Positions 1 to 64,000 of a stretch of 64,000 nt of DNA are shown here, piece after piece. The notes beneath the pieces are model-generated. The model made no database searches. It saw only the letters and a program-made list of their open reading frames with translations, and was not told the origin of the DNA. Both the position numbers and the translations under genes were made by a program. Origin of the DNA: Desulfobacteraceae bacterium UBA5616 (GTDB taxonomy: Bacteria > Desulfobacterota > Desulfobacteria > Desulfobacterales > UBA5616). Location: positions 507-64,506 of the forward strand of contig DIKO01000105.1 of assembly GCA_002423615.1 (NCBI GenBank), written 5' to 3'. How positions within the stretch are numbered: the first letter of the stretch is position 1; the number at the start of each line of letters is the position of its first letter.

Positions 1-624
1 TTCTTCATGAATTTTGGTCAGTTCCCGGGTCAATACCGCCTTCCGGGTTCCCATGATGTCCGTAAGCTCCGTCAGCAAAGCCACAATTCGCCGGGGGGAT
101 TCATAGAGAATAACGGTCCGCTTTTCCGATTTGATCTCACCTGCCTGTAAAGCCCGCTTTTGTTTTTTACGGTCTAAAAATCCCATAAAAACAAAGGAAT
201 CCGTCGACAACCCCGAGGCGCAAAGGGCGGTTATGGAAGCGCAGACACCGGGGATGGGGACCACGGGGATATGGTGTTCAATCGCAGCTTTGACCATGCG
301 ATATCCCGGATCGGAAACCGTCGGCGTGCCAGCATTGGAAACCAGGGCAACGGACAGGCCGTTCTTTAATTTTTCCATGATCAGCGGAATCCGCTCTTTT
401 TCATTGTGTTCATGGCAGGACAGGGTCCGGTTGGAAATTCCGTGGAGTGAAAACAGCCTGGCCGTATGCCGAGTGTCTTCCGCAGCCACCAGGTCCACCT
501 CCGCAAGAACGCCCAGGGCTCTTAGCGTGATGTCCTCCCGGTTGCCGATGGGGGTGGCGACGATATACAGGTGTCCGGGCTCGACATACCTCCGGGGTTT
601 ATCGGGTAACGCATTCAAAGGCAT
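1..624 (-). CDS. rsmI: 16S rRNA C1402 2'-O-methyltransferase RsmI; the C-terminus runs off the window edge
   Basis: Own reverse-strand translation from ATG 624-622 gives MPLNALPDKPRRYVEPGHLYIVATPIGNREDITLRALGVLAEVDLVAAEDTRH...SNAGTPTVSDPGYRMV...ILYESPRR. LYIVATPIGN and GTPxxSDPG are hallmarks of RsmI and tetrapyrrole-methylase-fold proteins. It is absent from the ORF track because no stop lies inside the window. The start is uncertain (ATG 624 or TTG 618) and overlaps the yraN 3' end. Confidence 0.8.
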   Translation of the reverse strand, partial: MPLNALPDKPRRYVEPGHLYIVATPIGNREDITLRALGVLAEVDLVAAEDTRHTARLFSLHGISNRTLSCHEHNEKERIPLIMEKLKNGLSVALVSNAGTPTVSDPGYRMVKAAIEHHIPVVPIPGVCASITALCASGLSTDSFVFMGFLDRKKQKRALQAGEIKSEKRTVILYESPRRIVALLTELTDIMGTRKAVLTRELTKIHEE

Positions 625-970
625 TCTTGACAATCTCAACTAGAGGCCGGTTTCCATCCTCAAGGATGGAAACCACATCAAATCTGGCACGGACGTTCAT
701 CCGGCCTGTTTTTTTCAGGTAATACAGCGCTGTCAGGGAAATTTTCCGCTTCTTATGCCAGGTAATGGCATATTTAGGATCGCCGTAACGCAGGGTTTTC
801 CTTGCCTTGACCTCAACAAAAACCAGGGTGTCGCCGTCCCTTGCGATAATGTCGATTTCCCCTATTTTTGTCTTGAAATTGGTTTCAAGAATCTCATACC
901 CTTGTTTTTTAAGGGAGTTAACAGCAAGTGACTCGCTCTCTTTTCCGAATTCCTGACGATTGTTCAGCAT
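599..970 (-). CDS. yraN: YraN family (UPF0102) endonuclease-like protein
   Basis: 123-aa ORF with the core GEIDIIARDGDTLVFVEVKAR...ARFDVV, typical of UPF0102. Confidence 0.8.
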   Translation of the reverse strand: MLNNRQEFGKESESLAVNSLKKQGYEILETNFKTKIGEIDIIARDGDTLVFVEVKARKTLRYGDPKYAITWHKKRKISLTALYYLKKTGRMNVRARFDVVSILEDGNRPLVEIVKNAFECVTR

Positions 971-991
971 GGTGTTTGGTATTTCGACTCC

Positions 992-1384
992 TTATGAACT
1001 TCGGTCCAGAACGTGCCGATCCGGAACAACGCAGGTGAAATTCCCCTCAAACACCAATATGTCCTGGTGTTTAACCGTAACGGCGACCGCATGTTTTTTC
1101 CCGTCTTTTTTGAGAACCTGGGCGCTGGCTTCCACTTCATCCCCCACCTTGACCGGTTTCAGAAATTTAACATCCGCTGCTCCCAGAACCACATTGGGAT
1201 CATTTACCGCGATCATCGCGGCATAATCAGCCAGTCCGAAAATAAAGCCGCCATGAACAAGCCCCTTTTGGTCAACGGCCATTTCCGGAATCGTCCGCAA
1301 TCCGACCCGGCTCCGGTCTTTTTCAACAGACAGTACTTTTCCGCAAAGAGTGTTGTTGATCGTAAGATGTGTAAGAATCTCCAT
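992..1384 (-). CDS. PaaI-type hotdog-fold thioesterase
   Basis: 130 aa with the GLVHGGFIFGLADYAAMIAV motif of PaaI/hotdog thioesterases. Confidence 0.7.
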   Translation of the reverse strand: MEILTHLTINNTLCGKVLSVEKDRSRVGLRTIPEMAVDQKGLVHGGFIFGLADYAAMIAVNDPNVVLGAADVKFLKPVKVGDEVEASAQVLKKDGKKHAVAVTVKHQDILVFEGNFTCVVPDRHVLDRSS

Positions 1385-1608
1385 GGATGAAAAGTCTTTC
1401 GATTCCTGATTTTTTCGTGAAAATCGATATGTTAAGGCCGAATTTTCGCCTCCTGATTAATTTTATGTCCATTCTAAGTATTTCTTGACAAAATAACAAC
1501 TTGAAATTAAAAAGCTTAAAATTAATCATAGGCTGCGGCACGGCCGGAAAAAGTATTTTTCAAAATAATTCGGATAGATATTAAATTAGCTGAGGAGTTG
1601 AAATCATA

Positions 1609-1893
1609 ATGACGCTTACGAAATCTCAAATCGTCGATTCGCTGACCAACGAGCTGGGTTTTTCCAGAAAAACAAGCACGGAAACTCTTGAAACCCTCCT
1701 GGAGATTATCAAAAGTTCTCTGGAAAACGGCGAGGATGTCCTGATCAGCGGATACGGAAAATTCTGCGTAAAGGAGAAAAATTCCCGGCGTGGACGGAAT
1801 CCATCCACCGGAGATGATATGATTTTGGACCAGCGGAAGGTGGTTGTTTTCCGATGCTCACATCTATTACGGGAGAAAATAAACGGGGAATAA
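1609..1893 (+). CDS. HU/IHF family DNA-binding protein (IHF-like)
   Basis: 94 aa; ISGYGKFCVKEKNSRRGRNPSTGDDM matches the beta-arm R-x-G-R-N-P motif. A GAGGAG RBS lies upstream. Confidence 0.85.
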   Translation: MTLTKSQIVDSLTNELGFSRKTSTETLETLLEIIKSSLENGEDVLISGYGKFCVKEKNSRRGRNPSTGDDMILDQRKVVVFRCSHLLREKINGE

Positions 1894-1900
1894 GGAACTG

Positions 1901-2440
1901 ATGAATTTTCCGGAAAGCGACGAAATTGCTCTGAATTTTCTGTCGATCCTGCATGACCTCACAAAAGGAGACATGGCCTCGCAGATTTCCCTGTATCAGG
2001 TCGGCGAAACGCTGGGACTTGACAGGGAATCATCCCTAAGAATTGCAGAGACCCTTATGGGAGAGGGTCTTGTGGAAATCAGAACCTTATCCGGCGGCAT
2101 CGGCATCACCGAAACCGGTCAAAAGAAAGTCACACCCACTGAGGGCGGGGAAGCCGGGGAAAAAGCAGCTCTCTCCAGCTCTGCCGTGATGACCCCAGGG
2201 GACCGGAAAGCCGTTGAATCCTTGATCAACACCCTCAAACAGGCCTTCGATTCCATGGGCCTCGATTTCGATGGGCTGGCCGATCTGGCCGTGGATATCA
2301 AAACCATCGACCTTCAACTGACGTCCAAAACCCCGAAAACCGCTGTTACCAGGGAATGCTTCATCTCCATCGCATCCCGTCTGGAAAAAAGCCGATCACC
2401 CGAGCTTAAAAAACGGATCGCAGAACTTCTCGGCCCATAA
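1901..2440 (+). CDS. hypothetical protein
   Basis: 179-aa ORF starting 8 nt after the IHF-like gene. No motif recognised. Confidence 0.45.
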   Translation: MNFPESDEIALNFLSILHDLTKGDMASQISLYQVGETLGLDRESSLRIAETLMGEGLVEIRTLSGGIGITETGQKKVTPTEGGEAGEKAALSSSAVMTPGDRKAVESLINTLKQAFDSMGLDFDGLADLAVDIKTIDLQLTSKTPKTAVTRECFISIASRLEKSRSPELKKRIAELLGP

Positions 2441-2498
2441 AGAAATCCCCTTCCACGGATTGCCCCTCCGGATTAAGAATTCCGGCACCTCGGGCTTT

Positions 2499-3155
2499 TT
2501 ATTTCAATGCCTTTATGCGCCGAATATCCTGGGATTTCCCCAGAATAATCAGGATATCGCTGTCCTTGATCAGAAAGCTCGCCGGCGGCACCAGGACAAA
2601 ATTTTCCGGAACCAGTTCCTTAATGGCGATGATATGAACATTGTATTTGGCCCTGAGGTTCAGGTCCTTTAGATTTTTGCCGATAAACTCCCTGGGCGGG
2701 CCGACCTGAACCAGTTCGAACTCATCGGAAAGAGGAATGAAATCAAGGATATTGGGACGTGACAGGCTGCTGGATATGCGCAGGGCCATATCGCGTTCCG
2801 GGTGGATGATTTCGGTGGCGCCCACGCGTTTTAAAATTTTGCCGTGGTCATCATCCAAGGCCTTGGCCAGGATTTTTTTGACGCCGATTTCCTGCAGATA
2901 AAGACAAATGAGGATGCTGGTGCTGATCTTGGTGCCGGTGGAAACGATCACGCCGTCCATATTTTCCAGACCAAGGGTCTTCAGGGCCTCCTTGTCCGTG
3001 GAATCGAGCACCACGGCTTCGGTGCAATATGGGTCTATAGCCTGAACCCGTGTTTTGTCCGTATCAATGGCGATAACTTCATTGCCGTCTTCAAACAGGG
3101 CTTTGGCCGCGTGGAAGCCGAAATTGCCAAGACCGATCACTGCAAACCGTTTCAT
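2499..3155 (-). CDS. trkA: K+ uptake NAD-binding subunit TrkA/KtrA
   Basis: 218 aa with an N-terminal Rossmann GxGxxG (VIGLGNFG) and an RCK C-terminal part. It lies immediately downstream of a TrkH-type gene. Confidence 0.85.
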   Translation of the reverse strand: MKRFAVIGLGNFGFHAAKALFEDGNEVIAIDTDKTRVQAIDPYCTEAVVLDSTDKEALKTLGLENMDGVIVSTGTKISTSILICLYLQEIGVKKILAKALDDDHGKILKRVGATEIIHPERDMALRISSSLSRPNILDFIPLSDEFELVQVGPPREFIGKNLKDLNLRAKYNVHIIAIKELVPENFVLVPPASFLIKDSDILIILGKSQDIRRIKALK

Positions 3156-3172
3156 GCGACACCTCCGTTGGC

Positions 3173-4543
3173 CTATCCCACCATCAGGTTCTCTTCGGCA
3201 TATTCAATCCCATTGCCGACGCCTGCTCCCACGATGATGTAAGAGAAGGTGAGTACCCCCACCCGGCCGATAATCATTACAAAAATGATGATATATTTAC
3301 TGAATGGATCAAGCATGGGCGTTATCCCCATGGATAACCCCACCGTCCCGAATGCGGAAACCACTTCAAACAGAAAGGCCAGGAATGAACGCTTCGAAAT
3401 CTCCGGATGGACGCCGGACGCCGTATCCCCGACCAGCAGCAGGAAGACAGTGGTCCCGATAATGCCGATGGAGATCAGGATCAGAGACATGCTGCGGGTC
3501 ACGGTTTCATTGGGGATGCTTTTCCTGAAAATATTGACACGGCGTTTTCTTTTGATGCGGCTTAAGGTGAAGGCCGTGAGCAGGGCCAGTGTGGTGGTCT
3601 TCACGCCTCCGCCGCAGGAACCTGGAGATGCGCCGAAAAACATGAAGAAAATCATCATGGCAAGTGTGGCGTCCTTCAGGGATCCGATGTCCACCGTATT
3701 AAAGCCCGCAGTCCGGCAGGTGATGGACTGAAAAACCGGAGCCAGCAAACGGCTTCCGGGGGGGAGGGACCCCGTCAGCATTTGTTTTTCGAGAAAACCG
3801 AACATAACCATGCCGGCAAGAATCAGAAATAGGGTGGTCAGCAACACCGTTTTGGTTTGTATGGACAGCCGCGTCCTTTTTTTCCTCCGCATGACGAACC
3901 AGGATTGCAGGTCATAAAGCACCGGAAACCCGATACCGCCGACCACAATCAGGCCTCCTATGGTCACATTCAACAGTAGGCTTCCGCTGTAGTCCATCAG
4001 GCTGTTCGGGAAAAGGGAAAACCCGGCATTACAGAAAGCTGAAACCGAGTGAAAGACCCCTCGATAAACGGCGGTGGGTATCGGCAGTTCCCTGCCCCAG
4101 TAAATGGAAAGCACAACCGCGCCAAATGCCTCGACGCCGAATGTGAAATAGATAATGCTCTTCACCAGGCCGAAAATATCTTCCCGGGGGGTATGCGCAA
4201 ACAAGTCCTGCATGGCCATTCTGTGACGGAAGGCAACGCTGCGTCCGAACCACCGAAACAGGGCCACTGATATGGTCATGACCCCCAGACCCCCGATCTG
4301 AATGAGGCACAGGATTACCCCCTGGCCGAACAGGCTGAAATAGCTTCCGGTATCCAGGACCGCAAGACCCGTGACGCAAACGGCCGATGTTGCGGTAAAC
4401 AGCGCATCCGCCCAGAAAATGTGCCCGCCCATGGTGGAGAAGGGCAATTTCAGCAGGAATGTGCCCGCGAAGATCAGGGAAAGAAAGCTTCCCAGAACAA
4501 GAGCCGCCGGGTGAAGTTTAAGGACTCGACTGCGAAAGGTCAT
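3173..4543 (-). CDS. trkH: TrkH/KtrB family K+ transporter membrane subunit
   Basis: 456-aa polytopic protein with repeated pore-loop-like motifs (VTGLAV, NAGFS, TAGFNT, TVGLSMG). Confidence 0.85.
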   Translation of the reverse strand: MTFRSRVLKLHPAALVLGSFLSLIFAGTFLLKLPFSTMGGHIFWADALFTATSAVCVTGLAVLDTGSYFSLFGQGVILCLIQIGGLGVMTISVALFRWFGRSVAFRHRMAMQDLFAHTPREDIFGLVKSIIYFTFGVEAFGAVVLSIYWGRELPIPTAVYRGVFHSVSAFCNAGFSLFPNSLMDYSGSLLLNVTIGGLIVVGGIGFPVLYDLQSWFVMRRKKRTRLSIQTKTVLLTTLFLILAGMVMFGFLEKQMLTGSLPPGSRLLAPVFQSITCRTAGFNTVDIGSLKDATLAMMIFFMFFGASPGSCGGGVKTTTLALLTAFTLSRIKRKRRVNIFRKSIPNETVTRSMSLILISIGIIGTTVFLLLVGDTASGVHPEISKRSFLAFLFEVVSAFGTVGLSMGITPMLDPFSKYIIIFVMIIGRVGVLTFSYIIVGAGVGNGIEYAEENLMVG

Positions 4544-5115
4544 TCCCTGTCCCTCGGGTTCAGAAAATATTCACAGTACGCATGGCCGGCCGTCTCGCAG
4601 ACGTGATGAAGCCTGCCGCCTCCCAGTACCATACGGTTCCGGTATGCGCCACAGGAGATCAGTTCATTTCCGTCATCCACCGGGCGATAGGTGAGGAACG
4701 GGCAGAGTTGGCCTAAAATCCGGTCTATTCTCATGGATCCATCTGCATGGGTCAAACGGTTAAAAATAAAGCCGGGGTCCACAGATCCGTTTTCTCCTTG
4801 AATATGGACAAAATCCAACCCCGCATCCGCCATCCGTCGGATCATATCCCGGTGGGGACGGTCCATAGAGGCCGTCACCCGCACTTCTTCGGACACGGGA
4901 TGGCTTTTTAAACAATGACAAAGCTCAACAATGTCGTCACGCAGCGAGCGCCTGTTCCGCGTTGAAAAGCAGATGATGATCAATTCAAAGCTGGCCGTCG
5001 TAGCTGCAAAAAGGCAGCAAAGAGGCGAGCGGACCCATTGACAGTCCACCCTGTTTTCGATACGGATACGTTCATGTAACCGGCATACCAGAATTTTAGG
5101 CTGCATCGAAGACAA
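4540..5115 (-). CDS. hypothetical Cys-rich protein
   Basis: 191-aa ORF whose stop overlaps the trkH start by 4 nt (operon-like). It has many Cys and His but no family recognised. Confidence 0.4.
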   Translation of the reverse strand: MSSMQPKILVCRLHERIRIENRVDCQWVRSPLCCLFAATTASFELIIICFSTRNRRSLRDDIVELCHCLKSHPVSEEVRVTASMDRPHRDMIRRMADAGLDFVHIQGENGSVDPGFIFNRLTHADGSMRIDRILGQLCPFLTYRPVDDGNELISCGAYRNRMVLGGGRLHHVCETAGHAYCEYFLNPRDRE

Positions 5116-5300
5116 AACCTTGTAGTTGGGATTTCCGCCATTTACCCGGCCTGTTCGTTCAGCCCATACAGCAATTTTTATGCCTGTTATTTTATCTAAT
5201 TGATTTTATATAAAAAAGCAGTTGCGCCCCAGTATTATCGCTCTGGGTAACGGCAACGAAGTTGAATCCTGCAAGGAAAAGCTCCTGCATCTTGCAAGGA

Positions 5301-6626
5301 TTAATCCAGATTATATTTTTTTCGTTTTCGCCACAGAGTGGCCGGATCGATGCCCAGTACCCTGGCGGCCTCTTCCAGCGACGGTGTATGGGATATGACC
5401 GTCCTAATATGCTCTTTTTCAATTTCACCCAGACTTTTCAGGGAAGTGGAGGAAATGGATGAAGAATTGAAATTTGCAATGCCGGAAGACAGGTCAGCCG
5501 TCCTGATTTCGGTTTCATGAGCCATGATGACGGCCCGTTCAATGGCGTTGATCAATTCCCGGACATTCCCAGGCCAGGGATAGTTCTGCATCCTCTGCAA
5601 CGCTTCGGGGATTATGCCGCGGACAGACTTGTCGTTCAAACGGGCCGATTGCTTCAGGTAATGCTCGGCCAGCAGTTGAATATCCTCAGGCCGATCCCTC
5701 AGCGGGGGAATGAAGAGTTCCAGTACATTCAGGCGAAAGTAAAGATCCTCCCTGAAGTCCCCCTGTCGGACCATTTCCTCCAAATCCCTGTTGGTGGCGG
5801 CGATAATGCGCACATCCACGGAATGGGGCCTGGGATCCCCGAGACGCTCGTATTCCCGCTCTTGTATGAAACGGAGCAATTTCCCTTGAACGGTGATGGG
5901 AATTTCCGAAACTTCATCGAGGAAAACGGTCCCCCCCTCGGCCAGTTTCAGTTTTCCCTCCTTGTCCCGCAAGGCTCCGGTAAATGCACCCTTGACATGG
6001 CCGAAAAGATCGCTTTCCAGGAGATTTTCGTGAAGCGCCGTGCAATCCACGGTCACCAGAGGACCTTTCGACCTGGGACTCCAGTCATGAATCAACCTTG
6101 CCAAAAGCCCTTTTCCAGTGCCGCTTTCGCCGCTGATCAGAACAATCGCTTCAGAATCCGCAACCTGACGAGCCGTCTGCAGAATTTTCCGCATTCTTCG
6201 GTTCCGGGTCAGGATGCCCCCCTCGGAAAAAATTCCTTTCAGAACGGCGATCTCTTTTTCCATGTGATGAATTCGATTGCGGCGCTCCATAACGAGATCC
6301 AGCTGACCGGGGACAAATGGTTTGGGCAGGTAATCAAAAGCCCCCATTTTAACGGCACTGACAGCGGTTTCAATGGAGGCGTGGGCCGTGATCATCACCA
6401 CCTGGGTCTTGATGCCGCATTGTACAATTTCCTTAAGCACTTCCAGTCCATTGCCATCCGGAAGCTTCAAATCCAGCAACACAAGATCGGGGGTTTCCCT
6501 GTTAAAACATTCGAGTCCTTTTCCGCCGGAAATCGCCTTTACAACCTCAAACCCTTTTTCTTCAAGATACATTTCCAGGGTGGCCAGGATATTCTCGTCA
6601 TCGTCAATGATCAGCGCTTTTTCCAT
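5301..6626 (-). CDS. sigma-54-dependent response regulator (NtrC family)
   Basis: 441 aa. Receiver domain ([14 protein letters not shown]); AAA+ domain with Walker [16 protein letters not shown] loop and FLDEV; C-terminal HTH ([18 protein letters not shown]). Confidence 0.9.
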
Positions 6627-8163
6627 TCATATCCTCCGCTTTGGATGGTATCCAGAAGGTAAAGGTTGCACCTTCCCCCATCGTGCTCCTGACATGGATA
6701 TCGCCGCCATGCTGTTCGATGATGTCCTTGACGATGGCCAAACCCAGACCGATGGTGCCGCTTTTTCCGCGTTCGGAAAATTGGGTGAACCGGTCAAAAA
6801 TATGCGGCAGAAAGCGGGGGTTGATGCCGCTGCCGGTATCGATGCAGTGAAAATAAAACCGCGATTGTTGTTTGTGGACCCTTAGGATGATACGCCCTCC
6901 CCGATCGGTGTAACGCAGGGCATTTCCCACCAGATTGGTGATCACCCAGGGAAAACGGAATGAATCAATGGTGACGGGAGGAAGTTTTTCCTGGACGTGA
7001 ATTTCGATAAAAACTCCTTTGATTTCAGCTTCTTTCATCAGAGGCGCAAGGCTTTCCCGAATCACCACGCCGATATCCAGGGTTTCTTTGGGTCGGGGTT
7101 TGGACATGGTTTCAAGACGGGAAATGTCCACCAGTTCGTTGATCAGCACCGTCAACCGCCTGCAATCGTCATGGGCCATCTTAAGCAGTTTGCCTTTTTT
7201 TTCAGCTTCCAGACCTTCACCCCGCTCATGCAGCATGCCGATGCTCATGGACAGGGAGGTCAGGGGCGTTTTCAACTGGTGTGAAATATCGGCGATAAAT
7301 CTTCCTTTTGCCTCCTCGCTGCGACGAACCTTTTCTTTTTCCTCGGCAAGAATATCATCACGATGACGATCGTATTGTTCAAGGCGGTTGAAAAGGCGTG
7401 AGAAGGACTGGGTCAGAAAACCGATCTCATCCCCGGTGCGGGTCTCCACAATGGGATAAACGCCCGTTCCTTCCCGGGTGTCTGAAAGACTTCGGGCAAG
7501 GGTCATGATCGGCCTGGCGATGCGGTAGGATAAAAAATAACTCAACGTCAGAATAGCACCGATAATGACCCCGAAAAGAATGGTTGAATGACGTTGGGCC
7601 CGGGAGGCAAAATCCCGTGTCTCCAGTTCCGCCCTTTCCATTGCTTTCTCATTAATCAAAACCAGGCTGTCCACGGTTAAAACCATTTTGGCCGTTAATG
7701 TCAGAAAGCCTGCGACACGCTGACCGGACAAGGGGTCATCAAGTGTCGGGCCAAAGGATCTCACCGGAATTTCATACTGACTGTAAAGCTCGTATAAATG
7801 ATTGACCAGATCCTGCTCACCATCCTCGGTGATGTTCTCCCGGCAGACACTCAGATTGGACGATAACTTTTTTAAGGTATCCGCTGAAACGCCGGGGAAC
7901 CTCATCCCCCGGGATACATGATCCAGAAGGTTGTTTTGAATTTCTTCAAGGGATTTTCGAACCTCTTGAGCAGCCTTGATGCTTTTATAATTCTTGGACA
8001 GGATCAGTTCCGCGCTTTCTCCCAGGGAACTCAGATACTGGTTGTTGACAAAGGCCGCGGCCAACAAGGCGATGGTCGGGGCCAGGCATACCAAAAATAT
8101 TTTAAACCGGATGGGATGTCGGATCACAATCCCGTCTTTTGATTTCCGACGAATAATTTTCAT
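6604..8163 (-). CDS. sensor histidine kinase with TM-flanked sensor and HAMP-like linker
   Basis: 519 aa with H-box ADISHQLKTPLTSL and HATPase boxes (VGNALRYT, DTGSGI, GLGLAIV). It overlaps the regulator gene by 23 nt. Confidence 0.85.
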   Translation of the reverse strand: MKIIRRKSKDGIVIRHPIRFKIFLVCLAPTIALLAAAFVNNQYLSSLGESAELILSKNYKSIKAAQEVRKSLEEIQNNLLDHVSRGMRFPGVSADTLKKLSSNLSVCRENITEDGEQDLVNHLYELYSQYEIPVRSFGPTLDDPLSGQRVAGFLTLTAKMVLTVDSLVLINEKAMERAELETRDFASRAQRHSTILFGVIIGAILTLSYFLSYRIARPIMTLARSLSDTREGTGVYPIVETRTGDEIGFLTQSFSRLFNRLEQYDRHRDDILAEEKEKVRRSEEAKGRFIADISHQLKTPLTSLSMSIGMLHERGEGLEAEKKGKLLKMAHDDCRRLTVLINELVDISRLETMSKPRPKETLDIGVVIRESLAPLMKEAEIKGVFIEIHVQEKLPPVTIDSFRFPWVITNLVGNALRYTDRGGRIILRVHKQQSRFYFHCIDTGSGINPRFLPHIFDRFTQFSERGKSGTIGLGLAIVKDIIEQHGGDIHVRSTMGEGATFTFWIPSKAEDMNGKSADH

Positions 8164-8360
8164 ACATCTTCATAATATTCCGTTTTCTCAGAACAAAGCA
8201 ACAGTGAAATCGCCTTGTCACAGCCCGGTTCGGTAGCTGTTCTGCGACTCCATCGCGCAGAAAAATCGCGATTATGCGAACAAATCGGAACCCCCCGGCC
8301 CGGCATAGCGACAACACATTGATAATATAATACTTTAATTTTCGCTGAATATCCATTCAT

Positions 8361-8376
8361 GGGCAGGTTTTATGCA
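8361..8376 (+). promoter_or_regulatory. putative sigma-54 (-24/-12) promoter
   Basis: GGCAGGTTTTATGCA against the consensus GGCACG-N4-TTGCW. The GG-N10-GC spacing is exact. It lies 66 nt upstream of ATG 8442, and a divergent sigma-54 activator gene is adjacent. Confidence 0.55.
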
Positions 8377-8441
8377 CTACATTTTCAAAATGCAAAAGAG
8401 TCGCATAAAAAATTACCCAAATTCGACAGGAGGAGCAATCT

Positions 8442-9761
8442 ATGACGGATCGTGTGGTTAAACTCGGCGGTAAAAAAAATTCAACCTTTATGGACAAGGT
8501 TAAGAAAATTTTGCCGGAAGGCGGAAATTTAAACCTTTGCCTGACCTGCGGGGCCTGCTCTTCGGGCTGCCCGGCCACGGGCCTGGACGGGATGGACCCC
8601 CGGAAATTTTTGCGGATGGCGGCCCTGGGGATGGATGAAGAAATCGCAAAATCCGACTGGCCGTGGATGTGCACCATGTGCCAGCGCTGCATTTACGTCT
8701 GCCCAATGAAAATCGATATTCCCCAGCTCGTCTATAACGCCCGGGGACTCAGGCCTCGGGAGGAACGGCCAAGGGGTATCCTGGGCTCCTGCGACATGGC
8801 CCTGAGGAATAAAAGTACCAGCGCCATGGGAACCTCACCGGAGGATTTCGCCTTTGTGGTCGGAGATGTTCTTGAGGAGTACCGGGAGGCCCAGCCTGAA
8901 TTCGCCGACATGGAGGCCCCCATCGACAAACAGGGTGCGGAATTTTTTTTAAACCAGAACTCAAGAGAACCGGTCACCGAACCGGACGAAATGGTCCCCC
9001 TGTGGAAAATTCTTCATCTGGCAGGAGTCGACTGGACTTACGGCAGCAGCGGCTGGGGCGGCGAGAACTATTGTATGTTCCTCGCGGACAACGATTCCTG
9101 GGAGCAGATCACCCGCACCACCGTAGATCAAGCCAACCAGCTGGGGGTTAAAACGTTCCTGAACACCGAGTGAGGCCACGTGACATTCTCAGTCCTGGCA
9201 GGACTGAAAAAATTCAACCTCGAACACCATTTTGAAGTCAAAAACATCTACGAGTACTACGCCAAATGGATCCGGGAAGGCAAGCTCAAGGTCAACTCCG
9301 ACTGGAACAAGGATCTGAAAATCAAATTTACCGTACAAGACCCCTGTCAGATCGTTCGAAAAAGTTATGGAGACCCCATTGCCGAGGATCTCCGGTTTGT
9401 GGTGAAATCCGTGGTGGGGGAGGAAAATTTCATCGACATGACCCCCAACCGGTCCAATAATTACTGCTGCGGCGGCGGCGGGGGTTTTTTGCAATCGGGT
9501 TTCAAGGAACAGCGGCTGGAATACGGGCGATTAAAGGACCAGCAGATAAAGGCCACGGGCGCCGACTACTGCATTGCCGGCTGCCACAACTGCCATGCCC
9601 AGATCCATGAGCTCAGTGAACATTACGGCAGCGGATACCCGGTGGTGCATCTGTGGACCTTGATCTGCCTCTCCCTGGGGGTTCTGGGACCCAATGAGCG
9701 GGAGTACCTGGGGGACGATCTCAAGGAAGTCAATGTCTTCCACCCGGAGACGGCCATGTAA
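8442..9761 (+). CDS. HdrD/GlpC-like Fe-S oxidoreductase (2x CxxCxxCxxxCP plus CCG domains), probable selenoprotein with in-frame UGA at 9171-9173
   Basis: Track ORFs 8442..9173 and 9180..9761 are in the same frame, separated only by TGA-GGC-CAC. The N-part has CLTCGACSSGCP and CTMCQRCIYVCP. The C-part has a canonical CCG domain (C-x39-CCG-x36-CHNC). The UGA sits in C-x31-E-U-G, where the first CCG motif is expected. A hairpin follows the UGA. Confidence 0.7.
9189..9207 (+). promoter_or_regulatory. putative bacterial SECIS hairpin
   Basis: CAGUCCU-GGC-AGGACUG is a perfect 7-bp stem (plus a flanking U-A pair) starting 16 nt after UGA 9171-9173, with a G-rich apical loop. Confidence 0.5.
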
Positions 9762-9777
9762 TCAACAGAAATCGGTC

Positions 9778-10143
9778 ATGACGGAAAATTTAACGATAAC
9801 AGAACTCGAAAAACGCTGGGATCATGTTTTGTCGGCCACCCAAAGGGCTGTAAACAAAAATCCCGGCGTTTACCGCCTTCTCAAATCCCTTGCCGGGGAT
9901 ATTGTTGAAAATCCCCTGGATATCCATGAGTACATGCCCACGGTGGGAAGGCTTTCCGATCTGCTTGAAACCCTGGACCCCGGGGGGAACGGCAGCATAT
10001 TCAGTATTTTCAACGAACGCATCAAACCCGCTTCCATCTGGCAGGTGGCCCTGTTGCGGGTGGAGTGCGGGGATCTTCTGGCCCATCTGAAGGAGTTTGA
10101 TAAATGGCGGTGTTCGAGCGCCGGATTGAGACTCGTGAAGTAA
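9778..10143 (+). CDS. hypothetical protein
   Basis: ATG 9778 lies just after the stop of the Fe-S gene. The track ORF from 9694 would overlap that gene. No motif recognised. Confidence 0.4.
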   Translation: MTENLTITELEKRWDHVLSATQRAVNKNPGVYRLLKSLAGDIVENPLDIHEYMPTVGRLSDLLETLDPGGNGSIFSIFNERIKPASIWQVALLRVECGDLLAHLKEFDKWRCSSAGLRLVK

Positions 10144-10281
10144 AGTCGGCTGCAACCGTCTCTGATCAGCCGGCAGCACCTTCGAAAACCTTGCTGCAAT
10201 TAGACCTCACCCCGTTCCTTCAAAACCGTTTCCTCAAAACCTTCGGCAAATCCATTGAATTATGCGGCACCGAAAACCGTC

Positions 10282-10342
10282 TTGACAGCCGGGTGCGGGC
10301 CCGGATATACTGACACGTAAATTTTATTTATCGTGTCAGTAT
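10282..10342 (+). promoter_or_regulatory. sigma-70-like promoter overlapped by an 11-bp perfect inverted repeat (candidate operator)
   Basis: TTGACA (10282-10287), 18 nt, TATACT (10306-10311). ATACTGACACG (10307-10317) and CGTGTCAGTAT (10332-10342) are exact reverse complements separated by 14 AT-rich nt. Confidence 0.5.
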
Positions 10343-10373
10343 GACATCACTCCCATCGACCAAGGAGACCGTG

Positions 10374-11333
10374 ATGCAGTTTCAAACCGCCGGAGTCGAA
10401 GTCGCTGTCTGGGTCCCTCCCCTGGTGGCGTTCGTTATTTCCTTTTTCACATCCATGGGGGGCGTGTCGGGTGCTTTTCTGATTTTACCCTTTCAGATGT
10501 CATTTCTCGGCTACACCCACCCTTCGGTGAGCGCCACCAACCAGCTCTACAATATCGTCGCCATCCCGAGCGGCGTGTACCGTTATTGGAAAGAAGGCAG
10601 AATGGTGTGGCCCCTCACCTGGATTGTCATAACCGGCACCCTGCCCGGGGTTTTCATCGGCGCTTTTCTCAGGGTCGCTTATCTGCCGGACCCAAAAAAT
10701 TTCAAACTGTTCGCAGCGGCCGTACTCCTTTATATCGGCATCCGGATGGCCGGGGACCTGGTCCGGAAAAAATCCGGCGCCAACGACAAGGTCGCCGGCG
10801 ACAAACGTTTCCAGGAGATGGTGCGGCGGCGACGGGAAAAAATGGACTCCCGGGACCTCGCTAATAACGATTTACCCGCCGTGAAGGTCACTCATTTTAA
10901 TTTAAAGCGTCTGGGGTACACTTTTTACGATGAGCAGTTCGATGTTCCCTTCTGGGGGATCTTTTCCTTGAGTTTTATCGTGGGAATCGTGGGCGGCATC
11001 TACGGCATCGGCGGCGGTGCGATTATCGCCCCCTTCTTTGTGACATTCTTCAGGCTGCCGGTCTATACAGTGGCCGGAGCGGCCCTCATGGGGACCTTTG
11101 TGACATCCATTGCCGGCGTGGCTTTCTTCCAGGCCTTGGCGCCGTTTTATCCGAACATGTCCGTAGCTCCGGACTGGCTGCTGGGCGCTTTGTTCGGTTT
11201 GGGCGGCATGGCCGGAATGTATCTCGGTGCGCGTTGCCAGAAATTCGTACCGGCCAGGGCCATCAAATGGATGCTGGCCGGCATTCTCCTTTTTACGGCA
11301 TTCAAATACATCGCTGAATTTTTGGGGTATTGA
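10374..11333 (+). CDS. TSUP (TauE/SafE) family anion exporter
   Basis: Polytopic protein with duplicated Gly-rich TSUP motifs (MGGVSGAFLILPF, GIGGGAIIAPF). ATG 10374 has an AAGGAG RBS 6 nt upstream. The track start at 10341 is also possible. Confidence 0.75.
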   Translation: MQFQTAGVEVAVWVPPLVAFVISFFTSMGGVSGAFLILPFQMSFLGYTHPSVSATNQLYNIVAIPSGVYRYWKEGRMVWPLTWIVITGTLPGVFIGAFLRVAYLPDPKNFKLFAAAVLLYIGIRMAGDLVRKKSGANDKVAGDKRFQEMVRRRREKMDSRDLANNDLPAVKVTHFNLKRLGYTFYDEQFDVPFWGIFSLSFIVGIVGGIYGIGGGAIIAPFFVTFFRLPVYTVAGAALMGTFVTSIAGVAFFQALAPFYPNMSVAPDWLLGALFGLGGMAGMYLGARCQKFVPARAIKWMLAGILLFTAFKYIAEFLGY

Positions 11334-11363
11334 TGCAGGACAAACCGCCGCCCGATCAGAAAA

Positions 11364-11654
11364 TCAGGATTGTCCGTTCATCATCCAGCCGTTCATCAGC
11401 GTCCATGCACCCACCGCGACAAAGGCGATCCCGGCGCCGATTTTGATATACTGCTCCGGGACCCAGCGGCTTATCAGGTCCCCGAGCAAAACAGCCATGA
11501 GAGTGCATGCAATCAACGCTCCGGCTGACCCGATAAATACCGAGACCTTGGATTTGCTCCCCGCCGCCAGCATGAGAGTGGCCAGTTGGGTTTTATCGCC
11601 GACTTCGGCCAGAAACACCAGACCGAAGGTGGTCAACAGGATCTTCAGATTCAT
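11364..11654 (-). CDS. GDT1/TMEM165 (UPF0016) family half-size membrane protein
   Basis: 96 aa, 3 TM, with the signature E-x-G-D-K-T (LAEVGDKTQLAT). Confidence 0.75.
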   Translation of the reverse strand: MNLKILLTTFGLVFLAEVGDKTQLATLMLAAGSKSKVSVFIGSAGALIACTLMAVLLGDLISRWVPEQYIKIGAGIAFVAVGAWTLMNGWMMNGQS

Positions 11655-11671
11655 TCCGCTTTCCTTCCGCG

Positions 11672-13696
11672 CTACGCCCTTTTGTTAACCATGGCCAGGG
11701 CTTTTTCCGCAATGTTCGCGGCGGTGAAACCGAATTTTTCCAAAACGGTTTTTCCGGGGGCCGAAGCGCCATATCCTTCTATGCCTATTATTGCGCCCTC
11801 TGATCCCACATATTTTTCCCATCCCATGGGGATACCCGCCTCAACCGCCAGGCGGGTTTTCACTTCGGGCAACAGGACCCGGTCCCGGTAGGGTTGAGGC
11901 GTCTTGTCGAACAATTCCCAGCTCGGCATGCTCACCACCCTGGCAGAAACGCCTTTTTCGGCCAGAATATCTTTTGCCCCCAGGCAGACATGAACCTCTG
12001 AACCGGTGGCGATCAGAATGATATCGGGTTTTCCCGGAGCATCCGACAGCACATAGGCCCCTTTGCTCAGGCCGTTTTCCCCATTGCTGTTTTCCAGGAT
12101 GGGCAGTTTCTGCCGGCTCAGGAGCAGAGCCACGGGACCGTTGTTGGTTTTCAGGGCCTGGCGCCAGGCTTGGGCCGTTTCAATGGCGTCGGCCGGGCGA
12201 ATCACCGTGAGATTGGGAATGGCCCTCAATGCCGCCGTATGTTCAACCGGCTGATGGGTGGGCCCGTCTTCTCCCACGGCGATGCTGTCGTGGGTAAACA
12301 CATAAATAACCGGCAGATTCATGATAGCCGCCACCCGGATGGCGGGGCGCATGTAGTCGGAAAAAACCAGGAAGGTCCCGCCATAAGGCCTGATCCCGTT
12401 ATGGAGGAACATTCCGGACATGACGGCCCCCATGGCGTGCTCCCGGACACCGAACCGGATGTTCCTTCCTTCATAGCATCCCTTTTGAAATTCGGCCGTC
12501 CCGTCCAGATAGGTCTTGTTGGAAGGAGCCAGATCCGAGGAACCGCCCATCAGCGTCGGAAGGTTTTTCGCGATGGCATTGAGCACCTTGCCCGAGGCCG
12601 CACGGGTTGCCATGGGTGGATCCCCTGCCTTGAACCGGGGGATTTCAGCATCCCACCCATCGCTCAGGTACCCGCTGAACGCATCGGCCCATTTCCCGGC
12701 CAGGTCCGGCTGGGCCTTGGTGTAGGCGGAAAATTTCGTCTGCCAGTTGTTTTCTGCGGCCGCTCCCTTGTCAATAGCCTTCCGGAATACGGCCAGTGCA
12801 TCCTCGGGAATATAAAACGCCATTTTTTCAGGCCAGCCCAGATTTTTTTTGGTAAGCCGAACCTCTTCCTCACCCAGAGGAGACCCGTGGGCGTCGGCCG
12901 TGCCCTGTTTGTTGGGACTGCCGAAAGCGATCTGCGTTTTTATTTTGATCAGAGAAGGCTTTTTCGTCTCGGCCCGGGCGGATTCGACGGCCTTTGCAAT
13001 GGCCGATACGTCATTCCCATCCCCCACTTCCTGAACATGCCATCCGTAAGCCTCGAACCGCCTGCCCACATCTTCGGTAAATGCGATATCCGTGGAACCT
13101 TCGATGGAAATATCATTGTCGTCATAAAGGCAAATCAATTTTGAAAGACCCAGATGGCCCGCCATGGATGCGGCTTCAGATGCCACTCCCTCCATCATGT
13201 CCCCGTCCCCGCACATCACATACGTGTAATGGTCCACAATGTCATGACCCGGCCAGTTGAAACAGGCGGCAAGATGCCGCTCGGCCATGGCCATGCCGAC
13301 GGCGTTGGCCATACCCTGCCCCAGGGGTCCGGTGGTGGTTTCCACTCCCGGGGTGTGCCCGAATTCGGGATGGCCGGGGGTGTTACTTCCCCACTGGCGA
13401 AAATTTTTCAGGTCCTCGAGGCTCACGGCGTAGCCGGTAAGATGCAACAGACTATAGAGAAGGGCGGATGCATGCCCGCAGGAAAGGATGAAACGATCCC
13501 GGTCCAGCCATGCCGGATTTTTCGGATTGTGATTCAAAAACTTCGTCCACAGAACATAGGCTGCGGGGGCCAGGCCCATAGGAGCGCCGGGGTGCCCCGA
13601 GTTGGCTTTTTCCACGGCATCCATGGATAACGTCCGGATGGTATTGATGCAAAGGGTGTCGATATCGGCCATGCCTTTCGGCAATCCCTCACTCAT
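11672..13696 (-). CDS. tkt: transketolase
   Basis: 674 aa with [27 protein letters not shown] and [17 protein letters not shown] motifs. Confidence 0.95.
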
Positions 13697-13828
13697 GGTC
13701 TGTCTCTCCTTATTATACGATTTTTTAATTGCTTAGCGGCTTAAATGTCCGGTTTGATACAATCCTTTAACCTTGGAAGCAAGGATTTTTTATGAAAAGC
13801 GGCATGAACTTTTGCTGGATAAACCGGT

Positions 13829-14682
13829 CTAATAAATGACCCCGGTTTCCTTAAGCCGGGCGATGTCCTCCCAGGTGCAGCCGTTTTCCAGGAGAATCTC
13901 CTCGGTATGCTGGCTGAATTCAGGGGCCGGCATCCGGACTTTTTCCGGATAACCGGATAAATGGATGGGGTTGGCCACCCCTTCAATGGTGCCGTGTTCG
14001 GGGTGCTCATAGGAAATAAAAAACCCATTGGCCCGGGCCTGGGGATCGTTGACCACTTCCAGATGGGTCTGGACGGGAGAGTATGGGATGTCCGCCTGAT
14101 TCAACAGATCCTTCCACTCCTCCAGGGTTTTTTCTTTGAAAGCGGCTTTCAGCAGATCGGTCAGGGCGAGCTTGTTTTCCATTATTTTTTCCGCGGTTTC
14201 GAACCTCGGATCGGATATCAGATCCTTACGGCCGATACCGGTAAAAAACCGGGCTGCATACCGTTCCAGATTAAGGACCGAAAACAGGAGCCACCGGTTG
14301 TCCTTTGCCTGATACTGCCCATATAGCGGGTGGGGCACGTCTTTTTCCGGCGATATTGAGACGCAATCCTCGCCGGTGACGATGGAACCGGAAAGGTCGA
14401 AGGCCGGGGTGTTCTTCTCGGGTCCCTCTTTTCCAAAGCCGTTTAAATTCCCGCAAACGAGCCTTTCGTTTATGTTACGGAGCTCTTCATATTCCAGATG
14501 TAATTGATGTTCGACTGAATGCCGGTTTTCATGCCGGCCAGAACCCAGCGGAAAAGATCCCCGGTGATGGTATTCTCCACATGAATTACTTCCGCGCCGA
14601 AATCCGCCAGAATTCTCGCCGTCATGGGGACGGCGGCGACCTGGGACACATCCACGATTTTGATGCCATTCAGAGGCAGCAT
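13829..14682 (-). pseudogene. family III (CaiB/BaiF) CoA-transferase, internally deleted and frameshifted
   Basis: The N-terminal 70 aa (LNGIKIVDVSQVAAVPMTARILADFGAEVIHVE) end at TAA 14470. The remainder (EYEELRNINERLV..NGFGKEGP...DPRF...EEWKDLL...) continues in another frame. The total of about 285 codons is well short of the roughly 400 usual for this family. Confidence 0.6.
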
Positions 14683-14736
14683 GAGATTCCTCCAATATTT
14701 GACGATTTGACCGTCAGAAAAATCCGTGAGTTTTGA

Positions 14737-15471
14737 TCAGTAGGTTTTGACGATTCTGCCGAAGCCCAGTTCCATGTGGGAAACCCGGTAATTGGCCCCC
14801 AATACCTGTTTGACCCGCAACTTGTGCCAGGGATCCAGGGTGGAATCGGCGTGAAACCTGACCCACCCGGGTCCGGAAAACGATTCCACCACCGTGACGT
14901 TTTGAGGGACTTCAATCAGTTCCATGAGGGACGGAGGGGCATCTTTTTCAGGGCTGGGAATTACCCTCAGGCTCAATACGCCGATGCCGGATTCCGCTTC
15001 TTCAACCGGCGTTTCCGGTCTCATCCCCGCAGAACAGATCAGGTTCCCCTTGGGACGCTCCATTTTTCCGACAACCATGTCGAATTCTTTTGAAATCGTG
15101 ACATCGGCGATTTTTTTGGGATACCCCCAGATCTCTCTTCCGGCGGCCTGAGGGATATCATTGTTGACGACGATATGGGGGATGTAGATTTTCAGCTCGC
15201 CGTTAAAGAGGCAGGGGATGCAGAGGATGGTTTCTTCATATTGGCCCAGGGTGCTGAAGGGGTATTTGACGAATATCAGGGCTGCGGTGGCCGGTTCGGG
15301 CAAAATCAGGCCCTCGGGCAGAAGTTTGGCGGCTTCATCAGGATCCGTCTCATAGCTGATGGTGATCGCTTCGGCAAACCGGTAGTGAATGGGGGGCCTG
15401 GCATATAATGGTGCATCCCCCGGCATGTCGTATCCCATGTTCGCTTTGTTCAATTTTCCTGTCAGTGTCAT
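14737..15471 (-). CDS. acetoacetate decarboxylase family protein
   Basis: 244 aa with an ADC-like N-terminus (PLYARPPIHYRFAEAITISYETDPDEAAKLLPEGL). Confidence 0.65.
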   Translation of the reverse strand: MTLTGKLNKANMGYDMPGDAPLYARPPIHYRFAEAITISYETDPDEAAKLLPEGLILPEPATAALIFVKYPFSTLGQYEETILCIPCLFNGELKIYIPHIVVNNDIPQAAGREIWGYPKKIADVTISKEFDMVVGKMERPKGNLICSAGMRPETPVEEAESGIGVLSLRVIPSPEKDAPPSLMELIEVPQNVTVVESFSGPGWVRFHADSTLDPWHKLRVKQVLGANYRVSHMELGFGRIVKTY

Positions 15472-15631
15472 GATAGCCTCCTTGATTTTAATGTTAAAAT
15501 ATCGTGGACGATGAACGGTTCAGGGACATGAGTTTAAGGTTGAGAGCGGAACGATTAAGGGTGTTGAAGGATAAAGATGTCTTGATATTTACCCCGACGA
15601 AAGGGTGGCCGTCAATAAAAAGAAAATGCGG

Positions 15632-16501
15632 TTACAAAGCCCGCATCCACTCCGGCCTTAACCGCACCCGGCCTTCAAGGGCCAGATCGATGAGCCGCAG
15701 GGTTTCTTCCTTTTCCCTGGGAAATTTCGCTTTGATCGGCAGATAATTGGAGGCGTGGTTGGCGGTGAACAAACCACGGGAGAGCTCGGTATGGGCGATC
15801 ATGGTCCTTAATTCGCTGAGCATTTCCAGCGAATTCAGCAAGGGAAACCGCCCGGCTTCATGGTCTTCGAAAAGAGGAGTACCGGGGATGAGCATCAGGC
15901 TTAAGGCCCCCACGAATTCCGGATCAATGGCCGAAATCACCCGGCCGGTTTCCCTGGCGTGGATCTCTGAACGCTCCTTTCCGGCGATCCCCAGCAGCAC
16001 GGTGAGAGAAAGCTTGAAGCCGGCTTCCCGGGCTTTTTTACCCATTTCGATCATGCGCTGGGAATCGGCGCCTTTCCGGACGGCCTTCAAAGTCACATCG
16101 TCCCCGGACTCAAGGCCCATGTAAACGATACCGAGGCCGTATTCCTTAAGCTCCTTCAATTCATCAAGGGATTTCATGGAAAGGGCCTTGGTGTTGGCAT
16201 AGGTCCCGACCCGGGTAACCCAGGGGACCTGTTTTTTAATTTCCTTTAAAATGTTCAAAAGTCTTTTCCGGGGAACAATCAAGGCATCCCTGTCGCAGAG
16301 AAAAACCCTCCGCTGGCGTTTGCAATAAGCGGCGGCGAACTCGATATCCGCCATGACGATCTCATCCGGCTTGATTTTAAAAGGCGCCCTCCCGTTGGCT
16401 CTGCAGAAGGTGCACTTGTTGTGGGAACACCCCACGGTGATCTGCAGCAGTATACTGTCGGCCTCACTGGGGGGCCGGATAATGTCTCCTTCGTAATGCA
16501 T
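15632..16501 (-). CDS. radical SAM protein
   Basis: CSHNKCTFC matches CxxxCxxC, with a TIM-barrel-like remainder. The start ATG 16501 abuts the etfA stop (16504-16506). The track start at 16549 would overlap etfA. Confidence 0.75.
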   Translation of the reverse strand: MHYEGDIIRPPSEADSILLQITVGCSHNKCTFCRANGRAPFKIKPDEIVMADIEFAAAYCKRQRRVFLCDRDALIVPRKRLLNILKEIKKQVPWVTRVGTYANTKALSMKSLDELKELKEYGLGIVYMGLESGDDVTLKAVRKGADSQRMIEMGKKAREAGFKLSLTVLLGIAGKERSEIHARETGRVISAIDPEFVGALSLMLIPGTPLFEDHEAGRFPLLNSLEMLSELRTMIAHTELSRGLFTANHASNYLPIKAKFPREKEETLRLIDLALEGRVRLRPEWMRAL

Positions 16502-16503
16502 GA

Positions 16504-17508
16504 CTAATGCCTGATCCTGTCTTTTAATTCCCGGATAAGGGCCGTGCATAATTGGCCCGCATCCGCAACTATAGCCACATCGGCCATCTTCATCATGGCG
16601 GCGTTGGCGTTTTTGTTCACGGCGATGATAAAATCAGCCTCGCTCAAGGCCGCGGTATGCTGAATGGCGCCGCTGACGCCGAAGGAAAACAGAACTTCCG
16701 GCGCCACTTGTTTTCCGGCCTGGCCCACCAGGGCCTCTTCATCCACCCATTTGGAATAAACCACGGGTCGGGTGGCCCCCACTTCTCCACCAAGGAGTTC
16801 CGCCAGTTCAAACAGTTTTTTATATTTCGCCCTGCTTCCCATGCCCCGGCCCCCGCAGACCACGACCTTGGCATCCTCGAGGCGCTGTCCGGTTTGCTCC
16901 CACCGTTTCGCGCTGATGACCCGGAGTCGGTCCTTGGGCAGATCCCTGGGAAGGGGAACCCGGATGACATCTCCCGCCGCCTGGTTATCGTGGGGGATCT
17001 CCTGAAACGTCCCCGGCCTGACCGTGGACATCTGGGGCCGGTGCACGGGCGTCACGATTTCCGCCAGAAGATTTCCGCCGAAGGACGGGGCCATCTGCAC
17101 CAGAAGACCTTCTTTATTGATGTCCAGGCCGACGCAATCCGCGGTCAGCCCCGTACCCAGCTTTTTCGCAACTTTGGGAGCGAACTCCCGGCCGAAGGTC
17201 GTGGCGCCCACCAGGATGATTTCCGGTTCATGTTTCCTGGCCAGCCGCTCCATGAGGATGCTGTAGGTCTCCATGCTGTAATCCTGCAGGGCCGGATCCT
17301 CGATGACGTAAACTTTACGGGCACCGTGGGCGATGTACTCCCCCACCCATTCGTCGACATTGTTGCCGAACACCACCGCCGCCACCGTTGCCTTTATCTT
17401 TCCGGCAAGTTCATTGGCTCTGGACAATAGTTGCAGGGTGACACGGTTTTCAAAATAATCCCGATAGTCCCCGAAAACCCATATGCTTCTTTCTTTTTTT
17501 CCGGCCAT
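16504..17508 (-). CDS. etfA: electron transfer flavoprotein alpha subunit
   Basis: 334 aa with a C-terminal FAD-binding region (VVCGGRGMG...FGVSGAIQH). Confidence 0.9.
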   Translation of the reverse strand: MAGKKERSIWVFGDYRDYFENRVTLQLLSRANELAGKIKATVAAVVFGNNVDEWVGEYIAHGARKVYVIEDPALQDYSMETYSILMERLARKHEPEIILVGATTFGREFAPKVAKKLGTGLTADCVGLDINKEGLLVQMAPSFGGNLLAEIVTPVHRPQMSTVRPGTFQEIPHDNQAAGDVIRVPLPRDLPKDRLRVISAKRWEQTGQRLEDAKVVVCGGRGMGSRAKYKKLFELAELLGGEVGATRPVVYSKWVDEEALVGQAGKQVAPEVLFSFGVSGAIQHTAALSEADFIIAVNKNANAAMMKMADVAIVADAGQLCTALIRELKDRIRH

Positions 17509-17509
17509 T

Positions 17510-18343
17510 TCAGGTATCTGCTTTTTTAATGTCTTTGCGGATGACGCCCCCGATTTTATCGCCGAACCGGGTAAAAAGCTCCTCGACGATCTTCTTGGGG
17601 GATCCTTTCAGGACCACGTTGTTCTTTTTGGCCGTTGGGGAATATACATCCAGGATCCGGGTCGGCGACGCTTTGGACCCCAGAAGGTTTATGTCCAGGC
17701 CCAGGTCTTTCGCCCCCAGGCTGAGAATCGTTCCCTTGTCGAAGGTATCCTGAATTCCCTCCATGGACACGTACCGGGGGAAATACTCCCTGGTGGAAAT
17801 CGTCACCAGCCCGGGAAGATCCATTTCCAGGGTTTCAAGGAAATTATCCGACAGTCTTTCCAGCCTCAGAATTTTCCCGGAAAGCGTCAGTTGGTGGACA
17901 TTGGCCGCTCCGGGAATTTTCAGTTCTTCAGCCAGTTGCGGACCCACCTGGGCGGTTTCGCTGTCGATGGTCCGGTTGCCGCACATCACCAGGTCAAAAT
18001 CCGGACACACTCCGGCAACGGCCCTGGCAAGCGTAAACGATGTAACGGAAGTATCCGCCCCTGCCATGGCTCTGTCCGTGAGCAGGACCCCCTGATCCGC
18101 CCCCATGGCCATTGCTTCCCGGAGGACTTCTTCCGCCATGGGCGGGCCCATGGTAAATACGACGATCCTGCCGCCATGGCGCTCTTTTAATTGCAGGGCG
18201 GCTTCCAGTGCATGTTTGCAGGCCGGATTGATCATCCCCTCAGCCAGATCCCGTTTAAGGGTTCCGGTTGCGGCGTCCCAGGGCAATTCGGAAACAGCCG
18301 GTACCTGTTTGATGCAGACCACCAGTTTCAATATATCGCTCAT
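17510..18343 (-). CDS. etfB: electron transfer flavoprotein beta subunit
   Basis: 277 aa with an EtfB-like N-terminus (VVCIKQVP) and a 1-nt gap to etfA. Confidence 0.9.
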   Translation of the reverse strand: MSDILKLVVCIKQVPAVSELPWDAATGTLKRDLAEGMINPACKHALEAALQLKERHGGRIVVFTMGPPMAEEVLREAMAMGADQGVLLTDRAMAGADTSVTSFTLARAVAGVCPDFDLVMCGNRTIDSETAQVGPQLAEELKIPGAANVHQLTLSGKILRLERLSDNFLETLEMDLPGLVTISTREYFPRYVSMEGIQDTFDKGTILSLGAKDLGLDINLLGSKASPTRILDVYSPTAKKNNVVLKGSPKKIVEELFTRFGDKIGGVIRKDIKKADT

Positions 18344-19488
18344 GTCAGTTTGCTCAGCACGGCCCGGGATATGACCATCCGCTGCACCTCACTGGTCCCC
18401 TCATAAATTTCAGTTACTTTGGCGTCGCGAAAATACCGCTCCACATCGTATTCCTTGCTGTACCCATACCCGCCGTGAACCTGAACAGCCATGTTGGTCA
18501 CCCGGGTCGCCATCTCGCTGCAATACAGCTTGGCCATGGCGGCTTCTGCGCTGTATGGTCTTCCGGAATCCTTCACGGCGCAGGCCCGGTAGACCAGAAG
18601 TCTGGCTGCATCAATCCAGGTGGCCATATCGGCCAGATAGTTCTGGATGGTCTGAAATGAGGCGATGGGCTTGTTGAACTGCTGCCTTTCCTTGGAATAT
18701 TTCACCGCCGCGTCAAAGGCCCCCTGGGCGATGCCCAGTGCCTGGACCGCGATACCGATCCTTCCTGCATCCAGGGCGGCCAGGCCGATCTTGAGACCGT
18801 CTCCCACTTTTCCCAGCAACTGACTCCGGGGAACCCGGCAGTCCTCCAGAAACAATGACGATACCGGATTGGCCCGCATTCCGCAAAGATCTTCGATTTC
18901 CCCCACGGAGAACCCGGCCTGCCCTTTTTGAATCATAAATACCGATGTACTTTGCCGTGGATGGTTAAAATCAGCCACGGCAAAAATTAGGGCAAGGTCG
19001 CAGATCCCGCCGTTGGTGACAAAAATTTTGGTGCCGTTAATAATATATGAGTCGCCGTCCTTCACCGCATGGGTCTCGACTCCCCCCGCATCCGAACCGG
19101 CATTGGCTTCGGTTAATGAAAAAGCGCCGATATATTCTCCGGAGGCCAGTCTGGGTATGAACCGGTCCTGCTGTTCCCGCGTGCCGAACTTTAAAATGGG
19201 AAAAAGCCCGACGCTGTTGTGCACGGACACACAGAGCCCTACCGCCGCGCAGACCCTTGAAAGCTCTTCAACGGCAATCGCATAGCTGATGCTGTCCATT
19301 GCGGCGCCGCCGTATTTTTTGGGGGCTTGGAGACCGAAATAATTCAGGGGACCCATCTTGTAAAGAACCTCCATGGGAAGACGGGCGTCCCTGTCAATTT
19401 CATGGGCAATGGGCGAGAGTTCGGTTTCGGCGAACAGCCGGACCGTCTTCCGCACCAGTTTATGCTTCATACAGGGATTGAAATTCAA
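18340..19488 (-). CDS. acyl-CoA dehydrogenase (short/medium-chain type)
   Basis: 382 aa with the canonical catalytic-base motif IYEGTSEVQR. It overlaps etfB by 4 nt. Confidence 0.9.
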   Translation of the reverse strand: MNFNPCMKHKLVRKTVRLFAETELSPIAHEIDRDARLPMEVLYKMGPLNYFGLQAPKKYGGAAMDSISYAIAVEELSRVCAAVGLCVSVHNSVGLFPILKFGTREQQDRFIPRLASGEYIGAFSLTEANAGSDAGGVETHAVKDGDSYIINGTKIFVTNGGICDLALIFAVADFNHPRQSTSVFMIQKGQAGFSVGEIEDLCGMRANPVSSLFLEDCRVPRSQLLGKVGDGLKIGLAALDAGRIGIAVQALGIAQGAFDAAVKYSKERQQFNKPIASFQTIQNYLADMATWIDAARLLVYRACAVKDSGRPYSAEAAMAKLYCSEMATRVTNMAVQVHGGYGYSKEYDVERYFRDAKVTEIYEGTSEVQRMVISRAVLSKLT

Positions 19489-19663
19489 TCTGATCTCCGG
19501 ATAAAATCTGGAATACCTTAAGGTTGTTTGGAACCAGGAACAGGTTTTGACTCTGATAACCTACAATGGATGAAAAATCAAGGGGGGATGAAATGGAATA
19601 AAATATCCCTGAAAAAGCGGGCTGCGCAAGAAAGGGGTCAGGGCGCAACCCGCACAAAAGGGA

Positions 19664-20113
19664 TTATTCCTGTTCGAACACCTTGCTGGGGTAGCGGATC
19701 AGTTCCTGTATTTTGGCGTCCCGGATCTTCTTGTCCTGGGTGGATTTTTTTTCAAAGGCCGCGGCCATTTTCTGAAGGAGTTCCTCAAATTTCATGGGTT
19801 TTAACAGATAATCAAAAGCGCCCAGTTTCATGCCTTCGATACTGGTCTCCACGGATGCATGACCGGTCAGGAGAATCACTTCCGTCAAGGGTTGCAGCTT
19901 CTTGATCTCCCGCAGGGTTTCGATGCCGTCCATCCCTCCCGGCATTTTGATGTCCAGGAGCACCACATCGAACAGTTGCTGTTTCAACAGGTCAAGCCCT
20001 TCTTCGCCGGTGGCGGCGCCGAGGGCATCCAGTTTTCTTTTTTTTAACCGGTTGACGATGGTTTCGAGAAAATCCAGTTCGTCATCAATAACCAGCACTC
20101 TGAAATTATTCAT
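19664..20113 (-). CDS. stand-alone response regulator receiver protein
   Basis: 149 aa receiver domain (VLVIDDE, DVVLLDIKMPGGMDG, LLKP). Confidence 0.85.
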   Translation of the reverse strand: MNNFRVLVIDDELDFLETIVNRLKKRKLDALGAATGEEGLDLLKQQLFDVVLLDIKMPGGMDGIETLREIKKLQPLTEVILLTGHASVETSIEGMKLGAFDYLLKPMKFEELLQKMAAAFEKKSTQDKKIRDAKIQELIRYPSKVFEQE

Positions 20114-20125
20114 ATTTAACCTCCA

Positions 20126-21799
20126 TCATTTTTTTTCCGGCAGTACAACGGGAATTTTAATGGTAAAAAGGGTTCCGTCAGGAACCATGTTCTTATAGGA
20201 AATCATGCCCCCCATTTTTTCGATGATATTATAACTGATGGAAAGCCCCAGACCCGTACCCTTTCCTGGTTTTTTGGTAGTGAAAAAGGGATCGAAAATC
20301 TTTCGTTCATATTCCTTCGGGATGCCCGGCCCATTGTCCTCGATCTGGATAACAATACTTTCTTTTTCCTTAAGTGTCCGGATATGGATGGTTCCGGATT
20401 TTTTTCCCCCGCTTTCAATGGCGTCGATCGCATTACCCACGAGGTTTAAGAATACCTGCGTAAGTTGGGACTGGTCACCCGCGATAATCGGAATGTCCGT
20501 GTCGAATTCCTTAACGATGCCGATATTGTTGATTTTGGCCTGATTCTGAAGGAGTTCGATTGTCTGATTCATTATGCCGTTGATATCCACATCATCCAGT
20601 CGGGGCTCCATTTTACGCACGAATCCCAGCATATTGTGGGTGATTTTTCTGGCCCGCTCCACATGTTCCTCTATCTTTCCGATAGAAGCCATGTATTCCT
20701 TGTAATTTTCGCTGTCTTGAAATTCTTCTTCCAAAAGGAGGTCTTTCATCCACCCGGCTTTTTCACCGATAACAGCCAAAGGGTTGTTAATTTCATGGGC
20801 GATTCCCGCAGCCATTTTCCCCAGAGCCGCCAGCTTGTCCGATTGCATGAGCTGGGCATTTAACGCATTGATCCCGTCATTGGCTTTTTCCAGCCGGTTC
20901 ACCGTCATCTTGGTGGTGATCAGGGTGGTCACAACGATTGCAAGACACCCCAGGGTCATTATAAAAAAGGTAAAGTTCCGGGTGTTGAGAAGACCGCTCA
21001 TCTCCTCGTTGACCTCCTGGCTGACGATCAGAAGCCAGCCATTATTTTTCAGCCAGGTCCCGGCATAGTAACGAACACCCCCTTTTTCCCGGAATTTCTC
21101 AACAATTGTCGTCCCTTCCCCGAACAGACCCGGATCAAGCCCGGATATCCCCAGGATATTTTCGGAAAATCGGCTCTTGGTCTGGTAGATGCAGTCCCGG
21201 TTGATGATATAGGCGTCCCCGGATCTCCCGATATGAGCCGTGCGCACCAGCTGGTAAATCATATCCGGATCGATGGTGGCTCTCAGTATCCAGTTGCGTC
21301 CGTTGCTGTGCCCCCTGACCGCGACAATAAAATGGGGGGCTTTACGGTATCCCATAAAAACATCACTGATATAAAGCCCTTTAAGCATCACCTCGTTGAA
21401 CCACTGTGTGTGAAAATAATTCAGTCCCGATAGGTCATAAGGCCCGGAGTAGGACAAGTGATCCCCGTTATCGTCAATGACCCCGATATCCACAAGACCG
21501 TAGGTTCGGTTGGTGATGGTCTTGAAAACCTGAGAAAGGTTACCCTGTCCCTTTAACTCGTCAAACTCGTGGGTGTCCACAAGGGTGGCCAGGATAGCGA
21601 CCCTCTCCCGGAGAAAAATTTCAACCGCATTGGCCTGGGATGTGGCCCGGTACTTGAGTTGATCCTCGATTTTTTCCTCATACACCTTGGCGAAGTTGTA
21701 ATATATGCTCCCCCCCAGAAGAATCAGCGGCGTCAGGGACACCAGCAGGGTGAACAGGATGATAATTCTTCTGAAGTTTCGGTATAGATTCTTTTTCAT
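20126..21799 (-). CDS. sensor histidine kinase with extracytoplasmic Cache-like domain
   Basis: 557 aa with two TM segments flanking a sensor of about 250 aa, H-box [12 protein letters not shown] and HATPase boxes (GNAIDA, DNGPGI, GTGLGLS). Confidence 0.85.
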
Positions 21800-21874
21800 C
21801 GTTTTTTTGGAATTCAGCGGATTTATAGCAAATCCTCAAAGCCTTGTAAAAACAATATCCCCCTTCTGCCTGAT

Positions 21875-23560
21875 CTACCAGGTTAAAAATCTCCAGTACC
21901 CCAGGACTGCCCAGAACCAGAGCACCAGCCAGGCGATAACGGTCACCGGAAGGCCGTATTTTACGAAATCCATCACATCCAGAAGCCTTTCACCGGTTTC
22001 CGGATCACGGCCCATGCCGAAGACAATGGCGTTGTTCGGCGTTCCCACCACCAGGAAATTGGCGAAAGAAGAGGAGAAAGCGCAGCTCAACCCCACCTTC
22101 CAGACGCTGGTTCCGGCCAGAGTGGCCATGGGCAGGACAATGGGGCCCAGGGCTGCAACAGTGGCGCCGTCGCTCATGAAATTGGTCATGGTCCCGGTGA
22201 GAATACTCACCCCTATGACCAGACCGTCTCCCTGGGACATGAAATCCGGCAGGGCGGCCACAAAGGCATTGGCCATCCAGAGGGCCCCGCCGGTGAATTT
22301 AAGGGCCACACCCATTGCACAGGCCGCCGCATAGAGACCCACCACGTCAAAGGCCACTCCCTGCTGAACATCTTCCCACTCCACGATGCGAAACACAAAC
22401 ATGGCCATAATGGCATAAAGTGTGGGACCGCCCAAACCGGCATGCTCGCCGATGATAATCCACGCGGCCACCAGAAGGACCAGGATAACGGCCATGATGG
22501 CTTCCTTGCCGCCGAATTTGGGCATTCCCGCCACTTCGGCCTTGACGACCTCGCTAGGGTTCATGTCCTTGACCAAAAACTTCGGTTTTAACCGCAGATA
22601 CATAAAAGCCCCGATGGCCAGGGAGGCTACCGGAACAAAAGCCATACCGTATTTCATCCACTCCATGAAGGTCATTCCACTGCCGTAATCCGTGAAATAT
22701 CCCATCATAATGGCGTTGCGGCCCCCAGCCGCGGGAGAACCGGGACCCCCGTGGTTGGCCGCAAAGCACACGCCCAGCAACAGAAATACGGCCAGTGCGG
22801 GGTCCTTCTTAACACCGTAAATCCGGCAGGTAACTTTGTAAATCCCCATGAGAACCGGAATCAACAGGGCCACCAGAGCATGCTCGGAAAGAACGCTGGC
22901 TGCCATGGCCAGAGTGGGCATAAATACAAAGGCAAATCCCTTGGTGCTTTTGATGCGGCTCAACAGAATCAGGCCGATGCGTTTGTCCAGGCCGGTTTTG
23001 GCTACCCCCACGGCCACCACCAGAATCCCGAAAATGAAAAAGACCGCATCCGTCATATAGGCCCTTGAAATCTCGTTCATGGGCAAAATGGCGAAAAGAT
23101 ACAGCATGACCCCCACAAGAACATCCGTCGCTCCCAAAGGGAGAGCTTCGGTTCCCCATAAAAAGGCGCAAAGGGCTAATAAACACACGGTTATCTTGGC
23201 CAGCCTCGCAACCTGAGCCGAAGTTAACAGGGATTCCTGATGGCCATTATGCCCTGCATCCTCTGCGCCTCTCATTTGGGCGGACCCATGATCCTCATCG
23301 GTTGCCCTGGCCGCTTTGAAAGCCTCCGGCCTTAACTTCTGGTTAACCGTATCGACGATGTTTCTACAGTCCTTGCCCACTTTATACCCCGGAGGGTCGG
23401 ACTGTTCCACCATATCGACCATGCTCCTCGGAGGCGGCATGACCGCCAGGGCGATAAAAACAATCGCAGCGATCAGAACAAGAATGGGTTTATATCCCGG
23501 GCCTCCTCTCCATGTGAATTTCTGTTCCTCTGCTCCGGCATAACTTGTGTGGTGTGACAT
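21875..23560 (-). CDS. DASS/SLC13-ArsB/NhaD superfamily anion permease
   Basis: 561-aa polytopic permease with a hydrophilic insert after the first TM. The family call rests on overall permease character only. Confidence 0.6.
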   Translation of the reverse strand: MSHHTSYAGAEEQKFTWRGGPGYKPILVLIAAIVFIALAVMPPPRSMVDMVEQSDPPGYKVGKDCRNIVDTVNQKLRPEAFKAARATDEDHGSAQMRGAEDAGHNGHQESLLTSAQVARLAKITVCLLALCAFLWGTEALPLGATDVLVGVMLYLFAILPMNEISRAYMTDAVFFIFGILVVAVGVAKTGLDKRIGLILLSRIKSTKGFAFVFMPTLAMAASVLSEHALVALLIPVLMGIYKVTCRIYGVKKDPALAVFLLLGVCFAANHGGPGSPAAGGRNAIMMGYFTDYGSGMTFMEWMKYGMAFVPVASLAIGAFMYLRLKPKFLVKDMNPSEVVKAEVAGMPKFGGKEAIMAVILVLLVAAWIIIGEHAGLGGPTLYAIMAMFVFRIVEWEDVQQGVAFDVVGLYAAACAMGVALKFTGGALWMANAFVAALPDFMSQGDGLVIGVSILTGTMTNFMSDGATVAALGPIVLPMATLAGTSVWKVGLSCAFSSSFANFLVVGTPNNAIVFGMGRDPETGERLLDVMDFVKYGLPVTVIAWLVLWFWAVLGYWRFLTW

Positions 23561-24025
23561 TTATCCTCCCCTTCATCATGAAAAAGCTTTTTCCTTCCAG
23601 GCACCAAAATCTTTTAAATTTACCGCCCTTTCAACACGATGTTTTCCAATCGTGGGGCTTTCTCAACGGAAACGATTTGATACGAAAAATGGAATTAGCA
23701 ATGTCCATGCCACTGGAATTTATTTACAGACATTTTTAACTTATTAAATTAATGGTTATTTTATTTTATCACCCTATTAGCGAATTTTTAGCGGAAAGCT
23801 ATTTGTCGATTTTTTTTACATCCTGTAAACGAATGAAACAGGAAAAAAATGCTTCATCTTGCTGAAACTTAAATTCTTCATGGAGGTTAATGTGACATTC
23901 GGACGCCCCTACGGCCGAGCGGGAAGTTGACGTTTTCATACCGATTCTGTAAGATAAATTTATTTTTGGGAATCCAACATGTAAATCGCGTTATTCCGGG
24001 ATCTTGCAAAAGGAGGGCTTGCAGC

Positions 24026-24850
24026 ATGAAAAACGAACTTGAAAAATACAGAACCATGGGGGAACAACTGGAAAAATATATCCGCCCGGCCACATTTCCC
24101 CTTGCGGTGAAGTTGCTCAAAAATAATACCCCTGTCGACTTTCCGTATAAAAACCCGTCAAGGGATCTGGGACTTCAGAATTTTGTGTGCCAGAATTTCA
24201 AAATGGCCCGCTCATACGGATGGACCATCAAGATAGGTCCGGAGGATATCAACTGCAGAAGCGCACGTGCCATTTACCGGTGGGATAACGCTTCCGGAGA
24301 TGTTTCCGGGGGCTTGAGAGAATTCGCGGTCGGGCTGTATGGGAAGGATTCGGATACCCTGGATAAATCCTTGAAAAATCTCTATCCGGTAGAAGAGGAA
24401 ATCAGCGGCCTGGTCATATCTCCGCTGACCCGGACAAAAGTGATTCCCGATGTGGTCCAGGTGTATTGTCTCCCAGCCCAGGCCATGCGGCTGATCCAGG
24501 GGTATTTGTACCATGAGGGAGGCGTCCTTGAATTCACCGCAGCGGGCAGAACAGGTTCCTGCCATGAAGGAATCACCAAACCTATGATAACACGGAAACC
24601 GCAGTTGGTCATCCTGGGGAACGGGGATCGTGTATGGGGTGGTGCACAGGATTCCGAGGTAATGTTTTCGTGTCCGAGAGAAAAACTCGAAATCCTCATG
24701 GACGGTTTAAAAATGACTCATGATGCGGGCCTGCGGTATCCTGTTCCCGCTTATATGAACTACTCACCCGGTTTTCAGGAAAATTTTGAGGAAGCAGCCC
24801 TGAAGCGATCCGGTGTAACGCTGGTCAAAAAGGACACAGGAGACCGGTAA
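24026..24850 (+). CDS. DUF169-like uncharacterised protein
   Basis: ATG 24026 is preceded by an AGGAGG RBS (24011-24016). The N-terminus ATFPLAVKLLKN resembles DUF169/COG2043 proteins. Confidence 0.5.
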   Translation: MKNELEKYRTMGEQLEKYIRPATFPLAVKLLKNNTPVDFPYKNPSRDLGLQNFVCQNFKMARSYGWTIKIGPEDINCRSARAIYRWDNASGDVSGGLREFAVGLYGKDSDTLDKSLKNLYPVEEEISGLVISPLTRTKVIPDVVQVYCLPAQAMRLIQGYLYHEGGVLEFTAAGRTGSCHEGITKPMITRKPQLVILGNGDRVWGGAQDSEVMFSCPREKLEILMDGLKMTHDAGLRYPVPAYMNYSPGFQENFEEAALKRSGVTLVKKDTGDR

Positions 24851-24879
24851 GCGCCTCCACCGGTATCGTCGCTGGAGAC

Positions 24880-25296
24880 TCAAATTTTCCAGTCCATGGT
24901 TTCCTCATCCCGCCTGTGCTTTAAGGCCCTGTGCAATCCTTCGATCACACCCTTTAAATGAATGTATTCCTCCCGGTTCAGTTGTTTGATATCCATGAGT
25001 CTCTTCAATATCTCCCGAGCTTCCTGCCTGTCTGACACATACACAGACTGCTCTTCGTTGGTCTGGTTGGAAGGAACAGGTCTTGTCATTTCTCCCTTGC
25101 CGGATAAAAGCCATTCTTCATTGATATTGAACTGCAGACAAATCAGTTTTATGAGCGCCCGGCTTGCCTGCTTTTTTCCGCTTTCTAGTTGAGAGACATG
25201 AGAGGGATCCACACCCAAAGATTCAGCAAATATTTTCTGAGTAACTTTAATCGCCTTTCGAACCTCTCTAAATCTGTCATGGAAAGTTCCGTTCAT
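24880..25296 (-). CDS. XRE family HTH transcriptional regulator
   Basis: 138 aa with TQKIFAESLGVDPSHVSQLESGKKQAS, a Cro/C1-type HTH. Confidence 0.85.
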   Translation of the reverse strand: MNGTFHDRFREVRKAIKVTQKIFAESLGVDPSHVSQLESGKKQASRALIKLICLQFNINEEWLLSGKGEMTRPVPSNQTNEEQSVYVSDRQEAREILKRLMDIKQLNREEYIHLKGVIEGLHRALKHRRDEETMDWKI

Positions 25297-25702
25297 GGTT
25301 TTTTGTTTTCCAAGTCATTTTTTGCTTGACATGATATGTCTTTGTAATATATTTATTTACCTGGACAATTATGACAACCACTCAAAAAAGGTAAAAAGCG
25401 TACATACTTCTTCCCGGTTCGGTGGAAAAAACACCCCCGAACAGCCGGGCGGAATCCGGAGCAATTGAACACGAAAAAAGCGGGCGGCTTTTTGGGCGCT
25501 CGTTTTTTCCCGTCCTCTGGTCAGGGTCTTAGCCGGCGCTTTCACCCTACCAGAGGCCGGGTTTTAATTTCAAGGTAAAATTCCGACCTCTTTGACGGTC
25601 TTCGGAAGGCTTTAACATGGGGAAAAGACATCAGGCCGAGGGCGACAGTAAAAGCCCATCATCAATGGCCTGCACAACGCATTATCCGGAGCAAGGCGAA
25701 TC

Positions 25703-26239
25703 ATGAAAATCGGCATCATGGGAACCCACGGCATCGGCAAAACTTACATGGCTATCAATCTTGCCGGGTTCATCAAATCCATGGACTCCACCCGGAAAAT
25801 CGGGATTCTCCCCAAACAGACAAGATCCTGCCCGTTTCCGGTGAATGAAAACATGTCCGAAGCATCACAGGCCTGGCTTTTCCATACTCAGATCAAGGCC
25901 GAACTGGAAGTCATGCCCATTTACGACACTCTGATTTGTGACCATACCGTAATGGATTTTCTGGCCTATGCCATGTGGGCCGAACTGGACGATTTCGCGC
26001 ATCGGTATATGAGTCTGGCCATGGATTGGTTTAAAACCTACGATCAGGTGATCTGGCTAAGGCCCCGGGTAGACGACGATTTTCCGGAAAATGACGGGTT
26101 CCGGTCCGAAAGCCGGCTCTTCCAGGTCGGCATTGATCTGAAACTTGACGCCATGGTCATCGACTACCGCCTTCCGGTCATCAGCAACCGAAATGCAGCG
26201 TGGCTGGGGATTGACCTGCTGAAGGTACTGGGGTTTTGA
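25703..26239 (+). CDS. P-loop ATPase (AAA_28/NadR-C-like)
   Basis: 178 aa with an N-terminal Walker A (GIMGTHGIGKT). Confidence 0.6.
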   Translation: MKIGIMGTHGIGKTYMAINLAGFIKSMDSTRKIGILPKQTRSCPFPVNENMSEASQAWLFHTQIKAELEVMPIYDTLICDHTVMDFLAYAMWAELDDFAHRYMSLAMDWFKTYDQVIWLRPRVDDDFPENDGFRSESRLFQVGIDLKLDAMVIDYRLPVISNRNAAWLGIDLLKVLGF

Positions 26240-26337
26240 AGTAGATGAGTCGAGACCGTAAAGTTCCCGGGGTGCCGTCAAAAAGAAAAAAACGACGTAT
26301 ATCAATTCAGCGGTTCTGGCTCCATCACCCGTTTTTT

Positions 26338-27228
26338 CTATTCCGTATGATGGGAAATATATTTTCCGATGACTTCAATAGCCTCTCTGGCCTCGGGTAA
26401 AATATCGGCGAAAGCGTGCCAGACATGAAACATATCCGGCCATGGCTCAAAAGTCACCTCCACACCGGCCTCTTTTGCCTTTTTCACCAGTCGGACACTG
26501 TCATCCATTAATATTTCAGCGGTCCCGACCTGGATGAGCATGGGAGGAAAGTTGGAAAAATCCGCATACAGGGGAGAAGCCAGTGGAGTTCGGGGATCCT
26601 CTCCGTTCAAATAAACCTTTGCCATTTCAGTTGCCCCCTCCCGTCGCACCATGGGATCGATTTCAGCCCTGGAAATCAGGGATTCCCCGGTCATTGCCAA
26701 ATCCGTCCAGGGAGATATACAGACAGCCGCAGCAGGTAAAGGAATACCCTTTCCCCTTAAATTGATCACCGTACTTAATGTAAGACCTCCGCCTGCAGAG
26801 TCTCCTGCGATGACCGTCTTTTCCGGGGAAATCTTTTCCCTGATGAGCCATCTGAAGACGTTTGTCGCATCGTCCACAGCGGCCGGGAAAGGATGTTCCG
26901 GCGCCAGCCGGTAATCGATTACAAGACCCCGTGTTCGTGAGGCTTCAGCAATACGGGCTACCATGGCCCTGTGGGTACTGATGGAGCCCATAACATAGCC
27001 GCCGCCATGCAGGTACAAAACCACTGCGTCCGGACGAGCATTCTTGGGGACCACCCATTCGGCAGGTATCCCTCCGGCATCGACGGGATTGCACACGAGG
27101 TTTTCAGGAAGAGTTTGCAGAAAAGCGGCTTTTTCCATGTCGGACCGCATTTCGGCGATGTCCATCGTTTCTCTTTGGGGAATGGATTTTAACAATGCGA
27201 TGACCTGATCCAGTTCTTTGCTCGGCAT
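26338..27228 (-). CDS. alpha/beta hydrolase, hormone-sensitive-lipase-type esterase
   Basis: 296 aa with an HGGG oxyanion motif (YLHGGGYVMGS) and the nucleophile elbow GDSAGG. Confidence 0.85.
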   Translation of the reverse strand: MPSKELDQVIALLKSIPQRETMDIAEMRSDMEKAAFLQTLPENLVCNPVDAGGIPAEWVVPKNARPDAVVLYLHGGGYVMGSISTHRAMVARIAEASRTRGLVIDYRLAPEHPFPAAVDDATNVFRWLIREKISPEKTVIAGDSAGGGLTLSTVINLRGKGIPLPAAAVCISPWTDLAMTGESLISRAEIDPMVRREGATEMAKVYLNGEDPRTPLASPLYADFSNFPPMLIQVGTAEILMDDSVRLVKKAKEAGVEVTFEPWPDMFHVWHAFADILPEAREAIEVIGKYISHHTE

Positions 27229-27345
27229 AGTATCTCCTTATTGGATAACGGAACGCCATGGTAACCCGTAAATCTGGCAGCGATGCAGCCGTATTTCAAG
27301 GAGTTGGTGTCCAGCCACAACAAAACGGCATTTATGCAGCGTGTT

Positions 27346-28158
27346 CTACCCGATATCCACTATTTCTAAAAACCGTTTGATCGTTTTATCCACATAGGCT
27401 GCATCATCTATTGTTATTTTAATCGCACTTTCCGGGCAAATATCGGCGCAACGGCCGCAAGCCCGGCATTCCGGATCATTGATTACAGCCCGATCCTCCC
27501 CCAATGCTATGGCGTTAAAAATACATACCGCTTCCTCAACGCAGGTACCGCATGCCACGCAGTCATCCGTAACCCGTATGCTGACCCCCGGCATACACTT
27601 GACTTTTTTCCCTGATTCACCGGGCATGTGCTGCGCCACCCGATGGAGACAGCAGCAGGGACAGCAATTGCAGACGGTGAGAAGTTTCTCCTCGGGCTCG
27701 ATTTCAAGCCACAGGATGTCCAGCTTGTCCCGGCCGATGAGATGGATCAGGCCGGCATCGCGGCATTTCCGGGCGTATTCAAGAGCCTCCTCCACGCCCA
27801 CCTGTCGACCCAGTTCGGGATGAATCCGGGATGCGGCATCCCCCAGGAAAAGGCATCCGTATTCAATGGGATAATCTTTGCATTCCATCGCTTCACGGCA
27901 AATGCAGAAATTCATGATGCACCGGTGGCTCGCTTTTTCAATAAAATAGGCGAGGGCGTCGGAAGGCATGACCGATCCATCGGCAGGGTAAATGTTTTCG
28001 TTCACCTCCACAACGCGGTCCATTGGAAGATAGGCCATATCGTCATGAGGAAAACAATAAAGATCCGGATCGCCGCCGGCAGGGTCTCTCGGAAACCCCT
28101 CACGAACGATCAGTAGCCGTTCTCTTTCTTTTACGTCTTTGATTTTTTCAATAATCAT
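27346..28158 (-). CDS. 4Fe-4S dicluster domain protein with Cys-rich CNCCPCCC motif
   Basis: 270 aa. The C-terminus has CVACGTCVEEAVC and CRACGRCADICP, and the central part has CNCCPCCC. Confidence 0.65.
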   Translation of the reverse strand: MIIEKIKDVKERERLLIVREGFPRDPAGGDPDLYCFPHDDMAYLPMDRVVEVNENIYPADGSVMPSDALAYFIEKASHRCIMNFCICREAMECKDYPIEYGCLFLGDAASRIHPELGRQVGVEEALEYARKCRDAGLIHLIGRDKLDILWLEIEPEEKLLTVCNCCPCCCLHRVAQHMPGESGKKVKCMPGVSIRVTDDCVACGTCVEEAVCIFNAIALGEDRAVINDPECRACGRCADICPESAIKITIDDAAYVDKTIKRFLEIVDIG

Positions 28159-28293
28159 GGATTTTCCCCTTTATCACCGGTTTTACAAACAAGGCATCCA
28201 TTGCTGACCCCGACATCGGGAGTTTTGCGGGCTTTTATTTGGATATGATTATCCTATACCAAACGAACCATAAAATTTAAAGAGGAATACCGG

Positions 28294-29565
28294 TTGACTT
28301 CTCCCGGGCAGACGAATATAGGGAACCAGTTTGCTCAGTCCGGCAAAACAGGCACACCCACGCCAACCCGAAAACGAAATACAACCGTGACCCATTCCGC
28401 TAAAGCCAATATCAAGGTGCTTTTCGCTTTGACCCTGGTCCATTTCATGGGCGATTTTTACAGTTCCTTCATCAACCCCCTCTTTCCACTGTTCGTGGCC
28501 GGCCTGGGTCTGTCCCTGACCGAAATCGGGGTCATTGCCGGCATAAACCGGCTTCTGGCCTTTATCGTACAGCCCATGGTGGGCTACCTGTCGGATCGCC
28601 GTCCCAGCCGTGCATTTATTTTGGGAGGCCTTCTGCTCCCGGTGGTGTTCATCCCCCTCTCGGGCATCACGATAGGCTTCTGGACCCTTCTGGGAGCCAT
28701 CGCCATGGGCTCCATCGGTTCGTCCATGTTCCACCCGTCGGTAACCGGCATGGTTCCGGTTTATGCGGGCAACCGGTCAGGTTTTTCCATGTCGGTGTTC
28801 AATACCGGCGGAACTCTGGCCTTCGCCATAGGACCGTTGTTCGTCACCTGGTACGCCGCCGGTTTCGGACTTAACGCGCTGCCCTTGACCATGTTCTTCG
28901 GCCTCTTAGTGATGCTTTACCTCTACCGGGTGGTTCCGGCACCCCGGGACGAAGGTTTCAAAAACCTGGGGTTCATGCAAACACTGAGTGCCAGCCTCGG
29001 CAGCGTATGGAAGAGTGTGGCCCTGATCTGGGCCGTCATGTTCCTGCGGGCCGTCGTGGGCCAGTCTTTTCTCACTTTCATGCCCCTGCTCTATGTGCAG
29101 AAGGGATATTCCGTCGTATCAGCCGGGGTCATCTTTTCCCTGTTCACACTGGCCGGAACAGTGAGCGGCCTCGCGTCCGGGCTGATAGCGGATAGAATCG
29201 GTTTCAAGCCGGTATTCATTGTCATCCACATGCTGATGGCCCCGGTCCTCTGGATTTTTTTGGGTCTGAAAGGTGCCTGGGTCTATCCGGGAGCCCTTCT
29301 GGCGGGAGGCATGGTTCTGGCGAGCCTTCCACTCGGCGTGGCCATGGCTCAGGAGATCGCGCCACGGGGGCGTTCCATGGTGGCCAGCCTGATGATGGGC
29401 TTTGCTTTCGGACTGGGCGGAGCGGTGTCCCCGGTCATCGGAAAACTGGCAGACCTGTACTCCATCCAATCGGTTCTCCTATGGGTATCTTTTCTGCCGC
29501 TCGCAACCCTGCCTTTTATCCTGCACTTCCCCCGGGTGCGAAACGGCTCCAGCACCACGGGATAA
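28294..29565 (+). CDS. MFS transporter (Fsr-like)
   Basis: Protein of about 12 TM segments (LVHFMGDFYSSFINPLFPLF). The TTG start is uncertain; GTG 28387 is plausible. Confidence 0.75.
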   Translation: MTSPGQTNIGNQFAQSGKTGTPTPTRKRNTTVTHSAKANIKVLFALTLVHFMGDFYSSFINPLFPLFVAGLGLSLTEIGVIAGINRLLAFIVQPMVGYLSDRRPSRAFILGGLLLPVVFIPLSGITIGFWTLLGAIAMGSIGSSMFHPSVTGMVPVYAGNRSGFSMSVFNTGGTLAFAIGPLFVTWYAAGFGLNALPLTMFFGLLVMLYLYRVVPAPRDEGFKNLGFMQTLSASLGSVWKSVALIWAVMFLRAVVGQSFLTFMPLLYVQKGYSVVSAGVIFSLFTLAGTVSGLASGLIADRIGFKPVFIVIHMLMAPVLWIFLGLKGAWVYPGALLAGGMVLASLPLGVAMAQEIAPRGRSMVASLMMGFAFGLGGAVSPVIGKLADLYSIQSVLLWVSFLPLATLPFILHFPRVRNGSSTTG

Positions 29566-29668
29566 AACAGGGATGAATGCGGCAACTGAATGATCAGAGC
29601 ACCCGGTCCGGCTGGCCGGGTCCCTTGAGTTTTCGGACCGGGAGTTTTCGGACCGGCATCAAATTGAA

Positions 29669-30163
29669 TCAAGGTGAGTTTTCAAGATAATGAATTTGTT
29701 TGCTGACTTCAAATATTTTCATCCTGGCTTTATGTGCGGAATCGTTTCTTTTGTTTTCAACGCATTCCCGTTCAATTTTTTTGAGTCGTTTCAAATCCCT
29801 CTTCAATAATTCGATCTCATTTTGTTTTCTGCTGTCTTCGGCCTCTTCCTCAATTTTTTTTAATAATCGCTTCTGGTTCCAATTATGTTTTTTAATGGCG
29901 TCATCGGTTTTAATCTCCCGGACTTCTTTATCCCAGTAATGGGCATCGATTTCTTTTTGATGAGCTTTGTCATCGATTTCCTGGTGTTCAATTTCATCCT
30001 CGATCTCGAGGTTATCGACATCGCCTCCGGGGACCTTGTTGGAATAATGTTTCAGGCCCTTTTCATCCGTCCAGGTATAAACCTGGGCTAAGGGAGAAGG
30101 AACCTTGAATAACATCAATGCGGCTGCAAAAAAAATACAAAATGTCCACCTGCCGGGTATCAT
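29669..30163 (-). CDS. DUF4124-like secreted coiled-coil protein
   Basis: From ATG 30163 (GAGGA RBS): a signal-peptide-like N-terminus, then VYTWTDEKGLKHYSNKVP (DUF4124-like) and a Lys/Glu-rich tail. Confidence 0.55.
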   Translation of the reverse strand: MIPGRWTFCIFFAAALMLFKVPSPLAQVYTWTDEKGLKHYSNKVPGGDVDNLEIEDEIEHQEIDDKAHQKEIDAHYWDKEVREIKTDDAIKKHNWNQKRLLKKIEEEAEDSRKQNEIELLKRDLKRLKKIERECVENKRNDSAHKARMKIFEVSKQIHYLENSP

Positions 30164-30405
30164 TGTTCCTCGCCTTTCATCTTTTTGAACAAGAGATAGG
30201 GGACGTTTTATTTTTAACCGGACTGAACTCACGAGAAGGCAGCAGAAAAGGTTCGCTGTCTGTTTGGTCCCGGATCCCATGGTTGAATTTTTTTAAAATT
30301 ATTTACAACATATAATTTTAATAACATTAATTTAATTAATATCAAAATGTCAATGTATTTCATACGTATTAAATATTTTTGTATTTTTTCAATTCCATTA
30401 AAAGC

Positions 30406-30436
30406 GATACTCCATCTGCAGTGCAGGTGGAGTATC
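30406..30436 (-). terminator. hairpin or palindrome downstream of the ACAD gene
   Basis: GATACTCCATCTGCAGTGCAGGTGGAGTATC is a 31-nt near-perfect palindrome. On the minus strand it is followed by GCTTTTAAT. Confidence 0.45.
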
Positions 30437-30508
30437 ATCTTGATATTACAGCAATGTTTTCTCTGTCTTCAGATAAGGCCAAGGAAATTGAAATTGCTAA
30501 GGTTTTTC

Positions 30509-39375: not shown

Positions 39376-40554
39376 ATGGCATTTTTTTTCGCCATGGGAA
39401 GCCAGGGAATTGTCAGGGCCTGGCTGGCCTTTAACCTTACCCGGAGCGAACTCGCCCTGGGAACGGTGATGGTGGCCATGGCCGTTCCCATGTTTTTTAT
39501 TGCGCCTGTCGGGGGCGTCATATCGGACCGGATGGACCGGCGGAAACTGATCATCCTGGGACAGGCCCTGGTTCTGGCCAGCGAACTGACCATCACCCTC
39601 CTCCTGATTCTGGATAAGCTTTTGTTCTGGCATCTGCTCTGCGGGTCGGTGATAATGGGGTGCATTTTCCCTTTCATCATGCCGGCGCGTACCGCCATTG
39701 TGGTGAACATCGTCGGAAGGTTCGGCCTGGGAAAGGCCATGGGAATCAATATGGCGGGAATGAACGCAACGCGGATTCTGGGACCTGCTGCGGCAGGGTT
39801 TTTAATCGAAACCATCGGCGTAACCAACACCTACATTTTCGGCGCACTCCTCTACGGCATCGGAATTTTCTGCATGTTCCGCCTGGGCGATTTTCCACCG
39901 CCTGCCAAACCACAGGGAGCGACCATGGCCGGGAGCATCCTCGAAGGAATCGTTTATGTGAGGCAGCATCAACTCGTATTGGTCCTTTTGCTCTTCGGCC
40001 TGATTCCCATGTTCCTCGCCATGCCGTTTCAGAACCTCCTGGTCGTTTTCGCCGAAAAAATATGGGGGGTAGGCTCCAGAGGTCTGGGCATATTGAGCTC
40101 CGTAGGAGGGATCGGAGGGGTTATCGGATCCATCTGGGTGGCTTCCATGGGAAATAACGGGAAGCGGCTCGGGTGGATGATGTCGAGCATTGCGGCTTTC
40201 GGCTGTTTTCTCCTGGCATTTTCCTTCAGTCCCTATTTTCTGTTGTCTCTTCCCTTTATCCTGCTGGCCAATATCTTCGCCAGTGTTTTTGGAACCCTGA
40301 ACAATACGGCTATTCAGCTGGTCATACCGGATCATGTGCGGGGCCGGATATCAAGTTTTCTCATGATGTCGTTTTCCCTGCCCCTGCTGGGCACTTTGCC
40401 GGTAGCCGCTCTTGCGGAAGCCTACGGCGCTCCCCTGGCCGTAGGATCAGCGTCGGTGCTGGCCATGTCCGTAGCCTTTCTCTTCTATTTTTTCAGCACT
40501 TCCCTCCGTCAGCTGAACCGGCATATTCACCAGGCGATGAGGGAAAACAGATAG
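39376..40554 (+). CDS. MFS transporter (N-terminus unresolved)
   Basis: Protein of about 12 TM segments. The frame is open from 39247 and encodes MFS-like SPLRSPQFRWLFGSN upstream of ATG 39376, but with no in-frame start codon. Confidence 0.75.
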   Translation: MAFFFAMGSQGIVRAWLAFNLTRSELALGTVMVAMAVPMFFIAPVGGVISDRMDRRKLIILGQALVLASELTITLLLILDKLLFWHLLCGSVIMGCIFPFIMPARTAIVVNIVGRFGLGKAMGINMAGMNATRILGPAAAGFLIETIGVTNTYIFGALLYGIGIFCMFRLGDFPPPAKPQGATMAGSILEGIVYVRQHQLVLVLLLFGLIPMFLAMPFQNLLVVFAEKIWGVGSRGLGILSSVGGIGGVIGSIWVASMGNNGKRLGWMMSSIAAFGCFLLAFSFSPYFLLSLPFILLANIFASVFGTLNNTAIQLVIPDHVRGRISSFLMMSFSLPLLGTLPVAALAEAYGAPLAVGSASVLAMSVAFLFYFFSTSLRQLNRHIHQAMRENR

Positions 40555-40591
40555 CGCGGTCAACCCCTAATTACTGTGGAAGGAGAACACC

Positions 40592-41428
40592 ATGTACGAT
40601 GATCTGAAAGGAAAAGTCGCCATCATCACCGGAGCCGGTAGACCCAATGGGCTGGGTCACGGCATGTCCCTCCGATTTGCCAAGGAAGGCTGCAATGTGG
40701 TCATCACGGAAGTGGCCCGTCCCCATGTGGACCCGGAATATGGGAGAGGGTCCTGGGAAGATGCCCTCGAGAGGAAAAAGGAAATTGAAGCACTGGGCGT
40801 CAGGTGTCTGCCCGTCAAATGCGACGTTCTCGTCGAGGAAGAGGTACAGCAAATGGTGAATGCCGTTGTAAAGGAATTCGGTGGCATCGATATCCTCGTG
40901 AACAACGTCGGCGGCGGGCCACCCAGCAGCGGCGGCCCTTTGATTGAAGTCGGCGCCGCCGGCTGGGATGAAGGCATTGCCGTCAACGTCAAGGGGACCC
41001 ACCTTTGTTCCAGGGCAGTGGCGAAACAAATGATCCTTCAGGGAAAAGGCGGGAAAATCGTCAACATCGCATCACAGGCGGCCAAGCGGCCATGCCCCGG
41101 GTTGGGAGTTTACGGTGCCGCCAAGGCCGCGGTTTGTCATTACTCAAAAACCCTCGCCGTCGAGCTTGCACCCCATCGCATCAATGTCAATGCGGTGCTG
41201 CCCGGAACCATCGAGACCGATATGCTGAAGGAATCCTTCGGGAAGATGGCCCAGGACATGGGCATGACCTATGATGTTCTCATGCAGCATACCCTCCCCA
41301 CCATTCCCCTGGGGCGTCTTCAGACCCGGGAGGATGTCGCAGCTTCGGTGATATGGCTGGCTTCGGCGGAATCCGACTACATCACGGGAGAAACCATTCT
41401 CACCACCGGTGGTCAGACCATATTTTAA
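40592..41428 (+). CDS. SDR family oxidoreductase (FabG-like)
   Basis: 278 aa with TGAGRPNGLG, NNVG and the catalytic YGAAK. Confidence 0.85.
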   Translation: MYDDLKGKVAIITGAGRPNGLGHGMSLRFAKEGCNVVITEVARPHVDPEYGRGSWEDALERKKEIEALGVRCLPVKCDVLVEEEVQQMVNAVVKEFGGIDILVNNVGGGPPSSGGPLIEVGAAGWDEGIAVNVKGTHLCSRAVAKQMILQGKGGKIVNIASQAAKRPCPGLGVYGAAKAAVCHYSKTLAVELAPHRINVNAVLPGTIETDMLKESFGKMAQDMGMTYDVLMQHTLPTIPLGRLQTREDVAASVIWLASAESDYITGETILTTGGQTIF

Positions 41429-41446
41429 CCTCACGGAATCCGTTGT

Positions 41447-41483
41447 GAGCACTCCCCGCCTTCATAGGAAGCGGGGAGTGCTC
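41447..41483. terminator. 13-bp perfect hairpin between convergent genes
   Basis: GAGCACTCCCCGC, 11 nt, GCGGGGAGTGCTC. There is no U-tract on either strand, so its function as a terminator is uncertain. Confidence 0.35.
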
Positions 41484-41514
41484 CGGCGGGACGATCGCTT
41501 TTGCCTGGGCACTA

Positions 41515-41907
41515 TTATTCCCCGGCCGGAAACATTTCTTTCTTGGCATATTCGGTGATGTCTGCGGCGAAATGAATCAACATGTCCTTTTCCCCGGGAA
41601 CCGGCAACCAGTAGGAGTCCAGAACCTGTTTCATGCCGGGCACATAAAGGACCGACCGTTTACCCGCCTGATCCTTCAAGGCGGAATTTCCCAGACACCC
41701 TTCATGAATGCCCGTACTGCCGGACAATTGGAAGCATTTCATCCCGGTCATAATTCCCATGTCCTTAGCCGCCTTGTTCATGCTGACGATGGTCCGGTTT
41801 TTAAGCAGCAGAAAAACGGGAAACGGGTAATAATGCCACATCTGTTCAAAGGCCCTGATCGTCTCGGGATTGACTTCCCTGTTTTTTTTCTCTTTCTTCT
41901 CATCCAT
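41515..41907 (-). CDS. hypothetical protein (possibly PAS-like)
   Basis: 130-aa ORF. No firm motif. Confidence 0.4.
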   Translation of the reverse strand: MDEKKEKKNREVNPETIRAFEQMWHYYPFPVFLLLKNRTIVSMNKAAKDMGIMTGMKCFQLSGSTGIHEGCLGNSALKDQAGKRSVLYVPGMKQVLDSYWLPVPGEKDMLIHFAADITEYAKKEMFPAGE

Positions 41908-41957
41908 GGCTTCGCCTTTCTTTTCGATTCATTTTAGGGGAAAAAATCCTTCGCCTT

Positions 41958-43097
41958 TCAGTTCAACAGGATTTTTCCGAGCTTGCGGCGGTGAAATCCG
42001 GGGTCCCCGAAATAATCATACAGGGACCGGGAGCTCCGGGTATGAAAGGAGAGCTCGTGTTCCATGGAATAGCTCAAACCGCTGAACACCTGGTGCCCCA
42101 GGGTGCAGGCCTGCCAGTAACCTTCGCTGGCAAGGACTTTGGCCAGGTGGATGCTCTCCGGGTCAAATCCCTTCACATCCTGTTTCCACAGGGCTTCGTA
42201 GGTTGCCCAGCGGGCGGCATCCGCATGGTTGGCGATCTCGATGATCATGTCCTGGACCCGCTGGAACCGGCCGATGGGTTTTGCGAACTGCACCCTGCCC
42301 CGGCTGTACTCCAGGGCCATGTTGAGAATGGATTGACACCCCCCCACTTTGTAGGCGCAAAGCAGGGGTATGGACTTCATAATCGCCGCTTCGAGAGCCC
42401 GGCGACCATTTTCACGATTTCCCAGCAAAGCCGATCCGGGAACTTCCACGCCCTTAAACGTCACTTCAAATGTCCTTCCGGACAAAAAACCCGGAAGCCT
42501 TTTTACTGAAATCCCTCTGCTTGCAGCAGGTACGATAAAAAGTGAAACGAACTCCGACAAGGTTGCAGGGTCCTCTGTGACGGCGGCGACGATGAAATGG
42601 GTGGCGGCTGCGGCGTCCTGGACAAAGAGTTTTATCCCATCCATGACAAAGCCCGCCTCTGTTAATAATGCCCTGGTGGACAAGGTTTCGGGTTCCCAGG
42701 TGTAATCCGCCTCGATCATGGCCAGGGTGAGCACCCGTCTTCCATCCACTATGCCGGGTAAAATTTCTTCTTTTTGGGATTCATCGGCAGCCTCCAGAAC
42801 AATCCGGGTACCGAGAATACTGGATGAAAAATAGGGACCCGGCAGGGGTCCGGTACCCATGGCTTCCAGCACAACGCCTGCTGCGGTCATGGAATTCAAT
42901 GCGCCGCCGTACTGATCAGGAATCAGGATCCCCAGCCATCCCAGGTCGGCCATTTTTTTCCACATCCCTTCACTCATGCCGATGTCTGTTTCCAGCAGTT
43001 CTTCAACGACTCGTTTCGGAGCGTCTCCCCGCATAAAATCCATTGCGGAACGCCTCAGCATCTCATCAAATTTCGTATGGCTCAGGTCTAAACTCAT
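41958..43097 (-). CDS. acyl-CoA dehydrogenase family protein (non-canonical catalytic motif)
   Basis: 379 aa with ACAD-like N-, middle and C-domains. LYDYFGD occupies the place of IYEGT. Confidence 0.7.
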   Translation of the reverse strand: MSLDLSHTKFDEMLRRSAMDFMRGDAPKRVVEELLETDIGMSEGMWKKMADLGWLGILIPDQYGGALNSMTAAGVVLEAMGTGPLPGPYFSSSILGTRIVLEAADESQKEEILPGIVDGRRVLTLAMIEADYTWEPETLSTRALLTEAGFVMDGIKLFVQDAAAATHFIVAAVTEDPATLSEFVSLFIVPAASRGISVKRLPGFLSGRTFEVTFKGVEVPGSALLGNRENGRRALEAAIMKSIPLLCAYKVGGCQSILNMALEYSRGRVQFAKPIGRFQRVQDMIIEIANHADAARWATYEALWKQDVKGFDPESIHLAKVLASEGYWQACTLGHQVFSGLSYSMEHELSFHTRSSRSLYDYFGDPGFHRRKLGKILLN

Positions 43098-43143
43098 TTG
43101 CTATACCTCCACGTCTTTATGGATAGGGATGGATATCCAGTCA

Positions 43144-44367
43144 TTAACGTCCGATGCCCAGGGCCCGGGATATGCCGATCTTATACGCCTCCGGCGTTCC
43201 CCCCGGCGCAAGACATATGCCGCAGCGCTGGCCCACCTCGAAAATACCCTCGGCCAGGGCGTATTTTTCGTCCTGAGTATAGGCATAGGGTCCCAGGACC
43301 CTGGCCATGTGGGAAACAAACCGGGTCCCGAACATTTTGGAATACAGGGCCAACTGGGGCCCTCCATAGGCCGCACCTTTTCCATCTGCATTTCTCATAT
43401 TGAGCAGCCGCTCCACCTGTGAACCGATGTAGATTTCCACCACGCTGTCCGTGAGTTCGGGGTTGTTTTTCAGACGGCGGGAAATGACGGGATCGGTTTT
43501 ACAGATCTCCAGGAACTTTTCCGCCATATAATTCTTTCGGACCACACCTCCCCTGCCGCCGCCGTGCTCCACCTCAAGGGTCGCGTTGGTCACCATCCAG
43601 CCCTGCCCCTCTTTTCCGATGAGGCAGGATTCGTGAACCTTCACATCGTCGAAAAACACGGAATGCTTGACGCCCTCCACATTGGCCCCGGTAACCCCGC
43701 TTACGGCCGGAAAAGTGGAGAGGGTGAACAAATCCAGGGGCAGCACCTTGATTCCCGGCAGATCGCCTGGAATGACAAAGCTCGATAAATTCTGGTGGCG
43801 GGGCGCATCGAGATCGCTTCGGGTCAACACGTACATCTGTTCAGGCCTGGAGGGAAAAGAGCCGACAAATACCTTGTGGCCGCTGATGATGAAATAATCC
43901 TTTTCCCGGGAGGATCGAAGGGCGTTGGTCTGCTGATTGGCCGCATCCGTACCCGCTTCGGGTTCGGTGAAAAGCTGCCATGTGATGACATCGCCTTTGA
44001 ACATGGGAGGCAGCATCCGCTGTTTCTGTTCCTCGGTTCCAAAAGCGAGAATCGCGGGGGAAGCCAGTATGCCCATGTCGTAAAGCGGCGGGAGGGCCAT
44101 TTCACGGGCGGAAAGTTCCTCAACAAGGACATAGGTATATTCCGGAGTCAGACCTCCACCACCGTATTCCCTGGGATAACCCGGGTACAGCCAGCCCTTG
44201 CGGCCCAGTTTTTTCGTGAATTCCCGTCTTTTGAGCCATTGATCACCGCTCATTTTACAGACATCACGAATGGGGATGAGATCGTCCGGCAGATTTTCAT
44301 CCAGCCATTTTCTGACCTCAACAGCGAACGATTCCTGTTTTTCGGTGTAATCCAGGGAAAAATCCAT
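43144..44367 (-). CDS. acyl-CoA dehydrogenase family protein (non-canonical catalytic motif)
   Basis: The start ATG 44367 has an AAGGAGG RBS. ACAD-like fold (MDFSLDYTEKQESFAVEVRKWLDEN). APGGTPE occupies the place of IYEGTxE. Confidence 0.7.
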   Translation of the reverse strand: MDFSLDYTEKQESFAVEVRKWLDENLPDDLIPIRDVCKMSGDQWLKRREFTKKLGRKGWLYPGYPREYGGGGLTPEYTYVLVEELSAREMALPPLYDMGILASPAILAFGTEEQKQRMLPPMFKGDVITWQLFTEPEAGTDAANQQTNALRSSREKDYFIISGHKVFVGSFPSRPEQMYVLTRSDLDAPRHQNLSSFVIPGDLPGIKVLPLDLFTLSTFPAVSGVTGANVEGVKHSVFFDDVKVHESCLIGKEGQGWMVTNATLEVEHGGGRGGVVRKNYMAEKFLEICKTDPVISRRLKNNPELTDSVVEIYIGSQVERLLNMRNADGKGAAYGGPQLALYSKMFGTRFVSHMARVLGPYAYTQDEKYALAEGIFEVGQRCGICLAPGGTPEAYKIGISRALGIGR

Positions 44368-44851
44368 TTTTACAACCTCCTTGGTAAATTTTCGTGAACA
44401 ACAACGCTCGCCCTGCACAGCGTCATGGACGGGGGGAAGGCCGGGGTTTCAAGGAATAAATCCTCATTTCAAAAAACCTGTCTAAAACCCTATGCATCTT
44501 GATTATTGTTCCGTGATGCTTAATGTTGTTTAAACAGTGAATTACAAAAAAGGCACGAGATCCGTGAACGATAACAAGATACATAAAGGGGTATGAAAAT
44601 GAATGCAATACCTTTGAGAGATATTACCGGAAAATGCGAGGGTGAATGCAGGGACCTCGTTCGCGAAGGCGAGGAAAGACGACAAAAGGAAATCGAAGCT
44701 TCCGGGGTGGAAACCATTGAATATGTCATGCCCGTTCCCTGGGCTTTTACCCGGAATGAACCACCGGGTGTTTTTGGAGGCCACATGTAACCCATCATAA
44801 TTTTATGGAAATAAAAGCAGCTTTCAGGGTTCCCTCCTGAAGGCAAATTAA

Positions 44852-44884
44852 ATCAAGGCGCTTATCAGGTTTAAGCGCCTTGAT
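44852..44884 (-). terminator. rho-independent terminator of the kinase operon
   Basis: ATCAAGGCGCTTA, 7 nt, TAAGCGCCTTGAT forms a 13-bp stem. On the minus strand it is followed by TTTAATTT. Confidence 0.6.
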
Positions 44885-44953
44885 GTATTTCCTGTTCGAG
44901 ACCGCGGCGGTCATCTTCAACCACGGGCATCGTGAAAATTTCGTTTTTTTCAG

Positions 44954-46702
44954 TCATCGTGGATTCATCCCGGAAGGCAGTGTCACAATAAAGGTTGAAC
45001 CTTTGCCCGGCTCGCTTCTCACCCGGATATTCCCGCCATGCCGTTCGACGATCTTACTGCAAATCGCAAGGCCGATACCCACCCCTTCATACTCGCTTCT
45101 TCCATGAAGTCTCCGGAATGGCATGAAAATCTCGTCAGCATATTTCTCGTCTATTCCGATACCGTTGTCTTCTATGCAGATCTCATAATCCGCCCCTTTT
45201 TCCGTTCCATCCTTCTGTGCATATATCTTCACCCTGGGCGGTTCCCCTTTTCTCTGGTATTTCAGCGCATTTGCGATCAAATTCTGAAAAAGCTGCAAAA
45301 TTTGAGTTTCGTCCGCCATTATCGTGGGAAGTCGGTTAATTTCCACTTTCGCATTTTTTTCCTCAACCAGGATCTCAAGGTTCAACAAGGCCTCTTTAAC
45401 GCATTGATTAAGATCTGTTTCAGTCATCGGCTCGACCTTTGAGGTCACACGGGAATATGTCAGCAGGGTATCCAGGAGATTTTTCATTCTTGTTGCGGCG
45501 TCCTGCATACGTCTTATGTAATCCCTGGAAACATTGTCCAGTGTAACTTTGGAACGGTTTAGGAGCATCTCACCGAAGATCTGGACCTTCCTCAAGGGTT
45601 CCTGGAGATCATGCGAGGCGATATAGGTGAAGTTCTGAAGTTCCCTGTTCATGGCCTCTAATTCGGACGTTCTCTCTTCAACCCGTAGCTCCAGTTCGAG
45701 ATGGCTTTTACGCAAGGCCTCCTCCGATTCCTTCCGTTCCGTAATATCCGAGACGGTACCGAAGAGGCTCACGACACGCTTATTCTCCCCCTCCCCCTGG
45801 GTCGAGGCTATCCCATAGGCCTCGATCCATCGAATCATTTCGTCCTTTCGCTTTATGCGATACTCCACGGCAAAGGGCTGCGGGTCTGATGGGATCAGCG
45901 CAGCGTTTACTTTTGCCAGGAACTGGGGCAGGTCTTCCGGGTGAATGATCCGGGTCAGCGTTTCGTCACCGGGGTGACTGTATCCCCATACCCCGAAAAT
46001 CGCCCTGTAGTGATCATCCCAGAAGAGGATACGCGAAACGGGGTCATATTGCCACCAACCCATTTTCGCTGCGTCCAGCGCGAGCTGGCGCTGTTCCCGT
46101 TGTTTCTTCAGGTCTTCCTGAATTTTAAGGATACGCCTGCCGGAAAGGAAAAAAATGGCCCCATTTACGAGGATTAGAGCGCCAATCAAAGAAAGTGTCG
46201 TCAGGTCGGCCTTTTCCTGCTTCTCGACCATACGGGACTGGCTGATTTCTTTGAGCTGCTGGGTATCGTCTGAGATTAATTGCGTTTTCATACGGAGTTG
46301 GGAGATAAGCACATTGAACCGTTCGACTTCTATCCGACTACCCGGCTTAAGATTGGCTGAAATCACCTTTTCCAGATAGTATCCGAGTTCCCGGGAGTTT
46401 TGTCTGATCTGACGGATCAGGGATTCTTCACGAAGATCAATAAATGGCATCGCCAGGAGGAGATTCTCCAGAGAAGCCTTAATTTCCCTGATCTGGCGAA
46501 TCCGGCTTGGATTTTGCCCGTTCCACAACCTCCCTGTCAGCAAATTCAGAGCATAGGTCTTGTCTTTTATTTTATCGTAAACTTGGTGGGCTTCGGTTTC
46601 AACTTCCATGCTTCGAAGGTTCGAAAAGACAAAAAAGACGATAAGGAAAGAAATCGCAAGAGATGCACCTATACTTAACAAGATTCGTCTTTGGATTCCC
46701 AT
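44954..46702 (-). CDS. PAS-domain sensor histidine kinase
   Basis: 582 aa with two TM segments, a PAS domain, H-box ASHDLQEPLR and HATPase boxes (IEDNGIGI, GVGIGLAI). Confidence 0.85.
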   Translation of the reverse strand: MGIQRRILLSIGASLAISFLIVFFVFSNLRSMEVETEAHQVYDKIKDKTYALNLLTGRLWNGQNPSRIRQIREIKASLENLLLAMPFIDLREESLIRQIRQNSRELGYYLEKVISANLKPGSRIEVERFNVLISQLRMKTQLISDDTQQLKEISQSRMVEKQEKADLTTLSLIGALILVNGAIFFLSGRRILKIQEDLKKQREQRQLALDAAKMGWWQYDPVSRILFWDDHYRAIFGVWGYSHPGDETLTRIIHPEDLPQFLAKVNAALIPSDPQPFAVEYRIKRKDEMIRWIEAYGIASTQGEGENKRVVSLFGTVSDITERKESEEALRKSHLELELRVEERTSELEAMNRELQNFTYIASHDLQEPLRKVQIFGEMLLNRSKVTLDNVSRDYIRRMQDAATRMKNLLDTLLTYSRVTSKVEPMTETDLNQCVKEALLNLEILVEEKNAKVEINRLPTIMADETQILQLFQNLIANALKYQRKGEPPRVKIYAQKDGTEKGADYEICIEDNGIGIDEKYADEIFMPFRRLHGRSEYEGVGIGLAICSKIVERHGGNIRVRSEPGKGSTFIVTLPSGMNPR

Positions 46703-46708
46703 GTGAGC

Positions 46709-47713
46709 TTACCTGAAAATTGTGACGGATCTCGGGGATACCTCATCTAAGACCCCGGTATGGAGATAGTCTAAAATATCGGGAGGCGTTCCGCCATTAC
46801 CTTTTTTGTTGATCATCCATTCGGTATAATTCTGAAGAGAAGTGACGATGGATTGATTGAAGGACACCTGCAATCTGGTTCGATGCCAGGTTTCTCTTAT
46901 AAATTCAGGATCGAAATCCCATTTACGAGCGATGACGCTCTTTGCTTCTTCTGAGTTGACCAGGGCAAAGCCTTCCGACTTTAAAAGAGCTCTTAAAAGC
47001 CGTTTCAATACCTCCGGTGAGCGGAAGAGACTTTCCTTGGCAGCCAGTAACCAATGGTAAGAAAGGTTATTCTGACTTTCCCAGAACACGGCATTTTCCT
47101 TCATTCGCTTCTTCGCCTCCGAGCCGAAAATTTCAAAGGCAGACACCGCATCCACATCCCCTTCTAAGATCGCCTGAAGGAGTTGGTCCGGAGGAATATC
47201 CACGGCGGTGATATCCTTAAGCAGAATGCCCTCTGATATAAGAAATGCGTAAAGAAAATAGTCGCTGGTCGTTTGGGAGCTGAAACCTATCCTTTTACCC
47301 CTGAGATCGGAAGGTTTTTGAATGCCCCTGTCCTTCCTGGCCACGATCTGGTTGCCTACGTTGGTACCTATCGAAGCCAGAATACGGATGGAAGGTTCCG
47401 TAAAGATTTTGGCGGCAAATGCAATATCCGCCACTGTGGCCACCTGAGCCTCTCCCCTGCACATTGCTTCGAGAGCTTCCCGCCCGGAGGCATAAAGAGA
47501 TATCGAAACATCCAGGCCCGCCTCCTTGAAATAACCTTTTTCATCGGCTATGGCGATGAGTCCCGAGTAAGTCGCGGGGGAAACGGCCAGGGAAATTTTC
47601 AGGGGGGGACCAGCGGGTTTTTCTTCGACACCGGGTTGACATCCCCATGAAAGCAGAATTGCAAGAAACAGCAGGACGGCCGGTGGATGAATCTTAAACA
47701 GAAATCTTTTCAA
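46709..47713 (-). CDS. periplasmic substrate-binding protein (NMT1/SsuA-like)
   Basis: 334 aa with a lipoprotein-type signal (LLSWGC). It lies immediately upstream of the kinase with a 6-nt gap. Confidence 0.65.
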   Translation of the reverse strand: MKRFLFKIHPPAVLLFLAILLSWGCQPGVEEKPAGPPLKISLAVSPATYSGLIAIADEKGYFKEAGLDVSISLYASGREALEAMCRGEAQVATVADIAFAAKIFTEPSIRILASIGTNVGNQIVARKDRGIQKPSDLRGKRIGFSSQTTSDYFLYAFLISEGILLKDITAVDIPPDQLLQAILEGDVDAVSAFEIFGSEAKKRMKENAVFWESQNNLSYHWLLAAKESLFRSPEVLKRLLRALLKSEGFALVNSEEAKSVIARKWDFDPEFIRETWHRTRLQVSFNQSIVTSLQNYTEWMINKKGNGGTPPDILDYLHTGVLDEVSPRSVTIFR

Positions 47714-47818
47714 CTGTGCCCCTGTTTCAAAGGATCTGAAAGGATTAACAGCGTTTCTTCCCGCTGGAAATCAGATATCCCGGCTCCCTCTAAAAATAGT
47801 GACGGAAGTCCATGGGAA

Positions 47819-48259
47819 TCATACGGCTCCGACAACTACCAGGACATCGCCTACCCGGACCGCACCGCCTGAAAGTACGCGGATGAAAATGCCCTCTTTC
47901 GGCATCACACAGTCTCCGGCCTGGTAAAATATAGCGCAGGGCGTATGGCATTCCTTGCCGATCTGGGTCACTTCGCCCAGGGCCGAGTTTCCGATCCGAA
48001 GCTTCGTGCCAATCGGCAGGCTGGGCAGATCGATGCCTTCGGTGGTCAGGTTTTCCGCGAAATCCCCGGGGCCGACATCCAGGCCCGCATCCTTCATCTT
48101 TTGGATACTCTCCATTGCCAGCAGACTCACCTGGCGGTGCCACGGGCCGGCATGGGCATCTCCCTCAAACCCATGATCCACCAGCAGCATTGCCTGGCCG
48201 ACGTTCTTCTTGCGTTGTCCCTTTCCGGCGCTCGTGCAGACCGCGACGATTTTTGCCAT
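47819..48259 (-). CDS. MOSC domain protein
   Basis: 146 aa with GFEGDAHAG...RQVSLL...GDFAENLT...C, typical of MOSC. Confidence 0.8.
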   Translation of the reverse strand: MAKIVAVCTSAGKGQRKKNVGQAMLLVDHGFEGDAHAGPWHRQVSLLAMESIQKMKDAGLDVGPGDFAENLTTEGIDLPSLPIGTKLRIGNSALGEVTQIGKECHTPCAIFYQAGDCVMPKEGIFIRVLSGGAVRVGDVLVVVGAV

Positions 48260-48544
48260 GTTTCCCGCCCTTCCCGAAATCCCTTATTGATCCGAATTTG
48301 CCTTTGATTTTAAAATATAGCCTGTCCTCAGAGCATATCGCAACTCTTTTTTGTTGATCTAAATTCGGGGATCATGAGGCGCCTTCATCCTGAAATACAG
48401 GATCAATGATTACGGGTAAGATAATCCGGAGATTGTGGAATTGTATCTCAGAAACCCGACTCCGACCGCCGGTGAGGTGATCTTATATCACCAGTTGCAC
48501 AAGAAAAGCGCATAACAGATGGAATCGGGGTGAAAAATGAACGT

Positions 48545-48584
48545 AGGCCTAAAAAGAAATAACCTGCCGAATAATCGGCAGGTT
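48545..48584 (-). terminator. rho-independent terminator after the tRNA
   Basis: AACCTGCCGA-ATAA-TCGGCAGGTT is a perfect 10-bp stem. On the minus strand it is followed by ATTTCTTTTT. Confidence 0.75.
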
Positions 48585-48594
48585 ATATGCCAGA

Positions 48595-48681
48595 TGGTGC
48601 CGAAGCGGGGACTCGAACCCCGATGAGCGTACACTCACTAGACCCTGAACCTAGCGCGTCTACCAGTTCCGCCACTTCGGC
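48595..48681 (-). tRNA. tRNA-Leu (anticodon CAG)
   Basis: 87 nt folded by hand: acceptor GCCGAAG/CTTCGGC, anticodon arm CTAGG-TTCAGGG-TCTAG, long variable arm, T-arm CGGGG-TTCGAGT-CCCCG, encoded CCA. Confidence 0.95.
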
Positions 48682-48814
48682 AATTGAGACAAACCATAAA
48701 AGGTATTGATTTAATCTCAAGGCTGTTTTACCTATATTTTTTTATTTACCTTGTCAAGCCAATAATGATGGTTTTATAAAAGTCCATCTATACTGAGAGT
48801 TCGGAAAAATAAAA

Positions 48815-49759
48815 ATGGAATTAATAGAGGGTTTGAATCACCTTAAAGCCCCGTTTAAAAACGCGGTGGTGACCATCGGCAATTTTGACGGGGTGCATAT
48901 CGGTCATCAGGCTTTATTTCATCAGGTTACTGAAAAAGCCGACGCCCTGGGCGGGACTTCCGTTGCCATCACCTTTGAGCCCCACCCTATCCGGGTATTG
49001 AAAACAGGGGAAAGCCCTCCCTTGATTACCCTGTATGAACAGAAAATCCAACTTATCGGCCGCTCCTCCCTGGATGCGCTGGTGGTGATCCCTTTTACCC
49101 AAGAGTTCGCCAATATCCCGGCGCCTTCATTCATAGAGGATATCCTGGTCCATCGGATCGGGATGAAAGCCATTATTATCGGCGAAGATTACAGCTTCGG
49201 CAGGAATCGGGAAGGTAATTTCGATCTTTTGAAAACCTTTGGTGAGCGCCTGGGTTTTTCAGTAACCGTCGCCAACTGGATCGTCACCTCAAACGGCAAT
49301 TCCAAACGCATCAGCAGCACTGCCATCCGGGAGATGGTGATGGACGGAAGGGTGGCCGATGTTCAACAAATGCTGGGCCGATTTTATCAGATCCGGGGAT
49401 TCGTTGAAAAAGGAAGAAACCGCGGCGGAAAACAACTGGGATTTCCCACGGCCAATGTTCGTCTTTACGATGAATTGTGCCCGAAAATGGGTGTTTACGC
49501 CGTTACGGTGGAACTGGACGGTAATCGTCACCCGGGAGTGGCCAATATCGGGTACAGCCCCACCTTCGACGATCATATCTATACGGTTGAGGTTCACATT
49601 CTCGACTTTAACAGAGACATCTATGGCAGCCCCATCCGGGTCAACTTCGTCCAACGCGTCCGGGATGAAAGGAAATTTTCCGGCATTTCCGAGCTTTCGG
49701 CCCAGATTAAAAAGGATGTCATGGAAGCCCGCAGGATTTTATCTCCCATGACCTCATAA
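48815..49759 (+). CDS. ribF: bifunctional riboflavin kinase / FMN adenylyltransferase
   Basis: 314 aa with GNFDGVHIGHQ, GFPTAN and the riboflavin kinase C-domain. Confidence 0.95.
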   Translation: MELIEGLNHLKAPFKNAVVTIGNFDGVHIGHQALFHQVTEKADALGGTSVAITFEPHPIRVLKTGESPPLITLYEQKIQLIGRSSLDALVVIPFTQEFANIPAPSFIEDILVHRIGMKAIIIGEDYSFGRNREGNFDLLKTFGERLGFSVTVANWIVTSNGNSKRISSTAIREMVMDGRVADVQQMLGRFYQIRGFVEKGRNRGGKQLGFPTANVRLYDELCPKMGVYAVTVELDGNRHPGVANIGYSPTFDDHIYTVEVHILDFNRDIYGSPIRVNFVQRVRDERKFSGISELSAQIKKDVMEARRILSPMTS

Positions 49760-49775
49760 CGGTGTTTCCCAATTC

Positions 49776-50885
49776 ATGAACAGAAGAGTCTTTTTTTCCA
49801 TAATCCTCGGTGCGGTCCTTTCCATCGCCGGCCTTTACCTGGCCTTCCGGAACATACCCCTTGAAGAACTTTATCAATATTTAAAATCAATCGATTACGT
49901 GTGGATGATACCGGCCGCTGCCGTCGTTTTACTGACCTATGGGTTAAGGGCCGTACGCTGGAGTATCATCCTTTCCGCCTCTCATCCGCTTTCTTTTAAG
50001 GAGGCCTTTCACCCGTTGGTGATCGGGTTTGCGATAAACTGCATCCTTCCTGCGCGTGCGGGAGAAATCGCCAGGCCCATCATCCTGAAAAATAAATCCC
50101 GGGTCCCCTTTTCCACCGGGCTTGCAACGGTGGCAACAGAGCGGTTTTTCGATATTTTGCTGCTCCTGGGGCTGTTTGCGTGGGTCATGGCAACCATCGA
50201 TTTTCACTCCGCAGTAGAAATGTCTTTCGGAAATTACCGCCTGAACGGCGCCATGCTCAAATTTCTTGGAAACAAACTGACGATTCTCACCGTTTTTATG
50301 GTTGCCGGAATATTCGCCATAAGCATGGATGTTTCCCGGAACCTGTTGATCAAAGGCATACTGGCCCTGCCGGAAAGGATGTTCTTTTTCGGCCCCCGAA
50401 GAAAATCTCTGGTTAGGGACAAAATTTCAACTCCACTGGTCGGCGTTCTTGAAAATATCTCGAGCGGGTTTTCCCTGCTGAGACATCCGGGAAAGATAAT
50501 CATGTGTACGGCCTTTACCGCCCTTATCTGGGGATTTCAGGCGTTTTCCTATCTCCTCGTCGCCCGTGGATGCCCGGGCGTTTCCCTGTCCTTTGTTGAT
50601 ATGTTTACGGTGATGATTATTATATGTTTATTTATCGCCCTTCCATCGGTTCCCGGATACTGGGGGTTGTGGGAAGCCGGTGGGGTATTCGCACTGGGGT
50701 TGTTCGGCATCGATGCAAAAGAAGCAGGAGGATTTACCTTGACCAACCACGCGATTCAGGTGCTGCCGGTGATTCTCATGGGAATGGCGTCCGCCGTAAC
50801 CATCAGTGTCGACATCCGCCAATTTTCCAAAGGTAAACCTTCTGTTGTCGTCAATCCGATGGAACGTAAGGATGCTCTGATATGA
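49776..50885 (+). CDS. UPF0104 flippase-like (lysyl-PG synthase TM-region-like) membrane protein
   Basis: 369-aa protein with about 8 TM segments and the conserved AGEIARP-type loop. Confidence 0.6.
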   Translation: MNRRVFFSIILGAVLSIAGLYLAFRNIPLEELYQYLKSIDYVWMIPAAAVVLLTYGLRAVRWSIILSASHPLSFKEAFHPLVIGFAINCILPARAGEIARPIILKNKSRVPFSTGLATVATERFFDILLLLGLFAWVMATIDFHSAVEMSFGNYRLNGAMLKFLGNKLTILTVFMVAGIFAISMDVSRNLLIKGILALPERMFFFGPRRKSLVRDKISTPLVGVLENISSGFSLLRHPGKIIMCTAFTALIWGFQAFSYLLVARGCPGVSLSFVDMFTVMIIICLFIALPSVPGYWGLWEAGGVFALGLFGIDAKEAGGFTLTNHAIQVLPVILMGMASAVTISVDIRQFSKGKPSVVVNPMERKDALI

Positions 50886-51391
50886 CCATTTTAGAGATCA
50901 AAACATTTCCGGACAAATTTTTAACACGGCCCACAAAGCCGGTGAATAATATCGACGGTAGCCTTCAGGACCTCATCGATCGCATGGCCCAGACCATGTA
51001 CGAAGCGCCGGGAATCGGACTTGCCGCAATTCAGGTGGGGATCGACAAGAGCCTTGTCGTCTACGATATTTCACCCCGGGAAGAAGGTCATTCCTTCGGC
51101 GTGCTGGTAAATCCCGTCATCACTGCGGTTGAGGGATCCATTGTGTCGGAAAATGAGGGATGCCTGAGTGTGCCGGATTTCACATCGGATGTGAAACGGC
51201 ACAGGGCCATTGAAGTGGAGGGAATCGACCGCCACGGCAATCCCGTGAAATTTCAGGCCGAGGGGCTTATGGCCATCATGCTCCAGCATGAGATCGATCA
51301 TCTGGAGGGAAAATTATTCATCGACCGGATCAGCAAGCTGAAACGGGAGCTTTATATTCGACGGATCAGAAAGAATCTGAAGAATCCATGA
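50882..51391 (+). CDS. def: peptide deformylase
   Basis: 169 aa with GIGLAAIQVG, EGCLSVP and HEIDHLEG. Confidence 0.95.
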   Translation: MTILEIKTFPDKFLTRPTKPVNNIDGSLQDLIDRMAQTMYEAPGIGLAAIQVGIDKSLVVYDISPREEGHSFGVLVNPVITAVEGSIVSENEGCLSVPDFTSDVKRHRAIEVEGIDRHGNPVKFQAEGLMAIMLQHEIDHLEGKLFIDRISKLKRELYIRRIRKNLKNP

Positions 51392-52329
51392 AAAAAAGGT
51401 TCAATCTGGTATACATGGGCACGCCGGATTTTGCCGTGCCCGCCCTTCCGGCCCTGTTGGAAGCCGGGCACTGCATCACCCTGGTGGTCACCCAGCCGGA
51501 CCGCCCAAGTGGAAGGGGACGAAAGCTTCAGGCCCCGCCGGTCAAAACAGCGGCCCTTGAATCGGGGATCCCGGTCTTCCAGCCCGAATCCATAAAAACA
51601 AACGAGGTTGCTTTACGGCTGAAGGAACTGAACCCCGATTTCCTGGTGGTCGCCGCCTTTGGAAGAATTCTTTCGGAGGATCTTCTGGCCATCCCCGGAT
51701 ATGGTGCCGTCAATATTCATGCATCGCTGCTTCCCCGCTACCGGGGACCGGCCCCTATTCAATGGGCGATCATCAACGGGGAAAAAGAAACCGGCGTCAC
51801 GACGATGCTCATGGATCGCGGTCTGGACACAGGAGACATCCTTTTATCCGAAAAGACGGCGATTTCGGAGAAGGATACCTCTTCCACCCTCCATGACCGG
51901 CTTGCCCTCATGGGTGCCTCTCTGGTTGTAGAGACATTGGCGAAAATGGGGGAAGGACATATCCGGCCGATCCCCCAGAACCATGACCAGGCCACCTATG
52001 CCCCCCTTTTAACCAAGAAAGACGGCCGCATCGACTGGAAAAAATCATCCCGCCAACTGGATGCGTTTATCCGCGGCATGACTCCCTGGCCCGGTGCCTA
52101 TACTTTTGAAGGAGAAAACCGGCTTAAAATCCTTTCGGCAAAACCTGTTTTTCAATCATCATCCGCTTCCCCCGGAACGGTTCTTCCCGGATTTTCCGAT
52201 GAATTGAGAATCGCGACACAAGACGGCGCCCTTATCGTGCTGAAAATTCAGGGGGCCTCGGGGAAACGCCTTTCCATAAGGGATTTCCTCCGGGGACATC
52301 AAATTCCGCCGGGAACCCAATTTGAATAA
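51388..52329 (+). CDS. fmt: methionyl-tRNA formyltransferase
   Basis: 313 aa with MGTPDFAVP and HASLLPRYRGPAPIQWAI. It overlaps def by 4 nt. Confidence 0.95.
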   Translation: MKKRFNLVYMGTPDFAVPALPALLEAGHCITLVVTQPDRPSGRGRKLQAPPVKTAALESGIPVFQPESIKTNEVALRLKELNPDFLVVAAFGRILSEDLLAIPGYGAVNIHASLLPRYRGPAPIQWAIINGEKETGVTTMLMDRGLDTGDILLSEKTAISEKDTSSTLHDRLALMGASLVVETLAKMGEGHIRPIPQNHDQATYAPLLTKKDGRIDWKKSSRQLDAFIRGMTPWPGAYTFEGENRLKILSAKPVFQSSSASPGTVLPGFSDELRIATQDGALIVLKIQGASGKRLSIRDFLRGHQIPPGTQFE

Positions 52330-53698
52330 AGGGGCCGGTTTGACCTTTAATGCACGAAAGCTTGCCCTGGATATCCTCCTGTCACTGGACAACAGCGGAA
52401 AAACCCTGGATTCGGTTTCAGAAGACCGGCTTTCCGCTTACCCGGAATTGCCCAAACGGGATAAATCCCTTGTGTACGCACTGGTATACGGGGTGCTCAG
52501 ACAACGGGGACATCTGGACTGGGTGATCGCACGCTGCTCCAAAACCGGATCGGCCAAAATCGACCCGGACATCCTTCAGATCCTGCGCATCGGTCTTTTC
52601 CAGATTCTCTACCTGGACCGGATCCCCGTATCCGCCGCAGTGAACACAGCTGTTGAAATGGCAAAAAAAATCCATCCACCCCATGTGATCCGTTTTGTGA
52701 ATGCAGTACTTCGAAATGCGGTGAGAAGACTTGAAACAGATGGGTTTCCCGATATGCCTGACGATCCGCTGTTACGGCTTTCCATCGAAAAATCCTTTCC
52801 CGGATGGATGATCGAGCGCTGGGTTACCCGGTATGGACTCGGTGAAACCCCGAAAATGCTGGACTTTCTCAATACCATACCGCCCATTACCATAAGAACC
52901 AATACCTTGAAAACAAGCCGTTCCGAACTTGCCCGGAATCTTGAAGCCGACGGCGATTCCATACGGTGCACCCCATATGCCCCCGATGGCATCTCGCTTG
53001 AAAATCCCAAAAAGGCGGTATTTGAATTTGAATCATTTCGCCGGGGATGGTTCCAGGTTCAGGACGAGGCGGCCCAGCTCGTAACCCTTCTGCTGGACCC
53101 GCAACCCGGTGAAACCATCCTGGACGCCTGTTCCGGACTTGGGGGGAAAACAGGTCATATCGCACAGTTGATCAAGGATAAGGGGACGATCTTCGCCCTG
53201 GACCAGAATATCCATAAACTGGACAAATTAAGAAAAGAGATGGACCGCCTGGGCATATCGTCGGTTGAAATCCGCCATATGGACCTGAATACCCCGGTAA
53301 CCGGAGACGTTCCCCGCCGGTTTGACAGGATACTGCTTGACGCACCATGTTCCGGAATGGGTGTTTTAAGAAGAAACCCAGACATCAAATGGCGAATGCA
53401 ACCCGGACGCTTAAAAATGTTGAGGGAAAACCAGATCCGCTTGTTAAATCGTGTTGCCGAATGGGTTGAGCCCGGCGGGGTTATGGTATACGCTGTCTGC
53501 AGTCTGGAGCCGGAAGAAAACGAGGATGTCGTGGACGCGTTTTTATCCATGAACGAGAATTTTGAGATCGTATGTCAACCTTCCAACCTTCCGGATGGTG
53601 CCGCTATGATCATAAATAGCAGAGGCTTTTTAAAAACCCTGCCCCATCATCACCACATGGATGGTTTTTTTGCGGCAAAAATAATAAGACTGAAATGA
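52322..53698 (+). CDS. rsmB: 16S rRNA (cytosine967-C5)-methyltransferase RsmB
   Basis: 458 aa with a NusB-like N-domain and a methyltransferase core (DACSGLGGKT, DAPCSGMGVLRRNPDIKW, YAVCS). The TTG start is uncertain. Confidence 0.9.
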   Translation: MNKGAGLTFNARKLALDILLSLDNSGKTLDSVSEDRLSAYPELPKRDKSLVYALVYGVLRQRGHLDWVIARCSKTGSAKIDPDILQILRIGLFQILYLDRIPVSAAVNTAVEMAKKIHPPHVIRFVNAVLRNAVRRLETDGFPDMPDDPLLRLSIEKSFPGWMIERWVTRYGLGETPKMLDFLNTIPPITIRTNTLKTSRSELARNLEADGDSIRCTPYAPDGISLENPKKAVFEFESFRRGWFQVQDEAAQLVTLLLDPQPGETILDACSGLGGKTGHIAQLIKDKGTIFALDQNIHKLDKLRKEMDRLGISSVEIRHMDLNTPVTGDVPRRFDRILLDAPCSGMGVLRRNPDIKWRMQPGRLKMLRENQIRLLNRVAEWVEPGGVMVYAVCSLEPEENEDVVDAFLSMNENFEIVCQPSNLPDGAAMIINSRGFLKTLPHHHHMDGFFAAKIIRLK

Positions 53699-53808
53699 CG
53701 TGGGTCGGTTTTTCCGGGGTCTGATTTTACGTTGACCTGAATCCTCAAAAGAGGTTAAGGTTCACTTCCAAAAATTTCCTATGAATACTGCCGGAGGAAA
53801 CACCCGAT

Positions 53809-54462
53809 ATGAAATTAATTGCACCATCAATTCTTTCCGCCGATTTCACCCGGCTCGGCGATGAGATCAAAACCGTTGAAAAAGCCGGTGCCGACTGGAT
53901 CCACGCCGATGTCATGGATGGTCATTTCGTTCCCAACATTACCTTCGGGCCCTTTGTGGTGCAGGCAGTGGGCCGTGCCACCGGATTGCCCATCGACGTT
54001 CACCTGATGATTGAAAATCCGGACCGCTACATCCCGGATTTCGCAAAGGCCGGTGCCTCGTGGATTTCGGTACAGGCCGAAGCCTGCCGTCATCTCCACC
54101 GGACGGTTCACCTGATCCGGGAACTGAACGTTAAAGCCGGTGTGGCTTTAAACCCGGCCACACCGCTTACCCAGGTGGAATGGATCCTGGGGGATCTTGA
54201 TTATGTTTTGATCATGAGCGTTAACCCGGGTTTCGGGGGTCAGTCCTTTATCCCCGAAAGCCTGGACAAAATCAAAGCATTAAAGAAAATGATCGTTGAG
54301 AGAGGGCGTTCGGTTCTGATTCAGGTCGACGGCGGCGTTAATCTGAAAACCATCGAAAAGGTTTCAGCCGCCGGGGCCGATGTGTTTGTTGCCGGTTCCG
54401 CCATTTTCGGAAGCGAAAATTATGAGAATACCATCAGGGCATTCAAAGAAAAAATCCATTGA
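53809..54462 (+). CDS. rpe: ribulose-phosphate 3-epimerase
   Basis: 217 aa with [31 protein letters not shown] and VDGG. Confidence 0.95.
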
Positions 54463-54502
54463 CCGGATCAGATGACCGGATCAGGTTTATAGGGAGATTA
54501 AA

Positions 54503-54961
54503 ATGGGAAAATCAACCCAATTGAAAAAGGTTCTGGTTATCCATGGCCCGAATTTAAACATGCTGGGCAAAAGAGAGCCCGGGTTATACGGCACTCTCCC
54601 GCTTCCGGACATCAATCAGAAACTCACGGAACTGGCGAAAACCCTCGGTATGGGGGTTGACACCTTCCAATCCAACCATGAAGGCGGCATCATCGATAAA
54701 ATCCAGTCCGCCATGGGCAATTATGACGGTTTGATCATCAATCCCGCAGCCTACACACACACGAGTATCGGCATCCGGGACGCTCTGTTGCTGTTGAGCG
54801 TCCCGGTCATTGAGATTCATCTGTCGAACATTTATAAGCGGGAACCCTTCCGCCACAGGTCCATGATATCCGATATCGTCACGGCCCAGCTTGCCGGTTT
54901 CGGGCCGGACGGGTATTTCATGGCACTGGAAGCCATTCATAAAATATTGGAACAGCCGTGA
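54503..54961 (+). CDS. aroQ: type II 3-dehydroquinate dehydratase
   Basis: 152 aa with HGPNLNMLGKREPGLYG and IINPAAYTHTSIGIRDA. Confidence 0.95.
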   Translation: MGKSTQLKKVLVIHGPNLNMLGKREPGLYGTLPLPDINQKLTELAKTLGMGVDTFQSNHEGGIIDKIQSAMGNYDGLIINPAAYTHTSIGIRDALLLLSVPVIEIHLSNIYKREPFRHRSMISDIVTAQLAGFGPDGYFMALEAIHKILEQP

Positions 54962-55021
54962 GGGTCGTTTGAGTCCAACCCCTTGGGATCATGAAACCCC
55001 TGGAAGGCTTCTGACATTTCC

Positions 55022-55306
55022 GTGCGGTTTCGATTAAACACACAGAGGGAGACAAGCGTGACATTGAAGTCGGATCAGTTCAGAGAGGTCTATCTTATTT
55101 CCGGAATCGACCCGGACAAGCTCAGCGACTCCCAAAAACGGTTCATTGAGAAGATTTTCACCCTCCTTATCCGGAAATGCAGCCAGGAGGACAAATCCAT
55201 CGGCAGTCTGGGAGAGGCGTTAAGGGAAATTGCGGACGTGGTCAGGGATGATCCCCTGTTTCAGGATGACAATCCGGCAGACCCGTCCTTGTCTTCTTCT
55301 GAATGA
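55022..55306 (+). CDS. hypothetical protein
   Basis: 94-aa ORF with a GTG start. No motif recognised. Confidence 0.3.
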   Translation: MRFRLNTQRETSVTLKSDQFREVYLISGIDPDKLSDSQKRFIEKIFTLLIRKCSQEDKSIGSLGEALREIADVVRDDPLFQDDNPADPSLSSSE

Positions 55307-55310
55307 GGCC

Positions 55311-56009
55311 CTATTTGCATGGGGTGGGCTGAACCCATCTGTTCCCCTCGCCGTCATAAAACCATTTATCGGTAAATCCCCGGCGCTTAATGAATTTCGG
55401 ACTTTCGGACCAGCTTAACAATTGTTGATACGCCTGGTGAATTTTCCGGAAACGACCTGCATCGCCCCCACAGTCGGGATGGTAAAGCTTGGCCATGTTG
55501 CGAAAGGCTGATTTAATGGACTGCAGGGCCCTGGGACTGTTGAGATCCTCACGGCTCAGTTTGAGGCAGACCAATGAATCTCCCACAAGCGCAGGGATAA
55601 GCGACTCCCGCGGGAGGGTCCAAGAACATACGGTCTTGTTTTTTAGGGCGGCGTCAAGTACATGACGATTGGCCAGGTATCGCTTATCGGTTTTTCGCTT
55701 TTCACTCCACCACGCGTTGCCCAACCGGTTTGACAACCGTATAAAATCCTCGGCCGGTGTATTGCCGGTTTTGCGGGAATAGACAAAGCTGAAAATATTA
55801 TCGGCTTCCTTTAAAACCACATCCAGAATAATTTCAGATTCCGTAAAATAAAAAATCGCGTATCGGGTGTTCAAGGCCCTTAACAGGCCGGTCCGGATAT
55901 CCAGTTGATGCCTTAACCGCTGCCGGCATTCAAGGGAGCAATATCGACGGGAGCCCATATTCCGTGTTTCGCCGCAGGAAAGGCATTTTTTCAATTCGGG
56001 ATCATTCAT
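55311..56009 (-). CDS. J-domain protein with N-terminal Cys4 zinc-ribbon-like motif
   Basis: 232 aa. CLSCGE...CSLEC at the N-terminus, and a C-terminal J-domain with HPD (AFRNMAKLYHPDCGGDAGRFRKIHQAYQQL). Confidence 0.7.
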   Translation of the reverse strand: MNDPELKKCLSCGETRNMGSRRYCSLECRQRLRHQLDIRTGLLRALNTRYAIFYFTESEIILDVVLKEADNIFSFVYSRKTGNTPAEDFIRLSNRLGNAWWSEKRKTDKRYLANRHVLDAALKNKTVCSWTLPRESLIPALVGDSLVCLKLSREDLNSPRALQSIKSAFRNMAKLYHPDCGGDAGRFRKIHQAYQQLLSWSESPKFIKRRGFTDKWFYDGEGNRWVQPTPCK

Positions 56010-56139
56010 GCCGATTCATAAAAATTAGGTTGTAAAAATGGGTGGTTTCTGCCATAAATTTAACCTAAGTATAAAGTTTCTGAATTAAATTCTCGCGAAC
56101 CGATAAGACCCCAAACCGTCAACCACCATTTTTGGAGAA

Positions 56140-56688
56140 ATGTTTATGGCCAGATTATCACAAGAAAAGATGGAAAAACAAGCACAACCCAAAAAAGAGC
56201 GGGTGAATACCCTTGGGGTGGCAACGCCGGATGCCGGCAGCCTTGAAGAACTCACCATGCAAAAATTCAAACTCCAAGAATCAAACGTGGCGTTAAGGGT
56301 TCTCCTGAAGAAGCGCGATGAGGACAAGGTCGAGATTGAAGAAAAAATGATATATAACATCAAAGAGTTGGTTAAACCTTACATTGAAAAATTAAAGGAA
56401 ACGGAGTTAACTTCCAAACAATCGGCCCTGGTAAGCGTTATCGAATCCAATATTGACGATATTATCTCTCCTTTTGTAAGGGACATGTCTCTGAAATTTA
56501 TGAAACTGACCCCCATGGAAATTCAGGTGGCCAATCTCATCAAACAGGGGAAAACCACCAAACAAATTGCCGAATTGATGAATTTGTCCGGCAGGACCAT
56601 TGAAACCCACCGGAAAAAAATCCGCACAAAAATCGGAATCGGAAATAAGAAGGCGAATTTAAGATCCCATCTCCTGTCCCTCCAATGA
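56140..56688 (+). CDS. LuxR-family HTH protein with coiled-coil N-terminus
   Basis: C-terminal LTPMEIQVANLIKQGKTTKQIAELMNLSGRTIETHRKKIRTKIG, a GerE/LuxR HTH. Confidence 0.8.
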   Translation: MFMARLSQEKMEKQAQPKKERVNTLGVATPDAGSLEELTMQKFKLQESNVALRVLLKKRDEDKVEIEEKMIYNIKELVKPYIEKLKETELTSKQSALVSVIESNIDDIISPFVRDMSLKFMKLTPMEIQVANLIKQGKTTKQIAELMNLSGRTIETHRKKIRTKIGIGNKKANLRSHLLSLQ

Positions 56689-57596
56689 TCATCGACGTCC
56701 ACACCCATCTCGGCGACATCTTATACGCAGGCGGCGGCCGGTTGATTTTACGGAAAGGGGTTGTGAAAAATGCCGCTTTTGACCTGATCTCCCTGACCGA
56801 GAGGGGACTGTACAGATCCAACGCCATGATGGAATGGCTGCTCAATACCTTTTTCACCGACACGATCGCCAATGCCTGCCGATACCGGAACGCCACGGCG
56901 ACCTTGGAAAATATGCGCAAATCCATGGATGAAAACAAGGTACTGCGGTCGGTCTGCCTGCCCATTTTACCGAACCTGACGTTTGACGACCTCAAAGCCG
57001 CCGGCAAGCTGGATGAGGGCATAATTCCATTTACCGGCGTTGATTTTTCCGGGGATTTTAACCCGGATGCGGTGTTTCGAAACGATGTGGCCTCAGGGGC
57101 CAGAGGGTTGAAGCTGCATCCCATCCTCCAGCAGGAACCGTTAAACAGCCGGAAGACCTGTGCGGCGGTGGACGCATTTGCCGTTCACGGCTTGCCCGTG
57201 CTCTTTCACGCAGGCGTTCAGTCCTACTACCGGGGCCTGGAAAAAGAAACACGGCAGCGGCCCGAATACGGTGAACCACGCGAAGGATTTGCGATTGTGA
57301 AAGCGTTTCCCCAAATCCCGTTTATCGTCGGCCATGCCGGAATCTTCCAGTATCGCGAGACGATCGGGCTTTTCAGCAGTTTGAAAAATGCCCACGTGGA
57401 CACTTCATTCCAGTCTCCGGCACGGATTCGGGAGCTGATCAAGGCATTCGGACCGGAACGGGTCATGTTCGGTTCGGACTGGCCCTGGGGGAACCGCAGG
57501 GCCAATATCGCCTCGGCGTCCAAGGCGTGCCGGGGCGACAAGTCGCTTGAAAAAGCAATTTTTTATGACAACGCGGCACGGCTTTTGAAGATATGA
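56685..57596 (+). CDS. amidohydrolase-2 family metal-dependent hydrolase
   Basis: 303 aa with MIIDVHTHLGD (HxH), HAG and GSDWPW. Confidence 0.75.
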   Translation: MIIDVHTHLGDILYAGGGRLILRKGVVKNAAFDLISLTERGLYRSNAMMEWLLNTFFTDTIANACRYRNATATLENMRKSMDENKVLRSVCLPILPNLTFDDLKAAGKLDEGIIPFTGVDFSGDFNPDAVFRNDVASGARGLKLHPILQQEPLNSRKTCAAVDAFAVHGLPVLFHAGVQSYYRGLEKETRQRPEYGEPREGFAIVKAFPQIPFIVGHAGIFQYRETIGLFSSLKNAHVDTSFQSPARIRELIKAFGPERVMFGSDWPWGNRRANIASASKACRGDKSLEKAIFYDNAARLLKI

Positions 57597-57642
57597 ACCG
57601 GCCATCGAAATAGAAAAACGCCTAAGGCGGGCCTTTCACGAT

Positions 57643-58359
57643 TTACGATTCAGGATTTACAGCCTGCTGCGCCAATAGTTCTCTCAGCCATTCCGGTTCC
57701 GCCTGGGGATTGCCTTCCAGGAGGGCGGCAATTTTTCCAGTGACCTGCGCGGCGGCAAAACTGTGTCCCGAAAAATTCATGTTTTCAGGAATCCCAGTCA
57801 ATTTTCGCGGCCGGCCCGATGCGCCGAATTCGATCCTGCAGCCTGGATGGCAGATAATTTCCCCCTTCCGGCACTGCCGATTCCAATACACGCCGATGAC
57901 TCCGGGCAAGCCTGCGGGGAAAATATCGTCTTCCGGAGACCGTGCGGCGGCAACCATAATGATATGCTTCCTGTATGCTTCACGGCACAACTGCCCCAAC
58001 CTGGCCTTGCAGGCGTCCTGTTCGGTTCCGAGGCTTAAATGAATGATTTTCATATTCTCATCAATGGCCCATTTGAGCCCGGCTATAAGCAGGTCCACGG
58101 GCGCTTTTAATTTGTCATAAAATATTTTGACCGCATACATGTCCGCGTCCGGCGCCTTTTCCCGAATGACGCCGGCGATTGCCGTTCCATGGCCGATATG
58201 ATCGGAAAAATCAGGGTTCTCGATGATATCCGCGGTTTCATCCATCCGAAACGAAATACCTCCGGAAACACCATGGACATGGGGATGAAAGGGGTTAATC
58301 CCGCTGTCGATAATCGCCACCGGCACACTCATGGGCAAATCCTTCTGCCGGGCCTTCAT
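57643..58359 (-). CDS. qhpE: minimal subtilisin-like (S8) serine protease, QhpE-like leader peptidase candidate
   Basis: 238 aa with no pre-pro region. The catalytic triad context is AIIDSG (Asp), HGTAIAG (His) and SGHSFAAAQVTG (Ser). It is the last gene of the qhp-like cluster. The start is uncertain (58359, 58332 or 58326). Confidence 0.6.
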   Translation of the reverse strand: MKARQKDLPMSVPVAIIDSGINPFHPHVHGVSGGISFRMDETADIIENPDFSDHIGHGTAIAGVIREKAPDADMYAVKIFYDKLKAPVDLLIAGLKWAIDENMKIIHLSLGTEQDACKARLGQLCREAYRKHIIMVAAARSPEDDIFPAGLPGVIGVYWNRQCRKGEIICHPGCRIEFGASGRPRKLTGIPENMNFSGHSFAAAQVTGKIAALLEGNPQAEPEWLRELLAQQAVNPES

Positions 58360-60073
58360 ACGCCAGACCCCGGCTGTCTAAAGCAATAATTCTATCCGCA
58401 TGGGCGATCGCGGAATACCGGTGGCTCACGATCACGATGGTTTTATCTTCCATTAAATGACCCAGCGTGTCTTTTAAACGATCCTCCGTGGAAACATCCA
58501 CAAATGCCGTGGCCTCGTCCAGTATCAGGATTTTCGGCTTCATTAGAACGGCCCGGGCAATGCTGAGCCGCTGTTTTTGCCCGCCCGAAAGAAGTACGCC
58601 CCTGTCGCCTATGACCGTGTCATACCCGTTGGGCAGCGTTTGAATAAACCCGTCAATGCAGGCGGATTCAGCCGCCGACCGGACCTCGTCCATGCCGGCG
58701 CAGGGCTTTGGAAACCGGATATTTTCAAGGATGGTCGTATGAAACAGGAAAATATCCTGGGAAACAATTGCTGCCTGTTTGCGGAACCATTCTGGGTTAA
58801 TGGTTTTAAGATCAATGCCGCCGATTGTGATGACCCCTGAATCCGGGTCGAAAAGCCGCAGCATCAAATGGCATAAGGTTGTTTTCCCTGCTCCGCTGGG
58901 GCCGATGATTGCCGTGATCCTGCGGCCGGGGATCTGAAAGGACATATGGTTTACCACCGGTTTTCGATCATAGGCAAAACAGACATCCCGAAATTCAATA
59001 TCCCCGGTGACGGCGGCCTCTTTTTCCGGGATTATGCCGCCGCAGGTGGTTTGAACGGGCAAAATATCGAGAATCTCCCTGACCCTGGCCAGGCTGACCA
59101 GTGATTTCTGCAGGGATAAAAAACCGTCCATCAGCGCTTTTAACGGGCCGAATACCCTGCCCTGGTAGATCGAAAACGCCACCAGACTGCCGATCGTCAG
59201 GGTGTGTGCCAGCACGAGCGAACCGCCGTAACCGAATACCACCACGGCGTTGAGAATCACAAAAACGGTCGGAATTGATCCGGAAACAGCGCCCAGCACC
59301 TGATATCGCATCAGAAACCCCAGAATATGAGACTGTTTTTCATTGAGTCTGCTCCGCTCGATCTTTTCAGCGCCAAAGGCTCTGATCATATGGGTATTGC
59401 TGAGGGATTCAAATATAAAATGCGAAATTTCCGCGTTGCTTCGGGCCACCTGATGGCCCAGGTCCAGCAATTTCGGACGAAGGCGATAAATTATAATAAG
59501 GGCCGCCGGCAGAAAAGCGAAGCTTAACAACGCCATTTTCCAGTTCAATGCCATCAGCACGCCGGCGGCGATCAGACAGGTGAGCAGATTGAATGCGACC
59601 ATGGGAAGGACATCGGTCGCAAGGGATTGAATATCGGCCATATCCGATGCGATGCGGGAATAGAGATCCCCGATTTTCTGCTTTGAAAAAAAGTTGAGGG
59701 GAATTTTCTGAACGTGCTCGAACAGGTCCTCCCGCATGTGAAACAGTATTTGCGCGGAATAGCGCATATAGAGGAAGCTGTTGATCACCCGGATCGCAAA
59801 AGCAAACAGGATCAGGGCCAGGAGCAGTGATAACACGGGCCATAACAACCGGTGGTCGGCGGCAAGAAACACCTTGTCGATCAGAACCTTGGCAAAATAA
59901 GGCTGCGTCATTCCGAAAACAGTGCTCAGACCGCTTAACACAAGGGAAAGAATCAAGATTTTTTTCCGCGGCTTCAGGTATTTTCCCAGATAGGCAAGCT
60001 GTGTCCCGGAAATGTATCCGGCAACACCGTTTGATTTTTTCCGGATCGGTTTCAGGTTTCGCGAAAATAACAC
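58295..60073 (-). CDS. qhpF: ABC exporter (fused TMD-NBD), QhpF-like
   Basis: 592 aa with 6 TM segments plus an NBD (GPSGAGKTT, LSGGQKQRLSIARA, ILILDEAT). There is no C39 peptidase domain. Confidence 0.6.
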   Translation of the reverse strand: MLFSRNLKPIRKKSNGVAGYISGTQLAYLGKYLKPRKKILILSLVLSGLSTVFGMTQPYFAKVLIDKVFLAADHRLLWPVLSLLLALILFAFAIRVINSFLYMRYSAQILFHMREDLFEHVQKIPLNFFSKQKIGDLYSRIASDMADIQSLATDVLPMVAFNLLTCLIAAGVLMALNWKMALLSFAFLPAALIIIYRLRPKLLDLGHQVARSNAEISHFIFESLSNTHMIRAFGAEKIERSRLNEKQSHILGFLMRYQVLGAVSGSIPTVFVILNAVVVFGYGGSLVLAHTLTIGSLVAFSIYQGRVFGPLKALMDGFLSLQKSLVSLARVREILDILPVQTTCGGIIPEKEAAVTGDIEFRDVCFAYDRKPVVNHMSFQIPGRRITAIIGPSGAGKTTLCHLMLRLFDPDSGVITIGGIDLKTINPEWFRKQAAIVSQDIFLFHTTILENIRFPKPCAGMDEVRSAAESACIDGFIQTLPNGYDTVIGDRGVLLSGGQKQRLSIARAVLMKPKILILDEATAFVDVSTEDRLKDTLGHLMEDKTIVIVSHRYSAIAHADRIIALDSRGLAYEGPAEGFAHECAGGDYRQRD

Positions 60074-61041
60074 ATATACCCCTTTTCACAATACTGCGGC
60101 GTATTTCTGAGTTTTTTGGCCAAGGCCTCGACAGCATCCCACGTTGAATTGCGCCGGACTTCCGTCATGACTTCCGCAACCAGTTGAAGACTTCTCATTT
60201 TTCGATAAAAGGATGCCTCACGGCCGACGATTTTAACGGCGGAAACTCCCCAGTCCCTGAATTGCCCGAACCGGCAGAGGCTGCAGGGACCATTGGGCAA
60301 TCCTTCGGACTGGAAGCTGCATCCGCAATTGTTCTGATACCAGAGAAATTCACGGAACCTTTCCATGTCCTTCATAAGCGCTTCTTTGCCGATCTTCTTT
60401 CCCGATCCCGGAAAAAATTCAGGCGTCCAGTCGGTCATGCAAAACGGGCCCAGGGCATGGGAGGTCTGGCAAAATCCCTCTTCAAAATAACATCCGTCGT
60501 TAACGGCAAACACCTCGAATTCCATGTTCAACCTGTTTTTCTTGACGATCGATTCTATTTCAGAAAGATTCAGGTGCCGGGGGAGGATGATCCGTTTCAC
60601 GCCGAGAAAACCGTAGTATTCCACGGATTCCGAGTTGGTGCAGGCGCCCAGGCTGCTTAAATGGATTTTAACCGGCAGTTTTTCCTTGCCAAGCGCGATT
60701 AAAAAATTGAGATCCGATACGATCAGTCCGTCGATTTCAGCCAGCGCGACCAGTTTTTCGCAAAACCGCAAAATGGGTCCTACGCTGTCGTGAGGATAAA
60801 ACGGTGAATTAAACGTGATGTAAACCGCCGCCTCTTTTTCATGAGCAAGTTTTGTTATCTTCAAGACATCCTGAAATGAAAAGAGATTGCCCGCGGCCGG
60901 ATCCCTTCTGTTGATCCACAGTCCCCCGCCGTAGGCACTGTCCCATTCCGGCAGGCCGATGCCGGCATACAATTCATCCGCGCCGAAATGCAGAAGCATC
61001 TCCGTTTCTTCCAAACGACATACGGGGGCAGCAATTTTCAT
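60052..61041 (-). CDS. U32 family protein, UbiU-like
   Basis: 329 aa. EVFAVNDGCYFEEGFCQTS fits the spacing of the U32 signature E-x-F-x2-G-x2-C-x4-G-x-C-x2-S. SAVKIVGREAS resembles the UbiU segment ASVKIEGRQRS. It has additional Cys (CMTD, CGC, CSLC). Confidence 0.75.
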   Translation of the reverse strand: MKIAAPVCRLEETEMLLHFGADELYAGIGLPEWDSAYGGGLWINRRDPAAGNLFSFQDVLKITKLAHEKEAAVYITFNSPFYPHDSVGPILRFCEKLVALAEIDGLIVSDLNFLIALGKEKLPVKIHLSSLGACTNSESVEYYGFLGVKRIILPRHLNLSEIESIVKKNRLNMEFEVFAVNDGCYFEEGFCQTSHALGPFCMTDWTPEFFPGSGKKIGKEALMKDMERFREFLWYQNNCGCSFQSEGLPNGPCSLCRFGQFRDWGVSAVKIVGREASFYRKMRSLQLVAEVMTEVRRNSTWDAVEALAKKLRNTPQYCEKGYMCYFRET

Positions 61042-61047
61042 CGTATG

Positions 61048-61923
61048 TTATAACGCAAATCCTTGATACACGAGGCGGAATGAACCTTCCACCGAAGTAA
61101 AAACGGTGTTGAGCACGGCCGCTGGATACAGGTAGTAAATCGTATTGCCGTTTTGAAACAGTCTGAACTGAAACCGCTCATGCACCAGCTCCAGCACCTG
61201 ATGCGTGCAGGGCCGAAGGCAGTCTTCGCGGATCAAAAACTTTTCTCTTCCCTTCCCTTTTCGAGATTCGGCCTGGCACAGGCGGCCGGTAGTAACAACC
61301 CCAAAGGGAAAATATACGGATACTCCCATGTCCGAAAGGCCCCGGCTGATGCCGGATCCGTAGGGCAGGATGTCCTGCTCGATGCGCCGGACATTGATGG
61401 ATGACAGATGCTCCAGAAACGTCCGGTGGCGAAAAGTGCTCTCGTTGAGGGCATTCTGCATGGATTCAGACATCGAAGCGTCATCCCACGGCCAAACGAA
61501 CCGGGGGTCTTTGAATCCTTTGTTGAATAACCGGCCCGCAGCCAGGCGCAGACCGGGGTATTTTTTTCGCACATGCCATAAAACACCCGGGTCATTTGTG
61601 ACCACCTCGGCCCCCGGGCAGTCATTTTCAAGACAGGCAAACAGGGGGGCGCATTTTTCAAGATGCCGGTCGGTCATGGGCGGCGTCAGGAATGTCAGAC
61701 CGGCGGTGTGGTTTTGTGAAAACCGGCTGAACTCGCGGATTTCCTTTAACGAGGGCAGGCGGTGAAAACAAAATTCATCCCCGATATACAGCCGGTAAAT
61801 CTTTTCGGAACTGCAGCCAAAATCAGCAGGGACATTTTCCGGATAAAAGGAACGCAGATGGCGGATCAGGATATGTTCAGATATCTCCTGCTTCAGATCC
61901 CGCACATGAAACGCCAGTTCCAT
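61048..61923 (-). CDS. U32 family protein, UbiV-like
   Basis: 291 aa. LYIGDEFCFHRLPS resembles the UbiV segment IYLGEAVCSKRR. Further Cys are present (CAPLFACLENDC, GRLCQ, CLRPC). There is a 6-nt gap to the UbiU-like gene. Confidence 0.6.
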   Translation of the reverse strand: MELAFHVRDLKQEISEHILIRHLRSFYPENVPADFGCSSEKIYRLYIGDEFCFHRLPSLKEIREFSRFSQNHTAGLTFLTPPMTDRHLEKCAPLFACLENDCPGAEVVTNDPGVLWHVRKKYPGLRLAAGRLFNKGFKDPRFVWPWDDASMSESMQNALNESTFRHRTFLEHLSSINVRRIEQDILPYGSGISRGLSDMGVSVYFPFGVVTTGRLCQAESRKGKGREKFLIREDCLRPCTHQVLELVHERFQFRLFQNGNTIYYLYPAAVLNTVFTSVEGSFRLVYQGFAL

Positions 61924-61929
61924 TTGCCT

Positions 61930-62478
61930 CTATCGGGCGCCGCCGTCCGGTAAGGCGGCTGTTTCAACAGGTTTTACGGGTTCATAAAACTTTTGCCCGT
62001 TTCGCATTTCATGGTTATGGCAGTCTTTGCACGGCTGCCTCGAGATATCGTTGATCAGGGCTTTATGAATGGTGAGTTGATCGATTTCCTTATGGTTTTT
62101 AGCCTCCTTGCACGTAAAGCACCGGCTGTTGGGCACATGGCTCCAGTACCCGGGTTCCAGATCGTCTTTTAAAAAAAGCGGTTCGGCAATGGGTTTCAGG
62201 GGTTCATCGGGGTCTCTTTTAAAATGGGCTACCAATTGCTTTGCCGACGAAACGTTCATGTCCATCCACCCGGCAAACCCGGCATCAAAGTGACAACCTG
62301 CGCAGTTCGGATGATTTTTGGCGGTCCGGGATTCTTTCCAGCGGTTGACCGGATCTCTCATCTCATGGCAGACAATGCAGGTCTTGTCCGGGAAATATCG
62401 CATCGAGGCTTCATGTACGCCAAGCCCCAGGAAAAACAACACCAGCAAAACGGTGACGATCGATATCTTCTTTTTCAT
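61930..62478 (-). CDS. membrane-anchored NapC/NirT/NrfH-type multihaem cytochrome c
   Basis: 182 aa with an N-terminal TM. Haem motifs are CIVCHEM (CxxCHxM, as in NrfH haem 1), CAGCH, CFTCK (Lys in place of His) and CKDCH. Confidence 0.8.
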   Translation of the reverse strand: MKKKISIVTVLLVLFFLGLGVHEASMRYFPDKTCIVCHEMRDPVNRWKESRTAKNHPNCAGCHFDAGFAGWMDMNVSSAKQLVAHFKRDPDEPLKPIAEPLFLKDDLEPGYWSHVPNSRCFTCKEAKNHKEIDQLTIHKALINDISRQPCKDCHNHEMRNGQKFYEPVKPVETAALPDGGAR

Positions 62479-62516
62479 ATTCGCTCAGCTTTTATCGGGT
62501 TTGCTGCAATTTGCAG

Positions 62517-63548
62517 TTATTGTGAAAACCGATTGAACACCATGGCATCCCCGCCCACGGGAATGGCCGTCTCGAATTTCAACGTTTCTGCGTCATAAAT
62601 GCTGACATCCGCGCCCATGGCCCCGATATAGACTTTCTTTCCATCCGGGCTCAAGGCGATGGAGGTATAGCTTCCCCTTTCCGCATAGGTCGCGTTGACT
62701 GTTTCCCCGGTGGCCACATCCACTTTGACCAGTTCATCGTGACCGGCATAGATGTATTTTTTGTCCGGCGACAACGCAGCGGAAAAAGGCATGGCCATCT
62801 CCTTGCTCTTGATCGACCTGATTTCTCCGGATACCATATCCAGAATCAGATAATACAACCCGGAGGACGCGTAATACGGAGCGGCAAACAACTGATGGTC
62901 TCCGGGACTGTTGTTGGTGTACATGGCGACGATGCTTCTTTGCTCCTGGTCTTTTTCCGCATGAATGCCGGCCATGATCATTTCAAGTTCACCGGTTTTC
63001 AGATTGATTTTATACACATCCAGCCCGAACAGAATCGCATGGTCCGGGTCATTTCGAACCGGAAATATGCCGTGGACCCCATAGGGCAATTCGTAACTCC
63101 GAACCACTTCCTTCTTCCCGATGTCAAATATCGCAAACTGCGGGGGCAGAACATTGAGTTTGGGAATATTCTGCTTTTTCTTGACGATCTGGCAGCTTAC
63201 AAAGAGTTGTTTCCCGTCGTTGGACACCGCTGTGGTAAAAATCGTCACACGGCTCAGATCCGTTGAAAATCTGTACGTATCGATCAGTGAAAAGGTCTTC
63301 GTATCCACTGCAAAAATGGAATGCAGGGCATTGAGATAATATCTCCTCCCGTCCGGCGAATAGCTGGTATTCAACACATAATCGGAGTAACGCGCGCCCT
63401 CGATGACCCGGCCGGTTTCGCAGTTCACCACATCCAGCCCCTTTACGGTGGGGACAAGGATGTAATCGACAGCCAGGACGGGCAATTGGAAAAGTGCCCA
63501 TACCACCAAAGTCCATAGAAAAATCACAAGCTTGATTCTGCTTTTCAT
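62517..63548 (-). CDS. qhpB: secreted 7-bladed-type beta-propeller, QhpB (amine dehydrogenase beta subunit)-like
   Basis: 343 aa with a signal peptide and repeated YVTN-type blades (SYSPDGRRYYL, AVSNDGKQLFVS, ALSPDKKYIYAG, ALSPDGKKVYIG). Its size and its position after the qhpC-like gene match QhpB. Confidence 0.6.
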   Translation of the reverse strand: MKSRIKLVIFLWTLVVWALFQLPVLAVDYILVPTVKGLDVVNCETGRVIEGARYSDYVLNTSYSPDGRRYYLNALHSIFAVDTKTFSLIDTYRFSTDLSRVTIFTTAVSNDGKQLFVSCQIVKKKQNIPKLNVLPPQFAIFDIGKKEVVRSYELPYGVHGIFPVRNDPDHAILFGLDVYKINLKTGELEMIMAGIHAEKDQEQRSIVAMYTNNSPGDHQLFAAPYYASSGLYYLILDMVSGEIRSIKSKEMAMPFSAALSPDKKYIYAGHDELVKVDVATGETVNATYAERGSYTSIALSPDGKKVYIGAMGADVSIYDAETLKFETAIPVGGDAMVFNRFSQ

Positions 63549-63562
63549 GGCGGCGCCCCCTT

Positions 63563-63889
63563 TTACCTTTTAATCACATAATTCAAATTTTTCCAATCTT
63601 TCTGAATCGTTGCGCACTGTTCCTGATAATCGGGGAAAGCGGTGATGTTGTCCGGGGTCTGGGCCGGCCACCAGCACGGTCCGGAGCAGTTGCTCCAGTC
63701 CCGCGCGCTGGAAGCACAATTTCCAACAGGCGCCGCAGGATTGGGGTTGGTCTCCCAGCCGGGATCAAAAACAGTGGTGCAGCCGATGGGCATTCCGGTG
63801 ATCACATCTTCATCCGCCATGCCGAAAACTTCTTCTTCCGCCATTTTCTTTGCCCTCCTGTTAATGGGCTTCAATCCTTTTTTCTTCAT
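63563..63889 (-). CDS. qhpC: QhpC-like gamma-subunit precursor (cysteine tryptophylquinone / thioether-crosslinked peptide)
   Basis: 108 aa. A basic/acidic leader is followed by GCTTVFDPGWE...NCASSARDWSNCSGPCWWPAQTPD. The spacings C37-E46 (9), C58-D64 (6), C68-W74 (6) and C72-D80 (8) equal those of the known crosslinks. An AAGGGGG RBS is present. Confidence 0.8.
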   Translation of the reverse strand: MKKKGLKPINRRAKKMAEEEVFGMADEDVITGMPIGCTTVFDPGWETNPNPAAPVGNCASSARDWSNCSGPCWWPAQTPDNITAFPDYQEQCATIQKDWKNLNYVIKR

Positions 63890-63904
63890 ATTCGCGCCCC
63901 CTTT

Positions 63905-64000
63905 TCAATGTCCTCTGAGTCGTGCAAGACGATCCAGATAGTCGGGCCGGTCGATGGCAAGCTTGGCATACACCGTCAGCCCGATTCCCGTCCATTCCCT
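63905..64000 (-). CDS. 3' end of an unidentified upstream gene (5' part outside the window)
   Basis: Open frame ...REWTGIGLTVYAKLAIDRPDYLDRLARLRGH ends at TGA 63905-63907, 15 nt before the qhpC-like start. Synteny with qhpADCB would predict a qhpD-type radical SAM gene, but the sequence visible here cannot show that. Confidence 0.4.
   Translation of the reverse strand, partial: REWTGIGLTVYAKLAIDRPDYLDRLARLRGH

Follow-up and report, generated by a model that had tools for sequence, protein, structure and literature searches.

The 'Fe-S oxidoreductase (GlpC)'-like proteins are a listed selenoprotein family of Deltaproteobacteria (PMC1794560), and the genes of GlpC selenoproteins are often clustered with hdrA and frhD (PMC1794560; PMC1976440). 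A 2026 catalogue gives the selenocysteine (Sec) motif of the GlpC family as 'UGH', crediting it to Kryukov and Gladyshev 2004 (PMC13188914), and the genome of Desulfobacterium autotrophicum HRM2 is reported to encode a soluble HdrD4 that contains Sec, as well as selA, selB, selC and selD (PMC2702500). A preliminary description of the DNA studied here had named Fe-S oxidoreductases of the GlpC/HdrD type among the selenoprotein families of Deltaproteobacteria, a statement confirmed by these sources (PMC1794560, PMC13188914, PMC2702500). The proteins DsrK, TmcB and HmcF contain one CCG motif and a strictly conserved Cys in the sequence T/GECGH, which is a remnant of the other CCG motif (Barbosa et al., PMC10861901); this Cys has been proposed to be essential or catalytic for the reduction of disulfides or trisulfides (PMC10861901).

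In the window (the whole 64-kb stretch of DNA that was analysed), two ORFs of the plus strand, 8442–9173 (243 aa) and 9180–9761 (193 aa), share one reading frame, and the gap between them consists of TGA-GGC-CAC only. This arrangement had been seen in the preliminary description, where the UGA, located at a CCG-motif position, was taken for a probable selenocysteine codon; the Cys-containing homologues, the conservation of the TGA and a covarying downstream hairpin support that suggestion. It is very probable that the region 8442–9761 is one gene encoding a soluble HdrD-type (HdrC + HdrB fusion) Fe-S oxidoreductase, and that the UGA at 9171–9173 is decoded as selenocysteine (U244). The features of the locus are listed in Table 1; the single frame, the Cys/Sec alignment, the TGA conservation, the hairpin covariation and the domain architecture are direct observations. 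An already catalogued selenoprotein family thus gains a new member, one that is wrongly split in annotation: gene callers divided it into the 243-aa and 193-aa ORFs on every contig seen, namely the four that carry the exact gene. Full-length Sec forms are missing from the predicted-protein databases because gene callers split them at the TGA, and the best full-length predicted-protein matches reach an identity of 79% at most.

The window protein shares with the GlpC-like family a single Sec in UGH and a 4Fe-4S dicluster combined with CCG. Like the window gene, this family is characterised by one Sec in U-G-H, Fe-S/CCG domains, abundant Cys homologues and occurrence in Desulfobacterales. The family forms glpC-hdrA-frhD clusters, and many orthologues of the window gene likewise adjoin hdrA and mvhD/frhD, but the window copy itself lies outside an hdrA-mvhD operon, its neighbours being a sigma-54 two-component system on one side and a 121-aa ORF on the other. 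By its description, HdrD4 (PMC2702500) resembles the window protein in being of the soluble HdrD type, with HdrC and HdrB domains, Sec and no transmembrane part, and in coming from the same bacterial family; the genome that encodes HdrD4 also contains Cys paralogues, and Desulfonema magnum likewise has both forms (Sec at locus L035, Cys at locus L086).

Table 1. Features of the locus encoding the predicted HdrD-like selenoprotein (positions in the window)
Feature	Position	Strand	Details and basis
Two-component pair, divergent	5301..8163	-	sigma-54-dependent response regulator 5301–6626, histidine kinase 6604–8163
Candidate sigma-54 -24/-12 promoter	8361..8376	+	gGGCAGgttttATGCA, GG-N10-GC spacing; consensus match only, 9/12 specified positions
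Shine-Dalgarno AGGAGG	8428..8433	+	8 nt upstream of ATG 8442; direct sequence reading
Complete CDS of the predicted selenoprotein	8442..9761	+	439 codons + TAA stop; HdrD-like (HdrC-HdrB fusion) Fe-S oxidoreductase, Sec = codon 244
Two CxxCxxCxxxCP motifs (C33–C43, C77–C87)	8538..8702	+	HdrC-like module for two [4Fe-4S] clusters; Pfam, Cys positions, PDB HdrC
Degenerate first CCG pattern	9072..9176	+	C211-x31-E243-U244-G245, without CxxC; Cys positions, remnant motif T/GECGH (PMC10861901)
In-frame UGA, predicted selenocysteine codon U244	9171..9173	+	motif L-N-T-E-U-G-H; Cys/TGA comparison
bSECIS-type hairpin	9189..9207	+	8-bp stem 9189–9196/9200–9207, GGC apical loop 9197–9199
Complete CCG motif	9345..9593	+	C302-x39-CCG(342–344)-x36-C381xxC384, predicted noncubane [4Fe-4S] site; Pfam CCG E = 6e-11, HdrB 5odc_B alignment
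121-aa ORF with a single invariant Cys (RVEC-G-DLL)	9778..10143	+	conserved; tblastn in related loci

Comparison with the Cys forms, represented by the best 120 full-length homologues in the protein collection (about 435 aa, 65–79% identity), places a Cys in the UGA column in all 120 sequences, inside an invariant E-C-G-H; the alignment of Cys to the UGA, which had been put forward earlier as a check of the selenocysteine reading, is therefore borne out. The Sec forms were compared using the best 80 loci, all belonging to different GTDB species genomes of Desulfobacterales and relatives (81–91% identity). Each of the 80 loci contains TGA at the identical codon in the context L-N-T-E-*-G-H-V-T-F-S-V-(L/R)-A-G-L-K, and, compared with the window protein, the upstream half has a median amino acid identity of 82% and the downstream half one of 91%. 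The contrary outcome envisaged in the preliminary description, a genuine two-gene split in the homologues, is not seen, all 80 loci keeping the TGA and both halves being conserved. Additional Sec paralogues are present at the loci L078, L085 and L087. A neighbour-joining tree unites the 84 Sec forms in one clade, and the sole Cys forms inside it are those of L085 and L087, where Sec and Cys paralogues are arranged in tandem pairs. This pattern is consistent with a recent Sec-to-Cys conversion or with a selenium-backup pair, and the tandem arrangement of the two forms suggests a selenium-dependent backup.

Across the window, TGA is the stop codon of 26 of the 66 long ORFs, and an alternative genetic code was rejected for this reason. 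Apart from the codon at 9171–9173, no long ORF of the window continues in frame past its TGA into anything but a separate gene or an overlap; the other extensions of TGA-terminated ORFs lead into a neighbouring gene that shares the frame or represent an overlap in another frame, and no second selenoprotein candidate was found among the in-frame continuations of the long TGA-terminated ORFs of the window. An ARAGORN search of the 64-kb window, which belongs to a metagenome contig of 68.6 kb, detected no tRNA-Sec, the only tRNA detected being a tRNA-Leu.

The hairpin downstream of the UGA has stem arms UCAGUCCU / AGGACUGA, forming 8 bp with GGC between them; an alternative reading has 7 bp and a loop of UGGCA. 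The hairpin begins at the 16th nucleotide past the UGA, and the distance from the UGA to the loop is 23 nt. The perfect 7-bp hairpin 16 nt downstream, reported in the preliminary description, is real and starts at that 16th nucleotide, but its stem is slightly longer, with 8 bp. Folding of the single sequence 9165–9230 gave a z-score of -1.29, with 23 of 200 shuffles folding equally well or better; the window sequence by itself is insufficient to show that the hairpin is non-random, and it is the comparative data that do show it. Among 82 aligned Sec-form sequences, 98.3% of the stem cells are paired. The closing pair 38–42 is UA in 42 sequences, GC in 35, UG in three and GU in one, and it is never unpaired; the pair 33–47 is AU in 67 sequences, GU in 10, GC in two and UA in two. 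The switch from U-A to G-C couples the replacement of a CUG (Leu) by a CGG (Arg) codon to a synonymous replacement of GCA by GCC (both Ala). None of 500 shuffles equalled the observed pairing or covariation score, and sliding of the 3' arm by 1–3 columns lowers the pairing to 20–45%. Third codon positions have an average entropy of 0.37 bits within the hairpin versus 1.12 bits outside, and the constraint on synonymous positions is confined to the hairpin.

The same structure is absent from the Cys forms. The folding energy of the 27 nt following the Cys/Sec codon is -11.2 kcal/mol for the window and -9.6 to -12.2 kcal/mol for the Sec forms, whereas the same 27-nt span of five Cys paralogues, in which the hairpin is absent, gives -2.3 to -6.6 kcal/mol. 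The presence of the hairpin goes along with the TGA and does not follow from the peptide, since the Cys copy of L087 encodes nearly the same peptide as the Sec copy (SVRAGIKKF versus SVRAGLERF) but lacks the stem, which is broken by its GTG/GCT/GGG codons. The published bSECIS model assumes a loop of 3–9 nt, an upper stem of 4–16 bp, a G among the first two nucleotides of the loop, a distance from the UGA to the loop of 16–37 nt and a minimum free energy of -7.5 kcal/mol or lower (PMC13188914). The window hairpin lies within this model on all four published criteria: its loop is GGC, with a G in the first position, its stem has 8 bp, the distance is 23 nt and the energy is -11.2 kcal/mol. The comparison of the downstream region with a SECIS model, proposed in the earlier description, has accordingly yielded a hairpin that fits the published model and carries compensatory changes. 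Rfam searches found no SECIS-type family, either in the whole window with gathering thresholds or in the region 9100–9300 by E-value, and the sole Rfam matches were chance ones to miRNA and lncRNA families (E > 2); curated covariance models therefore speak neither for nor against the hairpin.

The TGA could also be a real stop, in which case the locus would yield two polypeptides resembling methanogen HdrC/HdrB, a 243-aa HdrC-like protein and, with re-initiation at GTG 9180, a CCG protein of 193 aa. Gene callers do annotate the split form in four metagenome contigs, the solved methanogen complexes have HdrC and HdrB as distinct chains, and the window has a GTG 6 nt past the stop; but the break separates E243 from G245 of the invariant ECGH, which places it within the first of the HdrB-like CCG domains and not at the HdrC/HdrB boundary. 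The restart is not conserved, because the codon following G-H is GTG in only 19 of the 82 Sec-form sequences, the rest having GTC, GTT, GTA, ATC, ATA or GAA, and a stop located precisely at a universal Cys column and accompanied by a covarying hairpin would be unexpected for a split. We consider the existence of two such polypeptides very unlikely. It is extremely improbable that the TGA reflects a sequencing error or a nonsense change from TGC or TGT in a decaying gene: such a change needs one base only, and a fragmented-looking CoA-transferase gene (~13829–14700) is present elsewhere in the window, but gene calls on at least four independent contigs give the identical 243-aa product, the TGA is found in 80 of 80 related species genomes with strong amino acid conservation on both sides, the Sec forms belong to a single clade of 84 sequences, and the downstream half, with its median identity of 91%, shows no neutral evolution.

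Read-through in which a near-cognate or suppressor tRNA inserts Cys, Trp or Gly, all standard amino acids, at the UGA, aided by the hairpin without SelB, seems highly improbable as well. Stem-loops located 3' of stop codons can stimulate read-through, which would give the hairpin a role in this scheme too, but TGA is a normal stop in 26 of the 66 long ORFs of the window, the hairpin has the specific bSECIS geometry and a G-rich loop, the family, which shows this UGH motif, is listed among the selenoproteins, and a related Desulfobacteraceae genome contains selA, selB, selC and selD along with 31 selenoproteins (PMC2702500). The reading of the UGA as selenocysteine in a single HdrD-type protein is preferred here, and the following description refers to this read-through product.

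The 439-residue protein contains two CxxCxxCxxxC motifs, one made up of C33/36/39/43 and the other of C77/80/83/87. Pfam searches revealed Fer4_8 and related families at residues 30–91 and CCG at residues 297–388, the matches to Fer4_8, Fer4_17 and CCG all exceeding the Pfam gathering scores. In a sequence search, PDB HdrC chains align to residues 11–105 (E 3e-12 to 4e-10), and the C-terminal CCG motif of HdrB (5odc_B) aligns to residues ~289–414, with CCG and CxxC matched. The preliminary description had characterised the second CCG domain as canonical (C-x39-CCG-x36-CxxC) and the first as C-x31-E-[UGA]-G, and both patterns were found, at C302–C384 and as C211-x31-E243-U244-G245, respectively. 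Residues 244–302 have no Cys between them, leaving the first CCG pattern without CxxC. PDB searches started from the sequence by itself, from a profile of the full length and from one of the C-terminal part all aligned HdrC and the C-terminal CCG motif of HdrB but gave no residue-by-residue alignment of this degenerate motif, and U244 is placed at the second Cys of the CCG triplet because of the C-x31-E-U-G spacing and the remnant motif described in PMC10861901.

AlphaFold modelling employed the Cys paralogue P0001 (79% identical), which stands in for the read-through protein (pTM 0.82). Foldseek comparisons of this model with whole HdrB chains gave target-length TM-scores of 0.62–0.66 over ~290–315 aligned columns (E down to 2e-6), and the TM-score with HdrC was about 0.5. 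The domain matches, the PDB matches and the matches of the P0001 model to HdrC and HdrB indicate that the protein is an HdrC-HdrB fusion, i.e., it has the HdrD architecture, with one complete CCG motif only. With respect to methanogen HdrB/HdrC (PDB 5odc, 8rvu, 7bkb), the N-terminal fold resembles HdrC and the remainder resembles the whole of HdrB, but the methanogen proteins are separate, whereas the window protein is one fused chain, and the sequence identity is 15–17%. Canonical HdrD and HdrB proteins contain two complete CX31-39CCGX35-36CXXC motifs, unlike the window protein, which contains one; a single noncubane cluster is expected instead of two, and a second such cluster is not anticipated because the first CCG motif is degenerate (C-x31-E-U-G, without CxxC).

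The resemblance to DsrK, TmcB and HmcF includes the two [4Fe-4S] motifs, the single complete CCG and the T/GECGH residue. These three proteins have Cys at the T/GECGH position, whereas the window protein has Sec, its sequence being T-E-U-G-H. The best NCBIfam matches are to HmcF (score 175 versus an equivalog cut-off of 750), TmcB (173 versus 735) and DsrK (123 versus 400), and no membrane or cytochrome partner genes (DsrM/HdrE-type, Tmc or Hmc) were found within 10 kb on either side. The preliminary description had assigned the UGA to the position of a cluster-ligand or active-site Cys; the second of these alternatives appears to be the better reading and the first less likely. An active-site location of the Sec is more likely than a role as a cluster ligand, since the first CCG is degenerate and the position corresponds to the T/GECGH Cys of DsrK, TmcB and HmcF.

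A mechanism can be suggested, in which the decoding part follows the standard bacterial scheme and the electron path follows homology. The hairpin 9189–9207, which lies within the coding sequence, would act as a bacterial SECIS element, its G-rich apical loop being bound by SelB bearing Sec-tRNA(Sec) as well as GTP, and Sec would be delivered once the UGA enters the ribosomal A site. In the folded protein, the two N-terminal [4Fe-4S] clusters would pass electrons to one noncubane [4Fe-4S] cluster, predicted to sit in the complete C-terminal CCG motif. U244, occupying the place of the conserved T/GECGH Cys, could then serve as a redox-active nucleophile beside the noncubane cluster. It might attack a substrate of the disulfide, trisulfide or persulfide type, producing a selenenyl-sulfide intermediate that would subsequently be reduced by the cluster in one-electron steps. 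Both the dependence on SelB and the catalytic role of the Sec are inferred.

The presence of Sec at the proposed catalytic Cys of DsrK-type enzymes can be regarded as natural evidence for redox chemistry at this residue. This link between the Sec position and the DsrK-type catalytic Cys was not found in the searched literature, where no paper was found that names both selenocysteine and DsrK. The practical import of the locus concerns annotation; the biological points are modest and leave the current understanding unchanged.

As regards the genomic neighbourhood, the divergent two-component pair encoded upstream shows Pfam matches to Response_reg, Sigma54_activat and HTH_8 for the regulator and to HisKA and HATPase_c for the kinase. 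Homologues of the sigma-54 regulator are present in 37 of 80 related loci, in many of them within ~1–3 kb of the Sec gene, and many related loci have boxes resembling GGCAC-N5-ATGCT upstream of their Sec gene. The products of the pair are likely regulators of the Sec gene, a link that, like the control by sigma-54, we infer from this arrangement. By tblastn, 17 of 80 loci have a homologue of the 121-aa ORF directly after the end of the Sec gene, and the ORF is also located 3' of the Cys paralogues in L086 and L089; Pfam searches revealed no family for it. Its product is possibly a partner protein. A broader joint reading, which is tentative and on balance unlikely, is that the exchange of Cys for Sec marks the T/GE(C/U)GH residue as the nucleophile, and not a ligand, of all single-CCG enzymes of the HdrD/DsrK/TmcB/HmcF type, and that the 121-aa protein with its one Cys, encoded at a sigma-54-controlled locus, might be a dedicated protein-thiol substrate, as DsrC is for DsrK.

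Other Sec orthologues are found in operons with the gene order hdrA-mvhD-[Sec hdrD]-metV-metF or [Sec hdrD]-metF-hdrA-mvhD. The presence of the Sec enzyme in the hdrA-mvhD-hdrD-metVF operons of Desulfobacterales links it to electron transfer involving methylene-tetrahydrofolate reductase. Elsewhere in the window, a CoA-transferase gene at ~13829–14700 appears fragmented.

Analysis of the gene neighbourhoods indicates two operon arrangements among the orthologues of the HdrD-like Fe-S oxidoreductase gene with an in-frame TGA (Sec hdrD). Many of them show one of two gene orders, hdrA-like (about 945 aa)–mvhD–Sec hdrD–metV–metF or Sec hdrD–metF–hdrA–mvhD; the loci representing the two types jointly include L004, L008, L010, L017, L021, L026, L035 and L051, where the region extends from about −4 kb to about +2.5 kb relative to the TGA, and also L009, L032, L036, L052 and L079. 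The two arrangements suggest that, in Desulfobacterales, the product is a selenoprotein subunit within a methylene-tetrahydrofolate reductase/Hdr-type complex.

In the window, a sigma-54-type box precedes the Sec gene, and genes of two regulators adjoin this box. Many related loci, e.g., L001–L003, L007, L011, L012, L037, L043, L047, L048, L060 and L077, have a GGCAC-N5-ATGCT-like box upstream of their Sec gene.

Features of the window and of homologous loci (L-numbers), with coordinates
Feature	Location	Strand	Remarks
Sigma-54 activator	window 5301-6626	-	divergent, adjoins -24/-12 box
Histidine kinase	window 6604-8163	-	divergent, adjoins -24/-12 box
Sigma-54-type -24/-12 box gGGCAGgttttATGCA	window 8361-8376	+	66-81 nt 5' of Sec gene start codon
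121-aa ORF	window 9778-10143	+	no Pfam family; conserved directly 3' of Sec forms
121-aa ORF homologues	L086 6818-7189; L089 6337-6708		3' of Cys paralogues
TauE/SafE-family permease	window 10341-11333	+	Pfam E = 2e-41; just 3' of 121-aa ORF
Family III CoA-transferase	window about 13829-14700	-	called as two fragments, 70 and 169 aa
Tandem pair of same enzyme, L085	Cys form 6001-7320; Sec form 7822-9140
Tandem pair of same enzyme, L087	Sec form 3224-about 4546; Cys form 5001-6323
Second Sec paralogue type, …WLNTE-U-GHELFAVLAGLK…	L078 1831 and 3566; L085 8551

A tblastn search revealed homologues of the 121-aa ORF directly 3' of Sec forms in 17 of the 80 closest loci, and Cys paralogues (Cys at the TGA position) can be followed by such a homologue too. 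The ORF contains a single invariant Cys, within an LR(V/M)EC-x-DLL motif, and its product could serve as a thiol partner or substrate. The permease gene adjoins the Sec gene in none of the 80 related loci.

In the neighbour-joining tree, the Sec clade contains just two Cys sequences, the Cys forms of the L085 and L087 tandem pairs; this nesting suggests either a recent Sec-to-Cys conversion or a backup pair related to selenium availability. In the second Sec paralogue type, the hairpin sequence downstream of the UGA is unchanged despite different residues right after G-H.

Family III CoA-transferases usually comprise about 400 aa; the fragments called in the window probably result from a frameshift or from an error in the assembly, or else belong to a pseudogene.

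Follow-up and report, generated by a model that had tools for sequence, protein, structure and literature searches.

Among the closest described systems is the canonical qhp operon, qhpADCBEFG(R), known from Paracoccus denitrificans and Pseudomonas putida. In this system, the tryptophan of the crosslinked QhpC polypeptide is dihydroxylated by QhpG with O2, within a QhpCDG complex (PMC7876137). All the known tryptophylquinone maturation enzymes depend on either O2 or H2O2 (PMC11951088). Hydroxylations that are independent from O2 are mediated by U32 proteins, with prephenate as the oxygen donor; in vitro, direct hydroxylase activity has been shown for no U32 protein (PMC10990095).

Structure and Organization of the qhp Operon

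The analysis of a stretch of 64,000 nucleotides (hereinafter, the window) disclosed the following genes at its right end:

57643-58359, minus strand: S8 protease, a qhpE-type minimal subtilisin (leader peptidase)
58295-60073, minus strand: qhpF-type ABC exporter (Pfam ABC_membrane and ABC_tran)
60052-61041, minus strand: U32-family protein, predicted Fe-S protein, UbiU-like, 329 aa (PF01136)
61048-61923, minus strand: X, 291 aa, cytoplasmic, putatively remote UbiV-like (hhalign and cysteine pattern)
61930-62478, minus strand: membrane-anchored tetrahaem cytochrome of the NapC/NirT/NrfH family (PF03264)
62517-63548, minus strand: qhpB-like beta-propeller subunit with an N-terminal signal peptide (TIGR03907 as best match)
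63563-63889, minus strand: qhpC, gamma-subunit precursor with leader (NF037958)
63905-64000, minus strand: 3' end of qhpD, radical SAM/SPASM thioether maturase (frame and stop; the rest lies past the window edge)

The seven minus-strand ORFs listed in a preliminary description of this DNA are all present, and they are as tightly packed as reported there, with spacings of 6 (between X and the U32 gene), 6, 38, 14, and 15 nt and two overlaps, i.e., one of 22 nt between the U32 and ABC genes and one between the ABC and S8 ORFs. The 3' end of an "unknown" gene noticed at the window edge does exist, and its identity was revealed by the extension of the contig upstream, a check that had been suggested and that returned both the full radical-SAM qhpD gene (472 aa, L001 2876-4294) and a dihaem qhpA, as well as a divergent TetR gene upstream of the operon. 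On the extended contig, the nine genes are arranged in the order qhpA-qhpD-qhpC-qhpB-cytochrome-X-U32-qhpF-qhpE, and the window covers the 3' two-thirds of this operon. The same set occurs in more than 60 independent loci, so that the arrangement is far beyond chance expectation.

Every canonical qhp component was found in the operon, with the only exception of the FAD monooxygenase QhpG. The identity proposed for QhpC holds: it scores 120.5 bits against NF037958 (cut-off 50) and keeps Trp74, which together with Cys68 would form CTQ, as well as the thioether pairs C37-E46, C58-D64, and C72-D80. The Trp and Cys of CTQ, like every thioether residue, do not vary among 110 QhpC sequences (those of Pseudomonas and Paracoccus included), so that the substrate requirement for CTQ formation is retained. 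QhpA (308.7 bits against TIGR03908, cut-off 274) carries two CxxCH motifs, and QhpD reaches 433 bits against TIGR03906 (cut-off 453). The propeller had been described as QhpB-like, and TIGR03907 (QH_beta) is indeed its best match, yet at 85 bits it does not reach the cut-off of 223; phmmer links it to the annotated peaD/QhpB of loci L046 and L047 (E ~1e-17), and the position of its gene after qhpC is conserved. The S8 protease scores 163.3 bits against NF049966 (QH_SP, cut-off 165) and exhibits the Asp/His/Ser triad and the IDSG, GHGT, and GxSxA motifs when aligned with canonical QhpE. Lastly, the exporter has transmembrane and ATPase domains without a peptidase domain, and its gene holds the ABC-gene position of the canonical operons (L046 and L047). 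Judging from these sequence features, the product of the operon is a periplasmic quinohemoprotein amine dehydrogenase (QHNDH), encoded together with its maturation machinery.

The U32 Protein and Its Partner X

The "UbiU/UbiV-like U32 pair" of the preliminary description, whose E. coli reference lengths (292 aa for UbiV and 331 aa for UbiU) were correctly quoted, stands for one member: the 329-aa protein belongs to the U32 family and is UbiU-like, while the 291-aa protein is not a recognizable U32 domain protein. The former matches PF01136 (Peptidase_U32) with E=8e-28 and the UbiU profile with an hhalign probability of 99.8% (E=2e-27); in the alignment with UbiU, its residues C184, C191, C201, and C239 fall on the cluster ligands C169, C176, C193, and C232, and four additional cysteines (C253, C256, C318, and C324) are invariant. 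Its scores lie far below the equivalog cut-offs of both UbiU (66.5 bits vs. 440) and TrhP (62.5 vs. 534), so that it represents a separate subfamily.

X retrieved no match in Pfam or NCBIfam models, either singly or over 39 family members. When compared with profiles using hhalign, it matched UbiV with a probability of 92% (E=6e-7) and UbiU with one of 5%; the UbiV match spans only about 100 N-terminal residues, placing X Cys52 on UbiV Cys39, and no significant alignment to UbiV was obtained for the C-terminal half. The cysteines of X (C52, C216, C235, and C239) form the pattern CXnCX18CX3C; in UbiV, the published pattern (PMC6747719) is CXnCX12CX3C, its first Cys being located far upstream. 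In a set of 62 X sequences from the group-1 to group-3 loci, C52 and C216 are invariant (62/62) and C235 and C239 occur in 61 (one G2 sequence is gapped); all four are kept in 100/100 distant family representatives. The invariant cysteines of X and of the U32 protein match the [4Fe-4S] ligands of UbiV and UbiU, respectively. The AlphaFold model of X (pLDDT 84) has a beta/alpha barrel-like fold, for which Foldseek returned from the PDB generic barrel matches only, all weak; to our knowledge, no solved U32 structure exists for a fold comparison. Profile-profile similarity and the shared Cys pattern suggest that X is a remote relative of UbiV.

Distribution of X-U32 and QhpG

In order to survey qhp clusters, 117 loci (36 from species-representative genomes, 80 from metagenomes, plus further look-ups) were examined up to 10 kb on either side. 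The proposed check of the co-occurrence of qhpC with the U32 pair or with qhpG revealed that the two are mutually exclusive within loci: X and/or U32 are present in 63, QhpG in 12, and both in none. The loci harboring neither lie almost all on truncated contigs. In the 64-kb window and in L001, phmmer and jackhmmer searches with Pseudomonas and Paracoccus QhpG queries retrieved no QhpG-like ORF, in agreement with the earlier claim of a qhp (CTQ amine dehydrogenase) cluster in which a UbiV-like/UbiU-like pair is found instead of the flavin monooxygenase. X and the U32 protein, both cytoplasmic, invariably accompany each other, and their genes are adjacent in 57 of the 59 testable cases. Moreover, the gene order is A-D-C-B-F-E-X-U32 in L106 and L115 and A-D-C-B-F-E-G in L126, L127, and L135; X-U32 hence sits in the QhpG slot, which points to a positional replacement. 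The QhpD of L115 shares 56-59% identity with those of the QhpG-type loci L137, L134, and L099 and 47-54% with the others compared. As a whole, the comparison of genomes is strongly in favour of X-U32 having functionally replaced QhpG one for one.

As for the hosts, 34 of the 36 genome matches are Desulfobacterota species (Desulfobacterales, Desulfosarcina, Desulfococcus, Syntrophobacteraceae, and similar), and the cultured Desulfosarcina variabilis is among those harboring X/U32. The variants without the cytochrome carry the MAG labels Rubrivivax, Gammaproteobacteria, and Acidobacteria (Terriglobales). The named hosts of the window clade are sulfate reducers and syntrophs, but X/U32 is not limited to strict anaerobes. 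The window organism itself is likely an anaerobe.

The Tetrahaem Cytochrome

The cytochrome exceeds the cut-off of PF03264 (NapC/NirT; 34.5 bits vs. 24.1) and lies far below the equivalog cut-offs of NrfH (31 bits vs. 134) and NapC (22 vs. 349). Its haem motifs (C34xxCH, C59xxCH, C120xxCK, and C150xxCH) are at conserved positions in 32 orthologues, the third one being CxxCK in 24 of them. The idea that an NrfH-type cytochrome replaces the electron-transfer part has to be abandoned: a bona fide dihaem QhpA is encoded, with QhpD, just upstream on the same contig, so that the cytochrome adds to QhpA rather than substituting for it. It is an add-on limited to the Desulfobacterota-type clade: 24 of the 35 complete X/U32 clusters have it, each belonging to that type, and it is missing from the other two clades. 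We infer that it is most likely a Desulfobacterota-specific link to the quinone pool.

Possible Function of X-U32

On the basis of gene context and of the family analogy, X-U32 may be an O2-independent peptidyl-tryptophan hydroxylase replacing QhpG, with the cytochrome as Desulfobacterota-specific quinone-pool link, a reading to which we assign a probability of about 0.7; the initial interpretation is partly supported. According to this model, QhpD would put three thioethers into QhpC in the cytoplasm, after which an X-U32 heterodimer would carry out an O2-independent 6,7-dihydroxylation of Trp74; if it works as UbiU-UbiV does, the oxygen of the hydroxyl groups would probably derive from prephenate, the Fe-S clusters taking electrons away. 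The peptide would be exported by QhpF and deprived of its leader by QhpE, and CTQ would be finished as the peptide assembles with QhpA and QhpB. The cytochrome of the Desulfobacterota-type clade would most likely connect the haems of QhpA with the menaquinone pool by passing electrons to the latter, thereby taking over from the chain of soluble cytochrome or azurin plus oxidase that aerobes use. We know of no U32 protein acting on a protein substrate, and no paper tying U32 proteins to tryptophylquinone was found in the literature; if true, this would be a previously undescribed O2-free way of making a tryptophan-quinone cofactor.

It is possible, though unlikely, that X-U32 acts at a different oxygen-sensitive point in CTQ maturation, either converting dihydroxy-Trp to the quinone by a two-electron oxidation, forming the Cys-Trp thioether, or assisting QhpD as chaperone or electron relay; the Trp oxygens would then come from elsewhere, e.g., from water through some other enzyme. 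Besides its catalytic function, QhpG stimulates the crosslinking by QhpD within the ternary complex (PMC7876137), the four extra invariant Cys of the U32 partner suggest additional redox centres, and the chemical step catalysed is not distinguishable from context alone. However, the only missing canonical component is the hydroxylase QhpG and the only universal addition is X-U32, the clusters conserve no other candidate hydroxylase, and every U32 system characterised so far is connected with hydroxylating carbons that are aromatic or heteroaromatic (PMC6747719, PMC10990095).

It is very improbable that X-U32 is a mere neighbour serving another pathway altogether (for instance, RNA hydroxylation or the anaerobic biosynthesis of quinones), even though the U32 partner scores alike against TrhP, UbiU, and RlhA (73.5, 69, and 58 bits) and X-like/U32 pairs also occur outside qhp (L044, L045, and L140). 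Indeed, the pair is lodged between qhpB/cytochrome and qhpF, with spacings of 6 nt and one overlap, and this embedding is kept in three deep qhp clades and several phyla. Furthermore, neither ubi genes nor UbiT, whose presence had been indicated as a reason to reject the proposal, were found at the qhp loci searched, while nine out of nine real ubiUV loci examined harbor an adjacent SCP2 UbiT, in the order U then V; the absence of UbiT argues against a ubiquinone pathway. Desulfobacterota, moreover, use menaquinone. Just as improbable is a peptidase processing QhpC or another subunit without any role in hydroxylation, as the Pfam name Peptidase_U32, the historical U32 "collagenase" annotation, and the label "collagenase-like PrtC family protease" of homologues might suggest, since QhpE, the dedicated leader peptidase, is kept and its catalytic triad is intact, the Fe-S cysteines that never vary correspond to those of UbiU and UbiV, and X-U32 is mutually exclusive with QhpG and not with QhpE.

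Comparison with Known Systems

The window operon shares with the canonical one QhpA, QhpB, QhpC, QhpD, QhpE, and QhpF and the order A-D-C-B; QhpC has identical CTQ and thioether residues, yet only about 39% identity. It differs in the lack of QhpG, in the insertion of X, U32, and the tetrahaem membrane cytochrome, in that QhpB, QhpD, and QhpE are at or below the NCBIfam equivalog cut-offs, and in the hosts, which are aerobic or denitrifying Proteobacteria in the canonical case, whereas the named ones of the window clade reduce sulfate or are syntrophs. The cytochrome resembles the tetrahaem quinol dehydrogenases NrfH/NapC/NirT/CymA in its N-terminal anchor, four haem motifs, and PF03264 domain; unlike NrfH/NapC, it would presumably work in the direction of quinone reduction, and its partner would be QhpA and not a reductase. 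Like X-U32 in the reading proposed here, MauG (TTQ) and the flavoproteins LodB/GoxB (CTQ in LodA/GoxA) are dedicated to peptidyl-Trp oxygenation for a quinone cofactor, but no haem peroxidase or flavoprotein candidate is present in the window system. RlhA and TrhP, required for ho5C and ho5U in RNA, are U32-domain proteins implicated in an O2-independent, prephenate-linked (hetero)aromatic carbon hydroxylation, and they score similarly with the qhp U32 partner in HMM comparisons; unlike the qhp pair, each is one larger protein (653 and 453 aa, respectively) with RNA as substrate and without a separate V-like partner. With respect to UbiU-UbiV(-UbiT) of E. coli and other Proteobacteria, the qhp pair is devoid of the SCP2 UbiT and has the V-like gene first, X has no detectable PF01136, four additional Cys are invariant in the U32 partner, and the presumed substrate is a peptidyl tryptophan and not a polyprenyl phenol. 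Both systems nevertheless consist of two neighbouring genes (about 330 and 290 aa), the Cys ligands of UbiU recur in the U32 partner, and X shows the UbiV-type CXnCX(12-18)CX3C pattern with N-terminal homology; UbiU-UbiV represents an O2-independent alternative to flavin monooxygenases, as is proposed for the qhp pair.

Organization of the qhp Operon

Seven ORFs, all on the minus strand, and the 3' end of one more follow one another between 57643 and 64000 of the window, with intergenic gaps of 6, 6, 38, 14, and 15 nt and two overlaps, which bears out the compact, co-directional layout given in the preliminary description. A longer parent contig (L001, JGI 3300002220 MLSBCLC_10005085, 68.6 kb) was obtained by exact-sequence look-up of the window QhpC. 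The features on which the following paragraphs rely are:

L001 1189-2826, outside the window, upstream on the same contig: qhpA (TIGR03908, 308.7 bits against a cut-off of 274.35; two CxxCH motifs)
63563-63889, minus strand: qhpC (NF037958, 120.5 bits against a cut-off of 50)
61930-62478, minus strand: cytochrome gene of the NapC/NirT family (PF03264, 34.5 bits against 24.1)
61048-61923, minus strand: X, a product of 291 aa
60052-61041, minus strand: U32 protein, a product of 329 aa

On L001, the gene that the window truncates is seen to encode a probable radical-SAM/SPASM maturase QhpD, for which TIGR03906 is the best match by a wide margin (433.4 bits; cut-off 453) and whose place beside qhpC is conserved; a divergent TetR regulator gene lies beyond qhpA. 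Since this extension supplies both qhpD and qhpA, the full operon is qhpA-D-C-B-cyt-X-U32-F-E, where cyt stands for the NapC/NrfH-type cytochrome gene. The idea that this cytochrome replaces the electron-accepting subunit has thus to be abandoned, because a true dihaem QhpA is encoded upstream and the membrane cytochrome is an addition.

The QhpC identity proposed earlier is upheld by NF037958, whereas the beta-propeller, whose best match is the QhpB model TIGR03907, stays at 85 bits, below the cut-off of 223.2; it is related to annotated peaD by phmmer (E about 1e-17) and occupies a conserved position. The QhpE-type subtilisin is borderline with NF049966 (163.3 bits against 165) and possesses the catalytic triad, and QhpF carries ABC_membrane and ABC_tran domains at a conserved position. 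A scan for promoters and terminators over 57000-64000 gave counts no better than those of shuffled sequence.

Ten large ORFs elsewhere in the window have housekeeping and regulatory functions and allow no diagnosis of lifestyle. A tRNA gene (48598-48681, minus strand) is the sole Rfam family match at the gathering threshold in the 64 kb. The aroQ gene (type II 3-dehydroquinate dehydratase, shikimate pathway; 54503-54961, plus strand, corresponding to L001 13238-13696) lies about 2.7 kb past the end of the operon; its nearness is probably a coincidence, and it is mentioned here because U32 enzymes are proposed to take their oxygen from prephenate, which is made downstream of the shikimate pathway.

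QhpC and the Tetrahaem Cytochrome

Residues C37, E46, C58, D64, C68, C72, W74, and D80 of the window QhpC align with the Pseudomonas and Paracoccus sequences, and the Trp (W74) and Cys (C68) of cysteine tryptophylquinone (CTQ), together with the three Cys-Asp/Glu thioether pairs, are invariant in 110 QhpC sequences. Since the CTQ residues are unchanged, the need for Trp dihydroxylation persists in clusters without QhpG, the O2-using FAD monooxygenase of canonical operons. An extra invariant cysteine, C92 (QNQC motif), is present in clades 1 and 2 of the survey described below; the corresponding residue in most QhpG-type QhpC is Ala or Lys.

The cytochrome has an N-terminal anchor and four haem-binding motifs at conserved positions, and it reaches none of the NrfH, NapC, and TorC equivalog cut-offs. 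In the window, its third haem motif reads CxxCK, as it does in 24 of 32 orthologues (loci L007-L043), the other eight having CxxCH at the same alignment position. Haem attachment at CxxCK sites normally calls for a dedicated lyase, as it does in NrfA; no lyase gene was seen in the clusters. The cytochrome is restricted to clade 1 and occurs in 24 of the 35 complete X/U32 clusters, where it would most plausibly relay electrons from QhpA to menaquinone in organisms lacking the aerobic acceptor chain.

The U32 Protein and Its Partner X

The U32 protein matches PF01136, Peptidase_U32 (E=7.6e-28, 97.8 bits against 22.4), and shares 26% identity with E. coli UbiU along 198 residues; at the level of family profiles, the match to UbiU has 99.8% probability (E=2e-27). 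Its C184, C191, C201, and C239 align with the [4Fe-4S] ligands C169, C176, C193, and C232 of UbiU (motif definitions of UbiU and UbiV from PMC6747719), the first three being invariant and the last nearly so. In each of the three clades, four more cysteines that UbiU lacks (C253, C256, C318, and C324) are invariant; they could be the ligands of another Fe-S or metal site. The U32 protein is not a UbiU orthologue, as it reaches 66.5 bits against 440 with the UbiU equivalog model NF047963, and its scores against TrhP, RlhA, and UbiU are similar.

X has no Pfam or NCBIfam match, its family is annotated only as "hypothetical", and PF01136 is not matched by any of 39 family members, even at E<=10, unlike the E. 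coli UbiV homologues, all of which carry this domain. These homologues proved very close to the E. coli protein (all at least 73% identical to it and nearly all at least 85%), and hhalign comparisons of X with a single UbiV or with a low-diversity enterobacterial alignment were uninformative or misaligned, and were discarded. Profiles of UbiV and UbiU were built from nine diverse ubiT-ubiU-ubiV loci from plasmids. With these, X matches UbiV at 92% probability (E=6e-7) over about 100 N-terminal residues and UbiU at just 5%; as a calibration, the UbiV and UbiU profiles match each other at 95%. In the X-UbiV alignment, Cys52 of X (GDEFC) falls on Cys39 of UbiV (GEAVC).

Exactly four cysteines of X are invariant (C52, C216, C235, and C239), spaced CXnCX18CX3C, and the spacing in UbiV is CXnCX12CX3C, unusual for its far-upstream first cysteine (PMC6747719). 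The agreement of the last three cysteines is one of pattern only, since hhalign of X against UbiV, either global or limited to the C-terminal half, gave nothing significant. The AlphaFold model of X is confident (pLDDT 84) and alpha/beta barrel-like; no solved U32 structure exists for comparison. The four-Cys sequence pattern of [4Fe-4S] ligation is present in both X and the U32 protein, each of which may bind such a cluster. On sequence grounds, the pair consists of a UbiV-like and a UbiU-like protein, X being distantly related and not recognisable as a U32 domain protein; the earlier guess of a UbiU/UbiV-like pair, based on lengths, thus stands at the level of profiles for both members, except that X lacks PF01136.

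Distribution and Organization of qhp Loci

The survey combined 36 loci obtained by scanning a single genome of each species with the X alignment, 80 more from a metagenome scan with the QhpC alignment (34-73% QhpC identity), and two canonical operons from plasmids of Pseudomonas nitroreducens and Paracoccus pantotrophus, in both of which an FAD monooxygenase is annotated beside the qhp genes. Thirty-four of the 36 belong to Desulfobacterales, Desulfobacteraceae, Desulfococcus, Desulfosarcina, Syntrophobacteraceae, and related MAGs, and one host is the cultured Desulfosarcina variabilis str. Montpellier.

When all ORFs of these loci were classified by phmmer and jackhmmer, X and/or U32 were found in 63 qhp loci and QhpG in 12, the two never occurring together. 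Of the 42 loci containing neither, nearly all lie on contigs that are short or truncated, or are A-C-B loci split from maturation genes located elsewhere. A search that recovered QhpG in 12 of 12 canonical-type loci (E-values 1e-128 to 1e-190) found no QhpG-like ORF in the 64-kb window or in L001, nor in a single one of the 63 X/U32-type loci. The lack of a flavin monooxygenase, remarked on in the preliminary description, hence persists on L001, whose upstream genes are qhpD, qhpA, and the TetR gene. Of the 59 testable loci, 57 have X and U32 side by side on one and the same strand. No UbiT homologue was found in any qhp locus, in line with the reported absence of ubiquinone-pathway genes; in the nine genuine ubiUV loci, UbiT adjoins in every case.

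Three clades were distinguished on the basis of QhpC identities and a neighbour-joining tree of QhpD, which has no support values and is indicative only. Clade 1, the Desulfobacterota type to which the window belongs, has the order A-D-C-B-cyt-X-U32-F-E, with the cytochrome sometimes located after qhpE. Clade 2 has A-D-C-B-X-U32-F-E, with no cytochrome, and includes one member labelled as a Rubrivivax MAG. Clade 3 is the canonical, mostly QhpG-type clade, in which two loci (L106 and L115) are arranged as A-D-C-B-F-E-X-U32 and three others (L126, L127, and L135) as A-D-C-B-F-E-G. The QhpD of L115 is 56-59% identical to that of several QhpG-type loci (L137, L134, and L099) and 47-54% identical to the others compared. 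The pattern in clade 3 is that of a non-orthologous displacement in place, with X-U32 taking over from QhpG or QhpG from X-U32. One locus (L119), labelled Terriglobales/Koribacter, extends the variant to Acidobacteria.

Some loci show a peculiar organization. Three of the Desulfobacterota type (L010 5880-9920, L016 6193-9907, and L069) harbor two QhpB-like propeller genes, in the order A-C-B-D-B'-X-U32-F-E-cyt. In another (L007 16720-17832), a second ABC ATPase copy (a fragment of 140 aa) and a second S8 protease gene are located about 2.4 kb downstream of the complete cluster. A 2.4-Mb Deltaproteobacteria MAG chromosome (L006, CP070710.1, 8420-11440) contains only qhpC-qhpB-X and a truncated U32 gene of 182 aa, with qhpA, D, E, and F not nearby, and this locus is probably a decaying remnant of the cluster. 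The qhp locus of an 'uncultured Draconibacterium sp.' MAG (L012, CAXXPP010000004.1) has the same coordinates as, and scores near-identical to, that of Desulfosarcina variabilis (L013, NZ_CP159846.1), and the Draconibacterium label is probably wrong.

The Wider X Family

When 1.84 billion representative proteins were searched with a profile, 2,012 clusters of X relatives were obtained at E<=1e-3 (clusters counted at 50% identity). The four cysteines are kept in 100 of 100 sampled representatives, and none of ten sampled relatives has a Pfam domain. Distant X-like/U32 pairs also exist outside qhp operons: in an Omnitrophota locus (L044 2083-13388), the pair lies among SPASM radical-SAM, three B12-binding radical-SAM, and ATP-grasp genes; in L140 (341-5041), it is accompanied by a creatininase-family protein and a B12 radical-SAM enzyme; and L045 contains another. 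These pairs hint at a general anaerobic modification module, and their surroundings suggest that the same module serves other anaerobic peptide or natural-product modification pathways.

Proposed Function of the X-U32 Pair

It is known that QhpG, using O2, places both oxygens on the Trp of thioether-crosslinked QhpC and acts within a cytoplasmic QhpC-D-G complex (PMC7876137). It is also known that the heterodimer UbiU-UbiV, whose subunits carry one [4Fe-4S] cluster each, is needed for aromatic hydroxylation to proceed without O2 (PMC6747719). Prephenate is the oxygen donor in the UbiU-UbiV pathway and has been proposed as such for U32 proteins generally; the authors of that work state that there is no in vitro hydroxylase assay for any U32 protein (PMC10990095).

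The genomic analysis argues, with a probability of about 0.7, for X-U32 being an O2-independent Trp hydroxylase that replaces QhpG. X and U32, apparently devoid of signal peptides and translationally coupled to the qhp genes, would form a probable heterodimer dihydroxylating Trp74 of QhpC, either after QhpD or jointly with it. An organic donor would supply the oxygen, the Fe-S clusters would carry off the electrons, and the four extra U32 cysteines might make one more centre. QhpF would then export the peptide, QhpE would cleave off its leader, and assembly would follow the canonical course.

It is improbable, though worth considering, that X-U32 carries out another maturation step, such as quinone oxidation or formation of the Cys-Trp link, or that it supports QhpD. 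A peptidase role, which the name of the PF01136 family would evoke, is unlikely because QhpE is retained. Membership in an unrelated quinone or RNA pathway is likewise unlikely for a pair that is embedded in the qhp operon and coupled to it, with UbiT absent from the qhp loci, and on the grounds of its position and of the missing UbiT the ubiquinone pathway was rejected.

Beyond the replacement of QhpG by X-U32, a broader two-part reading, which we judge slightly better than an even bet, is that X-U32 is the first U32-type hydroxylase acting on a protein and that X typifies a UbiV-like family belonging to a general hydroxylation module. According to its first part, X-U32 would make the 6,7-dihydroxy-Trp precursor of CTQ without O2, giving strict anaerobes, e.g., sulfate reducers, the means to assemble and run a quinoprotein amine dehydrogenase connected to the menaquinone pool. 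According to the second, X-like subunits, which Pfam does not recognise, would together with U32 proteins also serve radical-SAM and RiPP-like biosynthetic clusters.

Relation to Known Systems

Known tryptophylquinone biogenesis needs O2 or H2O2, through QhpG, MauG, LodB, or GoxB (PMC11951088), and the QhpG route alone is described both in the QhpG paper (PMC7876137) and in a 2025 review of protein-derived cofactors. In the full-text literature searched, which leaves most subscription journals outside, no paper was found that brings U32 together with a tryptophylquinone or an amine dehydrogenase, in keeping with the preliminary description, to which no account of the combination was known; nor did that literature yield a prior description of quinohemoprotein amine dehydrogenase (QHNDH) in sulfate reducers or of anaerobic CTQ biogenesis. 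A bioRxiv match to "U32" referred to selenocysteine U325 and was irrelevant.

If true, an O2-independent route would explain the presence of a complete QHNDH operon in obligate anaerobes and would extend quinoprotein amine respiration into sulfate-reducing sediments. The known U32 substrates are a membrane lipid or large RNAs; the presumed substrate here is a small soluble peptide that can be tracked by mass spectrometry, and a QhpC/QhpD reconstitution system is already established. QhpC could open the way to direct tests of the U32 chemistry, of prephenate as the oxygen donor, and of the electron acceptor. Recognising X and its approximately 2,000 "hypothetical" relatives as UbiV-like partners would, moreover, improve the annotation of many anaerobic biosynthetic clusters. 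As a whole, the hypothesis for the X/U32 qhp cluster is specific and experimentally tractable.

Follow-up and report, generated by a model that had tools for sequence, protein, structure and literature searches.

The stretch of DNA that was analysed (64,000 nucleotides, referred to as the window) carries a minus-strand qhp operon with the gene order qhpA-D-C-B, an NrfH-like cytochrome gene, the two genes of the U32 pair (291 aa and 329 aa), qhpF and qhpE (Table 1). The window ends within qhpD. In public assemblies of the same contig qhpD is a 472-aa Radical_SAM/Fer4_12 gene that comes after qhpA (545 aa) and a divergent TetR gene. Gene calls made independently on this contig in two public assemblies matched the open reading frame coordinates of the pair; for qhpE the public gene calls give an alternative start, at 58332. 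The spacing described in an earlier reading made from the letters alone (the sequence-only reading) was confirmed: 6 nt separate the 291-aa and 329-aa genes, a further 6 nt separate the pair from the upstream cytochrome gene (stop at 61930), and the 329-aa gene overlaps by 22 nt with the ABC transporter gene, which has a GTG start at 60073.

Table 1. Genes of the qhp operon located in the window
Feature	Coordinates	Strand	Basis
qhpD 3' end (radical-SAM thioether-forming maturase)	63905..64000	-	Stop codon read; rest of gene beyond window end
qhpC, QHNDH gamma subunit precursor, carrier of the future CTQ tryptophan	63563..63889	-	NCBIfam QH_gamma, PF08992
qhpB-like beta-propeller subunit	62517..63548	-	NCBIfam QH_beta 5.1e-24, under equivalog cut-off
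Membrane-anchored NrfH/NapC-type tetrahaem cytochrome	61930..62478	-	Cytochrom_NNT and NrfH matches; haem motifs
Small partner of U32 pair (291 aa), probable UbiV-like, diverged U32-type Fe-S protein	61048..61923	-	Profile comparison, invariant Cys
Large subunit of U32 pair (329 aa), UbiU-like U32 protein, predicted Fe-S	60052..61041	-	PF01136, hhalign, fold match, tree
qhpF, ABC exporter for the processed gamma subunit	58295..60073	-	ABC_membrane and ABC_tran domains; conserved position
qhpE, subtilisin-like leader peptidase	57643..58359	-	NCBIfam QhpE (NF049966), Peptidase_S8

Core genes of the qhp operon

QhpC was identified with NCBIfam QH_gamma (120.5 bits, cut-off 50) and Pfam PF08992 (2.4e-19). 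When it was aligned to PDB chains 1JJU_C and 1JMX_G, C7/E16, C27/D33, C41/D49, C37 and W43 were all conserved. The CTQ tryptophan and cysteine and all three thioether pairs are kept, and therefore two oxygens must still be inserted. In all loci compared qhpB lies after qhpC. QhpE scored 163.3 bits against NF049966 (cut-off 165) and 2e-19 against Peptidase_S8; the export role of QhpF is taken from the literature (PMC7876137). The cytochrome matched Pfam Cytochrom_NNT (2.1e-8) and NCBIfam NrfH (1.9e-7) and has varied haem motifs (CIVCHEM, CAGCH, CFTCK and CKDCH). Among the qhp loci compared it is confined to Desulfobacterota-type clusters, where it probably hands electrons of the periplasmic dehydrogenase on to the menaquinone pool.

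With the part of the contig beyond the window included, the operon holds qhpA, B, C, D, E and F, and QhpC has kept its CTQ and thioether residues. No QhpG homologue was found in the 64-kb window or in the operon on the contig. Compared with the qhpADCBEFGR operon of Paracoccus denitrificans and Pseudomonas putida, the genes qhpA, D, C, B, E and F are shared with their key residues, whereas the U32 pair stands in place of qhpG, the regulator on the window's contig is of TetR type and, in the Desulfobacterota version, the NrfH-like membrane cytochrome has been added.

The two proteins of the U32 pair

The 329-aa protein is clearly a member of the U32 family. The sequence-only reading had proposed scoring the pair against the Pfam U32 models: the 329-aa protein passed PF01136 with 97.8 bits (cut-off 22.4) over residues 100-325, its sole domain in a Pfam scan from which U32_C and DUF3656 were absent, and the 291-aa protein gave no Pfam or NCBIfam match. 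Comparison of the 329-aa protein with a UbiU alignment in hhalign gave 99.7% (E 1.7e-26, 250 columns). The top Foldseek PDB match of its AF2 model (pLDDT 87.1) was the U32 protein 5D88 (E 9.3e-8), which has a TIM-barrel fold and is, to our knowledge, the only solved U32 structure. The first search with this protein returned 549 matches. Both proteins of the pair head large conserved families and, because of this and the PF01136 score, the motif likeness and the U32 membership of the large protein are far beyond chance.

In an NJ tree the 329-aa protein belonged to a monophyletic clade of its own, sister to UbiU, with E. coli TrhP and RlhA outside it; the clustering with RNA-modifying relatives that had been raised as a counter-case was not seen. 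Its scores lie below the NCBIfam equivalog cut-offs for UbiU (NF047963, 66.5 bits against 440) and TrhP (62.5 bits against 534). The segment EVFAVNDGCYFEEGFCQTS (residues 176-194) contains the E, F, C, G, C and S, at the right spacing, of what we take to be the U32 signature, as had been noticed earlier, and differs at four other signature positions. The KIxGRxxS segment compared with UbiU was also recovered, VKIVGREAS corresponding to UbiU VKIEGRQRS.

The [4Fe-4S] ligands are C169, C176, C193 and C232 in UbiU and C39, C180, C193 and C197 in UbiV (PMC6747719). Further cysteines of the 329-aa protein had been suggested to complete a 4Fe-4S site, and all four UbiU ligand positions are indeed conserved: C184, C191, C201 and C253 share the columns of C169, C176, C193 and C232 and occur in all 46 qhp-linked sequences compared. 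Four more cysteines (C239, C256, C318 and C324) are invariant and specific to the clade.

The 291-aa protein is a probable relative of U32/UbiV, with moderate homology support. Its family was compared with a 13-sequence UbiV alignment in hhalign, which gave 88.9% (E 2.4e-6) and matched residues 21-134 with UbiV 15-117, the N-terminal half only; on the same scale UbiU against UbiV gave 94.6% (E 6.5e-8). PF01136 was matched by none of 98 close members of the family and, sub-threshold, by 7 of 131 sequences of the wider family (best E 0.0039), where it was still the commonest weak family. The AF2 model (pLDDT 89.8) is beta/alpha barrel-like, and a PDB fold search returned generic barrel matches only. 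There were 121 matches in the first search and 2081 cluster representatives with the family profile, and the gene adjoins a U32 gene in every locus with enough sequence.

The cysteine set C52-x163-C216-x18-C235-x3-C239 is invariant in 50 loci and is of the UbiV type CXnCX12CX3C, the first cysteine lying far upstream after a YxGxxxC strand. C52, in the motif YIGDEFCFHR, occupies the column of UbiV C39, as the alignment in the sequence-only reading had it; C235 and C239 occupy those of C193 and C197, and C216 is one residue off C180. The ligand positions of UbiU and UbiV are thus conserved in the alignments of both proteins. Three more cysteine clusters had been counted in the 291-aa protein, of which C216 and C235/C239 are conserved at 100% and C91, C97 and C102 are not conserved. 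The description of the two genes as a UbiU/UbiV-type pair accordingly stands for the large protein and only as probable for the small one, given the N-terminal-half hhalign result and the lack of a Pfam match.

Like UbiU-UbiV (E. coli YhbU/YhbV), the pair consists of two adjoining genes for proteins of ~330 and ~290 aa, the large subunit carrying PF01136 with a CX6C...C...C set at the UbiU ligand columns and the small subunit carrying one far-upstream cysteine plus C...CX3C. In contrast to UbiU-UbiV, the qhp pair forms a separate clade far under the UbiU equivalog cut-off, its genes run in the opposite order, small subunit before large, its small subunit is too diverged for Pfam, its large subunit has the four extra invariant cysteines and it has no UbiT/SCP2 partner. 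As stated earlier, no SCP2/UbiT homologue accompanies the pair in the 64-kb window, which also contains no further U32 genes, and none was seen for UbiT in the related clusters examined by gene-call and Pfam tables. TrhP (YegQ) and RlhA likewise belong to the U32 family and have conserved cysteines, but they act on RNA, lie outside the qhp clade and differ in domain architecture, U32_C and DUF3656 being absent from the qhp pair. They hydroxylate a heteroaromatic carbon independently of O2 and have a genetic need for prephenate (PMC5727448, PMC11574389). TrhP1/TrhP2 of Bacillus is a known heterodimer of low-identity paralogues.

Distribution of the pair and QhpG

Loci were surveyed in 80 species, anchored on QhpC alone. 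The counts apply to qhp loci only, and pair-type genomes may carry a qhpG elsewhere. The QhpG reference used for searches scored 432 bits against NF049967 and matched PDB 7CTQ at E 3e-82. The pair alone was found in 42 loci (plus one truncated inside the U32 gene), QhpG alone in 20, both in 2 and neither in 15. Only two loci with all six core genes were without both the pair and QhpG, and both of these reach contig ends. The complementarity of pair and QhpG is new here; in Fisher's exact test, uncorrected for phylogeny, it gave p = 1e-12 when only complete clusters were counted and 1e-7 over all loci. With the 291-aa family as the reverse anchor, 69 metagenome loci of close relatives were obtained, with qhp genes in each that had usable flank. 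Altogether the pair stands beside qhp genes in >100 independent loci from several phyla or classes; the neighbourhood is not peculiar to this genome, and the view that the pair is no unrelated insertion was borne out.

Pair-type clusters predominate in Desulfobacterota, Desulfuromonadales and many Betaproteobacteria, and their hosts include the strict anaerobes Desulfobacula toluolica, Desulfosarcina variabilis, Desulforhabdus and Geobacter. The pair is not strictly an anaerobe trait, because some hosts (Rubrivivax, Oceanospirillum and Casimicrobiaceae) are probably aerobic or facultative. In a QhpD tree the pair and QhpG types did not form one simple split. Pair-type clusters occupy deep branches, and the QhpG type is a derived clade that still holds the two loci with both genes and has one pair-type locus nested within it. 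This arrangement suggests that an older Fe-S enzyme may have given way to the flavin- and O2-dependent one once oxygen had become available.

Possible role in CTQ formation and its alternatives

The side-chain-derived quinone cofactors TPQ, LTQ, TTQ and CTQ are classically described as products of O2-dependent self-processing or oxygenase chemistry, yet QHNDH operates in denitrifying and sulfate-reducing bacteria. A 2019 paper by Schmitt and co-workers reportedly places QHNDH in anaerobic amine degradation in Aromatoleum. We know of no tryptophan dihydroxylase other than QhpG. QhpG is an FAD- and O2-dependent peptidyl-tryptophan dihydroxylase that takes both oxygens from O2 (PMC7876137). Characterised U32 enzymes are all O2-independent hydroxylases of aromatic or heteroaromatic carbon, and UbiU-UbiV, a heterodimer with two clusters, hydroxylates its ring substrate at several positions with prephenate as oxygen donor (PMC6747719, PMC10990095, PMC5727448, PMC11574389). 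In the literature no paper was found that links U32 to qhp. The sequence-only reading had placed the pair outside a quinone context, which holds for isoprenoid quinones and fails for the protein-derived quinone CTQ, whose biogenesis is the context of the operon. It did not go on to the proposed replacement of QhpG, the chief outcome of this analysis.

Since every qhp biogenesis gene is present except qhpG, the pair is taken to replace QhpG and, since it sits in the place that QhpG has in aerobes, it most likely builds CTQ without oxygen. We give a probability of roughly 0.68 to the pair being a cytoplasmic heterodimeric, O2-independent U32 Fe-S hydroxylase for QHNDH maturation. The pair would share with QhpG (PDB 7CTQ, NF049967) the functional slot in qhp clusters and the presumed reaction on QhpC Trp43, although the two are not homologous, QhpG being a single-component FAD monooxygenase and the pair being of a predicted Fe-S TIM-barrel type without a flavin-binding motif. 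The parallel with UbiU-UbiV would extend to a predicted two-subunit Fe-S enzyme acting at more than one position of an electron-rich aromatic ring, as an alternative to flavin monooxygenases (UbiH/F/I in that case and QhpG in this one) and with some genomes having both routes; the substrates would differ, tryptophan in a cross-linked peptide as against a polyprenyl phenol.

The gene identities, the conserved cysteines, the synteny and the complementarity with QhpG are observed here; for the substrate, oxygen donor, heterodimer and electron path of the pair we infer the following sequence. The QhpC precursor would first be cross-linked by QhpD, and the U32 pair would next add two hydroxyls to the indole ring of W43 (mature numbering). 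The oxygen would come from an organic donor instead of O2, most likely prephenate as with UbiU-UbiV, and electrons would exit via predicted [4Fe-4S] clusters, one per subunit, with a possible third cluster on the four extra cysteines of the large subunit. The leader would then be cut by QhpE and the peptide exported by QhpF; in the periplasm it would join QhpA and QhpB and become CTQ, and amine oxidation would be coupled to the menaquinone pool by the NrfH-like cytochrome. A more far-reaching combination, in which the pair is the first protein-hydroxylating U32 enzyme, both tryptophylquinone oxygens come from prephenate without O2, the route is older than that of QhpG and the extra cysteines hold a third cluster wiring the active site to an acceptor, is favoured by a narrow margin over its negation.

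The pair could instead be a non-hydroxylating accessory, acting as an Fe-S electron donor or acceptor or as a scaffold for QhpD, with the oxygens coming from water or another enzyme. The conserved cysteine sets of both proteins would fit Fe-S electron transfer, and in vitro hydroxylation has yet to be shown for any U32 enzyme (PMC10990095, PMC11574389). QhpG itself promotes QhpD cross-linking and stabilises QhpC-QhpD via a ternary complex, so that its role is partly non-catalytic (PMC7876137). However, the complementarity is with QhpG specifically, an enzyme that is essential for its dihydroxylation, pair-type clusters conserve no further candidate for the insertion of oxygen, and all U32 members of known role are tied to hydroxylation (PMC10990095, PMC6747719, PMC5727448); an accessory role is therefore considered unlikely. 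Much less probable still is a pair of true, collagenase-like U32 peptidases processing QhpC or another subunit. The family name, the collagenolytic activity reported for PrtC and HP0169 (mentioned in PMC5727448) and the maturation of a leader-bearing peptide by the cluster speak for it, but QhpE already serves the cluster as dedicated leader protease, clusters of the QhpG type manage with a single protease, the residues kept invariant are cysteines of the Fe-S type that UbiU/UbiV share and the clade is sister to UbiU. An ordinary UbiU/UbiV or RNA-modifying U32 system merely placed in the operon is strongly disfavoured and the least credible reading, its resemblance in size (329/291 aa against 331/292 aa) and cysteine motifs being outweighed by the low equivalog scores, the separate clade, the absence of UbiT from the window, the qhp synteny and a spacing that puts the pair inside the operon.

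If the U32 pair is the hydroxylase of QHNDH maturation, it would explain CTQ formation in strict anaerobes and, as the first of the U32 enzymes to modify a protein, would add proteins to the lipids and RNA on which the recently recognised prephenate-type U32 hydroxylation acts. In-vitro reconstitution, which the U32 field has yet to achieve, would gain a soluble and genetically compact system in which a peptide is the substrate, two genes encode the enzyme and a mass shift is the readout. Where an annotation shows a 'hypothetical protein' and then a 'U32 family peptidase' between qhpB and qhpF, the two would then be named a CTQ maturation enzyme and not a protease.

Layout of the qhp operon

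The minus-strand qhp operon for quinohemoprotein amine dehydrogenase (QHNDH) fills the final 6.4 kb of the window with almost no intergenic space; its gene families were assigned with Pfam and NCBIfam (table). The junctions around the genes of the 291-aa and 329-aa proteins (the pair) are 6 nt, 6 nt and 22 nt, exactly as the sequence-only reading had given them. Two public assemblies contain this contig, and upstream, beyond the window, they show the rest of qhpD (472 aa in all), qhpA (545 aa) and a TetR gene of divergent orientation; the operon is complete but for qhpG. In the whole 64-kb window there is no homologue of QhpG or UbiT and no further one of U32, so that the lack of a ubiT-like SCP2 gene, first remarked beside the pair, extends over this entire length.

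Features of the window and of the loci retrieved for comparison (L-numbers)
Feature	Location	Strand	Remarks
qhpD	63905-64000	-	tail only; gene extends beyond window
qhpC	63563-63889	-	gamma-subunit precursor; QH_gamma 120 bits (cut-off 50)
qhpB-like	62517-63548	-	beta-propeller; QH_beta match 5e-24
NrfH/NapC-type cytochrome	61930-62478	-	tetrahaem, membrane-anchored
291-aa ORF	61048-61923	-	encodes the small partner
329-aa ORF	60052-61041	-	encodes the large subunit
qhpF	58295-60073	-	ABC exporter
qhpE	57643-58359	-	subtilisin-like protease; QhpE 163 bits (cut-off 165)
aroQ	54503-54961	+	type II 3-dehydroquinate dehydratase
Tandem 392-aa ORFs	37741-38919, 39376-40554	+	CdhD-like domain in the first, the one scanned
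Tungsten aldehyde oxidoreductase (AOR) and ThiS-like protein	L004:13445-15417, L008:14607-16972		flank pair-type clusters; L004 is Desulfobacula toluolica
NAD-type aldehyde dehydrogenase	L006:2489-3913		flanks pair-type cluster
Phenol_MetA_deg-type outer-membrane channel	L004:6027-6854, L006:7110-7940		between qhpD and qhpC
Degraded or minimal cluster	L008:8396-11688		qhpC, qhpB, small partner, truncated U32 (182 aa)
QhpG and U32 pair in one qhp cluster	L087:5497-15827, L088:5167-15837		proteobacterial MAGs
Distant pairs	L168:8947-10750, L170:6450-8368		U32 then partner

QhpG is an FAD monooxygenase that dihydroxylates the precursor Trp of cysteine tryptophylquinone (CTQ), the protein-derived cofactor of QHNDH, with O2 supplying both oxygens (PMC7876137). 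The QhpC of the window retains all residues of the three thioether bridges and of CTQ (C7/E16, C27/D33, C41/D49, C37 and W43), and two oxygen insertions are therefore still needed.

The cytochrome gene was confined to Desulfobacterota-type qhp clusters, where it sometimes stands after qhpE. Its product carries CxxCHxM as the first motif, the same as NrfH, and the third haem motif is CxxCK in 36 and CxxCH in 17 of 54 homologues among loci L001-L167. It is a lineage-specific addition that plausibly couples the periplasmic enzyme to menaquinone. The aroQ gene, of the shikimate pathway toward prephenate, is separated from the operon by 3 kb; a tie to prephenate supply was rejected, and the proximity is probably coincidental, because the gene is on the opposite strand amid housekeeping neighbours (rpe, rsmB, fmt, def) and none was seen near the Desulfobacula locus L004. 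CdhD is the delta subunit of CO dehydrogenase/acetyl-CoA synthase, and the CdhD-like domain in the window gives a hint of an anaerobic host.

Sequence and structural comparison of the pair

The 329-aa protein is unambiguously a U32 protein: in the Pfam scoring proposed by the sequence-only reading it passed PF01136 with 97.8 bits (cut-off 22.4), and hhalign matched it to a nine-sequence UbiU alignment at 99.7% (E 1.7e-26, 250 columns). Its AlphaFold model (pLDDT 87) had as top PDB match 5D88, to our knowledge the sole solved U32 structure. It is not UbiU itself, since the UbiU equivalog of NCBIfam gave 66 bits (cut-off 440; TrhP 62, cut-off 534) and the protein falls in a separate clade. In a simple neighbour-joining tree with few outgroups, 46 qhp-linked large subunits formed a single clade, sister to UbiU and separate from E. 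coli TrhP and RlhA; the clustering with RNA-modifying U32 enzymes that had been named beforehand as telling against the proposal did not appear. One public call of the gene begins at Met15 and yields 315 aa; the 329-aa start recovers the family-wide N-terminus MKIxAP, aligned to MELLCP of UbiU.

The 291-aa protein belongs to a large family whose members, where a source names them, are labelled hypothetical protein. Close members of its family matched no Pfam model, BLASTP matched the protein neither to UbiV of E. coli nor to the 329-aa protein, a PDB sequence-profile search gave no relevant match, and Foldseek of its model (pLDDT 89.8) against the PDB returned generic beta/alpha-barrel matches only. 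Even so, three kinds of evidence suggest that the protein is UbiV-like but strongly diverged, with homology of moderate support. Against a 13-sequence UbiV alignment, hhalign gave 88.9% (E 2.4e-6, residues 21-134 versus UbiV 15-117), pairing YIGDEFC52 with YLGEAVC39 in that stretch; as a yardstick, bona fide UbiU versus UbiV gave 94.6% (E 6.5e-8). In the wider family alignment PF01136 was the commonest sub-threshold Pfam match (7 of 131), other families occurring once or twice each. The UbiU and UbiV comparison sets were diverse sequences from PLSDB chromids, the search for UbiV homologues having otherwise returned Enterobacterales only, at 85% identity or more. A profile search with the 291-aa family reached 2081 cluster representatives (50% identity) at E <= 1e-3 and 1530 at E <= 1e-10.

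The mapping of cysteines onto the Fe-S ligands, also suggested from sequence, pointed the same way for both proteins and is the third kind of evidence for the 291-aa protein. UbiU is liganded, by experiment, through C169, C176, C193 and C232 (PMC6747719), and C184, C191, C201 and C253 of the 329-aa protein occupy the same four columns with 100% conservation. In the 291-aa protein C52, C216, C235 and C239 are invariant across 50 loci that span several phyla or classes; three coincide with UbiV ligand columns and the fourth is offset by one residue, the spacing being C-xn-C-x18-C-x3-C versus C-xn-C-x12-C-x3-C in UbiV. Four further cysteines of the large subunit (C239, C256, C318 and C324), which vary little or not at all within the qhp-linked clade and are missing from UbiU, TrhP and RlhA, could form an additional metal or cluster site.

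Distribution of the pair and of QhpG

One genome per species was scanned with QhpC as the sole anchor, blind to U32 and QhpG, yielding 80 loci with 10-kb flanks; species bearing qhp genes number roughly 1300 or more in all. Stop-to-stop translations were scored against HMMs of both U32-pair families and against a verified QhpG, the Colwellia protein of L066 (NF049967 at 432 bits, PDB 7CTQ at E 3e-82). The pair was found without QhpG in 42 loci (and in 1 more truncated inside the U32 gene) and QhpG without the pair in 20; 2 loci had both and 15 neither. Those with neither were mostly partial clusters or cut by contig ends, and the only two retaining all six core genes, L074 and L077, each reach a contig end. 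Fisher's exact test, which ignores shared ancestry, gave p = 1e-12 when restricted to complete clusters and p = 1e-7 over all loci. The two loci with both (L087, L088) are reminiscent of E. coli, which keeps UbiH/F/I beside UbiU/V.

Pair-type hosts include Desulfobacterota (among them Desulfosarcina variabilis CP159846 and Desulforhabdus), Desulfuromonadales and Geobacter, many Betaproteobacteria (Sterolibacterium, Casimicrobiaceae, Burkholderiales), some Gammaproteobacteria and a few Alphaproteobacteria (Terasakiella). QhpG-type hosts include Paracoccus, Azospirillum, Rhodospirillum, Colwellia and Salipiger. Some pair-type hosts are probably aerobic, so the pair would be oxygen-independent rather than restricted to anaerobes. 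In a QhpD tree the deep branches were pair-type clusters, with one derived QhpG-type clade; as this clade still holds L087, L088 and the pair-type L059, the pattern cannot be reduced to one split.

The 291-aa family also served as anchor for a metagenome scan; seeded with alignment A1 (A4 being too diverse) and hence biased toward the Desulfobacterota clade, it returned 69 close relatives, all those with usable flank lying amid qhp genes. Single-locus look-ups agreed, among them that of Desulfobacula toluolica Tol2 (FO203503), a strict anaerobe whose genome is complete. Adjacency to qhp genes is thus not peculiar to this genome, a possibility that had been raised at the outset, and synteny extends over more than 100 loci.

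In D. toluolica Tol2 the tungsten aldehyde oxidoreductase comes after the qhp cluster, and the flanking aldehyde-oxidising enzymes fit a route from amine through aldehyde to acid. The channel gene present in some Desulfobacterota clusters may encode a substrate uptake pore. The minimal cluster of L008, from a 2.4-Mb Deltaproteobacteria genome, lacks qhpA, qhpD, qhpE and qhpF in its vicinity. Three loci (L009, L140, L161) share the order qhpA-C-B-D, a second QhpB-like paralogue, the pair, qhpF, qhpE and cytochrome. On a 2.8-Mb contig that bears the name 'uncultured Draconibacterium sp.' the qhp locus has the layout of Desulfosarcina variabilis and near-identical scores (L012 versus L013), and the name looks wrong. 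Proteins distantly related to both members of the pair, at 22-30% identity, are encoded side by side in L168, L170 and L171-L175, and no gene of the qhp set lies within 14-20 kb; the neighbours are glycosyltransferases, Wzy, PMT_2 and a B12-radical-SAM gene in L168 and a URO-D-like gene in L170. A module of U32 and cryptic UbiV-like partner may therefore serve further pathways beyond qhp.

Proposed role of the pair

U32 proteins with a known role are all tied to O2-independent hydroxylation of (hetero)aromatic carbon: the UbiU-UbiV heterodimer, with one [4Fe-4S] per subunit, hydroxylates the ubiquinone precursor at three ring positions, TrhP acts on tRNA U34 and RlhA on 23S rRNA C2501, and prephenate is a genetic requirement for all three and the shown oxygen donor for ubiquinone (PMC6747719, PMC10990095, PMC5727448, PMC11574389). 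The pair is therefore proposed as the Trp43 dihydroxylase. By inspection neither protein has a signal peptide. The pair would form a cytoplasmic heterodimer and dihydroxylate Trp43 of QhpC already cross-linked by QhpD, with hydroxyls derived from prephenate and four electrons leaving through its clusters. From there the canonical pathway would be followed, by way of QhpE, QhpF and periplasmic assembly.

The sole serious alternative, to which we give a small share of the probability, is an accessory role without hydroxylation, in which the pair would supply electrons to QhpD or act as its scaffold. A function as protease is unlikely, given that QhpE is already present and that conservation in the pair is of Fe-S type. 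A hitchhiking UbiUV or RNA-modifying enzyme is ruled out by the phylogeny, the missing UbiT and the synteny.

A full-text literature search turned up no paper joining tryptophylquinone with U32 or CTQ with prephenate, and U32 was discussed in none of the 13 papers that name QhpG. Schmitt et al. (2019) reportedly described two QHNDHs in anaerobic Aromatoleum; that paper or other subscription literature may already mention these U32 genes. QhpE and QhpG each have a dedicated NCBIfam model, and neither protein of the pair has one. A 2024 review gives ubiquinone and RNA as the only substrates of 'U32 oxidases' (PMC11574389). As a Trp43 dihydroxylase, the pair would place a known enzyme family and its chemistry on a new substrate class and in a new biological role.

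Follow-up and report, generated by a model that had tools for sequence, protein, structure and literature searches.

The window (the whole stretch of DNA analyzed, 64,000 nucleotides) contains most of a tightly packed operon whose genes lie on the same strand in the order qhpA, qhpD, qhpC, qhpB, a NapC/NirT-type cytochrome gene, two genes designated here V and U, qhpF and qhpE (Table 1). The operon extends past the end of the window on the same contig (L001), where qhpA and the remainder of qhpD are located. A gene for a TetR-family regulator is also present further upstream on L001. Scanning the operon for promoters and terminators gave results at chance level.

Table 1. Features of the qhp operon in the window, with the basis of each assignment
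Feature	Positions	Strand	Basis
qhpE, subtilisin-like leader protease	57643..58359	-	NF049966
qhpF-like ABC exporter, 592 aa	58295..60073	-	ABC_membrane and ABC_tran domains, conserved synteny
U, 329 aa, U32-family (UbiU/TrhP-like) putative Fe-S protein	60052..61041	-	PF01136
V, 291 aa, four invariant Cys, remote U32 homologue, UbiV-like partner	61048..61923	-	profile-profile comparison, Cys pattern
NapC/NirT/NrfH-type tetraheme cytochrome c, membrane-anchored, 182 aa	61930..62478	-	PF03264
qhpB-like beta-propeller subunit, 343 aa, signal peptide, divergent	62517..63548	-	28% identity to Paracoccus QhpB, synteny
qhpC, QHNDH gamma-subunit precursor, five-Cys subfamily	63563..63889	-	NF037958, PF08992, alignment with 1jju_C/1jmx_G
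QhpC core (mature) peptide, residues 31-108 and stop codon	63563..63799	-	alignment
QhpC leader, residues 1-30	63800..63889	-	boundary inferred from the aligned Paracoccus/Pseudomonas leader of 28 residues
qhpD 3' end, radical SAM thioether-forming maturase	63905..64000	-	remainder past window end, same contig (L001)

The qhpC orf starts with ATG and encodes 108 aa; a Shine-Dalgarno-like AAGGGGG is located 8–14 nt 5' of the start, and the qhpD stop codon lies 15 nt 5' of the gene. The initial annotation had proposed a QhpC-like precursor, and profile searches bore this out: the product scores 120.5 bits against NCBIfam model NF037958 (QH_gamma; cutoff 50, E 2.5e-35), with residues 2–106 matching model positions 2–103/104, and 69.5 bits against Pfam PF08992 (cutoff 25). 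As judged from these scores, the orf almost certainly encodes the gamma-subunit precursor of a periplasmic quinohemoprotein amine dehydrogenase (QHNDH), a bacterial amine-oxidizing enzyme whose small, internally cross-linked gamma subunit bears the quinone cofactor (CTQ). In phmmer comparison with the PDB, QhpC residues 35–105 aligned with residues 5–74 of 1jju_C (E 8.6e-15), and QhpC also aligned with 1jmx_G (E 2e-14). Residues C37, E46, C58, D64, C68, C72, W74 and D80 correspond to residues 7, 16, 27, 33, 37, 41, 43 and 49 of 1jju_C, and the lone gap, of one residue, falls between the first and second Cys. Our recount agrees with the previously given positions of these residues and of C92 and with the spacings of 9, 6, 6 and 8; that the cross-link partners are in register with characterized gamma subunits, as had been claimed, follows both from the phmmer alignments to 1JJU/1JMX and from the HMM alignment.

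In the characterized gamma subunit the CTQ pair is formed by Cys37 and Trp43, and three Cys-to-Asp/Glu thioethers are present (PMC7876137). The thioethers expected in the QhpC studied here, by alignment, are C37-E46, C58-D64 and C72-D80, with C68-W74 as the CTQ pair. These eight residues are the same in all of 84 QhpC sequences, and CWWPAQ is likewise unvarying in the QhpC alignment. The proteins of P. denitrificans (1JJU, 1PBY) and P. putida (1JMX, 1JMZ) share with it, in register, the four Cys, Glu16/Asp33/Asp49 and Trp43. The strings GCTT.FD.GWE and CWWPAQ, which had been recognized as QhpC-like, are indeed conserved in Paracoccus and Pseudomonas QhpC, and the systems of these bacteria have the qhpD-qhpC-qhpB order too. 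Differences were also revealed: identity to Paracoccus QhpC is 38%, the context of the second cross-link is SARD[FW] in the subfamily of this QhpC but MEADL in canonical QhpC, and the C-terminal VIKR is unlike that of the Paracoccus and Pseudomonas proteins. By itself, the peptide is an ordinary, though divergent, member of the family.

The leader, previously estimated at about 30 residues, has a length of 30 by alignment and shows no peculiarity, being covered by the family model from residue 2. Judged from these comparisons, such a length is normal for the QhpC family; the characterized leader has 28 residues and is cut off by QhpE (PMC7876137). The first Cys is residue 37 here and residue 35 in the Paracoccus precursor. 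Leader residues M1, N10 and A13 are unvarying in both QhpC subfamilies (84 sequences), and the N10/A13 motif is thus common to this QhpC and those of Paracoccus and Pseudomonas. The suggestion that leader-dependent modification takes place in the cytoplasm and is followed by export matches the published pathway (PMC7876137), and homologues of qhpD, qhpE and qhpF are present in the operon.

The fifth Cys (C92), described earlier as having no counterpart in the canonical scheme, proved to be the mark of a subfamily. It is Cys in all 37 members of the five-Cys subfamily, while 40 of the 47 canonical QhpC sequences have Ala. Together with the single-residue insertion between the first and second Cys, which had also been pointed out and is seen against 1jju_C, it is, in sequence comparison, a fixed trait of a separate QhpC subfamily represented by 37 sequences. 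All five-Cys-type operons surveyed are without QhpG. C92 may be a free thiol, or it may be joined to D98 by a fourth thioether; D98 lies at +6 from it, in an [R/K]-D-aromatic context like that of the C58-D64 site. No subfamily-specific conserved Cys that could be its disulfide partner was found in QhpA, QhpB or QhpD. The AF2 model of QhpC (pLDDT 46, weak helix at 88–106) is too poor for the C92-D98 proximity to be assessed.

The genes qhpA, qhpB, qhpD, qhpE and qhpF are all encoded with qhpC, and the qhp components are 27.5–38.5% identical to their Paracoccus pantotrophus counterparts over most of their length. QhpA (545 aa) is above the cutoff of its model (TIGR03908, 308.7 bits, cutoff 274.35). 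The full QhpD (472 aa; 34% identity to Paracoccus QhpD) is marginally below it (TIGR03906, 433.4 bits, cutoff 453), as is QhpE (NF049966, 163.3 bits, cutoff 165); the longest qhpE orf has 238 aa and the called gene 229 aa, with a start at 58332. QhpB is well below (TIGR03907, only 85 bits, cutoff 223.2); it aligns with Paracoccus QhpB over 334 residues (28% identity, E 8e-20), and the position of qhpB after qhpC is kept in 80+ loci. For QhpF, identity to the Paracoccus protein is 27.5% (E 1.6e-45). Thus, the ABC and protease genes placed downstream of qhpC by the initial annotation are present, as an ABC exporter and a subtilisin-like protease, whereas the rest of the operon content (no qhpG, a U32-type pair and a NapC/NirT cytochrome) had been missed. 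The host is judged to be an anaerobe from its nearest relatives, Desulfobacterales-type MAGs.

The main difference from the canonical qhpABCDEFG(R) system is that qhpG, present there, is absent in this operon. QhpG is an FAD- and O2-dependent peptidyl-tryptophan dihydroxylase that uses O2 as the oxygen source and is described as essential (PMC7876137). The step that it catalyzes introduces two oxygens at the CTQ Trp once QhpC has been cross-linked (PMC7876137), and such a step is needed here too. With a verified QhpG query (NF049967, 402.9 bits; 7ctq_A, E 2e-43), tblastn gave no match anywhere in the 64-kb window at a threshold as loose as E<=10, and no QhpG was found on L001, which covers about 68 kb of this genome, or on L007 or L008. 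In its place the operon contains V and U. QhpG (7CTQ, NF049967) is a flavoprotein, whereas V and U are putative Fe-S proteins of TIM-barrel type, with a different fold and cofactor.

To establish the affiliation of V, several kinds of comparison were made. V has no Pfam or NCBIfam match, its family profile gave nothing meaningful in HMMER searches of the PDB and Pfam, and only one of 36 distant V members matched Pfam U32, below threshold (E 0.015). The V family comprises 1997 representatives. Profile-profile alignment (hhalign) of V with U gave a probability of 93.3% (E 2.8e-7, 257 columns). The comparison of V with the single E. coli UbiV sequence gave E 0.011 and a probability of 3.8%, with the Cys motifs lined up; a UbiV profile whose members are at least 85% identical, with one at 73%, gave only 0.9% even in the control comparison with the U family. 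The V residues C52, C216, C235 and C239 are unvarying in 106 sequences and form the pattern CXnCX18CX3C; the pattern of UbiV is CXnCX12CX3C (PMC6747719). V is therefore like UbiV in having four Cys, the first far upstream, and a final CX3C, while it has no HMMER-detectable similarity to UbiV. The AF2 model of V (pLDDT 85.5) has a beta/alpha-barrel pattern, and Foldseek comparison of this model with the PDB returned generic TIM barrels only (E about 4e-4). Taken as a whole, these sequence and model comparisons suggest that V is a remote U32 homologue forming a subfamily separate from UbiV.

U scores 97.8 bits against PF01136 (cutoff 22.4) but is far below the cutoffs of both NCBIfam equivalogs, UbiU (66.5 bits, cutoff 440) and TrhP (62.5 bits, cutoff 534). 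Its identity to E. coli UbiU is 26% over 198 aa, and it has nine conserved Cys, including C184-X6-C191. By these scores U appears not to be an orthologue of a known hydroxylase, and any function assigned to it is extrapolated across the family. A role of the U32 protein as the leader peptidase was considered and rejected, since QhpE is encoded in all these operons.

The closest known parallel is the UbiU-UbiV pair of E. coli, a heterodimer with two [4Fe-4S] clusters that carries out O2-independent, prephenate-dependent ring hydroxylations (PMC6747719, PMC10990095). It is likewise encoded by adjacent co-occurring genes, for proteins of about 330 and 290 aa. One of the qhp loci (L084) carries both QhpG and V/U, reminiscent of E. 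coli, where UbiIHF and UbiUV coexist. Unlike in E. coli, V precedes U and UbiT is absent here, and the presumed substrate of V/U is a protein-bound tryptophan, whereas that of UbiU-UbiV is a prenylated phenol. Desulfobacterota are not known to produce ubiquinone. TrhP and RlhA belong to the same superfamily as U but differ in domain organization and genomic context. They are U32 proteins needed for O2-independent formation of ho5U34 in tRNA and ho5C2501 in rRNA, respectively, and provide a precedent for U32 proteins acting on macromolecular aromatic substrates (PMC10990095).

We further analyzed the distribution of V/U and QhpG. Of 52 QhpC loci from genomes with full flanks, 20 contained V and U only, 27 QhpG only, one both and four neither; in the whole set, V/U and QhpG occurred together in only one of 80 loci. 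The complementarity gives a Fisher p of 1.6e-9 if kinship is ignored, a value that overstates the independence of the loci, because Fitch parsimony on a neighbor-joining tree of QhpD needs only three changes to explain the distribution. V and U co-occur in 34 of the 35 loci that contain either of them, the exception being a 4.8-kb contig, and distant V homologues too adjoin a U32 gene (L093, L095). The linkage of V/U to qhp genes is found in at least three orders (V/U between qhpB and qhpF, behind qhpF-qhpE or ahead of qhpA) and persists across deep QhpD divergence. It should be mentioned that, given the four full-flank loci with neither type of gene, V/U may not be essential.

Hosts of the V/U type are Desulfobacterales, Desulforhabdus, Geobacter, Desulfuromonadales, Deferrisomatales, Rhodocyclaceae, Aromatoleum, Sterolibacterium, Magnetospirillaceae and several MAGs of Burkholderiales/Betaproteobacteria; the QhpG type was found in Paracoccus, Pseudomonas, Azospirillum, Halomonas and others. 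In Aromatoleum aromaticum EbN1, whose QHNDHs initiate anaerobic amine degradation according to the title of Schmitt et al. (2019, J Bacteriol 201:e00281-19), the order is qhpA-D-C-B-F-E-V(ebA5188)-U, with no QhpG within 10 kb. V and U of EbN1, annotated as ‘hypothetical protein’ and ‘U32 family peptidase’, are the same genes as here. The two operons differ in that V/U follow qhpE in EbN1 and precede qhpF here, that the EbN1 QhpC is of the canonical four-Cys type (30% identity to this QhpC), and that the EbN1 operon is without a NapC/NirT cytochrome gene. We found no literature on the locus tags ebA5184-5190, nor any that joins quinohemoprotein or tryptophylquinone with U32, UbiU or UbiV, the work of Schmitt et al. 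(2019) being represented in this search by its title.

The cytochrome gene between qhpB and V is kept at its position in Desulfobacterota-type operons only. Its product scores 34.5 bits against PF03264 (cutoff 24.1) and has an N-terminal hydrophobic helix and the heme motifs CIVCH, CAGCH, CFTCK and CKDCH. In having a membrane anchor and four heme motifs within a length of about 180 aa, it resembles the tetraheme quinol dehydrogenases NapC, NirT, NrfH and CymA. It does not reach the cutoffs of the equivalog models NrfH (31 bits, cutoff 134), NapC and TorC, and in seven of 10 orthologues of this cytochrome the third heme motif is CxxCK, unlike in NapC/NirT/NrfH/CymA. Because the gene is embedded in a qhp operon, the cytochrome presumably works in the quinone-reducing direction, the opposite of these quinol dehydrogenases. 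With moderate confidence, its most likely role is to pass electrons from the QhpA hemes to the menaquinone pool, which would take the place of the transfer to an oxidase via azurin or cytochrome c in aerobes. The linkage of the cytochrome gene hints at how amine oxidation may be coupled to anaerobic respiration.

Based on the published pathway for the steps from QhpD to assembly, and on our own proposal for that of V/U, the following order of events can be hypothesized. QhpD would bind the leader and form the three thioethers in QhpC. Trp74 would then be dihydroxylated in the cytoplasm by V/U, acting as a UbiV/UbiU-like Fe-S heterodimer in place of the absent QhpG. QhpE would remove the leader and QhpF would export the peptide, which would assemble with QhpA and QhpB, with the CTQ (C68-W74) completed. 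From their genomic linkage, V and U are very probably tied functionally to QHNDH maturation. That they form an O2-independent Trp hydroxylase replacing QhpG is the reading we favor and consider probable, and the composite explanation that includes this hydroxylase role is held with the same degree of confidence. On the more specific proposal, that V/U are an unrecognized O2-independent peptidyl-tryptophan dihydroxylase that makes CTQ in anaerobes and would be the first U32 hydroxylase with a protein substrate, we consider the case evenly balanced.

Several other explanations were weighed against this proposal. The operon might belong to an ordinary qhp system with QhpG encoded elsewhere, V and U being neighbors with an unrelated job (peptidases, or hydroxylases of quinones or RNA). 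Only 68.5 kb of this genome is in view, some canonical genomes have qhpG several kb off qhpC or on the opposite strand, and the four full-flank loci mentioned above show neither QhpG nor V/U nearby. However, QhpG and V/U almost never occur together, and the hosts are mostly strict anaerobes or denitrifiers, in which an O2-dependent QhpG is unusable during anoxic growth. Also against it are the placement of V/U within the operon, where they are separated from qhpB and qhpF by small gaps or overlap their neighbors, the recurrence of this placement in unrelated metagenomes at 35–41% V identity and the linkage kept through three gene orders. We regard this explanation as improbable. The idea of a RiPP natural product, cross-linked by thioethers and secreted, in place of an enzyme subunit draws on the leader, the radical SAM/SPASM maturase, the S8 protease and the ABC exporter, a typical RiPP gene set; as a stand-alone reading it was rejected as extremely improbable, since the gene is flanked by the structural genes qhpA (product above the TIGR03908 cutoff) and qhpB, the CTQ Cys/Trp pair and CWWPAQ are unvarying, and the QH_gamma equivalog cutoff is exceeded more than two-fold.

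Alternatively, V and U could be Fe-S electron-transfer or scaffolding partners of QhpD that take over the cross-link-promoting role of QhpG and not its hydroxylase activity, in which case the oxygens of the quinone would have a different origin, e.g., water via periplasmic heme-dependent oxidation. QhpG markedly stimulates QhpD cross-linking via a QhpCDG ternary complex (PMC7876137), both V and U contain conserved Cys clusters, and a distant V/U pair that is not in a qhp context (L094) adjoins a gene for a QhpD-like radical SAM protein. Against this stand the functionally studied U32 members (UbiU/V, TrhP and RlhA), all of which are linked to the hydroxylation of aromatic or heteroaromatic rings without O2 (PMC10990095, PMC6747719). 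Moreover, the sole enzyme replaced by V/U is the hydroxylase, and the operon encodes no other candidate oxygen-inserting enzyme. A scaffolding role without hydroxylation therefore seems doubtful to us.

CTQ biogenesis has been described as needing the O2-dependent flavoenzyme QhpG (PMC7876137; 2025 review PMC11951088). Because QHNDH operons are nevertheless found in strict anaerobes, this leaves O2-free oxygen insertion without a known enzyme. The locus described here and about 35 relatives point to a specific candidate, the UbiV/UbiU-like putative Fe-S pair. If the hydroxylase role of V/U is true, prephenate-type U32 hydroxylation extends from lipids and RNA to proteins, a function can be assigned to two large sets of proteins now labeled ‘hypothetical’ and ‘U32 peptidase’ (in the V family alone, about 2000 cluster representatives), and a route to anaerobic production of CTQ enzymes is provided. 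On the QhpD tree the V/U state appears to be the older one, with the flavoprotein QhpG taking over later in aerobic lineages, which, if V/U are the hydroxylase, suggests that the anaerobic pathway preceded the aerobic one. Judging from the gene arrangement at L094, a module of a radical SAM protein and V/U may mature other protein-derived cofactors too.

Comparison with curated models confirmed that the qhpC product is a gamma-subunit precursor of quinohemoprotein amine dehydrogenase (QHNDH). It passed both models of this subunit, with 120.5 bits against NF037958 (cutoff 50; model positions 2–103 of 104) and 69.5 bits against PF08992 (cutoff 25). Against the gamma-subunit structures 1jju_C (E 8.6e-15) and 1jmx_G (E 2e-14) it aligns with a single gap, one residue long and placed between the first and second Cys, and thus the pairs C37/E46, C58/D64, C68/W74 and C72/D80 map to chain positions 7/16, 27/33, 37/43 and 41/49. 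The observation and core interpretation of the initial annotation stand: the residues that it named, including C92, are placed correctly, the cross-link partners are in register and the single-residue insertion between the first and second Cys is seen in both alignments. In the known subunit three Cys-to-Asp/Glu thioethers are formed, Cys37/Trp43 is the free pair that becomes the quinone cofactor CTQ, and a 28-residue leader is cleaved by QhpE, with QhpF exporting the peptide (PMC7876137); the leader removal and export proposed earlier correspond to this pathway.

The leader is ordinary for the family. Its residues M1, N10 and A13 are invariant in both QhpC subfamilies, and since the first Cys is residue 37 here and residue 35 in the Paracoccus pantotrophus precursor, homology predicts a leader of 30 residues, matching the earlier estimate. 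Some public gene calls start QhpC at M16 (93 aa), by which the conserved leader motif is lost. The ATG is preceded by a Shine-Dalgarno-like AAGGGGG (8–14 nt upstream), and the stop codon of the preceding gene lies 15 nt ahead of it. Taken alone, this genuine QhpC adds a new member to a well-known family, within which it falls in a separate five-Cys subfamily.

The 84 aligned QhpC sequences form a five-Cys group (n = 37) and a canonical four-Cys group (n = 47). Column 92 is Cys in all 37 members of the former and Ala in 40 of the 47 canonical sequences; the inserted residue (P54) is also fixed throughout the five-Cys group. No Cys specific to this group was found in QhpA, QhpB or QhpD, leaving no visible partner for an inter-subunit disulfide. 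The only invariant acidic residues of QhpC without a cross-link role are D42 and D98. Because the C92–D98 spacing (+6) equals that of C58–D64 and both sites share a [R/K]-D-aromatic context (CATIQKDW and CASSARDW), a fourth thioether, C92–D98, is conceivable. The AF2 model of QhpC is weak (pLDDT 46), with a hint of a helix at residues 88–106.

The surrounding operon appears to be a variant QHNDH maturation system with a UbiV/UbiU-like pair in place of QhpG, the tryptophan dihydroxylase of canonical systems. The window ends within qhpD, and the full locus was read from the same metagenome contig (L001, JGI 3300002220, 68.6 kb), in the order TetR regulator, qhpA, qhpD, qhpC, qhpB, NapC/NirT-type cytochrome, V, U, qhpF, qhpE. 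Neighboring genes abut or overlap, and each qhp product shares 27.5–38.5% identity with its Paracoccus counterpart across most of its length. With the QhpG of the P. pantotrophus operon, which is of the canonical type, as a verified reference (402.9 bits against NF049967, cutoff 240; E 2e-43 to 7ctq_A, 'peptidyl tryptophan dihydroxylase'), a search of the whole window gave no match with the threshold relaxed to E<=10. It should be mentioned that the system was missed in public annotation: JGI labels QhpC 'hypothetical protein' and QhpB 'DNA-binding beta-propeller fold protein YncE', while V is 'hypothetical' and U 'U32 family peptidase'.

Features of the qhp locus and of related loci
Feature	Location	Strand	Remarks
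qhpA	L001		TIGR03908 308.7 bits, cutoff 274.35
qhpD	L001		TIGR03906 433.4 bits, cutoff 453
qhpC	63563–63889	minus	108-aa ORF
qhpB	62517–63548	minus	divergent
NapC/NirT-type cytochrome	61930–62478	minus	tetraheme
V	61048–61923	minus	291 aa
U	60052–61041	minus	329 aa
qhpE	L001 + window		163.3 bits, cutoff 165
LuxR/GerE-type regulator (182 aa) and Amidohydro_2 protein (303 aa)	56140–57596	plus	convergent, just past qhpE
Type II 3-dehydroquinate dehydratase	54503–54961	plus	about 3 kb past qhpE
L006, reduced cluster	CP070710.1, 8465–11440		Deltaproteobacteria MAG
L084, QhpG-like gene and V/U	5578–15800		MAG Proteobacteria bacterium YP5.bin16
L094, radical SAM gene and V/U	JGI 3300027872 Ga0255058_10009589, 406–5043

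U clearly belongs to the U32 family (97.8 bits against PF01136). Among curated models it comes closest to UbiU and TrhP, with scores far under either cutoff, and a 198-residue alignment with E. coli UbiU shows 26% identity. V had no sequence match in Pfam, NCBIfam or PDB and belongs to a large, conserved family (121 clusters in a word search; an exhaustive HMMER search at E<=1e-3 gave 1997 representatives), with C52, C216, C235 and C239 invariant in 106 sequences. Its confident AF2 model (pLDDT 85.5, pTM 0.86) shows a beta/alpha-barrel pattern, and the C-terminal part that comes after it is beta-rich. Alignment of a broad V profile to the U-family profile by hhalign (probability 93.3%, E 2.8e-7, 257 columns) identifies V, at the level of sequence profiles, as a remote U32 homologue. 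Direct comparisons of V with UbiV were weak or uninformative. The two are similar in Cys arrangement, CXnCX12CX3C in UbiV (PMC6747719) and one Cys far upstream followed by C-X18-C-X3-C in V, and the sizes match (UbiV 292 aa, UbiU 331 aa; V 291 aa, U 329 aa).

Three V homologues (35–41% identity) were examined for gene context. In L007 and L008 the genes run qhpA-D-C-B-cytochrome-V-U-F-E, as they do here. At the third locus (L006) the cluster is reduced to qhpC, qhpB, V and a U32 gene truncated to 182 aa; qhpA, qhpD, qhpE and qhpF are all missing within 10 kb, which may reflect decay or splitting of the locus. A tblastn screen covered 80 reference-genome loci with QhpC. V and U were paired in 34 of the 35 loci with at least one of them, the remaining one being a 4.8-kb contig. 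Of the 80 loci, 34 had V/U without QhpG, 30 QhpG without V/U, one (L084) both, and 15, mostly short contigs, neither. For the 52 loci with full 10-kb flanks the numbers were 20, 27, 1 and 4 (Fisher p 1.6e-9, which overstates independence because the loci are phylogenetically related and a QhpD NJ tree requires only three state changes, V/U being basal there and QhpG limited to a single derived clade). The linkage of V/U to qhp is kept in three gene orders: between qhpB and qhpF, after qhpF-qhpE (alphaproteobacterial loci and Aromatoleum), and upstream of qhpA (L047 and L090). The hosts fit an oxygen split, V/U-type loci being found in Desulfobacterales, Desulforhabdus, Geobacter, Desulfuromonadales, Deferrisomatales, Rhodocyclaceae and Aromatoleum, Sterolibacterium, Magnetospirillaceae and several Burkholderiales/Betaproteobacteria MAGs, and QhpG-type loci in Paracoccus, Pseudomonas, Azospirillum, Halomonas, Caenispirillum and Stappia.

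Both oxygens inserted by QhpG come from O2, according to 16O2/H2 18O labelling (PMC7876137), and QhpG is therefore unusable by an anaerobe. In ubiquinone biosynthesis the hydroxylations can proceed without O2, catalyzed by UbiU-UbiV, a heterodimer with two [4Fe-4S] clusters that uses prephenate as its oxygen source; RNA bases are hydroxylated in the same way by TrhP and RlhA, and U32 subfamilies are mostly uncharacterized (PMC6747719, PMC10990095). The simplest reading is that V/U would be an O2-independent counterpart of QhpG, acting in the cytoplasm on leader-bearing QhpC already cross-linked by QhpD. As a genomic pattern, the replacement of QhpG by the UbiV/UbiU-like pair has good support; as a mechanism it is plausible. 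In Aromatoleum aromaticum EbN1 the order is qhpA-D-C-B-F-E-V-U (V is ebA5188, 'hypothetical protein'; U is 'U32 family peptidase'), with no QhpG within 10 kb. By the title of a 2019 paper by Schmitt et al., the QHNDHs of this strain reportedly initiate anaerobic amine degradation; in that case an organism with the qhp and V/U set is able to make CTQ in the absence of O2. The QhpG route is the only one described in the QhpG paper (PMC7876137) and in a 2025 review of protein-derived cofactors (PMC11951088), and no substrates other than ubiquinone and RNA are listed in the prephenate paper (PMC10990095). The openly accessible literature that was searched contained no paper combining quinohemoprotein or tryptophylquinone with U32, UbiU or UbiV.

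L084 stands alone in the survey in that one qhp cluster includes a QhpG-like gene (95 bits) as well as V/U. It may hold a dual aerobic/anaerobic maturation set, paralleling E. coli, which has the flavin hydroxylases UbiI/H/F together with UbiU/V. L094 has a QhpD-like radical SAM gene (207–217 bits), after which come a distant V homologue (~32% identical) and the beginning of a U32 gene. The radical SAM gene is preceded by a 401-aa F5/F8-type-C protein ending ...SLCSPWQHDYRDCYCVYW...; QhpA, QhpB and QhpC are absent from this locus, and its module may mature a different protein.

The cytochrome gene was restricted to Desulfobacterota-type operons in the 80-locus survey. Its product is membrane-anchored and contains four heme motifs, of which the third is CxxCK (CFTCK), as in 7 of 10 orthologues (CxxCH in the other three); a lysine at this position is unusual for the NapC/NirT family. 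Judged from family and operon position alone, it is best explained as a putative carrier of electrons out of the QhpA hemes and into the menaquinone pool. The 3-dehydroquinate dehydratase, a shikimate-pathway step upstream of prephenate, is encoded next to rpe and rsmB; this gene is probably a housekeeping one and its proximity to qhpE coincidental.
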